From NCBI GenBank assembly GCA_951406725.2, contig OX597833.1:31806001-31870000 (forward strand): a stretch of DNA of 64,000 bases, read 5' to 3'. Origin of the DNA: Octopus vulgaris. Its lineage: Eukaryota. The position numbers and the translations under genes are program-made. Numbering within the stretch: position 1 is the first letter of the stretch; each line of letters begins with the position of its first letter. Of this stretch, positions 1-64,000 are shown in pieces. The notes beneath the pieces are model-generated. The model worked only from the letters and a program-made list of their open reading frames with translations, did not search any database and was not told the origin of the DNA.

Positions 1-261
1 TTGAGGATCATCACTATTCTCCTCTCTGTAGTTATAAAATCTTTCAGGCATTTTAAACGAATTACTTTAGCTTGTTTCTTCAGCTGGTGTGTAGTAACGC
101 AAACGACTACTGTCAGAGAACAGCTAATAAGAGAGATACTCAAAATGGAGATATGCGTTAGGATAATCGGCTTAAGTATGGCAGCCTCGTATTGAACTAA
201 CCAATCATGTTCGCTTTTTTCAAACCCTTTGTTTTCCTCAAGCCATTGCAAGAAATAATTT
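1..261 (-). CDS. Possible host-gene exon running off the window, with membrane-protein-like translation (GPCR TM5-ICL3-TM6-like)
   Basis: Hand translation of the minus strand gives about 86 stop-free codons: NYFLQWLEENKGFEKSEHDWLVQYEAAILKPIILTHISILSISLISCSLTVVVCVTTHQLKKQAKVIRLKCLKDFITTERRIVMIL. There is an AG at 263-262 and a phase-compatible candidate upstream exon at 457-372 ending in AG|GTAATT. No homology was verified. Confidence 0.2.
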
Positions 262-589
262 CTATTAAATTTTTAAGATAGGAACTAAATCCATAAATAT
301 TTTATTTATGTTATTCAAGAAAAAAGTTTTAGAAGCAATTTATAATGGAAGAATATGTGAAAATTAATTACCTTATAATTAGATACCGCGTCTTATACCC
401 GTCTTCGTTGATATGCTTTGAACATGTATAATTTTTTTTTGTGGGGGTAGGGCAGGTCTATTCAAATAGTATATACTTTTTATGCGAAGTTAATGCCTAA
501 TAATGTGAAGATATTCATTTCTAATTATTTACTTAACTACTTTTAAAAATAAGTAAAAATACTCCAATAGGATACATCCTGCGTATGCA

Positions 590-683
590 TATGTGTATAT
601 ATATATATATACAGTGTGTGTATATACATTTGTGCATGTATGTTAATGAATGATTACATTTGTGTCCATGTACATATGTATAC

Positions 684-715
<32 letters not shown>

Positions 716-1167
716 GTATATATATACATACATATATTTGGATATATGTTTATATATATATAATTGGGCAATAACTATATATATATACAGTGTGTGTGTA
801 TACATTCGTGTATGTATATATGTATGTTTATGAATGATTACATTTGTGTTTGTACATATGTATAGGTGTATATATAAATATATATATAATTGGGTAATAA
901 CTATATATAGTGTGTGTGTATACATTTGTGTATGTACATATGTATACGTATATATATATATACATACACATATATATATATGTTAGAAGTATTGGGGATG
1001 ATGTACATATTTAAAACATGTAAGAAAAAGGCGTTGTTGAGGGCGCTACAAAATATGAAGAAATAATATGTGATATGTAAATAAATATATTTTTTTACAA
1101 CCATCCAGTATTCTGAACACCTTTTTCTTTCATATATATATATATATATATTTCGATATACCTATGC

Positions 1168-1198
<31 letters not shown>

Positions 1199-1330
1199 TG
1201 CGGAATAACTATATATATATATATATATATATATAATTGCGGAATAACTATATATATATATATATATAATTGCGGAATAACTATATATATATATATATAT
1301 AATTGCGGAATAACTATATATATATATTTA
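590..1330. repeat. TA-rich compound minisatellites
   Basis: Recurrent units tatacagtgtgtgtatatacatt...gaatgattacatttgtgt (590-960) and four copies of aattgcggaataac(ta)n (1195-1320). Confidence 0.85.
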
Positions 1331-2409
1331 TATATAGATATGTGTGTGTGTATAAATATATATATATATATATATTACATACGCAGTAAAAGTGTTTAAA
1401 TTTTTAGTCTAGATTTTTATTTCCTCTCTGTTACGACTTCTTCATTTGTCGTTTATATATCATACTCACTTCTCTCAATTGATAAAGTCAATAAAGGTGA
1501 CGAGATTTTCGCGGCAGCCATATTTAAACTTCGTAACATGCCATGACTTGGAACAGAAATGGAAAACGATAGTAGTACAAGAAAGCGTCTTATATTTCTC
1601 CTTTAATTTTACGTTTCGGATTAGATTTATACATTTAACGGCACAATAAAGCATTATATAGGAAATATCGATAGAATTTAAAAGAAAAAGAAAAAGATGA
1701 ATTTCTTTCAGTTGAATTTTCGAAATTGAAAATTATCAATAAAGAAGTCGGGTATTATTAATCTTATTTTACATTTTATCCGAAAAAAAACTTTACTGTA
1801 TTGAGTATACATATATATATATTTCGAAGAGGAAGAGAATTAAGAATGTAGTAGAATCTAATATATCTTCTAAGAGATATTTGGAAACATACTAAATTGC
1901 TTTAGTATCTTGTGCGAAAAATTTTGTTATGCACACAGCCTTATATATATATATATTATTAATATTACTAAATTATATATTATATGTGATATATATATAT
2001 ATATATAATTTTAAAAAGATTGTTGACTCATAACTTCCAGAAAAATGGATACTTATTGGGGGATACACATCTGTAGTTATGCCTATATATGTACATATAC
2101 TGTATATATAATGCATATATATACACATAAATACGAATGTGTATGTATATATATTACACGCATGTGTATATATATATATACACACGATTATATCACATAC
2201 GCGTGCGTATGTATGTATATACATACACATCTAAAAACATTACGTTCGAAATGATTAAGATTCAATGTTCAGTACTCGGATTAACACGTGCATTAAAAAG
2301 AAGGGAGTCAGGATTTCGACAGAAACTTATTTATTTATCGTTTTGGTCTCTTTCGAAGATTCATCATAAATAATTTCTTGTAGAGAAGTCATACCTTTTT
2401 TTTTTTTAA

Positions 2410-2614
2410 TGCGATTTGGTGCTGAAAAGTTCCTGGCTTTGGGTAAAAGAAAATTACCAGTTAATTTATGATTTTATTCAACATATTCTCCTCTCATATT
2501 CACAAACTTATTGCAGCGGTCCTTCAGTTTTTCTATAAGCCCTGTAAAAGAACTTGCAACGATGTTCTTTTTGCGACACACTTAAAGCCAGGAAGTTTTC
2601 AGTACACCCTCGTA
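2410..2614. mobile_element. Tc1/mariner-type MITE
   Basis: TIRs ggtgctgaaaagttcctggcttt / aaagccaggaagttttcagtacacc, ending ...ctcgTA. Confidence 0.7.
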
Positions 2615-2886
2615 TATTGAAAAAAATATGGAGTTGAATTTGTTTTAACTCACTCTCATTCATATATCTAAACGTAAGAATTTTCTATAAGAAAGCATTC
2701 ATGGTGAATACATGAAAGCGCTAAATAATTTCTATCTACCGTGCTTTTCTTAATATATAAAATCTATAGCCCATTTGAAAGAATCTATACATACACCTAC
2801 GCAATCTGTGCATATATGTATATGTATGTGCAAGGATATAATCACGTAGAGTATACTAATGGTTATTTGTATATGTGTGTATATAT

Positions 2887-3065
2887 CAGTGCTTTTCAAA
2901 CTTTTTGCTGGAGCGGAACACCAAGAAAACATTTCACTGGCTCGAGGAATACCTGTGCAATAATTTAATTGTCTGATGCACACATATCTGCACAGGAGAA
3001 TTAAAAATTATTGTCGATTTTAGCATTTTTGTAACTTCTTGCGGAACCCTGGTTGAAAACCACTG
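2887..3065. mobile_element. hAT-type MITE
   Basis: TIRs cagtgcttttcaa / ttgaaaaccactg; 8-bp gtatatat on both sides (2879-2886 and 3066-3073). Confidence 0.8.
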
Positions 3066-3318
3066 GTATATATATCTATATATACACAGTTACAAATTGA
3101 GATAGGGGTTGTAAATGCAACCCTCCATGGGATAACATATGGATATATGTTAATACATAAATGTTAAGAATTGCGATGCAATTAATTCATTTACTGTATT
3201 ATATGGGCAAAAGTAAAATGTTTTACCACAAATTATGTAGTGGTTTAATAAATTATGTGATTGGGTATTATCTGGTAGTTGATAATTGATTTAGATGTAT
3301 TTCTCCATTTTCTTATTT

Positions 3319-3355
<37 letters not shown>

Positions 3356-3358
<3 letters not shown>

Positions 3359-3735
3359 CGATAGAATACGTACTAGGATTACAAAGAATAAGTCCTGGGG
3401 TCGATTTGCTCGACTACAGGCGGTGCTCCAGCATGGCCGCAGTCAAATGACTGAAACATATAAAAGAATATTTGGGGTCGTCCTGGGGGTGATTTGCTCG
3501 AATAAAGGCGGTGCTCCAGCTGAAACAAATAAAAGAATTAAACCCCAATATTCTTTTATTTGCTTCAGTCATTTGACTGCAGCCATGCAGGAGCACCCCT
3601 TTACTCGAGCAAATCGACTCCAGGACTTATTGTCAATCTTTTGTCGAACAGCTAGGTTACTGGGACGTAAATACACCACCATCGGTTGTCAAGCGATGTT
3701 GGGGGGGACAAACACAGAGACACAAACAGACATAC
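3356..3735. mobile_element. Two tRNA-SINE 3' halves in inverted (fold-back) arrangement
   Basis: Plus-strand tail ggcggtgctccagcatggccgcagtcaaatgactgaaac at about 3419-3457 and its reverse complement at about 3553-3600. Same family as 10272-10686. Confidence 0.8.
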
Positions 3736-3764
3736 ATATATATATATATATATTTATTTATTGA

Positions 3765-6700
3765 CTAGCAGAGCTACCCGGCATTGCCCGGTTACATTCA
3801 TTTGAAGAATTAGACTTTTCTGTTATATATATATATATATATGGATACACACAAACACACACACATATATATGTATATTAGTATAAATACATGAAAGTAC
3901 ATGAAGTTTGTTAAAAAAAAAAGGGGATCATGTATATACCTCCTGGCTGTTGAGATTATAACACCTAGTTGTAAACAATGTTCCTTGTTTTTCCTTGTGG
4001 AGCATATACAAAAAGGTTTCTTTTGGTTCCTACTCTTGAGCAGCCAAAATACAGTTGCCCATGTGAGAAGCAGGGCTGTTTCAAGAGAAGACCAGCTACA
4101 GAGAGGGTTTGACCCTGAGATTTGTTAATGGGCATGGCAAAGCTGACACGAAGGGGGAATTGCAGTCTTCTGAATGTAAAAGGAATTTCTGCTCCTGATG
4201 GAGTAAGAGGAATTCTTGGAATAAAGACGTCATCACCTTTTCCACATCCAGAAAGAATGATCGCCTCGATAATGTGTGACATCATTTTCTTTATCACCAG
4301 TTATGTTCCATTGCAAAGTCTTGGTGGTTCCAGATTGCGGAGTAGCATTACAGGAGTTCCAACTTTAAGTGCTAATATGTGTGGAGGCAGTCCACGAGGC
4401 TCCAGTGAATTGTGAAATTCAGGAGGATAGTTCACAACTTCATTTATATCTGGAATTGTATCAACAGACTTGTAAGTGTGTATAGTGCCGGGAAGAGAAT
4501 GCATTAGCTGTTGATTAATTTTGTTAACATCGACATTTTTTGGAGCTAATCTTGCTCTTTCACACAGCCAATTGTGATTTTGGTAGTTTTGTGTGAAGTT
4601 GGGAGAGACTTTGTTTTTTGAGGTCATCTACAGAATTAACAACAGAAGAAAATGACCATACTTTCATTTGTCCTGCAGCATCGAGAAGCATCTTGCCTTC
4701 ACCAAGTGTCAAAATGTCCTGTGCAAACTTTGTGGACATTTTGTCACTGTGTAGCTGAGCTCTCATGTTAGTGGTGAGACTGTGGATTGTAACATGATGC
4801 CACAGTGTAGAGGACTTTAGTGCCTTTCGGAATGACAGGAAGAATTTGCCTGAAATCACCTGACAACAGAAGCGTTACACCTCCCATTGGAGCCTGACAG
4901 CCTCAGGGCTCTATCTAATGCTGTCTTTCAGGGCTCTATCTAATGCTGTCTTTCAGGGCTCTATCTAATGCTTCCAAAGATCCCCTGTGAGCCATAGTGC
5001 ACTCATCCCAGACAATTAGATGACACATTTTAAGTACTTGTCCCTGATCTGAGCTTTTGTTGATGTTGCATGAAGGCATTTCGGATGTTGCTAAATTGAG
5101 AGGGAGTTTAAAAGTTGAGTGTGCTGTCCTGCCACCGGGTAACAAAGTAGCTGCAATGCCAGAGGAGGCTACAGCTACTGCAATGTCCTGATGCCGCCTA
5201 ACGTCTGCAAGGAGAAGCTTTGTAATAAATATTTTCCTGTCCCTCCAGGAGCATCGAGGAAGAAGATTCGTCCCTCGCGTTGGCGTACACTGTTAAAAAT
5301 AGTTCTGTAGGCCTGCAGCTGGTCAGGAAGTAATTTAGGCTCATTTTCAACAATGTACTTTGAAAGCGCTTGAGTGTCGTAGGTTGTTTCACGAATGACA
5401 GCAGTGGGAAGGCTATTTGACCCTGACCTGAATGCTTGTGGCAGGCCATACGTCAACAATTCATTTCCACCCAGTTTAGCAATTCTGTCTTCAATGTCAA
5501 TGAGTGTTTTGTTATAGATTTCATTGCTGATACCCTCCATGTCAGGATAAAGCAGTTGAGCTTGGCGCTGAAAGTCTTCAGCCAGGTTGTTTCTATATTT
5601 GAGCCATAGAGTGGCCGGATCACACAGTCCGCATGCCTGTAGTAATACTGCAAATAGTGCCCTAAGACTTTTAGGTGATTGTGATAATGCAGCCTCTCCT
5701 AAAGTTGCATCCCATTGTGCACCATCTTCTAACAGAGCTTGTCGAGAGCAGGCTTCTGTGTATGTTGTGCAGACATGTCCATGAATGGTTTTTAGGGCCT
5801 GGAAAGACGTTGGCCCTCTGATCTCATGCAGTAGTAGACGAAGGTAGAAGCACTCTTGTTGAGTGGGATGCACTGTGTATACTCGTCCAAGGCAAGTGTG
5901 AAACTTAATGCCAGGGTATCCATGAACATTTTGACCTGCTTTCCGTGGGGCCCATTTTTTTTCCATTCCAAGTGTAGTATGATGGAATCTGTGGATGTGG
6001 ATACAGCAAGGTTTGAGTGAATGGATCCACTTCACAAAGCTTGAAGAATGCAGTGAGTGTGCTATCCCTTTGTTCCTCTGCCAACAGAGAAGCATTAGCA
6101 TCGGGGAAGTACACTCTTTGACCATTTTCCAGGTGCACTGCAAGCTGTTGAATGGCGAGGTGTCGTTGGTGAATTGGAAAGCCAAAGATGCACCAGAAAG
6201 CCTCGTTGCTACTTATGTACCGTCCCACCTGATAAAGCGTCACCTCATCCTGGCAGTATTCTTGTTGAAGTCCAAACATTGCAGCGTCAGAACCCTTGTT
6301 TACATATTTGCAAACATACTTGATGGATTTAACGGAGTTGCAAAACTCAACGTTGACATGGGCATTGAAAGTCTTTGACAGGAGTGGACAGTATGGAACA
6401 ATCCATCTATTATCAATATCGTGTTGTCCGATAGTTGCTGTGAAACCTCCGTCTTCTGGTTTTCTGCGTCTGTATGATGGATACCCATCAGCACCTGTCT
6501 GAGTTTCTTGTAGGAACCTCCTTCGAAATCTTTTTGAATATATGCTGTCCTTCAAGCATGGTGTGTTTATGTTGAATCCACACCCACATAGACCATGTAA
6601 CATGTTTGCTTTATTTCGTATAGTTCTTTGTCTAAAGCTGGATCAGGAAGCTCTGCAGAGATTATCTTGTCGATGTCATTGGAATTGATCTTCGCTGAGA

Positions 6701-8112
6701 GCCAAAGCAGGTTATGAGCATGTGGAAGGCCCCTTTTTTGCCACTCGATTGTGTACATGTCACATTGTATGGGCCCAAAGACTTGCCCTTTTTGTACGAG
6801 CTCCATGAGAGAGATTAACATCAGATGGAAAACTCGGGCGTTGAGATTCCGGTTCGAATGTAAGGCAGGTTTGAAAGTGTTCCCAACAGTTATTAGTTGT
6901 AGTGGTAGAGTGTTTATGCCGAATATGTACGTATTCAAGTATATATATGTATGTATGCCTGTATATATGTACAAAATCCACTGAGAAGGCTTTTGTTGGT
7001 CTGAGGCTACAGCAGAAGACACATGCCAAGTCACCACACAGTGGGACTGAACCCAGGACCATGTGTTTGGAACGTAGTTTGTTACCACACAGCCACACCT
7101 GCCCCTATGTATGTGTGTGTGTGCATATGTGTGTAAGGGTAGATATATTATGCATGTATATATGTGTATATATATGTGTACATATTACATGTACATCTAT
7201 ATATAGACATCTACACATAAAATACAAAATACAAAGTTATATCTTGATATCGCTAGTGATAACAATACTCAAAATATATAACAGACTGGAATTGTAGGCC
7301 CATCTCTTGCAATTTCGATCAATTGGATCTTGTCCTCCCTCTTGTATAGGCTGCAGCGAAACTTTCTTCTATCGAAGGCATTTTAACAAAAATGCTTCTG
7401 TAAAGACGGTGAAAATATTGTCAATTTCCCCAAACAGGGACAAAATTCAATTTTTAAACAATAACCAAAGCACCTTCTCCGAAAGGGGGAGGGTTACGGT
7501 TTACAATTATTTAACAAATGCAACACAACAAAGTTTCCCTGACGAGGAACCAACAAACGTGATTACAATAGTCAAACAGTAATAATAATAACACCAAACC
7601 TTTTTAATATATCCCCATTTATGTGAAACCACTTATTCAAGTTCAAGTCATTGATGCAATTTTATACGAATTGCTAATACACACACACACACATAATAAG
7701 GGTGAAAAATTGAATATTAATTTGATTAATATGAATTGAAAACCAGTGGTGTGGCATATAAGACCATAGCGGATCTTCTAGCAAAAAGGATGACCACTAT
7801 TAATGGTTCATCCCTGTTATATAATACTTTCACTTTATTAGTTTCAGTATTAAAATGAAAGTGTCTGCATTACAAAAGAGAGATGTTTTTGTTTCACTTT
7901 TAACACGTAATACTGAAATAGTGGAGAAGATATGATATTGCTGTGGGGTCGCCCTAGGGAAAAAGTTAAGATTGTTTTGCCGATGACACTCTCCGGACCT
8001 TAAGTAAGACATGTGTAAAATTTGAATGAAATTGGTTGTGTAGTTCTCAAGTTTTAGGGAAACACACTGACAGACAGGCAGACACACATTCTCAGTTTTA
8101 TATTTATAGAGA
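3765..8112 (-). mobile_element. Helitron with both termini, internally rearranged
   Basis: Minus-strand 5' end A|TCTCTATAAATATAAAACTGAGAATGTGTGTCTG at 8112. The 3' end has hairpin acccggcattgcccggt (3776-3792) followed by CTAG|T at 3768-3765. RepHel coding remnants lie inside. Confidence 0.85.
3965..6840 (-). pseudogene. Helitron Rep/PIF1-helicase (RepHel), frameshifted and 5'-truncated
   Basis: Rep motifs ARVFH, IEWQKRGLPHAH and SIKYVCKYVNKG. Helicase motifs FFLDAPGGTGK, GGRTAHSTFKLP, IVWDEC, LLRNL..PRLCNGT, QFPLRVSFAMPINKSQGQT and FSHGQLY..CSRV. These are spread over several frames. Confidence 0.95.
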
Positions 8113-8128
8113 TGTACTTGCGTAGCGA
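6841..8128. repeat. 1.29-kb direct repeat, copy 1
   Basis: Matches 13654-14940. By eye I see about three substitutions and one 1-bp indel. Confidence 0.95.
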
Positions 8129-8391
8129 GTGACTTGATCTGAGAGCGTGTGCTGGAACGAAACCAATTGCTGCACGAAGCTTTGTCTGTGAACAGGTCGC
8201 GGTCTGAAAGCGACGAAAATATTTTGACAAATTAAATTTAAATGTTGAAGTGAATCTAATGGTTTTGTGTGTTTCTTAAATGGCTTATAAACACCTTCCA
8301 TGCTGCAATTGTTATATATATATATATATTTCGTTTTTGCATTTGGTTTGCAAGATTCTTTATATGATTTCGTGTGTTGAAGCATATTCTG

Positions 8392-8638
8392 TTGTGTCTA
8401 GGGAGATTCATTTTCTTTTTGTGCCTTATAATTTAACACACTCACCTGTAAAATTTCCACTTATTTCTTATTTTTATTCTCCTAAAATTTTCTTTGCGTC
8501 TTGCAACCTTTTCAGACTATTGAAAAGGTTGCAAGAAAATTTTAGGAGAATAAAAATAAGAAATGAGTGGAAATTTTACCAGTGAATGTGTTAAATTATA
8601 AAGCACAAAAAGAAAATAACTCTCCCTTGAAACAAAAG
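8392..8638. repeat. Fold-back palindrome with about 120-bp arms
   Basis: Centre cttgcaaccttttca-gactat-tgaaaaggttgcaag; arms ...ttgtgccttataatttaacac / gtgttaaattataaagcacaa... Confidence 0.9.
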
Positions 8639-8693
8639 TATATATATATATATATAGATATATATATATATATACTGTTTTATAACTGAATGC

Positions 8694-9112
8694 GGATCTT
8701 TTCGGTTTGAACGGCAGTTTTTAAAAATAATTTCCACATAACTAAACACTTTTAAACTTCCTATACTGGTAGAATGTGTTTATAAAACATCTTTTTCTCT
8801 TGGCTTTATTGAGAAAATTCTATAGTTTGTAAGATATTTGTTGTTTTTTTTCTTCAATTTCTGCAATTTCAACCAATCAGTGAGGTAAAAAAATCAGTCT
8901 GTGCCGTATGAATATGTCCCTCGTTTAAGAAACAGATTGGGTTTATTTACATTTGTGAAGAAAAAAAGATACCCTTCCCCCACCCCTAACCCTAACTGAC
9001 CCAAACCCTAAAACAGATTGAAATGCAATAGATCGATACTAGGGTCATAATTATGGGTGACAATTTCATATGACACCGCTAGAAAAAACTGCCATTCAAA
9101 CCGAAAAGATCC
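8694..9112. mobile_element. Merlin-like MITE
   Basis: TIRs ggatcttttcggtttgaacggcagttttt / aaaaactgccattcaaaccgaaaagatcc beginning GG, with imperfect 8-bp TSD ctgaatgc / ccgagtgc. A truncated duplicate with the same left flank (ctgagtgc) lies at 9797-10021. Confidence 0.65.
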
Positions 9113-9185
9113 CCGAGTGCTTCTTTTTTCGGATTTATGTTTACGGACAATATATATGTGTATATATATATATGTGTGTGTATAT

Positions 9186-9233
<48 letters not shown>

Positions 9234-9573
9234 ATATAAATATATACAAATCTCATTTGTGAACCCATGGAAAAAGAACCTACGCCAACTATTCAGCCTA
9301 TATGTCTCTGCACACCTTTGAATGCGTGTGTTAAATTATAAGGCACAAAAAGAAAATGACTCTCCCTAGACACAAAAGTATATATATATATATAAAGGTT
9401 ATAAAATGAGATAGGGGTTGAAAATTCAACCCACCATGGGATAATATATATCCAATATACTGCTAGATAGGTACCCAACAAAATTAATACATAGATGTTA
9501 AAAATTGTCAAACAATCAGTTCATCTATTGTATTAAATTGGTAAAGGTAATAATATTACCGTAAATTAATACT

Positions 9574-9749
9574 ACAAAATTAGAGAATGGAGAAACATAC
9601 TTAAATCAGTAAAACATCAACTATCCGATGATACTCAATCCATACTTTATCCATGTATTAAAGTATGGTGTATTAAAGTATGGATTGAGTATCATCGGAT
9701 AGTTGATGTTTTACTGATTTAAGTATGTTTCTCCATTCTCTAATTTTGT
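9574..9749. repeat. Near-perfect palindrome with about 73-bp arms
   Basis: acaaaattagagaatggagaaacatacttaaatcag...tcaatccatacttta versus taaagtatggattgag...ctctaattttgt. Confidence 0.9.
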
Positions 9750-10271
9750 TATATATATATAAATATATATATATATTCTATTTTATAACTGAGTGCAGAT
9801 CTTTTCGGTTTGAACAGCAGTTTTTTAAAATAATTTCCACATAACTAAATACTTTTAAACTTCCTATACTGGTAGAATGTGTTTATAAAACATCTTTTTC
9901 TCTTGGCTTTATTGAGAAAATTCTATGGTTTGTAAGATATTTGTTGTTTTTTTCTTCAATTTCTGCAATTTCAACCAATCAGTGACGTCTATTGAGGTAA
10001 AAAAATCATTCTGTGCCGTATGCTAGAAGCTTTGCAAATCTAACGGTGGCCTCAAAAAACATTTTTAGATCAACAAAGATCAGAACTTATCTGCAGCTCT
10101 TGGTGGTCCAAATCGGATATGCTATCTATGTGGATGTCTTTTAAGAACATTGTCTGGTTTTCAAAAGTCACATAAGATTCCATGATGGTTCTAAGGTGTA
10201 GGTATAGGAGGTGACCAAACTCTGCATAAGGAGCTGGCAACCACCATATATATACATATATATATATATAT

Positions 10272-10686
10272 CTTTACTCTTTTACTCTTTTACTTGTTTC
10301 AGTCATTTGACTGCGGCCATGCTGGAGCACCGCCTTTAATCAAGCAACTCGACCCCGGGACTTATTCTTTTGTAAGCCCAGTACTTATTCTATCGGTCTC
10401 TTTTGCCGAACCGCTACGTAAGGGGGACCTAAACACACCAGCATCGGTTGTCAAGCAATGCTAGGGGGACAAACACAGACACACAAACATACACGCACAC
10501 ACACATATATATATACATATATACGACGGGCTTCTTTCAGTTTCCGTCTACCAAATCCACTCACAAGGCATTGGTCGGCCCGGTACTATAGCAGAAGACT
10601 CTTGCCCAAGGTGCCACGCAGTGGGACTGAACCCGGAACCATGTGGTTGGTTAGCAAGCTACTTACCACACAGCCACTCCTGCGCC
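10272..10686 (-). mobile_element. Full-length tRNA-derived SINE (octopus-type, family A here)
   Basis: Head ggcgcaggagtggctgtgtggtaag...ggttccgggttcagtccc with A/B boxes, internal TA/CA microsatellite, and tail (gtaaaaga)n. Confidence 0.9.
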
Positions 10687-10872
10687 TATATATATATATA
10701 TATATATATTTTAAAATTAAATAATAAGGGTAGTAATTGATATTAATCAATTAAAACCAGTGGCTTAGCATATTTAAAATATCCAAAGATGAAAATTTCT
10801 CTTACATACAAAATTAATGACCACTAAAGTGGACACCTAGTGGTCATTCCTCTTTATATATATATATATATA

Positions 10873-10998
10873 CTTTATTTAAAGCAGCAGAAAATTCAAC
10901 AAAACCTGTTACTCTAAGTTTCCCGTTGCCGTTCATGAACAGCAACGGGAAACTCAGAGTAACAGGTTTTGTTGAATTTTCTGCTGCTTTAAATAAAG
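10873..10998. repeat. 126-bp near-perfect palindrome
   Basis: ctttatttaaagcagcagaaaattcaacaaaacctgttactc...gttcatgaac...gagtaacaggttttgttgaattttctgctgctttaaataaag. Confidence 0.95.
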
Positions 10999-11085
10999 CA
11001 TATTACTCTACCACTGGTATTTGAGTACTCTTTTTTCCACCTTGTTTCACATTTATGTGTTTACTCCGGTATATATATATATATA

Positions 11086-11401
11086 AGTAGCGAGATCATC
11101 AGAAAGAAGTCCGGCGTGAGAGATGTTATCGTAGAGTATACACGCAGCAAGTATAGATGGGCTGGACACGTCGCCCAGCTCACTGATAATCGGTAGATGC
11201 ACGCAGTTGTCGAGTGGTACCCATGTGAGCGGAAAAGACCACCCGGAAGACCTCCACGACGGTGGAGTTACGATTTCAGGAGGACGATTGGGATCACGTG
11301 GATGAGAAAGGCGCAATCCAGAGAGGAGTGGGCAGCGTGCTGTGACCAGCGGTGTCAAATGGACGCCTGATGGACTGGTCGGTCAAGGTGATCAAGGTGA
11401 T
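11086..11401 (+). mobile_element. RTE-clade LINE 3' fragment (second family)
   Basis: Translates RWAGHVAQLTDNR..VVEWYPCERKRPPGRPPRRW; short tandem tail (caaggtgat)n. Confidence 0.75.
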
Positions 11402-11404
11402 ATA

Positions 11405-11830
11405 GGTACAGGGTTGAGATGCCCTTGATTATGTTATCGAAGGTGGATTTGTGGTGATTGGAGTGGATGTTAAGGTATTTAAGGTATTGGTTAGGTTTGT
11501 GGTAAAGGGAGTATTGGGATTTTTATAAGTTTAAAGTTGTGTCAAGAAAGTTAGCAGTTTTGTGAGTGTTTTCAAATGTGATAGAAAGGTTTAGGTTAGA
11601 GAAGAATTTATGTAGATCCTTTCTAGTTCTTTCTAAGGAGGATTTATTTATGCTTTTAGTAACCAATAAAGCATTGTCCCTGTATAGGCCTCCCTTGATA
11701 TTAGGGAAGTGTATTTGGGGCTGATGTAGTATATATAGTCCAACTAAGTCAGTGACCTGAGCTGAATCAGAAGATCCCATGGTTATATCGAATAGGTTGC
11801 TATGGTTGTTACTTTGGTTATTGGCCTGGT
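11405..11830 (-). pseudogene. Penelope-like element reverse transcriptase fragment
   Basis: FDITMGSSDSAQVTDLVGLYIL...GLYRDNALL...NFLDTTLNL resembles the PLE RT motifs MGS.DGA...LVGLY, YRDD and FLD. Confidence 0.8.
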
Positions 11831-11886
11831 GCATATACCTACAAGTAAGAGTTGTGTGTGTAGATATTGATATGTATAAAGATCTG

Positions 11887-11929
<43 letters not shown>

Positions 11930-12564
11930 GTTTAATATATACATATGTATATATTTTCTTATATTATTAAGCACTGACCTGCCAAACCATCTAAATTCTT
12001 AATTCCTTACTACTAACCCTCTCTGTCCCATTACTTAGACTCTATCACTATACATTTGTCACTCCTCTACCTTTTATCACCCCCACCACTACTATTTTTT
12101 TACACTCTAATACCTTTCTCTCTCTATCACCCTTTATCTCCCCACTCCTACTTTCAAATTATCTCCACTGATCACTAACTGGTACACTTTCCCTTATCTA
12201 CATCTTTGTTTTTTATTTTTATTATTTCTTTCTTCTCTTTATTCCTCTCTTCCTGTTTTTTATTATTTTATTATTTTTTCTTTCTTTTCCTTCTCTCTTT
12301 TATCTCTTTTTCTCTTTCTTTATTCTTCTCTTCCTGTTTTCAGTTTGACCCTACTAATACATTCCCTATTTTTAGGTCACTTTAAATAAAACCCTTGATT
12401 CAATAACACTGTATTTTGAATGACCAATTTTAAATACTATTGGATTTTACTTGATCTACAAATACAATTTCCCTACACATCTCACATCTATTTTCTTTCC
12501 TCCACCTTACTCTCTATTTTGTATCTTATCTGAATTAACTATTACTTAACCATCCTCTCACACA

Positions 12565-12606
12565 GTCTCCGATGAAGGGATATAATAAATATCCTGGAAA
12601 CAGCTA
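12565..12606 (+). ncRNA. Minimal hammerhead-ribozyme-like motif (PLE-associated)
   Basis: CCGATGA-ag-ggatat(aataa)atatcc-tg-GAAAC, against the canonical core CUGANGA-stem II-GAAA; lies near the PLE RT fragment. Confidence 0.5.
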
Positions 12607-12671
12607 TAAAACCTTCTATCTATAAATATTCTAAAATCTACACAGCCTTGGTTTCTTTATCTCATTACGAA

Positions 12672-12722
<51 letters not shown>

Positions 12723-13653
12723 GTGCATGTGTGTATACATCTACACATGCATACATACACACGTGTAGCTATTTACATCTCTCTCTCTCTCACACACACA
12801 TATATAGCTAGATACTGCCGTAAGTCCATATAGTGCTTTTCACACTACTTCGTTACATACATTCTCAACATATCTTAAAAATATCACATTACTTCTAGAA
12901 TTTTACATTTTCACATACACATGCACTGAGAAATTCTTACCCTGTTCCACTCCAGATATATACACACACAACATATGGCGAATTTTCAAGTTAAAAGTAT
13001 AATAAACGACTAACTAGCTGTACACACACACATATGTATGTGTGAGTATACTTATATATATGTATTGGAGCTTTATTTTCATACCTTACCATAAATGAAT
13101 TTAAAAGATATATATATATATATATCTGTATCTATAAAAGGCATGATGTGATTGTAATTTATGCACGTCCACAAATTAGCATGCACGTTGCTCCAATTGT
13201 AGGACATTCGTCAACACCCTATCTGCGTTTTTGTCAACTTATTTCCACCCCCTCGAGGCACCCTCGGATAGCGGTAAAAATCTATTTTCAGCCATAGCTT
13301 TTTGACGGCGTCTAACAAAAAAAAACAAGATAAAGAAAAGTGGATGAGAGGCAGAGCGTCTAAACAAAAAAAGGGAAAACAAAGTGAGAGAGAGAGGGAG
13401 AGAGAGAGTAAGTGACGACATTCATAAAAGATAAAGTGTAAAATGTTTTGTTTTTTCATAAACACGAGATATATTGTTCAAATTCAGGATGGTTTTCAAA
13501 GACACTATAGTTTATAATCATAGTATATATACTTTCTCACGCAACAATTACAATATATTTATTTTAAATCATTCATCTTCCCCCCCCTCTCTCACACATT
13601 ACTTTGGGTGCGAAAGAGTTTTGTTTTTATTTTATGCCAAGTAAAAAAGTGTT

Positions 13654-14940
13654 TTGAGATTCCGGTTCGAATGTAAGGCAGGTTTGAAAGTGTTCCCAAC
13701 AGTTATTAGTTGTAGTGGTAGAGTGTTTATGCCGAATATGTACGTATTCAAGTATATATATGTATGTATGCCTGTATATATGTACAAAATCCACTGAGAA
13801 GGCTTTTGTTGGTCTGAGGCTACAGCAGAAGACACATGCCAAGTCACCACACAGTGGGACTGAACCCAGGACCATGTGTTTGGAACGTAGTTTGTTACCA
13901 CACAGCCACACCTGCCCCTATGTATGTGTGTGTGTGCATATGTGTGTAAGGGTAGATATATTATGCATGTATATATGTGTATATATATGTGTACATATTA
14001 CATGTACATCTATATATAGACATCTACACATAAAATACAAAATACAAAGTTATATCTTGATATTGCTAGTGATAACAATACTCAAAATATATAACAGACT
14101 GGAATTGTAGGCCCATCTCTTGCAATTTCGATCAATTGGATCTTATCCTCCCTCTTGTATAGGCTGCAGCGAAACTTTCTTCTATCGAAGGCATTTTAAC
14201 AAAAATGCTTCTGTAAAGACGGTGAAAATATTGTCAATTTCCCCAAACAGGGACAAAATTCAATTTTTAAACAATAACCAAAGCACCTTCTCCGAAAGGG
14301 GAGGGTTACGGTTTACAATTATTTAACAAATGCAACACAACAAAGTTTCCCTGACGAGGAACCAACAAACGTGATTACAATAGTCAAACAGTAATAATAA
14401 TAACACCAAACCTTTTTAATATATCCCCATTTATGTGAAACCACTTATTCAAGTTCAAGTCATTGATGCAATTTTATACGAATTGCTAATACACACACAC
14501 ACACATAATAAGGGTGAAAAATTGAATATTAATTTGATTAATATGAATTGAAAACCAGTGGTGTGGCATATAAGACCATAGCGGATCTTCTAGCAAAAAG
14601 GATGACCACTATTAATGGTTCATCCCTGTTATATAATACTTTCACTTTATTAGTTTCAGTATTAAAATGAAAGTGTCTGCATTACAAAAGAGAGATGTTT
14701 TTGTTTCACTTTTAACACGTAATACTGAAATAGTGGAGAAGATATGATATTGCTGTGGGGTCGCCCTAGGGAAAAAGTTAAGATTGTTTTGCCGATGACA
14801 CTCTCCGGACCTTAAGTAAGACATGTGTAAAATTTGAATGAAATTGGTTGTGTAGTTCTCAAGTTTTAGGGAAACACACCGACAGACAGGCAGACACACA
14901 TTCTCAGTTTTATATTTATAGAGATGTACTTGCGTAGCGA
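13654..14940. repeat. 1.29-kb direct repeat, copy 2, followed by an extra 34-bp Helitron 5' terminus (14941-14974)
   Basis: Matches 6841-8128 at offset 6813/6812, then tagacacacattctcagttttatatatatagaga. Confidence 0.95.
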
Positions 14941-15067
14941 TAGACACACATTCTCAGTTTTATATATATAGAGACTGCTAGTAAATATATAAAATGTACT
15001 GTTCCGTGATAGAAAATTCAACAAAAAACGTATTCCATCTGCTAAATGATAAATATTATTTATTTAA

Positions 15068-15288
15068 CCCTTTAGTGTTCACATTATTCTGCCAAAATTA
15101 ATGCTTCTTTATCCACATTGTTTTGAATTAATCATGCATTATCTTGTAGCTAGCAGATTTTGATGAGGTAGCTGTTAATTTTTTAAACAATATTGTAGGG
15201 CTGGTGTGAGAGACCAGATCTGGCCAATTTGAACATAAAACAGGCAGAATACTTTTGGCCAGATATGGCCGGTTTAAATGCTAAAGGG
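15068..15288. mobile_element. piggyBac-type MITE
   Basis: TTAA|ccctttag...ctaaaggg|TTAA. Confidence 0.85.
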
Positions 15289-15647
15289 TTAAAGAACACA
15301 ATACATGTCTAAAGTGCTACTAATAGTTACATCTGTTGAGAAATATTTCAAACATATTCATCAGGCAGAAACCACATCATAACAAACTAAAAAAATTGAA
15401 TAAGAAAAGAAATGCGAAAAAGCTGAGAGGCGATCATTTTAAATAAATCCTTCATTAGTTCAGACTGCTATTTTACTACCCAAAGTAGTATATTCGCCCG
15501 ACGGATTAGGTTTTTGTAAGCCTATGACACTTTAAAGTTGCATGGGGCCGCAACAAACTTTTAAATAATAATATATTGTGTATTGTGTGTGTATGTGGTG
15601 TGTGTGTGTATAGAGGCATACCTACACAATTGCACCCCACTGATTTG

Positions 15648-15860
15648 TTTACTCTTTTACTTGTTTCAGTCATTTGACTGTGGCCATGCTGGAGCACCGC
15701 CTTTAGTTGAGCAAATCGCCCCCAGGACTTATTCTTGTAAGCCTAGCACCTATTCTATCGGTTTCTTTTGCTGAACCGCTAAGTTACGGGGACGTAAACA
15801 CACCAACATCGGTTGTCAAGTGATGTTGGGGAGGACAAACACAGACACACAAGCATATAT

Positions 15861-15925
<65 letters not shown>

Positions 15926-16078
15926 CATATATACATATATACTACAGGCTTCTTTCGGTTTCCGTCTACCAAATCCACTCACAAGGCTTTGGTCAGCCTG
16001 AGGCTAGAGTAGAAGACACTTGCCCAAGGTGCCACGCAGTGGGACTGAACCCGGAACCATGTGGTTGGTAAGCAAGCT
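15648..16078 (-). mobile_element. tRNA-SINE family A, head slightly truncated
   Basis: Colinear with 10272-10686. Confidence 0.9.
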
Positions 16079-16857
16079 AAAAGAAGGGTATTTTTTAATG
16101 AAATTTTCAACAAATATGCTTCACATGGTGTACATTCTGATTATATCGAAAATTGTTGGGAAAATTTTTTTCCATATATGGTGAGAGGGGTTTCAGAAAA
16201 TTCATACGTGTAAGCTTTGTTTCCTCATAAGTTTCAGAAAAAGGGTATTTTATAATGAAATTTTCAACAAATAGCTTTCAGAGTGTGTAGATTATGATTA
16301 TACTGGAATTTAATATGAAAAAAATATTAAAAAATTGATGGACTTGCACACATGTATACTAACACATATCATCCCATATATCTACAAAATGAAATATGAA
16401 ATCTCGAAAAACATTGTGATGTGTGTCAGTATGTATGCGTGCATCTTCACCATTTTTTCTATATTTCATTCTGATATAATCATAATCTGCACACTTTGAA
16501 AGGTGTTTGTAGAAAATTCCATAAAATGTACCCATTTTCTTGAAAGTTATAGGGAAATACAACCAACTTGTGTGTGAATTTTCCGAAATTCCTCTCTCCA
16601 CCCAGAAGATTTTTTTCACAAATTCCGATATAATCGGAATCTATACCATCTGAAGTATATAAATAGAAAATTTCAATACAAACTATCCATTTTTCTGGAA
16701 GTTATGAGAAGTATCATTTATCAATTTAGACAATTAACCCCAACAGCTGATAGCTGTAGTGGCTGTACCAGCTGACTGTTTACTTCAGAATTCAGTGAAG
16801 ATAGTCATGTATTACCCATCCTTGACTGAATAGCAAAATAAGTTCATCACCACACAC

Positions 16858-16926
<69 letters not shown>

Positions 16927-16937
16927 TATTTTTATAC

Positions 16938-16999
<62 letters not shown>

Positions 17000-17002
<3 letters not shown>

Positions 17003-17757
17003 GATAGCTGTGTAAATAAGTGCCATACCCTAGTGATTGAGAGAACCTGTGGAAGAGGTAGACCCTAGGAAGACCTGGGATGAGTTGGTGAAGCACGATC
17101 TTCGAACATTAGGCCTCACCAAGGCAATGACTAGTGACTGAGACCTTTGGAAATATGCTGTGCTTGAGAAGACCCGGCAAGCCAAGTGGCCTATACCAGG
17201 GGTGTAACCAGCCCACTTATGTGTACCTTTCCTTCATTTGACACTAAACTCTGCTTGCGAAGACCTGTTGAAGCAAGTGAAATCGAAATAAAATTCGATA
17301 ACTGGCATCCGTGCTAGTGGAGTGCTAAGAGCACCATTTGAGTGAGATCGTTGCCAGAGCAACTAACTGGCTTCCGTGCCGGTTGCACGTAAAAAGTACC
17401 ATTCGAGCATGATCATTACCAGCGTCGCCTTACTGGCATTTGTGCTGGTGGCACATGAAAAAAACAATCAACCAAGGTCGTTGCCAGTGCCACTGGACTG
17501 GCTCCTGTGCAGGTGGCACATAAAAAACACCATTTGAGTGTGGCTGTTGCCAGTACCACCTGACTGGCCCTCGTACTGGTGGCACGTAAAAGTACCCACT
17601 ACACTCTTGGAGTGGTTGGCATTAGGAAGGGCATCCAGCAGTAGAAACTCTGCCAGATCAGATTGGAGCTTGGTGCAGCCATCTGATTCACCAGTCCTCA
17701 GTCAAATCGTCCAACCCATGCTAGCATGGAAAGTGGACATTAAATGATGATGATGAT
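17000..17757 (+). mobile_element. RTE LINE 3' end
   Basis: [33 protein letters not shown], then a repeat-bearing 3' UTR and (GAT)n tail. Confidence 0.9.
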
Positions 17758-17876
17758 ATATATAACGAAAAATATAATTGTCACTAAATGTGACTAAGGG
17801 TCTCAGGACTGGGGTCGATTTGTTCAACTAAAAGCAGTGCTCCAGAAAGTCCACAAATGACTGAAACAAATAAAAG

Positions 17877-18090
17877 GGGTAAAGACCCCCTTCGGTCATG
17901 AATGACCATGGGATTGCACCTAGAAAGTTACCCTCCTAGACACAAGTCCGGGCAAGGTTGTTTATGGAAGACCAGCAGTCGCCCATGCATACCAGCCTCC
18001 CCTCTCCACGCCACCAGTGTTATCCAAGAGTAAGACAAAGGTCGATACAGCTTGGCACCAGTGACGTCGCAACTCATTTCTACAGCTGAG
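17877..18090 (-). mobile_element. Truncated SINE-like insertion with 15-bp TSD
   Basis: Flanked by tgaaacaaataaaag at 17862-17876 and 18091-18105; interrupts one arm of an inverted duplication. Orientation is inferred. Confidence 0.6.
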
Positions 18091-18311
18091 TGAAACAAAT
18101 AAAAGAATTATATATATATACACATACACACACACATATACATACATATATATATGTATAAATATATATATATTTATTTATTTATTTAGCTCTTATTTCT
18201 AGCAATGTGGGTACATTGCTAGAAATAAGAGCTAAATAAATATATATATATATTTATACATATATATATATATATGTATGCATATGTGTATATGTGTATA
18301 TATATATATAA

Positions 18312-18682
18312 TTCTTTTATTTGTTTCAGTCATTTGTGGACTTTCTGGAGCACTGTTTTTAGTTGAACAAATCGACCCCAGGAATTATTCCTTGTAAGCC
18401 TACTACTTATTCTATTGGTCTGTTTTGCTAAACCACTAAGTTACGGGGATGTAAACACACCAACATTGGTTGTCAAACAATGGTTGGGGGACAAACACAA
18501 ACACACAAACATACATACGTACATACATGTATGTATGTATGTATGTATGTATGTATGTATGTATGTATGTATGTATGTATGTATGTATGTATGTATGTGT
18601 ATGTATGTATGTGTGTGTATGTATGTATGTGTATGTATGAATGTATGTATGTATGTGTGTGTCCCGTCCAGCTGTGGATCAC

Positions 18683-18739
<57 letters not shown>

Positions 18740-18800
18740 CAATGGGCTTCTTTCAGTTTCTGTCTACCAAATCCATTCACAAGGCTTTGGTCAGCCCGAA
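18312..18800 (-). mobile_element. tRNA-SINE family A with expanded (TATG)n
   Basis: Colinear with 10272-10686; head missing. Confidence 0.85.
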
Positions 18801-19007
18801 AACTATTCTGCATATACAATAACAGTCAAACTAATAATCCAACATATCTCCATCATCAGCTGCCCCATGGATATCATTATGGTTTCGACACCTGGGCAGT
18901 ACCATTCATTCCGGCAGTGTCAACAACACTAAAATATGTGTTGTTTGGGAACAAGCATACCATTTATATGTCCACATTCATTCAATCTTAATTCTAGGAA
19001 GGTTTAA

Positions 19008-20108
19008 CCCTTTCGTTACTATATTTCTGACCAAAATACACCCCTCATAAGTTTCAATTAAATTCTAAAATAATCATGAATCTAGGCTTGTTTCATTAAA
19101 TAACTGTAACTTTTTTACTTATCAACATTTTAATGTGATATTTGGAACATAATTAAAGAAAGGGTTCTTAATCAATTCTATTGCATAACTTTTGTCTCAA
19201 AGTGACTTTAATTACAGGTAAATCCAGGTAAATTGAGCAAAAGTTAAAAATATAAAAATTTTAAAATGAGCAAAAGGTGAAAATATTAAAATTTTGTTTA
19301 AACATCACCATAGAAAATGAATCATCAGCTAATATTCAAATGGGTATGCAACAAAATTTTGATAAAGAAGAATTGTGCACATCACTATATCATCAGTTGA
19401 ATTTAATGCACAACAGGTGTACCATAAAGGTGAAATAAACTGAAATATTGAAATCCACCGTAAGTTTGACCGAACTAAAGAAATCGGTCAAAAAATAATA
19501 TACGGCCCTGGTTATGGTATGGAAGTGATAAATTCCAGACCACATCGTTCCCTAGGCCGTGCTGACTAACATTATTTTCCCTGTATAAAAACTAAATCCA
19601 CGCAGTACCCAGTATTTGCTTCACAAATTTTCCGAAATTTGAACCCCCATTTTGTGTTTGTTTACAATCTGCGTAAGCTTGTTTCTGCATTGATCGCTTC
19701 AAACAATAACTTCCAGACCACATCATACCCTAAGCCATGCTGACTAACATTAGTTTCCCTGTATAAAAACTAAATCCACAACAGTACCCAGTATTTGTTT
19801 CACAAATTTTCCAATTCGAAATCAATGCTTGATAACATGAAACTCCTATCTATTTTCAAAGTTGAAGAAAAATCGATGCCGAAAAAAATATGGAAAAAAA
19901 TCTCCCAAAATTCAGGGAATTACACGTCGATCTTTGTACAAAACTGTAGATGAACTGTTTACAAAGCATAATCACGTGTTTTCACGAATGTACTAAAGAG
20001 ATTTGCTCTGATATTCTCATTTAAATATGAATAGGTAAATTCGGGCGGTTTGGTCACATTAACCAAAATTTTTTTCGGGCGGCTTTGGGCGGTTTGGTAA
20101 CGAAAGGG
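19008..20108. mobile_element. Non-autonomous piggyBac-type element
   Basis: TTAA|ccctttcgttac...gtaacgaaaggg|TTAA; internal direct repeat of about 108 bp (19527-19635 / 19705-19812). Confidence 0.85.
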
Positions 20109-20207
20109 TTAAACTCTAACATTATTAATTAAATTACAACAAAGAAACGCATTTACTCTACATACAAAAACAGTATCGGTAAATAAATTCAATAAGTAAG
20201 CTATTGT

Positions 20208-20460
20208 GGAGGCGCGTGGCTTAGTGGTTAGGGTGTCGGCACCATGATTGTAAGATTGTGGTTTCGATTCCTGGACCGGGCGATGTGTTGTGTTCTTGAG
20301 CAAAACACTTTATTTCACGTTGCTCCAGTTCACTCAGCTGGTAAAAATGAGTAACGCTGTGATGGACTGGTGTCCCGTCCAGCTGTGGATCACATACACC
20401 ATAGAAACCGGGAAACCAGGCCCACGAGCCTGACTAGGTTTTAAAAGGGCGCATTTATTA
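20208..20460 (+). mobile_element. tRNA-derived SINE (third family, V/Meta-domain-like core)
   Basis: A box tggcttagtgg, B box gtttcgattcc, core gatggactggtgtcccgtccag, T-rich tail. Confidence 0.75.
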
Positions 20461-21818
20461 TTTTTATTTATAACTAACTCATAAATTATCTAACTAAATA
20501 GCAACCTAGTCCTTGAAGTCCGTGCAGATAATATTCTCACCAGTCTTTCGTAGTTATTAATATAAAAGTGAAAGCCTTTATATTCTATTCTTTCCAAAAC
20601 AAAAACAAACTCATTGAACTTAACTAATAATATAACTATTTCATAACCCAAAAGTTAATAATTAAAACACTACATACGTATTAATTATTCATTAATTAAT
20701 GTTAAACTTATACCAGTAATTTAATAGATAATACTAAAATAGCCTTATGATTAGGAACTAATAAAAGAATACCTGTAATTAACAATTATAAATATATAAC
20801 TGTTTAAAAGATGATATAAAATATAAAGTTTTACCACTTACATGTTATATATATATATATATCGTAAGAAAAGGAAAAGAATTTCAATTATCCCTACATG
20901 GATTATCCTTCATTTGGATAATTACTACTTCTGAGGTTCTGCTAGCTATGAAATATATGTAGTCTGGATTCTATCTACATCATTCCCTAACTTTGGATTT
21001 ATATTCACATACACTGCAACCCTTGCTGCTTACAATAAGCTATGCAACAATTTTTTCAGCTTATTGAACTTTGATACAGGAAAAACTTGCAACTTTATAC
21101 ATCAATCTGAAAGTTGTTTTTTATGCCTTTTGTACTGCTCGAAGCTCACTATCTTCCTACACTTTGATCCTTGGATCTTACCTTTATTGATATATATATA
21201 TATTGCACATCAGTAAATGAATGGTTTAGGAGCATTAAGAGATACTGTGCTAGGTAACTACACATATAGCGGGGATCTTTAAAAGATCCTATGGTGGTAA
21301 CTACAAGCTTTGTAAACACTATATAACATACGTAAATAGCATGTATGTCATCATCATCATCGATTAATATCCATCTTCTATGCATGGATGGATATTAATC
21401 CTAAAATATCAACTCATTTTTTAAATATTTTCTATAATCATTGTTTTAAAATATGGACAGCCTGAATCTGCCATTATCAGATGTAAAGGTGTGTGATTTA
21501 AGGGAGATTTAGCTGTTGTTTCAAGCACATCCCACGACCAACTGGTACACACATACAAGACACACAAACACTTACACACATGCACGTGCGCATGTACAAG
21601 CACACACACACACACACACACACACAAAACATGATAGCAGATGTTAGTGAATAATATATAAGGGAGATTGAGGTTGTTTCCATATAGTCCTGACCTACAT
21701 TGATTTAGTGCTTGTAATTATAACCGGCATCAAGAGACAGATTTTTAGTAGGTCTGCAAGTGAATATCAGAACATCAGTGAATATGACAGGGCATAGGGG
21801 AGTCTGTCTATGCATGTG

Positions 21819-21892
<74 letters not shown>

Positions 21893-21895
<3 letters not shown>

Positions 21896-23959
21896 ATATT
21901 AAAAATCTGAAATGCGAAAAGTTTGTTTGTTTGTCTGGTTTTGGCATTGAGAACGGGTTAAAGGCCACTAGATCCTGTTGGATTGACTCCAAACTTTACA
22001 GGGACATGTAAAATGAGGTGAGGATGCCAGTGGGCTAGGTTAGAAATCCCCATCTTAAAAGGTGTCGTTGCTAGGGCCAAAAACGCACTTTGACAAGTCT
22101 ACTCTCATTCTTTTATGTATCTGTCTTCCTCTGTCACTCACTCTCTTTCCTCCCTTCCCATCACTTTCTATATATAACGTCGTTTAACAGCGTCTAACTC
22201 CCTTACCTTCACTTTCTTTTTATAATGTTGTCAAACAGCGTTCTATATCTTCCCCCCCCCCCGCCTTCGACAGCACTTTCACACACTCTCTCTCTCTCTA
22301 CGTCTGTCTGCATTCATAGAGAGAATTATCATCGCCACCACAACCACCACACAATCATGAGAACAAATATTATGAATCAGATATTTATTGGGTTAATTTA
22401 TATATGTGTGTGTGTGTTCTATATATAAATATGTATGTATAATGTATATATACAAAGTGTATATATCTGTATTTATGTATATTAAACTTTTTAATACTTT
22501 TTGATAGTTATATATATTTTAAAAAAATTTATAAATATAAATTAATAATTTTAATTTTAAATTTAAATAATTTAAAGTTTTCAATTTTATATTTTATATA
22601 TTTTGTATATTATATTTTTATTTTTATGTTTTGGTTTATGTTTTTCACTGTTTGATTTGCCTATTAGTGGTTTTATCTCTAATTTAATTTATACATATAT
22701 ATATATAATTTGTATACATTTGTATATATATAATGCGTGCACACACACACATACATATATACATATATATATATATAGAATGTGTGCATTATGTGGTCGG
22801 TTGAGCTGAAAATATGCACACCTATGTTAAAAGTGCTGGCAAGTTTGCATGACAACTATTTTTTTCCTCAAATGAAAGGCGTGACCTCTAGGACAAAATT
22901 CCTCATCTTATAAAATGTGGCCTCAGTAGACCTGAATGAAATCGGTTATATTAACCAAAATGTGAAAAGGAGTCTAAATGGGGCTGGAAGGGGATTAAAA
23001 TTTAAAGGAGCGGGTGTTTAGGAATTCTCTGTTACATCAAGCTAAAAAATTTGCGCCAGCCTTTTAATCATCAATGTGTTACCGTCCATCATGAAGAAGT
23101 TTTGAATGCTTGCCATGGTGAGTCAACTGTTGTGAGAAAGAATCACTTCAAAACTTGGTGTTTAGGAATTTTCTTTTACATCAAGTTCAAAATTTTACGC
23201 CAGCCGTTAAACTGTCAATACGTCGTTAAGAAATGCCAGCCATGGTGACTCTACTATCCTCACATTCTATCCCTCCAAACTTTGGTTTCCAATATTTTAT
23301 TATTTTTATTCAGCTCGCAAGTTCGTCTGTCCCTTTTAAATGTTAGTGTTTTACTGTCTGCCTTGAAGCAGACCTTTCTGTTGTCACTGCCTGATATTTA
23401 TGATTGATCTTTCAAAATATTTTATTTCTCAACTTACTCAAGATCTTTTGTTGTTTATAAATGGGAGAGATATAGATAAAGATAGAAAGTAAGAGAAAGC
23501 GAGGGAGAGTCCGAGAAAAAAGAAAAGTAAGAGAGTGGGAAAGTGAGAGAGAAATGAGAGAGAAACAAAGAGGGAGAATCATCATCATCATCATCATCAC
23601 TTAACGTCCGTTTTCTGTGCTAGCACGGGTTGGACGGTTTGACCGGGGTCTGGGAAGCTAGGAGGCTGCACCAGGCTCCAGTCTGATCTGGCAGTGTTTC
23701 TACAGCTGGATGCCCTTCCTAGCGCCAACCACTCTGTGAGTGTAGTGGGTGCTTTTTTCGTGCCGCCGGCACAGATACCAGGGGGGCTGGCAGCGGCCAC
23801 GATCGGTTGGTGCTTTTTACGTGCCACCGGCACAGAAGCCAGTCAAGGCGGCGCTGCAATCGGCCACGTTCGGATGGTGCTTTTTACGTGCTGAAAGGAA
23901 GCAACAGAAAGTAACAACCACACTCTTACCCGCGCGTAGAGCGGGTCACCTTAAGTTAG
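21893..23959 (+). mobile_element. Non-autonomous Helitron containing a nested RTE tail
   Basis: 5' A|TCTATATTAAAA...gtttgtttgtttgtc. The 3' end has hairpin acccgcgcgtagagcgggt (23928-23946), then TTAG|T (a CTAG variant). Confidence 0.6.
23579..23891 (-). mobile_element. RTE LINE 3' UTR fragment
   Basis: Reverse complement of the 25040-25198 tail, including (GAT)n. Confidence 0.9.
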
Positions 23960-23976
23960 TATATATATATATATAC

Positions 23977-25198
23977 TAAGAGTAAAAGGCAGACTTTATG
24001 ATGCATGTGTACGTACAGCCATGCTACATGGTAGTGAAACATGGGCCGTGACTGCTGAGGATATGCGTAAGCTCGCAAGAAATGAAGCCAGTATGCTCCG
24101 ATGGATGTGTAATGTCAGTGTTCATAATCGTCAGAGTGTAAGTACCTTGAGAGAAAAGTTGAACCTAAGAAGCGTCAGTTGTGGTGTGCAAGAGAGACGG
24201 CTGCGCTGGTATGGTCATATGACGAGAATGGCTGAAGATAGTTGTGTGCAAAAGTGCTACACCCTAGCAGTTGAGGGAACCTGTGGAAGAGGTAGACCCA
24301 GGAAAACCTGGGACGAAGTGGTGAAGCACGACCTACGAAGTTTAGGTCTCACCAAGGAAATGACTAGAGACCGAGACCTATGGAAGTATGCTGTGCGTGA
24401 GAAGACCCGGCAAGACTAGTCAGGCCATAACCCGTGGCCCCTACCTGGGACGTAGTCAGTCCACCTGTGCATACCTTCCTTCTTGTGATACTTGTGAAGA
24501 CCTGTTGAGGCAAGTGAAAATCAAACAAAATCAAAATATATGAACATCAATGGAATTTGTATCTTTGTGGTACCAGTGCCGGTGGCACACAAGAAAACCA
24601 TCCGAACGTGGCCGTAGCCAGTACCGCACCGACTGGCCTCCATGCTGTGGGCACGTAACAATCACCATCCAATCGTTGCCGATCGCCAGCCTAATCTGGC
24701 TCCTGTGTTGGTGGCACATAAAAAACACCATCCGAGCGTGGTCGTCTGCTAGCCTTGTCTGGCACCTGTGTCGGTGGCACATAAAAACATCATCCGAGCG
24801 TGGCCGTTCGCCAGCTTCGTCTGGCACCTGTGTCGGTGGCACATAAAAACACCATCCGAGCGTGGTCGTCTGCTAGCCTTGTCTGGCACCTGTGTCGGTG
24901 GCACATAAAAACACCATCCGAGCGTGGCCGTTCACCAGCTTCGTCTGGCACCTGTGTCGGTGGCACATAAAAACACCATCCGAGTGTGGCCGTTCGCCAG
25001 CCTCGTCTGGCACCTGTGTCGGTGGCACATAAAATCACCCACTACACTCTCGGAGTGGTTGGCGTTAGGAAGGGCATCCAGCTGTAGAAACACTGCCAGA
25101 TCTGACTGGCCTGGTGCAGCCTTCGGGCTCCCCAGACCCCAGTTGAACCGTCCAACCCATGCTAGCATGGAAAGCGGACGTTAAATGATGATGATGAT
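23977..25198 (+). mobile_element. 5'-truncated RTE LINE with tandem 60-bp repeats in its 3' UTR
   Basis: ORF end MLHGSETWAV...RRLRWYGHM...GRGRPRKTW (stop 24419); units ggtggcacataaaaacaccatccgagcgtgg...ctggcacctgtgtc at 24710-25035; (GAT)n tail. Confidence 0.93.
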
Positions 25199-25242
25199 AT
25201 ATATATGTATGTATATATGTATGTATACATATATATATACAT

Positions 25243-25329
<87 letters not shown>

Positions 25330-25347
25330 CATATATACATATATAAC

Positions 25348-25616
25348 TACAAACTGGGACAAGAACACATAACATTTAGAAGACGATACAAAATCACGGA
25401 CAAGACATTCGAAGCCTTCAATCCTCAGTCAAGAACCGGATCATCCTCGCAATTTTGGCTGATTAATCCTGAGATTGCTCCAATCTGGCCAGCCCCAAGG
25501 AAAAACTAAGCTAATCGCATTAGATTCCTTGGAAAAAAGCATCGAATGTATACGAAACAAGGACGGAAAACGGACGATGTTACACGAATATGAATACAAA
25601 AATAATACGTAAAAAC

Positions 25617-25649
<33 letters not shown>

Positions 25650-25961
25650 CTGTTGTGATGTTCTGTTATTGTTATTATTATTATTATTATTATTTTTACT
25701 TATTATTTTCGTATTCATATTCGTGTAACATCGTCCATTTTCTGTCCTTGTTTCGTATACATTCGAAGCTTTTTTCCAAGGAATCTAATGCGCTTAGCTT
25801 AGTTTTTCCTTGGGGCTGGCCAGATTGGAGCAATCTCAAGATTAATTAGCCGAAATTGCGAGGATGATCCTGTTCTCGACTGAAGATTGAAGGCTTCGAA
25901 TGTCCTGTCCGTGTTTTTTATATCGTCTTCTAAATGTTATGTGTTCTTGTCCCAGTTTGTA
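25348..25961. repeat. Inverted repeat with about 300-bp arms meeting at (AAT)n/(ATT)n
   Basis: tacaaactgggacaagaacacataac... versus ...gttatgtgttcttgtcccagtttgta, with scattered mismatches. Confidence 0.95.
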
Positions 25962-25969
25962 TTTTTATA

Positions 25970-27245
25970 TTTCTTTCAAGCCTACGCATGTCTTCAGCAG
26001 TCACGGCCTATGTTTCACTGCTGTGAAGCATTGCAGTTCACACACATGCATTGTACAATCTACCTTTCACTCAGAGCGAGAGGCTCTTTTTCACCACTAG
26101 GGGTAGAAGCTTTCTAAACTTTGCCCAGGCTATTTTTATTCTAGTGGTAACACTCTCTGAGCATCCACCCCCACCACAGACTTGGTCACCTAGGTAGTGC
26201 AAGCTTTCAACTACTTCTCGTTTCTTTCCCTGGAGTGTAATGGAATTTGTTTTCTGAAGATCTGTGTGTTTATTGCTCCTGTGCATCTACCGCACACGAA
26301 AGCTATCTTCCTGGTTAACCTTCCTTTCATGTTGCTTACACTGGGTATATCTTATGGAGTTTCTACCTACACCTTTTCTACACATCGAGCAGGGCCATCA
26401 ACCTGAAGGGGTATGTGATGTGTTTGCCTTCCTACTTACTAGGACTTTGGTTTTTGTGACATTGACTCTAAGGCCTTTTGATTCTAAACTTTGCTTCAAC
26501 ACCTGAAATTTCTTCTTTAGTTCTGGTAGTGATTCTGCTATGAGGGCTAGGTCATCAGCATAGAGGAGCTCCCAGGAGCAACCTGTCTTGAATTCTTCTG
26601 TTATTGTCTGAAGGACTATGATGAATAAGAGGGTGCTGAGGGCTAACCCTGGTGGACCCCTACTTCTACCTGGAATTCTTCACTATACTCATTGCCAATC
26701 CTAACCTTGCTGATGGCATCTCTGTATAGGGCCTGTACAGCCCTTATTAACCATTCCGCCAATCCCTAGTTTCAGCATCACCCACCAGATAAGGGATCGG
26801 GGGACCCTGTCAAAGGCTTTCACCGAGTCCACAAAAGCCAAGTATAGGGGTTTATCTTTGGCTAGGTATTTCTTCTGCATTTGCCGTACCAGGAATATAG
26901 CATCAGTGGTACTTCTACCTGAGACAAAACCGAACTGCATCTCATCTAAGCAGACTCTCTTCCTAATTAGTTGGGCTATGATCCAGCAGTTTGATACCCC
27001 TGTAGTTATTTCTATCTAAAGCATCACCTTTACCCTTGTAGCAGTTGATTATGGTACTACTACGCCAGTCATTGGGTATGACTCCAGCATGAACTACCTG
27101 GTTTACAATACAGGTGACTAGGCCATAACCCACACCACCAGATGTTTTAAGCCTCTCAGCGGTGATTCCTGATGGGCCGGGTGCTTTTCCTGGCTTCATA
27201 CCCTTAATTGCTTTATCTACCAGAGTGCTGTCTATTTGGATAGCA
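25970..27245 (-). pseudogene. RTE LINE RT region, degenerate
   Basis: KGMKPGKAPGPSGI, NYRGIKLLD, QFGFVSGRSTTDAIF, KAFDRVPR and LLYADDL (about 26550-26570). Confidence 0.92.
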
Positions 27246-27488
27246 TCATAACAAATTCCTATTAGCAAATGAAACATATTTAATGCGGAATAAATAATAC
27301 CAATAAATTTTCCTACATCCTGTTTTGCTATGCAATAATTCTGCGAACAATATTTCCAGAAGTTTCAATTTCAATATGTACTTTGCATTTATACAACAAC
27401 AGTAACTACATACTGGATTGTAATAATGGAGTAAGCAAATGTTCTTCAAGAACAAACAACTCGGATTTTACCATGACTACCTACATTA

Positions 27489-27523
<35 letters not shown>

Positions 27524-27682
27524 CATCATCATCATCATCATCGTTTAGCGTCTGCCTTCCATGCTGGCATAAGTGGGATGGTTTGACAGGAACCAGCCTG
27601 GCAGAAGGCTGCACTAGACTTCTGTGACTGATATGGCAGGATTTTTAGAGCTTTCTAACACCAACCACCCTGCAGAGTGTAC

Positions 27683-27685
<3 letters not shown>
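27524..27685 (-). mobile_element. RTE tail fragment
   Basis: (CAT)n followed by gtttagcgtctgccttccatgctggcat. Confidence 0.75.
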
Positions 27686-27721
<36 letters not shown>

Positions 27722-27941
27722 AATATAGGATAACATTTTTTCGAAAAAATTTTTTATCAATGGCCAGCATATTAAAAAATACCTTTAAAGGTTAAATTTA
27801 TAAACAACTTATAAACAAGGGCAAAAGAAAAACATTTCTAATGCCAAATATGCCGAAACTAGACACATCGTCCATAACCATATAATTCATCACTATAAGT
27901 ATGTATATATATCACTATAAGTTGTATATATATATATATAT

Positions 27942-29010
27942 GGGTTGTTCCATGCGAAATCAACGCAGGTGACCGAGACTGATTTCTTTCAAACTTTGTA
28001 TGCTAAATGGCCTTCATATGAAACCTTTAAATATGAAGTACTTTTTTTTTAAAAAAAGTGACATTTTTTTCGGTTATTCAATAATTTTGAGACGTCATAT
28101 CTCACTTGCTATTTGAGCTAGAAAGCTCAATTGTTTTTGTTTGGTTTTTTTCATTTTAAAGCATTTAAATAGATATACAACTTTAGTTTAGAGTATTCTT
28201 TCATTACAATAAAAAAAAATTGACCTTTGCCTTTTCATAGGTCAAAAGACATGGGCATTGATTTTTTTTTGAAATTTTGTCCAAATATTGCTCTACTTAG
28301 TCACAACTCACATATGAAATTCATACTGGTTTCTCAGTGAGAACTGTAGTTATATAGCCTACTTAAATTATTTAGCTCTTTTTTTTTTTTTCAGATTAGA
28401 TATATATGACCATCTTGGTTAATTTCTGGTTACAGATGGATGTAAAAGCAAGATTTCTAGCTAAGCAAGAAAAATGTTGTGAGCCATTTGAAAAGCAAAA
28501 AGCACCTGTGAAAAAGGGTTTAAGGACAATAACTGCAGATTTTGCCACAAAAGGAAACCTAATTCCTGGATAAAAAAATATGTGACTCTTGCAGAAAAAC
28601 TTTGCCCAAACTTCAAATTGAACCAGCATTAGAAGATACAAGAGATGATACATCAACTACCACTGAAGTGACTGCATCATCAACAGATGTCTTCGTAGAA
28701 GAAAATGCAGAATTAGAGATCAACACCAATGCTTTGTCTGAAATTGGAGAATCTCCAATAAAAAATAAAAGATAGATACAATCATCATGTATGCTGAGAA
28801 AAAAAGAAAATAAATGGAAAATGCTTTTGCTCAAAAGATGCAAATCATTTCACCTAGAAGAGAAGTCAGTTAATCATCAAAAGATCATCACCCTGAAAGA
28901 GAAATAATCAAACAGTTAAAAGAAAAATTCACAACAGAAAAAATATCAGAAAAACTGCAAATTTTAACAATGCTGCCAAAAAGGCTAAAAATCCAAAAGG
29001 AATTCAAGGC
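27942..29010 (+). mobile_element. Decayed DNA transposon 5' part (tentatively Sola-like)
   Basis: Terminus gggttgttccatgcgaaatcaacgca, shared with 63304. Remnant peptides KGLRTITADF..NLIPG*K.CDSCRK and EIIKQLKEKF...SEKLQILTMLPK. The superfamily call is from memory only. Confidence 0.5.
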
Positions 29011-29789
29011 TCTGAGTAATGGTGAACTGTGTGGTAGATTGAATTGATGTGGTAATGGGCATGAACATGATCAACCACGTAGGAGGTGTCATTGTTAATA
29101 GAGACATGGTTTCATTTGGTGGCACAGGGGCATCATGCACTATGAGTCTGCCACAAGAAAGTGGGTAGCATCCCGGGGAGAATTGTATTGTTTACACCTT
29201 TGAAAATATAGATTTTCTGACAGTGTTCAACAGCCAGTAGTGGACAGTTGAGTGATACTGGAAAGGAGAGACCCCAATGCTGAGCTACAGGCTAAGCTGT
29301 TATCAGCATACCAGGAAAGGAGATACCAGGAGCGAGTTTGAAGGAGAGGTGGATCAAGGAAGGTATCTTAATCCTGTGGAAGGAGAAAGTGAAGAGCGGA
29401 GTGCTGTTGCTAATGGCAGCCAATGAAGGGTAAGGTCAAGCCAGTACTGGACTTTTGAAAGATTAATGGCTATGTATCTGGCAACAAGGTTCTAATGTCT
29501 GTGGAGAAATGGTGCAAGATTAGAGACAGATGACAAGGGCTGCAACAATTGTCGACTTAAAGTCAGCATATCCGTAGCTCCATGTGAGCGAGAAATTGTG
29601 GAAGTATCAGCTAGTAAGATGTGAGAGCCAGACATACTGTTTGAAGTTAGGTTTCAGCCTGAATTCAGCACCAAAGATCATGGCAACAGTGCTCAAATCT
29701 ATCCAGGGAAAGGTGGACAAGGTAAAAAAGGCCACCAATTCCTATAAAGATTAAGCTGTAGTGTCTGCCACAGAGGCCATAGGTCATCT

Positions 29790-30140
29790 GAAGAAGTTTG
29801 TGTTAAAGGTGAAACTACCAAAGCCAATGTCTGGAGGAGCTGCACTGGGGTTCAGACTTCAAAGAGACAAAATGAATGTGTTAGTATTTCAGAGAGGAAA
29901 TGAGATTCCTGATCTAGGCAACAGCATCAACAGATGAGAATTATTCTTGATGTGTGAGAGACTAGAAGGTCACTATGCAATCATGGGGTGGCTTTGAGCA
30001 GCATGCAGCTATGTTAAGAGATGAACAGATGGGGCAAGCTGTGGAGACAAAGTGGGGGAGAGAATGGTGGCAATGATGCAGGAGATCCTAGAGAGGGTAA
30101 GAGCAGAAGACCCAGTAAGAGGAAGCTGGTATGTACCCTA
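29790..30140 (+). pseudogene. LTR-retrotransposon (Gypsy-like) pol fragment
   Basis: Remnant ELFLMCERLEGHYAIMGWL*AACSYVKR...MMQEILERVRAEDPVRGSWYVP. Confidence 0.55.
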
Positions 30141-31228
30141 ATTGAAGTCACAACAATTGTCACTAACTATAAAATATTATAAACAAGATAAACTATCATA
30201 GCCTATTAATATGAACTTATTGCTTATGGTATGCCAGCAGTTTTGTGGAGTAGTCACATCACCTTATCATACCTCCTTTCCCAGCATACATAAGACACAC
30301 CTCAAATGTGTCTTAAATTATTTAATGACTGTGTTTGAACATTGTTTTAGTTATCTAAATGGAAACTCTCCAAAAAAACTGAAAGGAATGTTAAATTTTC
30401 ATCCACCTATCAGCTATTTGCAACAAATGGACGACAACAAAACCATAGCAGTAAACTCCTGTATAGCAATTCTCTCAACCAAAATATAAACAGCTACACA
30501 GTTAATTTGAAAGAAGACAAAAATAAAATGCAGTACTCATATAATAGTTTATTTATAAAAAATTTATAGTTTCATACTTTATTCCAGTATACTGTCACAG
30601 TATTGTATTTACAAACACAGAATCATGAATTTTCCCTAAATAACTGTCAATAAATGTATGATGAAACATAAATTTATTTTTTATCCACAAAATATAGTTG
30701 TAAAATAAGAGTACATCTTATGAACTGTGAGTCTTATATGCCAGCAAATACAGCTCATAGATATATATGTATATTTTATTAATACTAAGCAGAAGTAACA
30801 GAGTGACTCAAAGTCTAAGAGTTTTGTGTGTTGTTGTGTGTGTGTGTGTGTGAGTGTGTGTGAATCTTATAATTTTAGCAAAAGATTTGAGAAATAGTAT
30901 TTTCTATGTAAAATATGCAATTCACTGATAAACTGTTTGTACATAATCTCCTAGCCACTTACATATGTGTGTAGTCTACTTGTAGTTTGTTGTTCAAACT
31001 TCAATTCATTGGGTGAATATAACTGTTTTCATAAAAATTGCTTGCTGTACAATTTGATCATTTAGCATACTATTTGTAAATGCTCTCCCAGCACCTATAT
31101 GCATACTTAGCCTACTTGCAGTTTGTTATTAAAATTTTCACCTTGTTGGCTGAATATAGTTTTCTTCAGATAAAAAACCCACAAAAAGTAAAACTGCTTG
31201 CTACACAATTTCTTAATAAATTATTATA

Positions 31229-32558
31229 CAAGGTGTTCCATAAAGGGTGCTGAATTTGAAAGGTGATTAATTAAAATGAATTCTTATAAACATGGTTATA
31301 TTCTGCATATTTCTAATGAGTTATGTCTCCTGTTTAGGTGTGCAATGCAATGTTGGTCATATATCCACCTGCACTCAGTCTGCATACAATAATGTGCTCC
31401 TTGAAATTCCAATAACTCTCTCACAGATGTGTGGCCTAATGCCACCAATCACACACCTGATTTCAGTTCAGGAATTTGTGTGATTTCTTGATGTATAACT
31501 GTGATTTCACATACCCCCATAAGAAGAAATTACAAGGGGTAATACTGCATGACCTTGGTGGCCATTTCTGGTCACCATGCAAGGATATCACTTGTTACAG
31601 AAATTTTTTGTGGAGTAATGCAAGTGTTTGGCATGAAGTGTGGCAGGTCACTCCATCCTGCTGAAACCAGAGGTTGTCAGTCTCCATATCTTCCAAGGTC
31701 AGCCATAACTGAGTGGATATCATGTCTTAATAATGTTCTCCATTAATGATAACTGCATTCCCCTTATCATTTTCAAAGAAGAATGGTTCAAGCACTCCAC
31801 CCACCCCAAAACCACACCACACAGTTGCTTTCAGTGGAGGAATTTCATGCTCTAGCATTATTTGAAGATTTTCCTTTCCCCAAATCTGGCAGTTCTGTTT
31901 GTTGACAAATCTACTCAAGTGGAAGTGAGCCTCGTCACCGAAGATGATTTTCTTTGCAAAATCTTCATCAGCTGCAAGTCTCTCCACAACCCAGTCAGCA
32001 AATTTCCATCACCTCCTGTGGTTAGGTAGCTGAAGATGCTGCATAAGTTGAATTTTGTATGTATATATATGGAGATCTTTATGCAAAATTCAATGCAATG
32101 AAGTGATTGGGATGCCCAACTGCTGCGAACGTCAGTAAATTGATTTTCCTGGACTCAGAGTAACACTGTCTTGCACAACAGCAATTTGTTACTATGTCCG
32201 ATGAAAACAATTCCACCCAGGCAATTTGGCTGTTGCAACTGAATCAGTTGTTTTAAACTTCATCATTAGTCTGTGAACCATAGACTTGTTGGGTGCTTCA
32301 TTTCTCCCCAAAATGGTACAAAGTGTTTGAGCTGTTTGCATCGTACTTTCTCCGTTTTGGTAAAATGGCTTCACAATGAGAAGGCGTTGCTCAGGTGTAA
32401 GCTGTTTCATGACACACTGCACACTATTCTGAAAGACAAACAAAAAACTATTAATCAAAGTGAAGAGAGATAGCAAACATGATAAAAGCATGCCTTCAAA
32501 CTTCAAAACACAAAAGTGTTGCCCAATTCAAATTTGGCACACTTTATAGAACACCCTA
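31229..32558 (-). mobile_element. Full-length degenerate Tc1/mariner element (DD41D/rosa-like)
   Basis: TA-flanked TIRs caaggtgttccataaagggtgctgaatttgaa / ttcaaatttggcacactttatagaacacccta. Transposase remnants LTPEQRLLIVK.FYQNGES and IIFGDEAHFHLS.FVNKQNC.IWG.EN. Confidence 0.88.
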
Positions 32559-32798
32559 TATATTCTAAAAATTTGTTCATTAAGCAAATTGTTTGTATAT
32601 GTTCTTCCAGTACTTATACATACCTAAGAGTTTGCTGTTCAACTTTCAATTGAATGAGCAAATGGGTGCCAGTCACTTATGTGCATGCATAGTCTGCTTG
32701 TGGTTCATTGATCAAATTTCAGCTCATTATGCATGTTTAATTTTCTTCAGGAAATATATTCATTATTCAATTTGTTCATTTAAAAAACATGTGTACAT

Positions 32799-33393
32799 GG
32801 GTGAGGTGGTATCAAAAATTTCCTGTACTAGTTCTGTAGCGTACCAACAGATGGCAGCACACAGTTATGTGCACAGTGAGAGCTAACAGTGATCTTCATG
32901 AGGTATTGTGCTGAGTGACATCACTGTGTTTAATTCACAAGTTGTGAAATTTGTGTTTTTGTAATCACATGTATGCTGCAGTCTGCAATTTTTTCAGAGA
33001 CAGGAACAAAGTGTTAATGTGAAATTTTGCATTGAACTTGGGAAGTCTGCTACAGAGACATTGAGCATGATTCAGCAAGCTTATGGCAACGAGGCAATGG
33101 ATTGTATGCAATGTTTTGAGTGGCACTGGTGATTCAAATATGGAAGAACGTCCCTGGAAGATGATGAGTGATCTAGAAAACCTGCTATGAGCATCACCCC
33201 CAGAAATGTGGTATTGTGCATTGAGAATTCCTCCCCCAGGGCCAGACCATCAATCAAGAGTTCTACTGCAACGTTTTGAAGCATTCAAGAGAGGACATTC
33301 AGTGGTGCAAGGTGACTATTTTGAAGAAGATGATGTTAAAACTTGTGTAAATAAATTATTTTTTATTAAACATAACTTTTGGTACCACCTCGT
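32799..33393 (+). mobile_element. Internally deleted mariner
   Basis: TIRs gaggtggtatcaaaaatt / aacttttggtaccacctc. Remnants VKFCIELGKSATETLSMIQQAYG, GRTSLEDD and QGDYFE. Confidence 0.82.
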
Positions 33394-33769
33394 CTATATA
33401 AATATTGAAAAAAATGTGATGTGTGCCAGCATGTATGTCACAGTACTCACCAATTTTTTTCTTTTTTACATAAAATTCCAATATAATCATTATCTACACA
33501 CTCTGAAAGATATTTGTAGGAAATTTCATTGAAAAATACCCATTTTTCTGAAAATTATGAAAAAACAAGTCTGACTTGCATGAATTTTCTGAAACTCCTC
33601 TCCCAGCACCCGGAACAATTTTTCACAACAAATTCTGGAATAATCAAAATCTACACTACCTGAAGTGTACTTGTAGGAAATTTTTATTAAAAAATATTCG
33701 CTTTCTGAAAGTTACAAGAAAACGAATTTGGTTGATGAGCACACATGTGTAGATATGCTCTCTCTCTCA

Positions 33770-33863
<94 letters not shown>

Positions 33864-33983
33864 TTAAGTCACAATATATGGATTTAACTAATAAGGAGTG
33901 TAAAGAGTTATAAATGTATGTTTTATGTTACGAAACAATTGTTGTGATATAAGCATTTTCAATAGTTAAATTTCATCATACTA

Positions 33984-34012
33984 CTAGTAGAGATACCCGG
34001 CATTGCTTGGGT
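33984..34012 (-). mobile_element. Helitron 3' terminus
   Basis: a|ctagtagagatacccggcattgcttgggt, closely matching the terminus at 3765-3792. Confidence 0.75.
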
Positions 34013-34034
34013 TTAAAATCGCATAGTTGTTTTT

Positions 34035-34321
34035 ATTCTTTTACTTGTTTCAGTCATTTGACTGTGGCCATACTGGAGCACTACCTTTAGTCGAACAAAT
34101 CGGCCCCAGGACTTATTCTTTATAAGCCTTATTCTATCAGTCTCTTTTGCTGAACCTCTGAGTTATGGGGATGTAAACACACCAACATCTTTTGTCAAAC
34201 GATGTGGGGTTGGGAGTTAGACAAACACAGACACATAAATATACACATATATATGACAGGCTTTTTTCAGTTTCTGTCTACCAAATCCACTCACAAGCCT
34301 TTGGCTGGCCCAAAGCTATAG
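34035..34321 (-). mobile_element. tRNA-SINE family A, headless
   Basis: Colinear with 10272-10590. Confidence 0.85.
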
Positions 34322-34925
34322 GATACATATATATATCACACCACACTACACTACACCATACGACATTACACATCACATCACAACACATCACCCACAGCAC
34401 ACCGCCCACATTACACATCACATCACAACACACCACCCACAGCATACCACCCACACACCCATCCCCACATCTTTACACCTACACATACATACACATATAT
34501 CACAACACACTACCCACACACCCATCCCCATATCTCCACACCCACACATACATACATACACACGTCTAGACCACCAGCCCTCTTTCAAACGCACATACAT
34601 TCTCTCTTATACACACACGCACCTTCGTGTTGGGGCCACCTTCGTTTTGGAAGTCACTTGACCCTGTTATCTCCCCTACTATCCCTCTAGCGTCTAACGT
34701 CTGACCTCTGACCTCTGCCTGAAGTCAGAACGTCATGATAGACCATTAGCTCTTACACGCATTTTTCTCTCCTTGTTTCTTTTCTCTGTATCTTTCTGTC
34801 GAAGAACATAGGCTCGAAACGTAAAAGACTTGTTCTATTTGTATTCCTGAGCGCCATACTAATACATTTGTTTGTTTGTACTCCACCTGCCTTCGTCTTT
34901 TGTTTATTTTTGTAAACCTTCCTGT

Positions 34926-35021
<96 letters not shown>

Positions 35022-35568
35022 TGCAGATATGTGTACAGGACGCCACCAAGAGGACAAATAACATAAAATACGTAAACAAACTAGGGAAAATGTGTAAAAT
35101 ACATGAATAAGAAAAATGAAAAACAGGACAAGTAAAGGACCCTTCATCAATTGTTGGTGGTCTATCTACTCCTCGTTTCAATGACAGTATGAGTCTTCAA
35201 AGACAGTTTCTCCCATAAATTCTAAATTGAAATTTATGATTTATGGAGGGTCAAATTTGGGAACAAAATCATGAAAGTAGAGACATACAAGGAAACTGAA
35301 CGAAAACAAACATGCAAGGTTGTTAGTCCAGAACAAGAGGAAAATAGTGAACACTGGGAGAAATATTTTTTTTGAAAAGAGAAAAGCTAGAGAGAAAAAC
35401 ACTGCCGTTATTTTGAACATCTATGCAGGAAAAGAAAGGTGGTCATGTGAGGAAAAGAAAGATGGACGATGGTCATATGTGAGCAACGAGAGAGAGAAAA
35501 TATATACCCACAAACATATACACACACACACACAGATATATATATATATATATAAAAGTAGGCTTTCC

Positions 35569-35639
35569 CATCCACATGGGACTCGAACCAACATCCCTTT
35601 GTTAATGCAACTAAGTGCGTTACCATTACACAAGTGAAC
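35569..35639 (-). pseudogene. tRNA-like sequence (pseudo-tRNA or SINE head)
   Basis: GTTCACTTGTGTAATGGTAACGCAC...GGTTCGAGTCCCATGTGGATG has A and B boxes but a poorly pairing anticodon stem. Confidence 0.5.
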
Positions 35640-36899
35640 TAGTCTCCCTGTTTCTATCAACTTTATGAACTATATTAGTTAGTAGTTGGTTTTTGTAAAC
35701 AAACTTCTATGTGCTTTTGGTGAGAATAGTTTTGTTATATGGTGCTGAGTTTTACAATCCTGTAAATAATAATAATGGTATTTATATAAGTTTAAAGCTT
35801 ATAGCCATCACCATGTAATGACTAAGGAAAATAGTAGGCTTTCGCATCCGCTTTAAGCTTATATGAATACCATATATATGTGTACGCACGCACATTCTCC
35901 TAATTCCTAGTTCCATATTTCTTGCCGTTCTGTCCCCCAATCAAAACTTCGCTTTCCGCAGCCTGTTTAACCTCTTTACCATTTTCGTCTGTCCCCAACC
36001 TAAACTCGCTTCCGGTCGGTCTATATTTAAAAAGAAATCGTCCCATGTGATTCCTTCCATTCATTTCTCGGCCGAACGATGTCCAGAAGAAGCTAAGATC
36101 TTTCTCATTTCTTTCGATCCCTCGTACTACATTCGCCACTAATAATTATTAATTTTTCTATAATTGTTCGTTTCTCTATGATAATTATTTGTTTCTCTCT
36201 GATAATTATTCGTCTCTCCTCGTTCAATTCACATTCTTATTCCCATACTTTTTCCTGTCCCCTATCAAAACTTCGATTGCTTAATTCTCCTCATTCCTAG
36301 TTCCATATTTCTTGCCGTTCTGTCCCCAATCAAAACTTCGCCTTTTGCGGTGCACACCCCCCTCAATACCGGATACCTCTATATTCGCACCATCTACATC
36401 GGATATCCCTTCTCCCACCACCATTACGTGTGTCTATTCTTCCAACCCCTCCTCCTCAATGGGCTATTTCACCATGTATTACCTGCACTTCTCACTTCTA
36501 GGACAGATGCAGCCAGTGCAGCTGCTCATCAACCCACCCACTTAACCAGTTATCTTACACTTCGTTCTGTTTAGAAATCTGTCACCACCTCAACCAGTTA
36601 TCTCCTCTTCCAATTCCTCCTCCTCACTGGTGCTATCTTACGTTTCGTTCTGTCTAGAACTTGTCACTGCCCCTACCAGTTATCGCTTCTCCCAACTCCC
36701 CCTTCTCACTGGTGCTGTTCCCTACATTACCTGCACTCTCTCTTTTCTATCCCTCCCTCTCTTTCTCTCCCTTTCTCCTTCTCTTTCTCTCCCTCTCTCT
36801 ATCTCTCTCCTATCTCTCTGCCTGAACCCTTCCCCACCGCAAATGCAACCAGTTTTCAGCTGACCCCCTCCTAACCTAACATTGGAATATCCATATTTC

Positions 36900-39800
36900 T
36901 GCTACACCGCTTAAATCTACATCATTCAATGACCATAATGCTTTTACTTACATAGCTACTAACACCTGGAATATCCATATTTCCACTTAAATCTACATCA
37001 CCGATTACCTTAATGCTGCTAACACCTACCTCCAGCTGGGGCAAAAATCTTAACATGCTTAAATGCTTGAATGTTGTCGCGTCGGAAGAGAGATCAGATG
37101 AAGCATGCCTAAAAAACGACCACCACAACAACCCTCTTCTTTTCAGGCGCTGAATCACATCCTTTATCCCCAAACCTCACCCCACATTACTTTCCCAGTT
37201 TTTAGAGTTGGCACTGTCAATGTTGGTACACTGAAAGGTAGGTCTAGTGAGATTGTAGAGATGCTTGAAAGGAGACAGGTTGATGTATGCTGCATACAAG
37301 AGTTAAGATGGAGAGGTGCTTCAGCTAGGGTCCTCATAGGCGGCGAGCTGGCAGAAACGTTAGCATGCCATGCGAAATGCTTTGCTGTATTTCGTCTGCC
37401 GCTACATTCTGAGTTCAAATTCCGCCCAGGTCAACTTTGTCTTTCATCCTTTCGGGGTCGATTAAATAAGTACCAGTTACGCACTGGGGTCGATATAATC
37501 GACTTAATCTGTATGTCTGTCCTTGTTTGTCCCCTCTGTGTGTAGCCCCTTGTGGGTAGTAAAAAAATAGGCACATAGGTATAAAGTCTTCTGGCAAGGT
37601 AACATAGATGTTGTAGGGGAGAAATGGGTGGATAAGGTCACAGAGGTTGTCAGAGTATGCGACAGAGTGCTTAAGCTTAGGCTAGTCCAACAGAACAGCA
37701 GAGCTACAATTATCTCCACCTACGCCCCACATACAGGGCTACCAAATGATCAGAAGGACCACTTTTATGACACCCTTCTACAGGCTACCTCAAAGACGAG
37801 TGGCAATGGCCTCATCTTTGTGGCTGGGGACTTTAATGGGCATGTTGGGCGGTAAGCAGGTATCTTCACTGGGGTACACGGTGGCCATGGTATTGGCATC
37901 GAAACGATGAGGGAACCAGGATACTGGAGTTCTGTGATGCATGTAACCTTTTAATCTGCAACACTAACTTCAGGAAGCCAGACAGCTACCTTATAACCTA
38001 TAAGAGAAATGTGTCAGCATAGATGATGGTGCACTTGCTTTCAATGTTTCTGAAAAGAAAGAGGCTTGGAGAAGCCATTATGAGAGACTGCTGAATGCGG
38101 AGAATGAATGGGAGGAGGAGAGCCTGTCAAATGTTGACCTAGTTGAGGGACCAGCTATCCGAATAGACAGCTCCCTAGTAGATAAAGCAATTAAAGGTAT
38201 GAAGCCAGGAAAAGCCCCTGGCCCATCAGGAATCACTGCTGAGAGGCTTAAAACATCTGGGGGTGTGGGTTATGGCCTAGTCACCCGCATTGTAAACCAG
38301 GTAGTTCATAATGGAGTCATACCCAATGACTGGTGTAGCAGCACCATAGTCAACAGCTACAATGGTGATGCTCTAGATAGAAATAACCACAGGGGTATTA
38401 AATTGTTGGATCAGGTGATGAAGGTCACAGAGAGGGAGAGAGTCTGCTTAGATGAGATGCAGTTCAGTTTGTGCCGGGTAGAAACACCACTGATGCCATA
38501 TTCCTAGTTTGACAATTGCAGGAGAAATACCTAGCTAAAGATAAACCCCTCTACATAGCTTTCATGGACTTGGAGAAAGCCTTTGACAGGGTCCCCCGAT
38601 CCCTTATCTGGTGTGCGATACGGAAACTGGAGATTGACGAATGGTTAATAAGGGCTGTACAGGCCCTATACAGAGATGCCGTCAGCAAAGTTAGGATTGC
38701 CAATGAGCATAGTGAAGAATTCCGGGTAAGAAGTAGGGGGTCCAACAAGGTCCAGCCCTCAGTCGCCTTTTATTCATCATAGTCCTCCAAGCAATAACAG
38801 AGGAATTCAAGACGGGTTGCTCCTCTATGCTGATGACCTAGACCTCATAGCAGAATCACTACCGGAACTAGAAAAGAAATTTTGGGTGTGGAAGCTAGGT
38901 TTAGAATCAAAAGGTCTTAGAGTCAATGTAGTAAAGACCAAAGTTCTAGTAAGTAGGAAGGCAAACACACCACACACTCCTTCAGGTAGGTGACCCTGCT
39001 TGATCTGTAGAAAAGGTGTAGGTAGAAACTCCATAAGATATACCCAGTGTAAGCTATGGACACATAAGAGGTGCAGCAACATCAAAGGAAAATTAACCGA
39101 GAAGATAGCTTTCGTGTGCAGCAGATGCACAGGGGTAACAGAAACCATTGATACTCAGGAAACAGATTCCATTACATTCCAGGGGGATAAACTAGAAGTA
39201 GTTGATAGTTTCCGCTACCTAGGTGACCAAGTTAGTAGTGGGGGTGGATGCTTAGAGAGTGTTACCACTAGAATAAAAATAGCCTGGGCAAAGTTTAGAA
39301 AGCTCCTACCCCTACTGGTGGCAAAGAGCCTCTTGCTCAGAGTGAAAGGTAGATTGTACAATGCATGTGTGCAAACCGCCATGCTTCACGGTAGTGAAAC
39401 ATGGACTGTGACTGCAGAGGACATGCGTAGGCTTGAAAGAAATGAAGCTAGCATGATCCGCTGGATGTGTAATGTCAGTGTGCATACACGACAGAGTGAA
39501 AGTGCCCTGAATATAAGAAGCATTGGATGTGGCGTACAAGAGAGACATCTGTGCTGGTATGGTCATGTACTACGGATGGATGAGGAGAGATGTGTGAAGA
39601 AGTGCCACTCCCAAATAGTTGAAGGAATCCCGGGTAGAGGTAGTAGACCCAGGAAGACATGGGATGAGGTGGTCAAACATGACCTTCAAACGTTGGGTCT
39701 CACAGAGGCAATGACGAAAGACCGAGACCTCTGGAGATATGCTATGACTGCAAAAACCTGACAAATAACGTGAGTTCATGGCTGTTTCCTGCACCAGCTT

Positions 39801-40146
39801 CACATAGAAGCCCCAGCCCATCCAAAGTGCCTTGGATTGCTGGACGGCCTACTGTGCTTACCTTGGATCGTAGGGCGACTTGCTGTGCTTGAAGAGACCT
39901 ATTGAATCAAGTACATCAACATCAAAAAATCAAATGGAAATTGTAGTTGTGATACCTGTGCCGGTGGCACGTAAAAAGCACTCACTACACTCATGGAGTG
40001 GTTGGCGTTAGGAAGGGCATCCAGCTGTAGAAATACTGCCAGATCAGACTGGAGCCTGGTGCAGCCTCCTGGCTTCCCAGACCCCGGTCAGACCGTCCAA
40101 CCCATGCTAGCATGGAAAACGGACGTTAAACGATGATGATGATGAT
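36900..40146 (+). mobile_element. Near-full-length degenerate RTE LINE (5' boundary approximate)
   Basis: APE start FRVGTVNVGTLKGR...VCCIQE and VAGDFNGHVG. RT motifs DLEKAFDRVPR, LYADDL and FRYLG; C-terminus RPRKTW; (GAT)n tail. Carries stops and internal deletions. Confidence 0.93.
37339..37571 (+). mobile_element. tRNA-SINE family B inserted in the RTE endonuclease
   Basis: ggcggcgagctggcagaaacgttagc...gagttcaaattcc...tagccccttgtgggtagtaaaaaaatagg; the RTE frame resumes afterwards (HRYKVFWQG). Confidence 0.9.
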
Positions 40147-40196
40147 ATATATATATATATATATCGGCACAGGAGTGGCTGTGTGGTAAGTAGCTT

Positions 40197-42326
40197 CTTA
40201 CCTTCGTCTGAGTTAGACGTGTTTTTTTGCTGCTCCAGATGTCGTGTTGTTTCAACGCGAAATATTGAACTTTCGTCTCGACTAAAGGTAGGAATTTTGT
40301 GTTTTTGTGAGTTTAGTGAAGCTTTATTGCTTGCATGAATGTTTTTTAACATTTAATATTTTTTAGCAAGTAATAAGGCTCCACTTTTCTCCGAATGTAA
40401 TTTTTCTGCCTGTGTCGAGCGAAAGAAATTGTATTTTTGAAGCGGCTTGGTCCGACTGAAGAGATTATTGTGAAATCGTCATTGTGTGTCCACGGGATTA
40501 CCAAGGATTGTTTACCAAGGGTCTTACCAATGCATTTGGCACGGATTACATTCTGGCCGAAGAAGTGAGAAAAAAAAGAAAACTGAATTCCTTTGCCTAA
40601 TTTGAACTCTCTTTCTCTTCTATCATTTATTTGTTAAAAACTTTTTTGAACTGCCATTTTTATTTTTTCTTCCCTTCTGTTACATTTTTATTCTCCTTTC
40701 TGTGGCTAAATTTAGTTATTATTGAACTATTGTATTTTACGTTATGGCGAAGGCAAGGAATTTTACTGTGTGGGAGTTGGCACCTCCCAAAAAATATTTA
40801 CATGATCTTGAGGAAAGAACCGTGGTGCTGAGAACATTTTCAAAGGTACTCGACACCATAATGGTCTTTCCGAGAGATACCATTGAGAACGAGCTGGCAG
40901 ATATGCCAGCCGTTAAACATATACAACGGGGGTCAAGTACGCAACGGTCTGGTTGCTATTTGACTCCGCCGAAGAAGCTTGCAAATGTGCAAGCCAGCCC
41001 ATTGAGGGCAATGAAATTCTGTTTCTCCCCAGTTACAGGGGGGAAAAACTGTTACGTTTGTGGGTCTGTGGCCTGCCGCCTGGCTTTGAACCCGAGTGGA
41101 TAGAAGACTCTATCCGCCGGGGGCTGGGTGACAGGGACGCCAAGATCCTCAACGTTAAAATGCAGCCTGCGGCTAACTGGGAAGGGTCAAAGGCCACTTT
41201 GACTCTGTGGACCCAGTCGGCCAAGAGTCTGGTTTTTCCGGACTTCCTGAAGATGGCCGGGTCCAGGTACCCGGTGATGCTTGAGGGACGCGCCCCCAAG
41301 TGTCACCGGTGCTCGGAGCCTGGACATATTAAGAAGAAGTGTCCCGGGGGCCGTGGTGCCGCCCCGGAACATGAAAAGGAAAAGGTGCCCGCCGTCCCCT
41401 CATTGGAGGGGGAGACGGTGGAAGTCGTGGAGGAGGTTGCCTCCACGAAAAGAAAGAGGCTGGCAAGCAACAATGGTTGCCCACCAAAGAACGCTCAGGG
41501 GGCGGAGGGGGATAGCAATCCCCCGTGTCTGGTGACGGAGTCCCCTGGGTTAGCAGTCTCCCCCAAAAGAAGGAGGAGAAAAAGGAGAGGTCGGACGTCT
41601 GACGTTTCTGTGTCGCCGACGGAGCCGCGGGTGGGATGTGTGCCACCCGCGGACAAGGCTCCGCCAGTAGGAAGTGAGCCACTGGAGGTCCCTTCCTGTG
41701 AAGAGGAGATGCTTCTCCTCCTCTACCACAAGGGAGAGGAGGTGGAAGATTTCTTGAATGGCTTGAGCGACCGAGAGCGCAAGGGCGCGGTCGGCTCAAG
41801 AAATCCGTTATGGCCTCCGCGGGTAGCTGCGGAAAGGGTAACGGAGGCTATCTTATCAAGGGTCGCAGAGACCTTTGAAAGAAGGCACTTTACCTTTCTC
41901 TTCGCAGGCCCCGACTTGTCGTCGCAGAGTTGTCTGCAGGCGGCAAGACAATTTGCTTCGGGGACCTGACGGGGAGAATTGTTAAACACTTTTTGAACAT
42001 TTTGAACATTTTTAAACATGTTGAAGAGGAGGTTTATCACCTCGTCTGAAAAAATGTAATTTGAACATTTTGAACATTTTTGAACATTTTACTAAATGTA
42101 TTCATTGAACACTGTTATTTTCTGAAATTTTTGAATTTTGAATTTTGTAAAATTTAAAAACATTGTAAAAAGAACATTGTATTAGAGAAGCAGAGGTCGA
42201 CGGGCGCTTCTGACTTCTCCCATCACCATTTTCATCCACCACCACCATCATCCATTAATGTCCTTGTCCAGCCCGGAGCTACCGCTACCTCTGTGTGATG
42301 CCCTAAGTGGCAAATAAAATAAAATA
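40197..42326 (+). mobile_element. ORF1-only non-LTR retroelement (HAL1-like, Tx1/L1-related)
   Basis: TSD aagtagctt (40188-40196 / 42327-42335) inside a family-A SINE head; about 545-bp 5' UTR, ORF1, about 340-bp 3' UTR and (AAAAT)n tail. No endonuclease or RT motifs seen. Confidence 0.8.
40744..41969 (+). CDS. Tx1/L1-type ORF1 (gag-like, zinc knuckle), with one frameshift at the G-run near 40928-40932
   Basis: CHRCSEPGHIKKKC (CX2CX4HX4C). Aligns by eye with the ORF1 at 50200-52101 (PDF...EGRAPKC versus PDF...EGRKPKC; ANWEG versus KNWLG). Basic KRRRRKRR motif. Confidence 0.8.
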
Positions 42327-42346
42327 AAGTAGCTTACTTACCAGCC

Positions 42347-42417
<71 letters not shown>

Positions 42418-42639
42418 AACAGACAGACTAAAAGAGAGGAACTATTACAGAGAATGAGAGAGAATATGTGTAAGCAAGAGAAACAGAGAATAAGAAAAGG
42501 AGAGAGAAGAGAGAAATAAACAAAGAGAGAGAGAAAAGGGAGAGTCGATTGAAAAATGCAGAAAAGGGAGAGAATTGGTTGAAAACTGAAGTTTTTTTAG
42601 AAAAATCCGCGTAAAACACCTTTTTTCCTGGTTTCTCGC

Positions 42640-42794
42640 TTTATGCGGGAGCTCAGGGCAAAATATTATAGTTGATTACCATCCTTGGCACATAAGTAAT
42701 GTGTGTACAAAGTTTGGTGAAAATTGGTTGAAAACTGTAGAAATGCATATGTACTATACACACACAGACACATCCTTTGTTTTATATATAGAGA
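42640..42794 (-). mobile_element. Helitron-type 5' terminus
   Basis: Minus strand A|TCTCTATATATAAAACAAAGGATGTGTCTGTGTG...caaccaattttcaccaaactt, similar to the 8112 terminus. Confidence 0.6.
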
Positions 42795-45289
42795 TATTTC
42801 TCTCATCATTTATAACTTGATATATGTGCACACACAATCAACAGTTAAGCTTTACGTACACACATGCATACATATATACATACACATAAACACACAAATA
42901 TATATATATGCATGCATGTGTGTGTAACAATTTATGTAACATTTCATTTTGTAACAGAGAGAGGGAAAGCAGAAACAATGACAGCCCAACAACGATTGCA
43001 AATACACCGATACACTGATGTGTGTGCGTGCGCGCACACAGAAAAATGCAAGTACTTCTCAATTTATAAATGTACATATTGGTTGACGGATAGAAGCACG
43101 CGTCAACATTCATCTAAAGATTGCACTCTTGCAAATGTTAATAGCATAATTATACAGATGAGAAAAAAAATTGTGTTGAGGTGACTCAAAAATTATTCAG
43201 ATATAAATAAGAATAGAGAGAAGAAATGAAGAACGAAGAAGGGAGATACACAAGGAAAAGCGAACAAATAGAAAGGGTTAGAAGTATACGCTCTCGCAGA
43301 TGCAGGTAGCGATAAAGATCGATAAAGATGAGTGAGACATGAACAAAAGTAAGCATGAATGAGGAGACAGAGAAATTCAGAGTGAAAGAGTTTGGGCGGT
43401 AGAGAGGTAAAAAATTGGAATGTAAAGGAGAAAATGAGGGAGATCGTATTAAACATTCTAATGGAAGAAATCTTTCTCCATTCTTAAGGAAAATAAATAA
43501 TGTACAGAGACCAAGTCAGCTCTGACCGAGTAGATCTATGAACGAATACGTTACAGATTGTGGCTATTTCAGCTTATTTATCTAGCACTGCATTATCTAA
43601 TGTTCCTTTCCTGATTTCAAAAGATGTTATAGGACTTGAAGATTTGGCTACTATTCCTAATAAAGTAAACGATAATAATTTTAATCATGAAAAGTACGAT
43701 AAAGAGAAGAGAGTGAAGAATGATTTTTTTCAAAATGCGAATTATAAATGCTTCGGAATGTGGAATACTATAAAATGTCGAAAAAAATGAAAAAGAAAAA
43801 AAAATTTAATCGTGACGCGATGAATGGAGGTTGAGACGTTTGAAAAACATGGACTAAAATATTTTAAATGAATATCCTCTCCCCACTTAGTGTTTTAAGA
43901 CGTGAGATACTATAAAATATGGAAAATTCCGAAACTAATTCCGGTTGCTGTGTGACAGCTATTCTGAAAGTTCGTATAAGAACGGATTGTTGGAAAGAGA
44001 AAAGGTTACAAGAGGAGAAGGGGGAAAGATCGATAGGAAACTAGGTTTGGGCAGGAAATATGTGGAGTTAAGTTACTATTCTAGAAAGACTGAAACTCTA
44101 ATTTCTCAAATGCTGCTATGAAGTAGAATCTGAACATTCGATCCTTGTCGTTTTTCTCAAATTCTCTCATTCATTTTCACTATTTTCTCTCTCCATTCCT
44201 CTTTCTCTCATATTACCTCATGTCTTTTTCTAATTCCCTATTCCTTTTTCATCTCTTTCTTTTTCCTCTGTTTATATCTCCCTGTCTTAGTTTTTCCTTT
44301 CTTTCAATCTAACTTTTATGTACAGGTGTAAATAAACTTTCTTTGACCTTTGACCCCCAATCCCACTACATTTCAATAGTCCCATTGTGTGTAATTAAAC
44401 CTACAACGACAAGTCACAGACCGATTTAATTTCTACCCTTGTTTGCCTATCGACTCCAATCTTTATCTATCGCCCATTCCTACCATCATATTGTTACCGC
44501 CATTTCCCCACTACCCACGCAAAAAAATATGGAGTCTCGTTGGTGTAGAAATAATAACTGAATCCCCTTTAAATTACGCCCAGTCAATTTAAAGATACAC
44601 TGGACAATGTTATGCCAGTCTGATGTTAAAAAAGGCCAATTGTCATGGGTGGGACTAAACAACTACAACAGCTTTCCGATTCTCTCCGTCTACCTTCTAC
44701 ATCATATACACTACTCCTTACCCTATCAAAAGTAACTGTTTTGGCGATCTTAAGCAATATAAAATGGTTGACTACAAAGTGATAGGAAGTGAGTGAGAAG
44801 CTCATTATATATATCCTGTATGTGTGTAGATGAAATATTCTCATACACTCATAATTTCCTGTTTTCAAGATCAGAAATAGTGACAAGAGTTTTAAACAGT
44901 TATTAGTTTTACCTTAAGTTATACATGATATAGGTATCATGTAAACCAATGAAAACCAACGACCAATCCTACTTGGAGAAGAGGTAGGCATCACTAGGTT
45001 GACTGCCACTGAAATATACTGCTGTACACATATGGCCTCCTTGACTACGGATTTGGGATTGACTAATAGCAATCTGAAAAACTTAATTAAGTATCGTTTA
45101 TTAATTTGGTATGGAATGGTAGAGCATTAACCCCCCCCCCCCCCGAAAAAACAAAACAAACCTTGCAGTATTTATCTACGAGCCCTATATGCTCTAAGTT
45201 CAAATTCCGCTGAAGCCAATTTCATCTTTCATCCTTTTTTACTCAATAAAGGGACAAGAATTGGCGAATGTAAAGCGCGTGCACTGCGG

Positions 45290-46240
45290 TTTTTTTTCCT
45301 CAAAAAATTTCTTCGGATTTCTAGGTTTTCGATATAGGAGAATACGATTTTGCCCAAAATCACGTTTGCAAAATTTTAATTACCCCCTCCCCATCCCTTT
45401 TTCTTAATTTTTAACTTTTTCGAATTTTGTTTTTTAATCCATGTAGAAAAATACAGAGATTACGAATCTGGGAATTTTTTTTAATTTAAAATTTTCTTAA
45501 AGAAACACGCAATGCCCCTTCCCTTACCTCGCCTACCCATCACCTCTCCACTTTCAAAAAGCTAAAAACTCTGTTTTACTTTCGTTTGATATTAGTTTTA
45601 CCTTGCGTAGAATTCTATTGAAATAGCAGATGTCAAAAATATCAGACCACCACCAGAAAACCCAACATGCTAGAAACAACAGCTAAAGGACATTATTTCT
45701 GAAAAAAAAACTTCCCTACTTTCAAAAAAGCTAAAAGTGAAATATTCGGAGTTTTTAGCTTTTTGAAAGGTAGGGGGGGGGGAGTTGGGGTAGGGGATTT
45801 GAGTGTTTCTTTAAGAAAAATAAATTAAAAAATTCTCAAAGATTAATAATCTCTGTATTTTTCTATGTGGATCACTAAAAAAAATTTGAAAAAAGCTAAA
45901 AATTTAAAAATTGGGGTGGGGAGGGGGAAATGAAAAATTTGAAAACATGTTTTTGGGGCAAACATAGAAATCCAAAGAAATTTTGGAAAAAAAAAAGGAT
46001 GGGGGTGCAAATGTCACACCCAAGATGTTAGAAACAACAGCTAAATGACACAATTTCTGAAAAAACTTCCTTTTAAGTTTATATCGAAGATCAGGTTTTA
46101 AATATGCTCATCACAAACACGAATTACAAAATAAAGAAATGGTCATTTCAATTGAGCTGTAATTTTATCTCTTTCTCTCACTTTTTCATTAGAATGTATC
46201 ATGGCACTATGTTGTCACCAAAATGTTAAAACTGACTGAA
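45290..46240. repeat. Left arm of a diverged inverted repeat of about 0.95 kb (mate 61610-62520)
   Basis: For example aatagcagatgtcaaaaatatcagaccaccaccagaaaacccaacatgctagaaac (45622-45677) versus its reverse complement at 62158-62212; colinear along the arm. Confidence 0.85.
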
Positions 46241-46724
46241 GCACGTACTAAAACTCCTCATAACTTTATTTTTAAGAATTTTCAGAAATTTCTTTTCGAT
46301 TCTGTCTACTGCATAATGGAATTAATACAATTATCTAATAACATTTTTTAAGTATTTCCCCACCCTACCCCACTAATTCAAAAACTTACCACTGTTCTTC
46401 GATTCTTAAAAATATTTTTGGTTTTAAATAATAATAATAATCAATTCTTTTTTATTGGCCACAAGGGCTGACACGCATGATTACATAAAGGGACAAGACA
46501 GGACGAAAGGTTACAAAGGGTTTTGCCGTTTTTTTAAAAACATCGAGTAAAAATCTTTATAACAACTTATAAAATTCAACAATAAAAAACTTCCAAAAGT
46601 GGGAGACGTCTCGAAAGGTTCCTGGTGGAAAAAAACCCTACAAAAGCCAACGGGAGCCTGGTCAAAAAAAGGGGGTGTAGAGAGTCCCCTTTCTTCTCCT
46701 TTTACATTACCTTTTTCTTTGAAA

Positions 46725-49700
46725 TCACAGGCGAAACCTGAGAACTGGTCCATTTATACAGGCCAGTCTCGCACAATTCACCCACCTTTCATAAAACTTG
46801 CTATCGGACAGCACTTTCCTCTCTAACCTCATCTTCCTTTTCAAGTGAAACTTGAAAAAGTTGATGAGGCCTTGACCAAAGAGGAAAGTGTCTGACTTTA
46901 GCCCTTTCAAACGAGTCCACCACACAACTTCTTTCGCCACAGCCACAAGGCACAAGAAAACGGCCTCGCCCTCCTTGTTAAAGGAGGTCGGCGGGGCAAT
47001 CTTCACAATGGATTCGGCCGATAGTCGGATCCGTCCTACACGTGACAGTAGCTGTTCGACATAAACCCATATATCAGCAATACTCGGGCACTGGACGAGT
47101 GCGTGCAGAACGGTTTCATCGTCCTGGCAACACCTCGGGCAGGCCCGGCTGACGGCACTTCCGTGCCGGTAGAGTTTATCTCGAACAGGCAGAGCCCCTC
47201 GGTAGCACTGCCAGGCGAGAGACCTCTGGAAATTATCCATCGGCCCCGGCCCGAAAGTCCTCCCGAACAGACCGCTCAGTTCGTCGTCTTCAACGCCTAG
47301 AGTTTCCCCGAGAACGTCGTCGCATTTTTCCTCCACTAACCCTCTATAGAACGCTAGAGTGGAGCTGTAACCGACCGCATTGCCCGCCTGGTGGAGGGCG
47401 GAGAGGGCTTGACGGCACTCGAGGTGCCAAGCGCCCTTTCTCGGTCTACGTTTGATCCAGGTCTGCAGCTCCGTCAAAGAGACGAGCTGCGGAAAATCGC
47501 GTCTGACAAAAGACGACCACACCTGTTCACCGTCTAGGAAGCGCTTGAGATGCCGCAGCCTGAGCGCATGTCTGCGCAACAGCAACCACGGCATTCCAAG
47601 GCCTCCGTTCAGCGGTCGTTGACAGCAGATGGATCGCCTGACCAGTGGCACCTGACCCTTCCACAAAAAGTCGAAGAGCAGACGTACCAGCTTGGCCAAC
47701 CAGCGGTCGGGACAAGGGACGACGGTCAAGCGGTAATAGATGACGGATGCGATGTACGCATTCGCCACCTCCGCTCGACCTTTCAGGGACAGCTTCCTCT
47801 CGGCCCATTTCTGGGTGAGACGTGCCACCCTGCTCGTCACCTCTTCCCAGTTCTTATCCACCTGGAGGTCCGGACCGAACCAGACCCCGAGCAGTTTAAC
47901 GGGTCCGTCTGTCCAGCGCCCTACGACGCTGTTGGACGGCATGGGCTTGCCTCTCCAGGTGCCCAGTTGCAAGCCCACAGACTTTTCCGCGTTAATCTTT
48001 GCCCCTGTCACCGCTTCGTACTGGTTTAGCGTCTCGCCAATCAGGCCAATGTGCCTGTGGCTCGACACCACCACGGTGACGTCGTCGGCATAGGCAGACA
48101 CGCTGTTTCCGCCTCCTAGATCGCGCGGGATACCCCTCAAAGCCTCCAACTTGCGCAGTAATGGCTCGAGAGTCAAAATGTACAAGAGGGAGGAGAGAGG
48201 GCATCCTTGGCGGACCGAACGCGAGATGTCGAACGGTTCCGAAAGGTGACCGTTCACCCGTATCACTGAGCAGATGTTGCTGTATAAAGCAGCGATCCAC
48301 CCGCGGAAGACTGGACCGAAGCCGGCTGCCCTGAGGACAGCTGCCAGGTACCGATGGTCGACCCTATCGAAGGCTTTACTCTGATCCAAGTTGATCAAAG
48401 CCCCACCCGCGCCAGCGTCGTTACCCACCCTCTCTATGATGTAGCGCATGAGATGGAGGTTGTCGTGTATCGACCTGGTCGGCACGGCGCATGTCTGCGT
48501 CTCGCCGACCAGCTTGTCCACGACAAGCGCCAATCTCTTGGCTAGCACCTTGGCCAAAATCTTCAACTCTGCATTGAGCAGAGTGATGGGCCGGAAATTC
48601 CCTATAACGTTCCCCTTGTTTGGGTCCTTCTTTAGCAAAGCCACCACCCCTCGACAGACAAAAGCAGGAATTCTCCCGTTTTGCTGCCAGTTGCAGTAGA
48701 CGTTTGCCAACAGGTCCGCAAACAAGTCTGGCATTGAAAAGTAAAGCTCGTAGGGCAGACCATCCAAACCCGGCGATCTACCTCTCGTGCAACTCTTCAT
48801 CGCTTCCTGTACTTCCCAGGCAGATATCGGTCCTTCGCAGCACTCTGCCTCGCTGTCCGAGAGTTGCGGCAGTCCGTCCAGGTACACACCGAAGTCTGTA
48901 CCGTTGGTGTCCGTTCCACCGCTCGTCCCAAACAGTTGAGCAAAGTGCCGCTGAAGCACCGTACACATCTGCTTCGGTTGGGTAACCTCGCGCCCGTTCT
49001 GGTCCACCAAAGACCGAATGGTTGCTCTGTTGCCTCGCTTCGCCTCCGCCACGCGGGCCCATCGAGCGGCTCTAGTCCCCTCCCCGCTTAGCGAACGTGC
49101 CTTAGCTCTGACAACGCAGCCTTCGTGTTTGGCGTCGAAGTGTTGGTCGAGGGCCAACCTTGCCACCAACACGTCGGTCGCGATGCCAGTGTCAAGAGCC
49201 TCGTCTAGTTTCTTAACTAAATCCCGCTCTCTCTTCCTACGTTCAATAGCTAGAGTCTTACTATACCTAATCGACTCTACTCTAATTGCTCTCTTGAGGG
49301 CAAACCACCAGTTGTTGTTGATGATTGCCCCCGTGAGCGCCCGCTTAACTAGTAAACTAATCCGGTCTCTGTAAGCTTTGCACGCCGTTAACGACGCGTT
49401 CAGCTTCCAGTAGCCGGGTCCCTGTCTATGTAGCCTATCTAAGTCGACCGTACAGATCACTAATTTGTGGTCCGTATATTCGACTAGGTAGAATTGTGGA
49501 CACCCTACGCTGTCCTTATCCGCTGGCCTACAAAACACTCTATCTAAGTACGATCTAGACGACCCGATGCGGTTTGTCCAAGTCCACATTGGCACATTCG
49601 GGTTGTCTAGTCGAAACCTGTCGGACAGCTGAAAGCGGCCGAGTAGGTTGGCGAGGCTCTTGCACCCTCCCCCTCTCCTAACAGACGCTCCCCTGCCCAC

Positions 49701-50159
49701 CCGATCGAAACGTTCGTCTAAGACAGCGTTCCAATCCCCAACTAGTACTAGAGTGCGTGACGTTCCCAGGAAAACTTCCAGACGTTTGAAATAATCCGAC
49801 TGCCCTGCTCCTGTCGGAGCGTAGGCAGCCAGCAGTCTGAAAGCACCGCCGTCACTACCGTCGACGTCGAGGACCACCAACTTACCTTCCGGATCCAAGA
49901 AGACTGTCCTTATTTTCAGGTCCAGGCCCTTCCGAAACAACACCGCAGTACCACCACCGCCCGCTCCCGGCCGACACGGAGATAGAAATATCTCGTATCC
50001 GCCGAAAAGGGCTGCGAGTTCCTGCGGGTCGGAGAGCCTGGTTTCACTGATGGCTGCTACATCCACATCATGAAACCTCAGGTCGTTTAACAGGTGACCC
50101 TGTTTCCAAGGTGACCCGAGGCCTCTCACATTCAAGCAACCGATTCTAAGATTTGCCAT
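46725..50159 (-). CDS. LINE ORF2: APE endonuclease, reverse transcriptase and CCHC zinc finger (1144 aa)
   Basis: CLNVRGL, ISET, VGDWN, SYLDR, TDH; GPGYWKLN; SPGLDGL, FRPITLLN, DQSKAFDRV, RQGCPLS, YADD; CPRC....ETVLHALVQC. Confidence 0.97.
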   Translation of the reverse strand: MANLRIGCLNVRGLGSPWKQGHLLNDLRFHDVDVAAISETRLSDPQELAALFGGYEIFLSPCRPGAGGGGTAVLFRKGLDLKIRTVFLDPEGKLVVLDVDGSDGGAFRLLAAYAPTGAGQSDYFKRLEVFLGTSRTLVLVGDWNAVLDERFDRVGRGASVRRGGGCKSLANLLGRFQLSDRFRLDNPNVPMWTWTNRIGSSRSYLDRVFCRPADKDSVGCPQFYLVEYTDHKLVICTVDLDRLHRQGPGYWKLNASLTACKAYRDRISLLVKRALTGAIINNNWWFALKRAIRVESIRYSKTLAIERRKRERDLVKKLDEALDTGIATDVLVARLALDQHFDAKHEGCVVRAKARSLSGEGTRAARWARVAEAKRGNRATIRSLVDQNGREVTQPKQMCTVLQRHFAQLFGTSGGTDTNGTDFGVYLDGLPQLSDSEAECCEGPISAWEVQEAMKSCTRGRSPGLDGLPYELYFSMPDLFADLLANVYCNWQQNGRIPAFVCRGVVALLKKDPNKGNVIGNFRPITLLNAELKILAKVLAKRLALVVDKLVGETQTCAVPTRSIHDNLHLMRYIIERVGNDAGAGGALINLDQSKAFDRVDHRYLAAVLRAAGFGPVFRGWIAALYSNICSVIRVNGHLSEPFDISRSVRQGCPLSSLLYILTLEPLLRKLEALRGIPRDLGGGNSVSAYADDVTVVVSSHRHIGLIGETLNQYEAVTGAKINAEKSVGLQLGTWRGKPMPSNSVVGRWTDGPVKLLGVWFGPDLQVDKNWEEVTSRVARLTQKWAERKLSLKGRAEVANAYIASVIYYRLTVVPCPDRWLAKLVRLLFDFLWKGQVPLVRRSICCQRPLNGGLGMPWLLLRRHALRLRHLKRFLDGEQVWSSFVRRDFPQLVSLTELQTWIKRRPRKGAWHLECRQALSALHQAGNAVGYSSTLAFYRGLVEEKCDDVLGETLGVEDDELSGLFGRTFGPGPMDNFQRSLAWQCYRGALPVRDKLYRHGSAVSRACPRCCQDDETVLHALVQCPSIADIWVYVEQLLSRVGRIRLSAESIVKIAPPTSFNKEGEAVFLCLVAVAKEVVWWTRLKGLKSDTFLFGQGLINFFKFHLKRKMRLERKVLSDSKFYERWVNCARLACINGPVLRFRL

Positions 50160-50199
50160 GTTTCAAAAGTTAGGGGAAAAAAAAAGGAGAAAAAAGGCT

Positions 50200-51025
50200 C
50201 TACTTACTGTTGTTGGTGGTGGGGGTGGCTCCCTTGTGCTTTTGCACGGGTGCTTCAATAATATTTTTGTAAAGTTTCTGAGAGAAACTTTTCCCTAGCG
50301 ATCCCACATCGTTAGGGAATATTTGTTTTATTTCGTTGTAAACTGTTTTGTTTATTTTTATTGTGAGAATGTGTGCTGGTGGTGTGTTGTGTGTAGGTAT
50401 TATGAAATCTGTAATGTTTGTGCTTGTTTTGTTTTTCAAATACTCAACCAGTTCCTGGTTTCTTGTATTCACTGCTGTAATCGTGTCTGTAATTGTGTCT
50501 GTGTTTGTTTGTGTCTGTGGTAGTGGCAGTAGTGGTGTCGAAAGTGTTGTTGTTGTTGTTGTTTGTTGTTGTGAGTGTGTGTTGTTGTTGATGTTGTTGT
50601 TGATGTTGGGAAGTACTATTTGTTCGTGCTTCCCCTGTAAATCTTTTTGTTTTTTCCTCCTTTTCTTTTTTGGAGGCACTATGTTCCATTCTCCTTTGTT
50701 GGAATCAGAGCTCGCACAATCCGAGATCTCTTCATCCGGCAAAGGAATGGTTGAGGGGTCTGCTTCAGTAGCAGGACGAAAAGTTTTTGGTTCCGCCGGT
50801 ATCGGTGGTGCCGCTGCTCCTGTTACTGTTGATGTCGCTGCTGTCGACCTTCGAGGTACTGGTGTCGGTGTTGGTTTGGTGGTGGTTGTCGGTGTTGGTT
50901 TGGTGGTGGTTGTTGTTGTTGGAGGTGGTGTTGTTCGTCTTGGTGCTGGTGTTGGTGATGGTGTTGGTGGTGTGGCAGCCTTTGGTTTTTCTTGCTGTTT
51001 TTGTTGTTTCTGTTGTTGTTGCTTG

Positions 51026-51059
<34 letters not shown>

Positions 51060-52101
51060 GCTGCTGCTGCTGCCTCTTGCTGAAAGCCTCCATCCTCTTT
51101 TTGTGAATGGGACAGTCCCTCTTTAAGTGGCTTTCGCTGCTGCAGAGGAAACATTTTGGCTTTCGCCCCTCCACAGCAACGTTTAGCCTGGTGCCGTCCG
51201 GCAAACTTACGAAATCAGGGACTTTACTTATATTCTCTTGCTGAATTTGCGCAAGAAGCAGCACTCCCATCCCCAACCAGTTTTTCGCCCTCACTCTCCT
51301 GACATCTAGAATGGTGGTAGTGTCCTCTATATCATAGAGGACAGCTGCCACCAGCCATGACATATCTAGCTCAGGGGGTGCGAGGTCGATTTTTATTTTT
51401 GTTACTCTTCGCCCGAGGTGGGTTGGAACTAGTAACAAATTCTCAGTTTGCAAGGGCGAAATGGTGTTCGCCCTTGCAAGCTCCTCTGTTGGGAAGCGAA
51501 CCTCCACGGTTCCAAAACGCTTCCCCTTGGTTACGTAGCTCTTTTGGGCCCAAATGGGCTTTAGAGCTATCTCCAACTGTTGGGGTGTGGCATTTGTTAT
51601 TCTTTTTAGTTTTCTGTCGAAAACTTTGTAAATGATTGTTTTTTTGTTGGTGTTTTCAATCACCTCTTGTGGAGTATTGAGGAAGATGCCATTGCCATCC
51701 TTCCTCAACAATTCCTTCGCTCTTTTCACATCTTCTAGAGTTATCTTAACTTCCTCCGAAATTTGCTTCGCAGCAGAAGCAAAATTATTGGAAGTTTTTT
51801 CTTTTATCTCCGTGTCAATGTTTGTGATGATTTTTGTATTTGTTGTTTTTCCCTCCTCCTTCCGTACCAAAGCATTGGGTGAAGGCAGAGGGGGAAAATC
51901 AAGAGTGACGTCGAACGCGACGTCCTGGCTTGCATTCTCCTTTTGAACCGAGCGCGTGCTCTCCGGTTCGGAAGGAGGAGCTTTGTTGCCTTTTACGGCC
52001 TGAAATGGGTTGTTCGCAACCCGTGACGTTATTTTTTTTTGTTCTTGTGGTGGGGGTGTTGCAAGAAGGAGGGAAGAGCCAGCAGCTCGTTTCAGTGACA
52101 T
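50200..52101 (-). CDS. LINE ORF1 (633 aa from the first ATG): zinc knuckle, poly-Q and P/T-rich linker
   Basis: First in-frame ATG at 52101 (MSLKR...), CFLCSSESHLKRDC, PKKKRRKK. Confidence 0.92.
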
Positions 52102-52338
52102 TTTGTAATGTGTGTGTGCAAAAAATGTCAATTTCAAAAGGATAGACAGTAATTTCACCCCGAATGGGGCAAAATTTCGCCCAACCGACGAGCTCCGCAA
52201 GAAGCCGGTCGGTTTGGCTACAAAAATATTAAAAAATATTCAAACTTATCAAATGAATTCCAATGAAATTGGTGTCAAATTCACGGAGCTGATTCACGTA
52301 CGTCCATCGGCGTCGGAAGGAATAATAATAATAATAAT

Positions 52339-55300
52339 CAATTCTTTTTTATTGGCCACAAGGGCTGACACGCATGATTACATAAAGGGACAAGACAGGA
52401 CGAAAGGTTACAAAGGGTTTTGCCGTTTTTTTTTTAAAACATCGAGTAAAAATCTTTATAACAACTTATAAAATTCAACAATGAAAAACTCCCAAAAGGG
52501 GGAGACGTCTCGAAAGGTTCCTGGTGGAAAAAACCCTACAAAAGCCAACGGGAGCCTGGTCAAAAAAAGGGGGTGTAGAGAGTCCCCTTTCTTCTCCTTT
52601 TACATTACCTTTTTCTTTGAAATCACAGGCGAAACCTGAGAACTGGTCCATTTATACAGGCCAGTCTCGCACAATTCACCCACCTTTCATAAAACTTGCT
52701 ATCGGACAGCACTTTCCTCTCTAACCTCATCTTCCTTTTCAAGTGAAACTTGAAAAAGTTGATGAGGCCTTGACCAAAAAGGAAAGTGTCTGTCTTTAGC
52801 CCTTTCAAACGAGTCCACCACACCACCTCTTTCGCCACAGCCACTAGGCACAAGAAAACGGCCTCGCCCTCCTTGTTAAAGGAGGTCGGCGGGGCAATCT
52901 TCACTATGGATTCGGCCGATAGTCGGATCCGTCCTACACGTGACAGTAGCTGTTCGACATAAACCCATATTTCAGCAATACTCGGGCACTGGACGAGTGT
53001 GTGCAGAACGGTTTCATCGTCCTGGCAACACCTCGGGCAGGCCCGGCTGACGGCACTTCCGTGCCGGTAGAGTTTATCTCGAACAGGCAGAGCCCCTCGG
53101 TAGCACTGCCAGGCGAGAGATCTCTGGAAATTATCCATCGGCCCCGGCCCGAAAGTCCTCCCGAACAGACCGCTCAGTTCGTCGTCTTCAACGCCTAGAG
53201 TTTCCCCGAGAACGTCGTCGCATTTTTCCTCCACTAACCCTCTATAGAACGCTAGAGTGGAGCTGTAACCGACCGCATTGCCCGCCTGGTGGAGGGCGGA
53301 GAGGGCTTGACGGCACTCGAGGTGCCAAGCGCCCTTTCTCGGTCTACGTTTGATCCAGGTCTGCAGCTCCGTCAAAGAGACGAGCTGCGGAAAATCGCGT
53401 CTGACAAAAGACGACCACACCTGTTCACCGTCTAGGAAGCGCTTGAGATGCCGCAGCCTGAGCGCATGTCTGCGCAACAGCAACCACGGCATTCCAAGGC
53501 CTCCGTTCAGCGGTCGTTGACAGCAGATGGATCGCCTGACCAGTGGCACCTGACCCTTCCACAAAAAGTCGAAGAGCAGACGTACCAGCTTGGCCAACCA
53601 GCGGTCGGGACAAGGGACGACGGTCAAGCGGTAATAGATGACGGATGCGATGTACGCATTCGCCACCTCCGCTCGACCTTTCAGGGACAGCTTCCTCTCG
53701 GCCCATTTCTGGGTGAGACGTGCCACCCTGCTCGTCACCTCTTCCCAGTTCTTATCCACCTGGAGGTCCGGACCGAACCAGACCCCGAGCAGTTTAACGG
53801 GTCCGTCTGTCCAGCGCCCTACGACGCTGTTGGACGGCATGGGCTTGCCTCTCCAGGTGCCCAGTTGCAAGCCCACAGACTTTTCCGCGTTAATCTTTGC
53901 TCCTGTCACCGCTTCGTACTGGTTTAGCGTCTCGCCAATCAGGCCAATGTGCCTGTGGCTCGACACCACCACGGTGACGTCGTCGGCATAGGCAGACACG
54001 CTGTTTCCGCCTCCTAGATCGCGCGGGATACCCCTCAAAGCCTCCAACTTGCGCAGTAATGGCTCGAGAGTCAAAATGTACAAGAGGGAGGAGAGAGGGC
54101 ATCCTTGGCGGACCGAACGCGAGATGTCGAACGGTTCCGAAAGGTGACCGTTCACCCGTATCACCGAGCAGATGTTGCTGTATAAAGCAGCGATCCACCC
54201 GCGGAAGACTGGACCGAAGCCGGCTGCCCTGAGGACAGCTGCCAGGTACCGATGGTCGACCCTATCGAAGGCTTTACTCTGATCCAAGTTGATCAAAGCC
54301 CCACCCGCGCCAGCATCGTTACCCACCCTCTCTATGATGTAGCGCATGAGATGGAGGTTGTCGTGTATCGACCTGGTCGGCACGGCGCATGTCTGCGTCT
54401 TGCCGACCAGCTTGTCCACGACAAGCGCCAATCTCTTGGCTAGCACCTTGGCCAAAATCTTCAACTCTGCATTGAGCAGAGTGATGGGCCGGAAAGTTCC
54501 TGGTTTCTTGTATTCACTGCTGTAATCGTGTCTGTAATTGTGTCTGTGTTTGTTTGTGTCTGTGGTAGTGGCAGTAGTGGTGTCGAAAGTGTTGTTGTTG
54601 TTGTTTGTTGTTGTGAGTGTGTGTTGTTGTTGATGTTGTTGTTGATGTTGGGAAGTACTATTTGTTCGTGCTTCCCCTGTAAAACTTTTTGTTTTTTCCT
54701 CCTTTTCTTTTTTGGAGGTACTATATTCCATTCTCCTTTGTTGGAATCCGAGCTCGCACAATCCGAGATCTCTTCATCCGGCAAAGGAATGGTTGAGGGG
54801 TCTGCTTCAGTAGCAGGACGAAAAGTTTTAGGTTCCGCCGGTATCGGTGGTGCCGCTGCTCCTGTTACTGTTGATGTCGCTGCTGTCGACCTTCGAGGTA
54901 CTGGTGTCGGTGTTGGTTTGGTGGTGGTTGTCGGTGTTGGTTTGGTGGTGGTTGTTGTTGTTGGAGGTGGTGTTGTTCGTCTTGGTGCTGGTGTTGGTGA
55001 TGGTGTTGGTGGTGTGGCAGCCTTTGGTTTTTCTTGCTGTTTTTGTTGTTTCTGTTGTTGTTGCTTGTGTTGTTGTTGTTGTTGTTGTTGTTGCTGCTGC
55101 CTCTTGCGATACTCCTCCATTCTCTTTTTTTGAATGGGGCAGTCCCTTTTTAGGTGGCTTTCGCTACTGCAGAGGAAACATTTTGGCTTTCGCCCCTCTA
55201 CAATAACATTTAGCCTGGTCCCATCCAGCAAGATGACAAAGTCAGGTATGGCATTGATGTTTTCCTGCTGGATCTGTACCAGCAGTTGAATACCCATGCC

Positions 55301-56248
55301 TGACCAGTTCTTTTCTCGTACCCTCCGAACATTCAGAATAGTGGCAGTGTCCTCTATGCCATAGAGGACAGCCGCCACTAGCCATGAGATTTTCTGTTCG
55401 GGGGGTATTGTGCTTATAGTAATTTTTTTTGTACCTTACGCCCGAGGTACGTCGGGACGAGGAACAAATGTTCATTTTGCAAGGGCGAAATGGCGTTCGC
55501 CCTTGCAAGCTCCTCTGTTGGGAAGCGAACCTCCACGGTTCCAAATCGCTTCCCTCTTGTTACATAGCTCTTCTGGCCCCAAATGGGCTTCAGAGCCATC
55601 TCCAACTGTTGTGGTGTGGCGTTAAACAATCTTTTAGTTTTCTTTTCGAAGACTTTATAAAAGATTGTTCTTTTGCTTGTTTCTTGTGTGAGTTGTTGAG
55701 GTGTGTTGAGGAAAACACTGTTCCCCTCCTTTCTCAACAAATCTTGTGCCATTTTTATGTCCTCCATTGTAATTTCTACATCTTCCGAAATTTGCTTCGC
55801 AGCAGAAGCAAAATCGTTAGAAGGTTTTACAGTTTTTTGTTGGTTCTTGTCTGTGTTTGTGTCTGTTATAATTTTCTTTACCTCCCCCTTCGGTACAGCA
55901 TCACTTGTTGAAGGCAGAGGGGGAAATCAAGAGTGACGTCGAACGCGACGTCCTGGCATGCATTCTCCTTTTGAACCGAGCGCGTGCTCTCCGGTTCGGA
56001 AGGAGGAGCTTTGTTGCCTTTTACGGCCTGAAATGGGTTGTACGTGCAAAAAATGTCAATTTCAAAATATAAAACAGCAATTTCACCCCGAAGGGGCAAA
56101 ATTTTCGCCCAACCGACGAGCTCCGCAAGAAGCCGGTCGGTTTGGCTACAAAAATATTAAAAAATATTCAAGCTTATTAAAAAATTTCCAATAAAATTGG
56201 CACAAAACTCACAGAGCTGATTCACGTACGTCCATCGGCGTCGGAAGG
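52339..56248 (-). mobile_element. Tx1/L1-clade LINE copy B, internally deleted
   Basis: Same termini as copy A. Lacks the equivalent of 48598-50450 (junction 54495/54496) and the ORF1 start (junction near 56040); ORF1 is frameshifted. Confidence 0.95.
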
Positions 56249-56269
56249 AATAATAATAATAATAATAAT

Positions 56270-59200
56270 GAAATTATTGTATACAGTGCTCAGGTGCACC
56301 ACAACTTGTCAAAAGTGCATATAAAGCATATGTAGTAATGTACAAATGTCTGGAAAATGAACAGCGTATGAGTCAGATACATGCTTGCGTGTGTATGGAG
56401 GGGAGAAAATCAGGTGTAGTGTTGGCGAATCTCAGGAAGCATGGAAGTTTTGAAGGATGCAGCGCTCCGACAACTAACAACTGATGCAGGCAGGTTGTTC
56501 CATACTTTAGCAACTCTTAGCGTGAAAAAAAGTTTCCAAAAGTCATGGGAGGTGGAGTTTGAAAAGGTGCTCAGAGTTATTGTTTGTAAGATGGTTGATA
56601 ATTTTACGGGTGTCTGCCAAGTCAGCTGCCAGACGTCGGAGCTTCAATGTATCCATGCCCAGGGAAGAAAGGCGTTCAGAATATGGCAGATGCCTGATGG
56701 AGGGTATTCTCTTGGTTGCACGTCGCTGAACGGCTTCCAGACAATTAATATCCTGTGCAAGATAGGGGTTCCAGACCGGTGATGCAAATTCCAGGTGAAG
56801 TCGCACCATAGCTATATAAAGCCGCAGTTAGATAGCCGGAGGGCGGCTCGCAAAGGACTTGGTGAGTGATGTCAAGACACCCTCAGCCTTCTTGGCAATT
56901 TTAGCAACGTGTTTTGTCCAACGCAAATCACTTTCGACAATAATGCCCAGGTCACGTTCACAAGAAGACTTTTTGAGATTAGTGTTGTGGAGGGAGTAAG
57001 TAGATGCTGGGTTTTTCCTCACCAAATGCATGCTGGTACATTTGTCCACAGCCAGCTTGAGTTGCCAGTCCATGATCCACTGCTGCATTGTGTCCAGGTC
57101 TGATTGCAATAAAGATCTATAGTGTATAGGTATACTCTTTATTTCGAAGTACAGCTTGATGTGATCTGCATATTTCAGCACTGTGGCATTCTTTAAGTTG
57201 ACATCTATGTCATTAACATATGCAACAAATAAAAGGAGGCCAAGAACAGATCCTTGTGGTACACCAGATGTCATCTCATAGGGTGAGAGTGCTGTCCTAG
57301 AACTGTGAGAACCTCTTTTCAGCCAATAATGAAGGACTTCAACTAGTTATAGAGATCATCTCTTACACCCATTGCAGAGAGTTTCACCGTAAGTCTTTTG
57401 TGTGACACAGAATTAAAAGCCTTAGCAAAGTCCAGGTGAACAACTTCCACCCAGAATCCGCGATTAGTGATTCGGGTAATGTCCTCAAGTTGATTACAGC
57501 AGCTGGAATAAAACCAAATTGTGACGGCTGGATGAGGCTGTGAGACTTCCAGAAGTTCCAGAGGGTCTCTCTGATACAGGATTCCATCAGTTTGGCAATG
57601 CAGCTAGTAAGACTAACGGGACGATAGTTGACAGGCGATGTGTGGTCACCTTTTTTGAACAGAGGGATAACACTGGCAGTTTTCCACTGCTCTGGAGTAA
57701 CACCATTGTCAAGACAGAATTGAAAGAATAGTGAAAGTTGGTTTAGAAGAAAGTACCCACCACGTTTGAGAAGTAGGTATGTAACACCATCGAGACCAGG
57801 AGAGGCATAGTTACGTTTATTCTTAAGGTGGCGTTGTAGCATTGCTGGTGTAAATTTCATAGTAGTTATAGAGTCCGGTGACAGAGGTGATGGAGATGGA
57901 ACATTTTGATCTTCGACAGTAAAGATGCCTGCATAGCATCCAGCAATGATTTCTGCACATTCTTTGGGATTGCCAGTAATCTGCCCTGTGTGGGGATTGC
58001 GAAGGAGACCAACGGGAGAGTGAGGTCTCTGCTTTGAATGTATATACTTCCAGAACACTTTGCTGTCAGGGTTGGCTGCTATGCATTGTTCGAATTCAAG
58101 CACTGCCTTTTTTGTCACCTGCTTGAGATGGTTGGCTGATCTATTGCGCTTTTTCCTGTTGATCTCTGATGTGTGCAATTTGTATTCCTGTTCAGCATTA
58201 CGGCGTTCTTTCCCGGCAAGTCGGACTGCTGCAGTTTCCCAAATTGCACTATTGGGTGGATTTTGTGCTTGCGTGGCACCGATGCTGCACATGTCATCCA
58301 TATTGAATTCAGAATGTTCTGAAGTATAGTGTTTACATCTCCAGACATAAAATTCGAGCCAGTTTGGGCGTCGCAGCTTGGTACAATAAGAGCTCCAGTC
58401 TGCTTTATTCCAGTCAAAACGGGCAGTTTGAATATGGTTGTGGTTTTTGTTACAACCAATCAGAGACAAGTCGGCCGTGATCATGGAATGATCAGAGTCA
58501 CCTAAAGGTTCTTCAGTAGTGACACTAACAGTTGTTTTAGGAGACGTGGTAAATAGCAGATCCAAAGTGTTGTTACCCCTTGTGGAGGAGGTAACGACTT
58601 GGGACCAATTTGAATACCAGTTCAAGGAATTCGTCTGCACTTTGCGGCCCACGGAAGGCCTCCCAGTCAATCTCAGGGAAATTGAAGTCCCCTGCAATAT
58701 AAACATAAGTGGCTGTTTTCCTGGCAGCAGCTCTGAGGATAATTTTTTTGGGGTGGGGCGGTAAACAACTCCAAGTAGAAGTGTTGACATGGTCATGTGT
58801 ATATTGCAGAAAAATACTTTCTGTTGAGATTGAGTGCAGAATGTGCCCATGTTTCCATGACTGTGATGAAATCTGGGTCAATACTTTTGATGTAAGAGTC
58901 AAAAAGATGTACCTTGTTGCATAAACTACGGGCATTTACGGACAACAGTTTGTATCTGGATTTTAGATGGCGATGATATACAGGGGATGGCTGATTGTTC
59001 TTGTTCAGTTTCCCATGATTTTTGTATTGCCAGTTATTGTGGGTGCAGTTTGCTCAGACCAACTGATATCCCTTATCCACGACTCACCAGGCTTGATGAA
59101 TTTCCATATTTGCCCATCGTCACGTAGGCTAAAGCTTTCCTGTGGCACAGAGTTGCAATTTAGGGAAGCTACAGATTTTAGCTTTGGGCATACATCAGGT

Positions 59201-59900
59201 GGTAGGCCAGGACGTGTCCTAAAGGTAATTCTGTTTACGCACCAAGCCCTATCAGCAGCTAGATGGTATGCCCGCGCCTCGGTAGAGTTCGAAAACAACA
59301 GCCTAATCAATCTGGGTTTGGATCCTGGTCAGCCAAGGCGGAAAGCACTTTTTGGAGGAACACAGCTTAGGTCCTTAGATGTGTTGCTAGTAAATGCCTG
59401 TAGATCTACCACATCTTCCGATACTCCGATGGCAATTACCTCATGAGTGGTTGATTCAGTAACTTCCTCGATGCGTTGAGGTTCCATAAGAGCTATGGGT
59501 AAATTGCTGAGCAAGGCACTCCGATACGATCCCTCATTGTGAGGTTTTGCACACTAGTTTTGATTCCTGCTATTTTGTGGCTTAAAGCAGAAATCCTTTG
59601 TCGAATTTCCGCAACTTCTGTACTGATGGCCGATTTTTGTTGATGTTGAGAAGTATCGGGAGACAGACAGTTTAATTCTGCCATTTGTTTCTCTTTATAA
59701 TTTTCAAATAATTTTTAAAATACTTTGAAATCAAAATTGTTGCGAGTTTGTTTAAGAAAAAATCATTTACTAACAGAAAATTATGTTATTAAAATAAATT
59801 ATCTCTAACATACCTTTAAATTGTTGTGAGAAAAACATTTACTTACAGAATTATGTTATGAAAATGGATTATCTGTAACATACCTTTAAATTATTGCGGA
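56270..59900 (-). mobile_element. Degenerate near-full-length CR1-type LINE
   Basis: ORF1 remnants (coiled-coil-like 59493-59684; AFRLG..PRLIRL), IAGDFNFPEIDW, LDLLFT, LGDSDH, NYRPVSLTS, SGVPQGSVLG, KYADH, ERDLGI, LEAVQRRATK; tail ...tttc(ATT)n. Confidence 0.92.
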
Positions 59901-60108
59901 TAAAGTACTAAAACTCAAAAACTTGCCCATGAAGTGTACAATCCAAATTTCAATGTGATTGTGACCTTCTTGCTAGGGGTTACTCTTATCTCGAAAAAAC
60001 GACAGGGGTCTTTTTTGTAAGAAATAAAGAGAGAGTACGTATTGTGTCATTCTTTCAATTTTCCCGGCAAAGGAAGTTTTGCATACTTGCAGTATATGAC
60101 AACACAAA

Positions 60109-60878
60109 AGGCGGTGAGCTGGCAGAATCGTTAGCATGCCGGGTGAAATGCTTAGCAGTATTTTGTCTGCTGCTACGTTCTGAGTTCAAATTCTGCAGCG
60201 GTCGACTTTGCCTTTCATCCTTTCGGGGTCGATTAAATAAATACCAGTTACGCACTGGAGTCGATGTAATCGACTTAATACCTTTGTCTGTCCTCGTTTG
60301 TCCTCTCTGTGTTTAGCCCCTTGTGGGTAGTAAAAAAATAGGTATTTCGTCTGCCGCTACGTTCTGAGTTCGAATTCCGCCAAGGTCGACTTTGCCTTTC
60401 ATCCTTTCGGGGTTGATAAATTAAGTACGCACTGGGATCAATATAATCGACTTAGTCCGTCTGTCTGTCCTTGTTTGTCTCTTCTGAGTTTAGCCCCTTG
60501 TGGGTAGTGAAGAAATAGGTATTTCGTCTGCCGCTACGTTCTGAGTTCAAATTCTGCCGAGGTTGACTTTGCCTTTCATCCTTTCGGGGTCGATGAAATG
60601 AGTACCAGTTACGCACTGGGGTCGATATAATCGACTTAATCCGTTTGTCTGTCCTTGTTTGTTCTCTCTGTGTTTAGCCCCTTGTGGGTAGTAAAGAAAT
60701 AGAAATAGGTATTTCATCTGTCTTTAGGTTCTGAGTTCAAATTCCGCTGAGGTCGACTTTGCCTTTCTTCTTTTTGGGGTTGATAAATTAAGTACCAGTT
60801 GTGTGCTGAGATCATTGTAATCGACTGGCTCCCACCATTAAAATTTCGGGCCTTGTGCCTAGAGTAGAAAAGAAAAGA
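60109..60878 (+). mobile_element. Head-to-tail concatemer of four family-B SINE units
   Basis: One complete unit (60109-60341), then units restarting at gtatttcgtctg (about 60342, 60519 and 60709); the last unit has a different tail. Confidence 0.92.
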
Positions 60879-61315
60879 ATATATGACAACACGACAAAGA
60901 ATGGTCTCATCAAAAACCAGAAACGCTGGAAGTGGTAATAATTTAAAGGTATTTTAGAGATAATTTATCTTAATGACATAATTTTCTGTTACACAAACAC
61001 ACAAGACTCGATAGTGGAAAGTTTGGGAATTAGTGGCGGGGTGGAGGTGTAAAATATTAAAAAAAAAATTCTTTTTATTGGATAATCATATTAATTCCAT
61101 TGAGAAAACCAAGAATAAAAACAATAAAAAAGACAGTGGAAAGTTTTGGAATTAGGGGGTTAGGGCATAGAGAATATTTTTAAAAAATGGTGGGAGGGGG
61201 ATAATCATATTAATTCCGTTATGCAGAAGACAGAATCGAAAAAATTTTGTGAAAATTCTTAAAAATAAAACAGTTATGAGGGGTTTTACATGCTTCGATC
61301 AGAACTCCACCAAAA

Positions 61316-61718
61316 GGTCCTTTCAATTGAAGTTGAGCTGTAATTTTGCATGTGCACACAGTAAGAAATAACATAATTCATACTGAAATTTTACCTAGAG
61401 TATGTGTGGGGTGTGCAAAAGAAGTTATTTTTACATACTGTTCTTAATTTCAAAAGAAGAAAAAATTGAACAATACTTTCAAAATATGTATACATAAATA
61501 TTGTATTAAAATAAGTTATCTTTGCAGACCATGTTTGAAATTATCTATATAATTGAAAGCAAAGTGTGTATAAAATGAAATTAAATCCAGGTTTAGTCAC
61601 AGATCAATCAAGTTAGTAAAGTTTTAACATTTTTGTGACAACATTGTGTGTCAATACATTTTGATGAAAAAGTGAAAGAAAGAGATAAAATTACAGCTCA
61701 ACTTCAATTGAAATGCCC
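61316..61718. mobile_element. MITE-like element
   Basis: TIRs ggtcctttcaattgaagttgagctgtaattt / aaattacagctcaacttcaattgaaatgccc. Confidence 0.65.
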
Positions 61719-62520
61719 TATTTTGATTTTGTAATTTGTGTTTGTGATGAGTGTACTTAAAAACCTCATCTGCGATATAAACTAAAGAAATCATGTCGTT
61801 TAGCTGTTGTTTCTAACATGTCAGAGGTGACATTTGTGCCCCATCTTTTTTTTGTCCAAAATTTCTTCGAATTTCTAAGTTTTTGATTTAGGAGATAGGA
61901 TTTGCCAAAAAAACATGTTTTCAAAATTTTAATTTCCTCCCTCTCTACCCCAATTTTTTGTAATCCATGTAGAAAAATACAGAGATTACAAATCTTTAAG
62001 AATTTTTTTTTTTTTTGTAAAGAAACACTCAAATCCCCTTCCCCAATTTCCACCAATCACCTCTCCACTTTCAAAAAGCTAAAAACTCCAAATATTTCAC
62101 TTTTAGCTTTTTTGAAAGTGAGGAAGTTTTTTTCAGAAATAATGTTCTTTAGTTTTTGTTTCTAGCATGTTGGGTTTTCTAGTGGTGGTCTGATATTTTT
62201 GACATCTGCTATTTCAGTAGAATTCTACGTGTGCGTGAAACATCAGACAAAAGTGAAATATTCAGAGTTTTTTTGTGTTTTGAAAGTGAGGTGATGGGTG
62301 GGAGATAATTGCATGGAAAATTCAAATTATGAAAAAAATTTCCAGATTCGTAATCTCTGTATTTTTCTACATGGATTAAAAAACAAAATTGAAAAATAGT
62401 TTAAAATTAAGGAATTGGGATGGGAAAGGGGAAACGAAAATTTTGTAAACGTGATTTTTGGGCAAAATTGTAATCTCCAATATAGAAAACATAAAAATCT
62501 GACAAAAATTTGGAAAAAAA
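61610..62520. repeat. Right arm of the 0.95-kb inverted repeat
   Basis: Reverse-complement match to 45290-46240. Confidence 0.85.
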
Positions 62521-63075
62521 AATAAATAAGCGATAGTAGGTGGTGTGCATGAGCTTTACTTTTGCCAAAGAATTTACCATGATTCATTTTCAAATACTTA
62601 GATGTGATTGCAATTGAAACTGACTTGTTTGGTAATCTCCATAAATATTCATACATTAAATGTCAATAAATTAATGAAATGGGAGTTTGAATGTTACTTG
62701 ATTTGTCTGTATAAGGATAGTTTGAATATATTTTCTATTGATCATAGGTCTGTTGAATTAGAACTCTTCTATCTTGTTACACTCAATGGCTTAGCATAAC
62801 TTTGACCTCTATGGGCCAATGATGCCTGCTAGGAGTAGCAGCCAAATTTTCCTTCAAATCACACTCCATCGTCTTGAAATGGAGCAGACATTGAACAGTG
62901 TAGTAAATATACAAAAAGACAGGCAGGTCATGGATGAAACACCTTTGCAGAGACAAAGAACATCAACTTTGACAAGGTAACCCATACTTGAAAGTGTTGA
63001 GTATTCATTTTGAAAATGTGTTGCCGAATTAGTTTTCCTCTCTCTTGTTTTTAATCTGAAAATATGTATAGGTTG

Positions 63076-63300
63076 AAGGTGGCCAGCAGACAGAATTGTT
63101 AGCACGCCAGGCAAAATGCTTAGTGGCTTTTCATCTGTTTTTATGTTCTGTATTCAAATTCCGAATTCCGCTAAGGTTGACTTTGCCTCTCATCCTTTCA
63201 GAGTTGATAAAATAAGTACCAGTCAAGTGCTGGGATTCATGTAATTGACCAGCCCCATCTTCTGAAATTGCTGGACTTGTACCAAAATTTGAAACCAATA
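63076..63300 (+). mobile_element. Old family-B-related SINE
   Basis: aaggtggccagcagacagaattgttagcacgccaggc...gttgataaaataagtaccag. Confidence 0.75.
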
Positions 63301-63303
63301 TAC

Positions 63304-63760
63304 GGGTAATTCTGTATGAAATCAATGCAATTTTTTAAAAAAATCAAAGGTGACTGAAACTGATTTCTTTCAAACTTTGCATGTTAAATGATGTTCATAT
63401 AAAACCCTTAAATATGAAATATTTTTTTACCTGATTAATATTTATTGAGTTACAGCCATTTGAAATTTTCAAAAAAGTGATATTTTTTTTGGTTACTCAA
63501 TAACTTTCAGAAGTCATATCTCACTATTTGAGTTAGAAAGCCCAATTTTTTTCATTTTAAAGCATTCAAATAGATATACAACTTTTGTTTTGTGCATTTT
63601 TCCATACAATAACAATAAAAAATTTTATCTAAAATTTGATCTTTGACTTTTCATAGGTCAAAAGACGCGGTCATAGATTTTTTGGAAATTTTGTCCAAAT
63701 ATTGCCCTACTTAGTCATTACTCACATAAAATAATTCATACTGAGATCTCAATGGGAAGT
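63304..63760 (+). mobile_element. Second copy of the 27942 DNA-transposon end
   Basis: Colinear with 27942-28345 (for example gatttctttcaaactttg, ttttcataggtcaaaagac). Confidence 0.75.
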
Positions 63761-64000
63761 ATTTATAATGAATATAATTATAGTGAAAAATAATGACAAA
63801 TTATCAAGACTAAGCAAAACAATTTGAGCTTGGGGGAGAAAATAAAGAGCTGATAATCGAAATAAGCATTTTTATTATTTCAGTAATAATGTCTACTTTA
63901 ATTGTAACTACTTTTCAGATCTGCTATGGTCAATGGTGGAAATGCCACTGCCAACACTTAGAATCTTCAAACAAATTGTTGGCATCCCCATCACCTAAGA

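Follow-up and report, generated by a model that had tools for sequence, protein, structure and literature searches.

The sharing of 3´ tails between SINEs and LINEs has its textbook exception in the L1 clade, and the available text of PMC3747384 counts only three SINEs whose tail is of L1-clade origin, although over 800 LINEs of the clade are covered. Stringent pairs of this clade are described there for maize, sorghum and Chlamydomonas: a 3´ hairpin of the LINE, conserved with compensatory changes, is common to the SINEs, and the elements end in poly(A). The SINEU families of crocodilians were assigned to Tx1-Mar by their common target, another transposon; tandem insertions were likewise seen, the preference was weaker in some SINE families (13-90%), and for SINEU-1 no LINE with significant 3´ similarity is given in the part of PMC4494074 at hand. 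The same source lists Tx1 families with different targets (Tx1 in Tx1D, Kibi in (TC)n, Koshi in (TTC)n, Keno in U2), all with two ORFs and an AP endonuclease and reverse transcriptase (RT), the target shifting from family to family within the clade. HAL1, HeT-A and Ag-Sponge, according to the accessible sections of PMC5786205, encode a single ORF1-like protein without RT, carry a LINE-type 3´ end and form long-lived lineages with their own subfamilies.

Many of these traits recur in the elements of Octopus vulgaris described here, with differences in each case. Unlike SINEU-1, the octopus families share a tail with a hairpin, and the target is a SINE, which for SINE B is its own family. Whereas the plant and algal pairs end in poly(A), the octopus clade ends in target-like bases and has several targets and two kinds of passenger. 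LINE-A targets (ATT)n, and LINE-B and LINE-C target two different SINEs. The octopus ORF1-only element, in contrast to HAL1, HeT-A and Ag-Sponge, stems from an L1/Tx1-type clade, has a CCHC-type ORF1, targets a single base in a SINE head and forms arrays mixed with its autonomous partner. The features of the window, that is the whole stretch of 64,000 nucleotides analysed, are as follows.

37339..37571, plus strand: SINE B monomer within a degenerate element encoding RT; GCCC-CTTGT-GGGT forms the hairpin at 37545-37557
40166..40187, plus strand: SINE 5´ head, landing site of the ORF1-only element and LINE-B
40188..40202, plus strand: 5´ target-like copy AAGTAGCTTCTTACC
40203..42326, plus strand: ORF1-only element (family H); ORF1 at 40744-41969, with a CCHC knuckle, frameshifted in this copy
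42258..42326, plus strand: ORF1-only tail with LINE-B-type end; hairpin TGCC-CTAAGT-GGCA at 42299-42312
42327..42342, plus strand: 3´ target copy AAGTAGCTTACTTACC
46427..52320, minus strand: full-length autonomous LINE-A (5´ UTR, ORF1, ORF2, 3´ UTR, tail, (ATT)n)
46442..46505, minus strand: LINE-A tail containing AATAAA and the hairpin GCC-CTTGT-GGC; (ATT)n comes next
46725..50159, minus strand: LINE-A ORF2, 1144 amino acids, open frame intact; AP endonuclease, RT, zf-RVT
50200..52101, minus strand: LINE-A ORF1 with a CCHC zinc knuckle, 633 amino acids counted from ATG; weak Pfam match to zf-CCHC (E 0.095)
52321..56248, minus strand: another LINE-A copy, arranged head to tail with the full-length one; the tail recurs at 52339-52402 and an (ATT)n spacer fills 52321-52338
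60109..60703, plus strand: stack of three SINE B units; the head is present in one, and the other two begin at body position ~50
60704..60870, plus strand: rest of the host SINE, with the SINE B body and a tail of another type

A sequence-only reading of the window had proposed that a tail is shared by the LINE (46505-46452 and 52402-52349, antisense to the window numbering), SINE B (37518-37563 and 60288-60335) and the ORF1-only element (42258-42318). We located all five tails within a few bases of these positions and in sense orientation, together with two further SINE B tails at about 60465-60519 and 60650-60703. The tails as quoted stop 10-20 bases short of the end, and the omitted bases differ among the three families.

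The similarity of the tails is greater than expected by chance for all three pairs (z about 3.7-5.1) when 76-mers are aligned and compared with 500 dinucleotide shuffles. LINE and SINE tails score 42-43 (z 4.3-5.1, reached by 0-2 of the shuffles), SINE and ORF1-only tails 32-37 (z 4.0-5.1, again 0-2), and LINE and ORF1-only tails 34 (z 3.7-4.4, 1-4), this last link being modest since the best unrelated tile reaches 32. With the LINE tail as query, SINE B and ORF1-only tails were the top non-self matches among 3366 window tiles; in the converse search, from the ORF1-only tail, a single unrelated tile reached 39.

A short predicted hairpin of 4 bp lies before AATAAA and shows compensatory changes across families. 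In an alignment anchored on the hairpin itself, 35 of 36 cells are paired, three of the four pairs have changed on both sides and none of 500 shuffles was as good, a control that ignores relatedness. RNAalifold recovers the hairpin on the anchored 30-mers and gives no structure on 20 unanchored 76-mers. In single-sequence folds the hairpin has a probability above 0.2 in 11 of 21 tails; its loop, CTTGT, is common to LINE-A and SINE B. Judged by their sequences, with the shuffle scores and the compensatory changes as evidence, the three tails are homologous and derived from an L1/Tx1-type lineage, and recognition of the stringent type would fit such tails.

This tail is not confined to the LINE in the window but is common to seven L1/Tx1-type LINE families of the genome, whose RTs are 60-96% identical and which have at least six targets. 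In the RT tree the seven families form one clade with two database proteins (support 100/99), and LINE-A lies outside the group of families B, C, D, E and F (100/99); the database neighbours in this tree are unnamed or hypothetical proteins. A CCHC motif is found in all aligned ORF1s and Pfam gave no Transposase_22 match, in agreement with the RRM/CCHC-knuckle ORF1 of the Tx1 clade, which differs from the mammalian Transposase_22 type (PMC5203782, as far as its available text goes). The families also show a Tx1-type target preference, with 68 of 68 ends for LINE-A and 30 of 30 for both LINE-B and LINE-C. A literature search by title and start of abstract returned no description of these families; Repbase, SINEBase and the 1994 octopus SINE paper may name them. 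The accessible part of PMC13282606 counts 13 recently active L1-Tx1 families and mentions no tail, target or partner, and the families are likewise undescribed in the available portions of PMC8967140 and PMC4758252.

LINE-A has the expected L1/Tx1-type architecture, its ORF2 combining an N-terminal AP endonuclease, an RT and a C-terminal zinc motif (Pfam Exo_endo_phos, RVT_1 and zf-RVT). The best PDB sequence match of ORF2 is human L1 ORF2p (E 1.5e-51, residues 3-860), compared with 5e-23 for R2. LINE-A is a young family in which many ORF2 copies are intact: at least 39 other copies of its 3´ 471 nucleotides are listed at 98-99% identity, and in a protein search with a database relative all 50 matches fetched (of 150) were copies of the LINE-A lineage. 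In the second copy in the window, a diverged, frameshifted ORF1 and the 3´ half of ORF2 meet near 54495. All 68 LINE-A ends examined lie in (ATT)n, and such ends are retained across subfamilies that are 80-99% identical in protein.

The question of the partner is decided by the last 10-20 bases, which are different in each of the three families. For the ORF1-only element they point to LINE-B. In 56 of 57 cases it ends at AAGTAG, at a single base of a SINE head, and all 30 LINE-B ends are at the same site, 27 of them running directly into the SINE head; the common target is AAGTAGCTT. Upstream of its hairpin the ORF1-only tail carries a short antisense target copy, AGCTAC. This copy is 9 nucleotides long in LINE-B, 5-7 in five ORF1-only tails and at most 4 in LINE-A, LINE-C and SINE B tails. 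Compared over terminal 39-mers without target bases, the ORF1-only tail scores 38-46 against LINE-B and 10-34 against LINE-A. Both elements occur in mixed arrays at four loci (L098, L107, L109 and L110), and in a single case (L107) a 5´ ORF1-only part is joined to a 3´ LINE-B part. LINE-B is young and has at least one intact ORF2 copy. Thus, the proposal that LINE-A drives the ORF1-only element is not supported, LINE-B matching it in both target and 3´ end. The 5´ target-like copy in the window is probably carried by the element, because it is unlike the 3´ copy.

With the ORF1 of LINE-A, LINE-B or family E the ORF1-only protein shares no more than 24-31% identity, and the element is therefore no simple deletion product of LINE-B. 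Its ORF1 is under purifying selection, with dN/dS about 0.11-0.22 in 11 pairs between subfamilies, in which dS is near saturation, and 0.22-0.73 in four close pairs. Being multicopy, with fixed ends and without any ORF2 remnant, it can be classed as a HAL1-like non-autonomous LINE; it is not HAL1 proper, which has an ORF1 of mammalian L1-clade descent, since its ORF1 is of the CCHC type and homologous to those of the clade. The Atlas look-alikes of the protein have zf-CCHC and ZCCHC3 RNA-binding domains. A further family, at locus L197, was considered as a carrier of the ORF1-only tail and rejected: it has its own tail and is merely inserted in an ORF1-only copy.

The hairpin, target, age and 3´ end of SINE B agree with those of LINE-C. 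This LINE ends at GTATT in 30 of 30 cases, 27 of them running into the SINE body; its target, GTATTTCGTC, lies at position ~50 in members of the SINE B family, and five full-length copies sit between a SINE head and a SINE body and show a duplication of ~16 bp. Each of the stacked SINE B tails in the window reads into GGTATTTC, the LINE-C target, and the three units appear to have been inserted into the host SINE that continues downstream of them. This target follows 34,000 SINE B tails, against 81,466 tails found with a looser pattern. No SINE B end lies at the strict LINE-B target or in (ATT)n (0 of 84). Mean pairwise differences are 6.9% for SINE B, 7.7% for LINE-C, 0.6% for LINE-A and 0.3% for LINE-B, in samples of best matches that are biased to young copies; a spread of 17% in the SINE pattern set is search-biased and was set aside.

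Taken by itself, the tail sequence does not point to LINE-C alone as the partner. Over terminal 39-mers without target bases SINE B scores 36-48 against LINE-C, 30-40 against LINE-A and 12-20 against LINE-B, and LINE-D equals LINE-C (41-42); over 76-mers the scores are 53-61 for LINE-B and 42-57 for LINE-C, and a 26-nucleotide exact block is common to SINE B and LINE-B and absent from LINE-C. SINE B and LINE-C have the 3´ terminus, the hairpin and the insertion signature of a stringent pair in common, with the upstream tail closer to LINE-B, whereas SINE B and LINE-A differ in their last bases and target. Of the outcomes that the first reading named as refuting, a better fit of the SINE tail to a LINE other than the one in the window is seen, inside the clade and not across clades.

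We consider it likely that the tail is a shared, probably ancestral feature of a target-specific L1/Tx1-type clade, and that the ORF1-only element uses LINE-B and SINE B uses LINE-C, neither of them LINE-A. Since the passengers share their addresses with LINE-B and LINE-C, they likely borrow the copying enzymes of these members. The earlier proposal of one lineage recognising a specific tail survives if the lineage is the whole clade and is not supported if it is LINE-A.

SINE B might instead be copied by more than one family, several members reading the hairpin and the RNA 3´ end choosing the site together with the endonuclease: LINE-C in the body of SINE B and, at dispersed sites, lineages of B or D or ones now extinct. 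The SINE B tail is indeed a mosaic, its 5´ block like LINE-B and its terminal block like LINE-C and LINE-D, but retention of an older tail version by SINE B would also produce this pattern. More than half of the SINE B tails are off the LINE-C site; these dispersed copies, however, weakly prefer sites beginning with (N)RTAT, a relaxed LINE-C target. In favour of such copying, AGAA-site ends were found for 5 of 15 tails of the GGGCAAT variant and 2 of 67 of the GGGTAGT variant, a small sample. The lack of ends at LINE-B and LINE-A targets noted above speaks against it, and we regard it as unlikely. It is quite improbable that SINE B arrays are DNA-level duplications or multimeric masters moved whole, with the 34,000 junctions overstating homing and the tail a relic of a captured, old LINE-C-type fragment. 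A trimer with a single flanking target duplication (L063) and near-identical units in some arrays (L335) would suit this, but in 6 of 38 cases tandem tails are followed by a body with a sister SINE's tail, as in the window, LINE-C inserts independently at the same base, and SINE B monomers have the 13-17-bp duplications typical of the machinery. That LINE-A alone drives both passengers is scarcely credible: its tail is significantly similar to both, it is young with many intact ORF2 copies and it has the loop of SINE B, but targets and 3´ ends are disjoint, LINE-B and LINE-C fit better, and its (ATT)n ends are kept across subfamilies, so that the target census largely refutes this proposal.

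For the clade-wide tail with LINE-B and LINE-C as partners, target-primed reverse transcription would provide the basis. ORF2p would bind the hairpin region of the RNA, the endonuclease of each family would nick the target of that family, and the final, target-like bases of the RNA would pair with the nicked primer, the address being set by each endonuclease together with the target-like 3´ end. Copies stack head to tail because an insert restores the site, and SINE B homes into its own family because the LINE-C target is part of the SINE B body. Headless SINE B units would form when head cDNA pairs with the head of the host, and the ORF1-only lineage likely provides its own RNA chaperone in cis. 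A more speculative, rather doubtful extension is that the tail works as a code with two parts: the hairpin, common to the clade, would be accepted by the ORF2p of every member, and an exchangeable 3´ address would steer insertion by RNA-DNA pairing. By taking an address in its own body, SINE B would have entered a self-feeding loop building landing pads for itself and its LINE, and would in this way have become one of the most abundant elements of the genome.

The octopus genome thus provides, for animals, an L1/Tx1-type clade whose tail has kept its hairpin, with at least six targets and with several passengers, which would extend the known SINE-LINE pairing. Its natural swaps lend themselves to asking to what extent the endonuclease, the hairpin or the last RNA bases determine the choice of template and of target, and also bear on whether stringent recognition goes back to the ancestor of the L1 clade. 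A large, so far unassigned share of the SINE copies and their tandem arrays would be explained as well. For genome scans we advise caution, since the clade can be read from a tail held in common, but the partner from the target only.

In SINE B an A-box-like TGGCAGAAACG and a B-box-like GAGTTCAAATTCC can be seen by eye; ARAGORN predicted 0 genes, and Rfam gave no tRNA match at E up to 1. Pattern searches for the SINE B partner were made as well. SINE head plus a LINE-like 5´ motif gave four matches and no LINE, SINE B tail plus non-SINE upstream sequence 1,299 matches, of which the 100 listed look SINE-derived by eye, and LINE-B-type upstream sequence plus SINE hairpin one match that looks SINE-derived; none of the three yielded the partner. 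A fourth search gave 58 matches, and the 30 fetched included one LINE-C copy.

The genome around the window amounts to 2.8 Gb, and the elements compared here lie in the window as follows.

46427-52320, minus strand: full copy of LINE-A, an autonomous L1/Tx1-type LINE, ORF2 with endonuclease, RT and zf-RVT
52321-56248: second, rearranged LINE-A copy, head to tail with the full one
40203-42326: ORF1-only element, a non-autonomous passenger with an ORF1 and without RT
One monomer and one array: SINE B, the second passenger

The second LINE-A copy arose by recombination, and its ORF1 has diverged (74% at the amino acid level). Long head-to-tail LINE-A arrays with a spacing of about 5.9 kb were seen here (52321-56248) and elsewhere in the genome (G000 contigs C50, C47 and C4:93.80-93.83 Mb). 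The window also contains degenerate helicase/Rep-like reading frames (3965-7184, partly duplicated near 13650-14950) whose motifs suggest a Helitron, and degenerate RT-encoding elements that belong to other LINE types, RTE-like and CR1-like by their motifs (37100-39760, 23955-27360, 56400-58900).

The sequence-only reading held that one L1/Tx1 LINE recognises a shared 3´ tail and drives both passengers. The shared tail is real: every tail quoted was found in the window, and against 500 dinucleotide shuffles the 76-nt tails reach z values of 4.3-5.1 (LINE versus SINE), 4.0-5.1 (SINE versus ORF1-only element) and a more modest 3.7-4.4 (LINE versus ORF1-only element). Cognate tails are also present in LINE families D, E, F and I. 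What the tails share is a TCTRTGT-like block, a stem of 4 bp around a loop of 5 nt, and AAT(A)AA. In an alignment of nine lineage representatives anchored on the stem itself, 35 of 36 cells pair and three of the four pairs are altered on both sides, compared with 17-53% pairing in slid controls; 14 rows gave a similar result. The same stem was recovered by RNAalifold from the stem-anchored alignment, but unanchored 76-mers yielded no consensus structure, and single-sequence folds support the stem in 11 of 21 cases.

The RT tree (25 rows) places the seven families and two database proteins in one clade (100/99). Within it, B forms a group with E/F (100/99) and C one with D (94/88), while A falls outside both. 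RT identities are 69% (A-B), 64% (A-C) and 66% (B-C), and one of the two close ORF2 relatives comes from Argonauta hians. ORF1 type and target preference agree with Tx1 (PMC5203782); the database proteins in the tree are unnamed or hypothetical. Family F (L209-L222) ends mostly at GAGTTAGTTCCCC and clusters on contigs C27 and C2; family E (L198-L208) has CACTAT-like end sites, with two of 11 copies in ORF1-only elements and the others in SINEs. Family I (L336:1784-7177) is flanked by (TATC)n, and a further hairpin-tail family (L337:2343-2720) ends in (TC)n, a Kibi-type target.

A single LINE driving both passengers has to be rejected, since the targets are disjoint. ATT repeats follow all 68 distinct LINE-A ends examined, and older subfamilies (80-99% protein identity) likewise end in them. 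AAGTAG, which marks a single position within another SINE's head, follows 56 of 57 ORF1-only ends, and these units are stacked head to tail in arrays. Of the 84 SINE B ends examined, none coincides with the ORF1-only site and none lies in (ATT)n, the single match to a loose regular expression being non-repeat; 32 continue into their own SINE body at position ~50, while the remaining 52 prefer (N)RTAT, 13 of them with duplications of roughly 13-17 bp. According to PMC4494074, the endonuclease is the main determinant of target choice in non-LTR elements; three targets therefore indicate three enzymes. One ancestral tail with separate LINE partners for the passengers is, in our judgement, the probable arrangement.

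A second autonomous family, LINE-B, lies within ORF1-only arrays (L098, L107, L109, L110). All 30 ends examined, from at least 40 copies, are at the ORF1-only target site, 27 running straight into the SINE head and three into another stacked element; one copy has an open frame of 1150 aa. ORF1-only 76-mers score 44-59 against LINE-B but 24-43 against LINE-A. An antisense target copy of 5-9 nt occurs in LINE-B and five ORF1-only tails and is absent from the LINE-A, LINE-C and SINE B tails compared. The L107 element is a chimera, 5´ ORF1-only and 3´ LINE-B, joined without a target site.

ORF1-only proteins form a separate clade (100/100) with 24-31% identity to the ORF1 of A, B and E and 44-96% among subfamilies, between which dN/dS is about 0.11-0.22. 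Together these data mark an old lineage and no recent deletion product. The sole database relative is an Octopus sinensis entry (57%); with the Argonauta hians relative of ORF2, it makes the animal probably an octopus. A second, separate ORF1-only lineage at the same SINE-head target (L094:5775-7034, L197:8680-9303) is closer to B/E ORF1. Some ORF1-only 5´ UTRs (L007, L009, L014, L015) contain tandem ~200-bp monomers; mouse L1 promoters have comparable ones.

For SINE B, a pattern of hairpin end followed by SINE body gave 58 matches, and among the 30 examined one locus had an ORF2 immediately upstream, which defines LINE-C. Its 3´ end is GGGCAATAAAGAAATTGG or a near variant (30 examined of at least 40 members), followed in 30 of 30 cases by GTATT, 27 leading into the SINE body and three into a stacked element. 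Among 15 LINE-C stretches, at least five full-length copies (L348-L351, L354) separate a SINE head from its body and show a ~16-bp duplication; the open ORF2 frames seen reach at most 1101 aa. All five are preceded by the head variant GCGTAGCC and have the end TCGTATT, as against TGGTATT in other copies; the 3´ end varies with the target variant. The end of SINE B is GGGYARTAAAGAAATAGG, its stem identical to that of LINE-C. One pattern, which misses copies that have C at the pattern's final position, finds 81,466 SINE B tails genome-wide, and 34,000 tails continue into the LINE-C target. In best-hit samples, pairwise difference is 7.7% for LINE-C, 6.9% for SINE B, 0.6% for LINE-A and 0.3% for LINE-B. 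Against a pairing of SINE B with LINE-C stand 26 exact bases that SINE B shares with LINE-B and LINE-C lacks, a LINE-D score equal to that of LINE-C over the last 39 nt, and the majority of SINE B tails lying outside the LINE-C target. In tandem SINE B, the next unit carries the tail of a sister SINE (same head and body, other tail) in 6 of 38 cases, as at 60704-60870, which fits insertion into a pre-existing SINE. A SINE B variant ending in AATAAG (L124, L141, L341) has a second self-target, AGAAACGTTAG, at position ~17 of the SINE head.

Tails, targets, arrays and stem covariation are observed; the mechanism drawn from them is inferred. In target-primed reverse transcription, an established process, the target is nicked and synthesis is primed at the RNA 3´ end. 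Here, ORF2p would recognise the hairpin region of the RNA, and the target-like last bases could pair with the primer. Target copies carried at the 5´ end may restore the site after insertion, and copies would therefore stack; SINE B would home into its own family.

The closest systems are SINEU/Tx1-Mar (PMC4494074), where the likeness is the shared target, plant and algal L1-clade SINE/LINE pairs (PMC3747384), where it is the hairpin, and HAL1, HeT-A and Ag-Sponge (PMC5786205). The literature searches, outside Repbase and supplements, listed no description of the present families.

Sister SINEs were seen at 60810-60870 and 63230-63294 and at L080, L089, L114 and L161. Their tail hairpin has the LINE-A loop CTTGT with the stem reversed (GGC/GCC), often followed by ATT-rich ends; the set of 57 tails compared includes SINE B tails and therefore gives no count. 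They are candidate passengers of LINE-A or of a different family in the clade.
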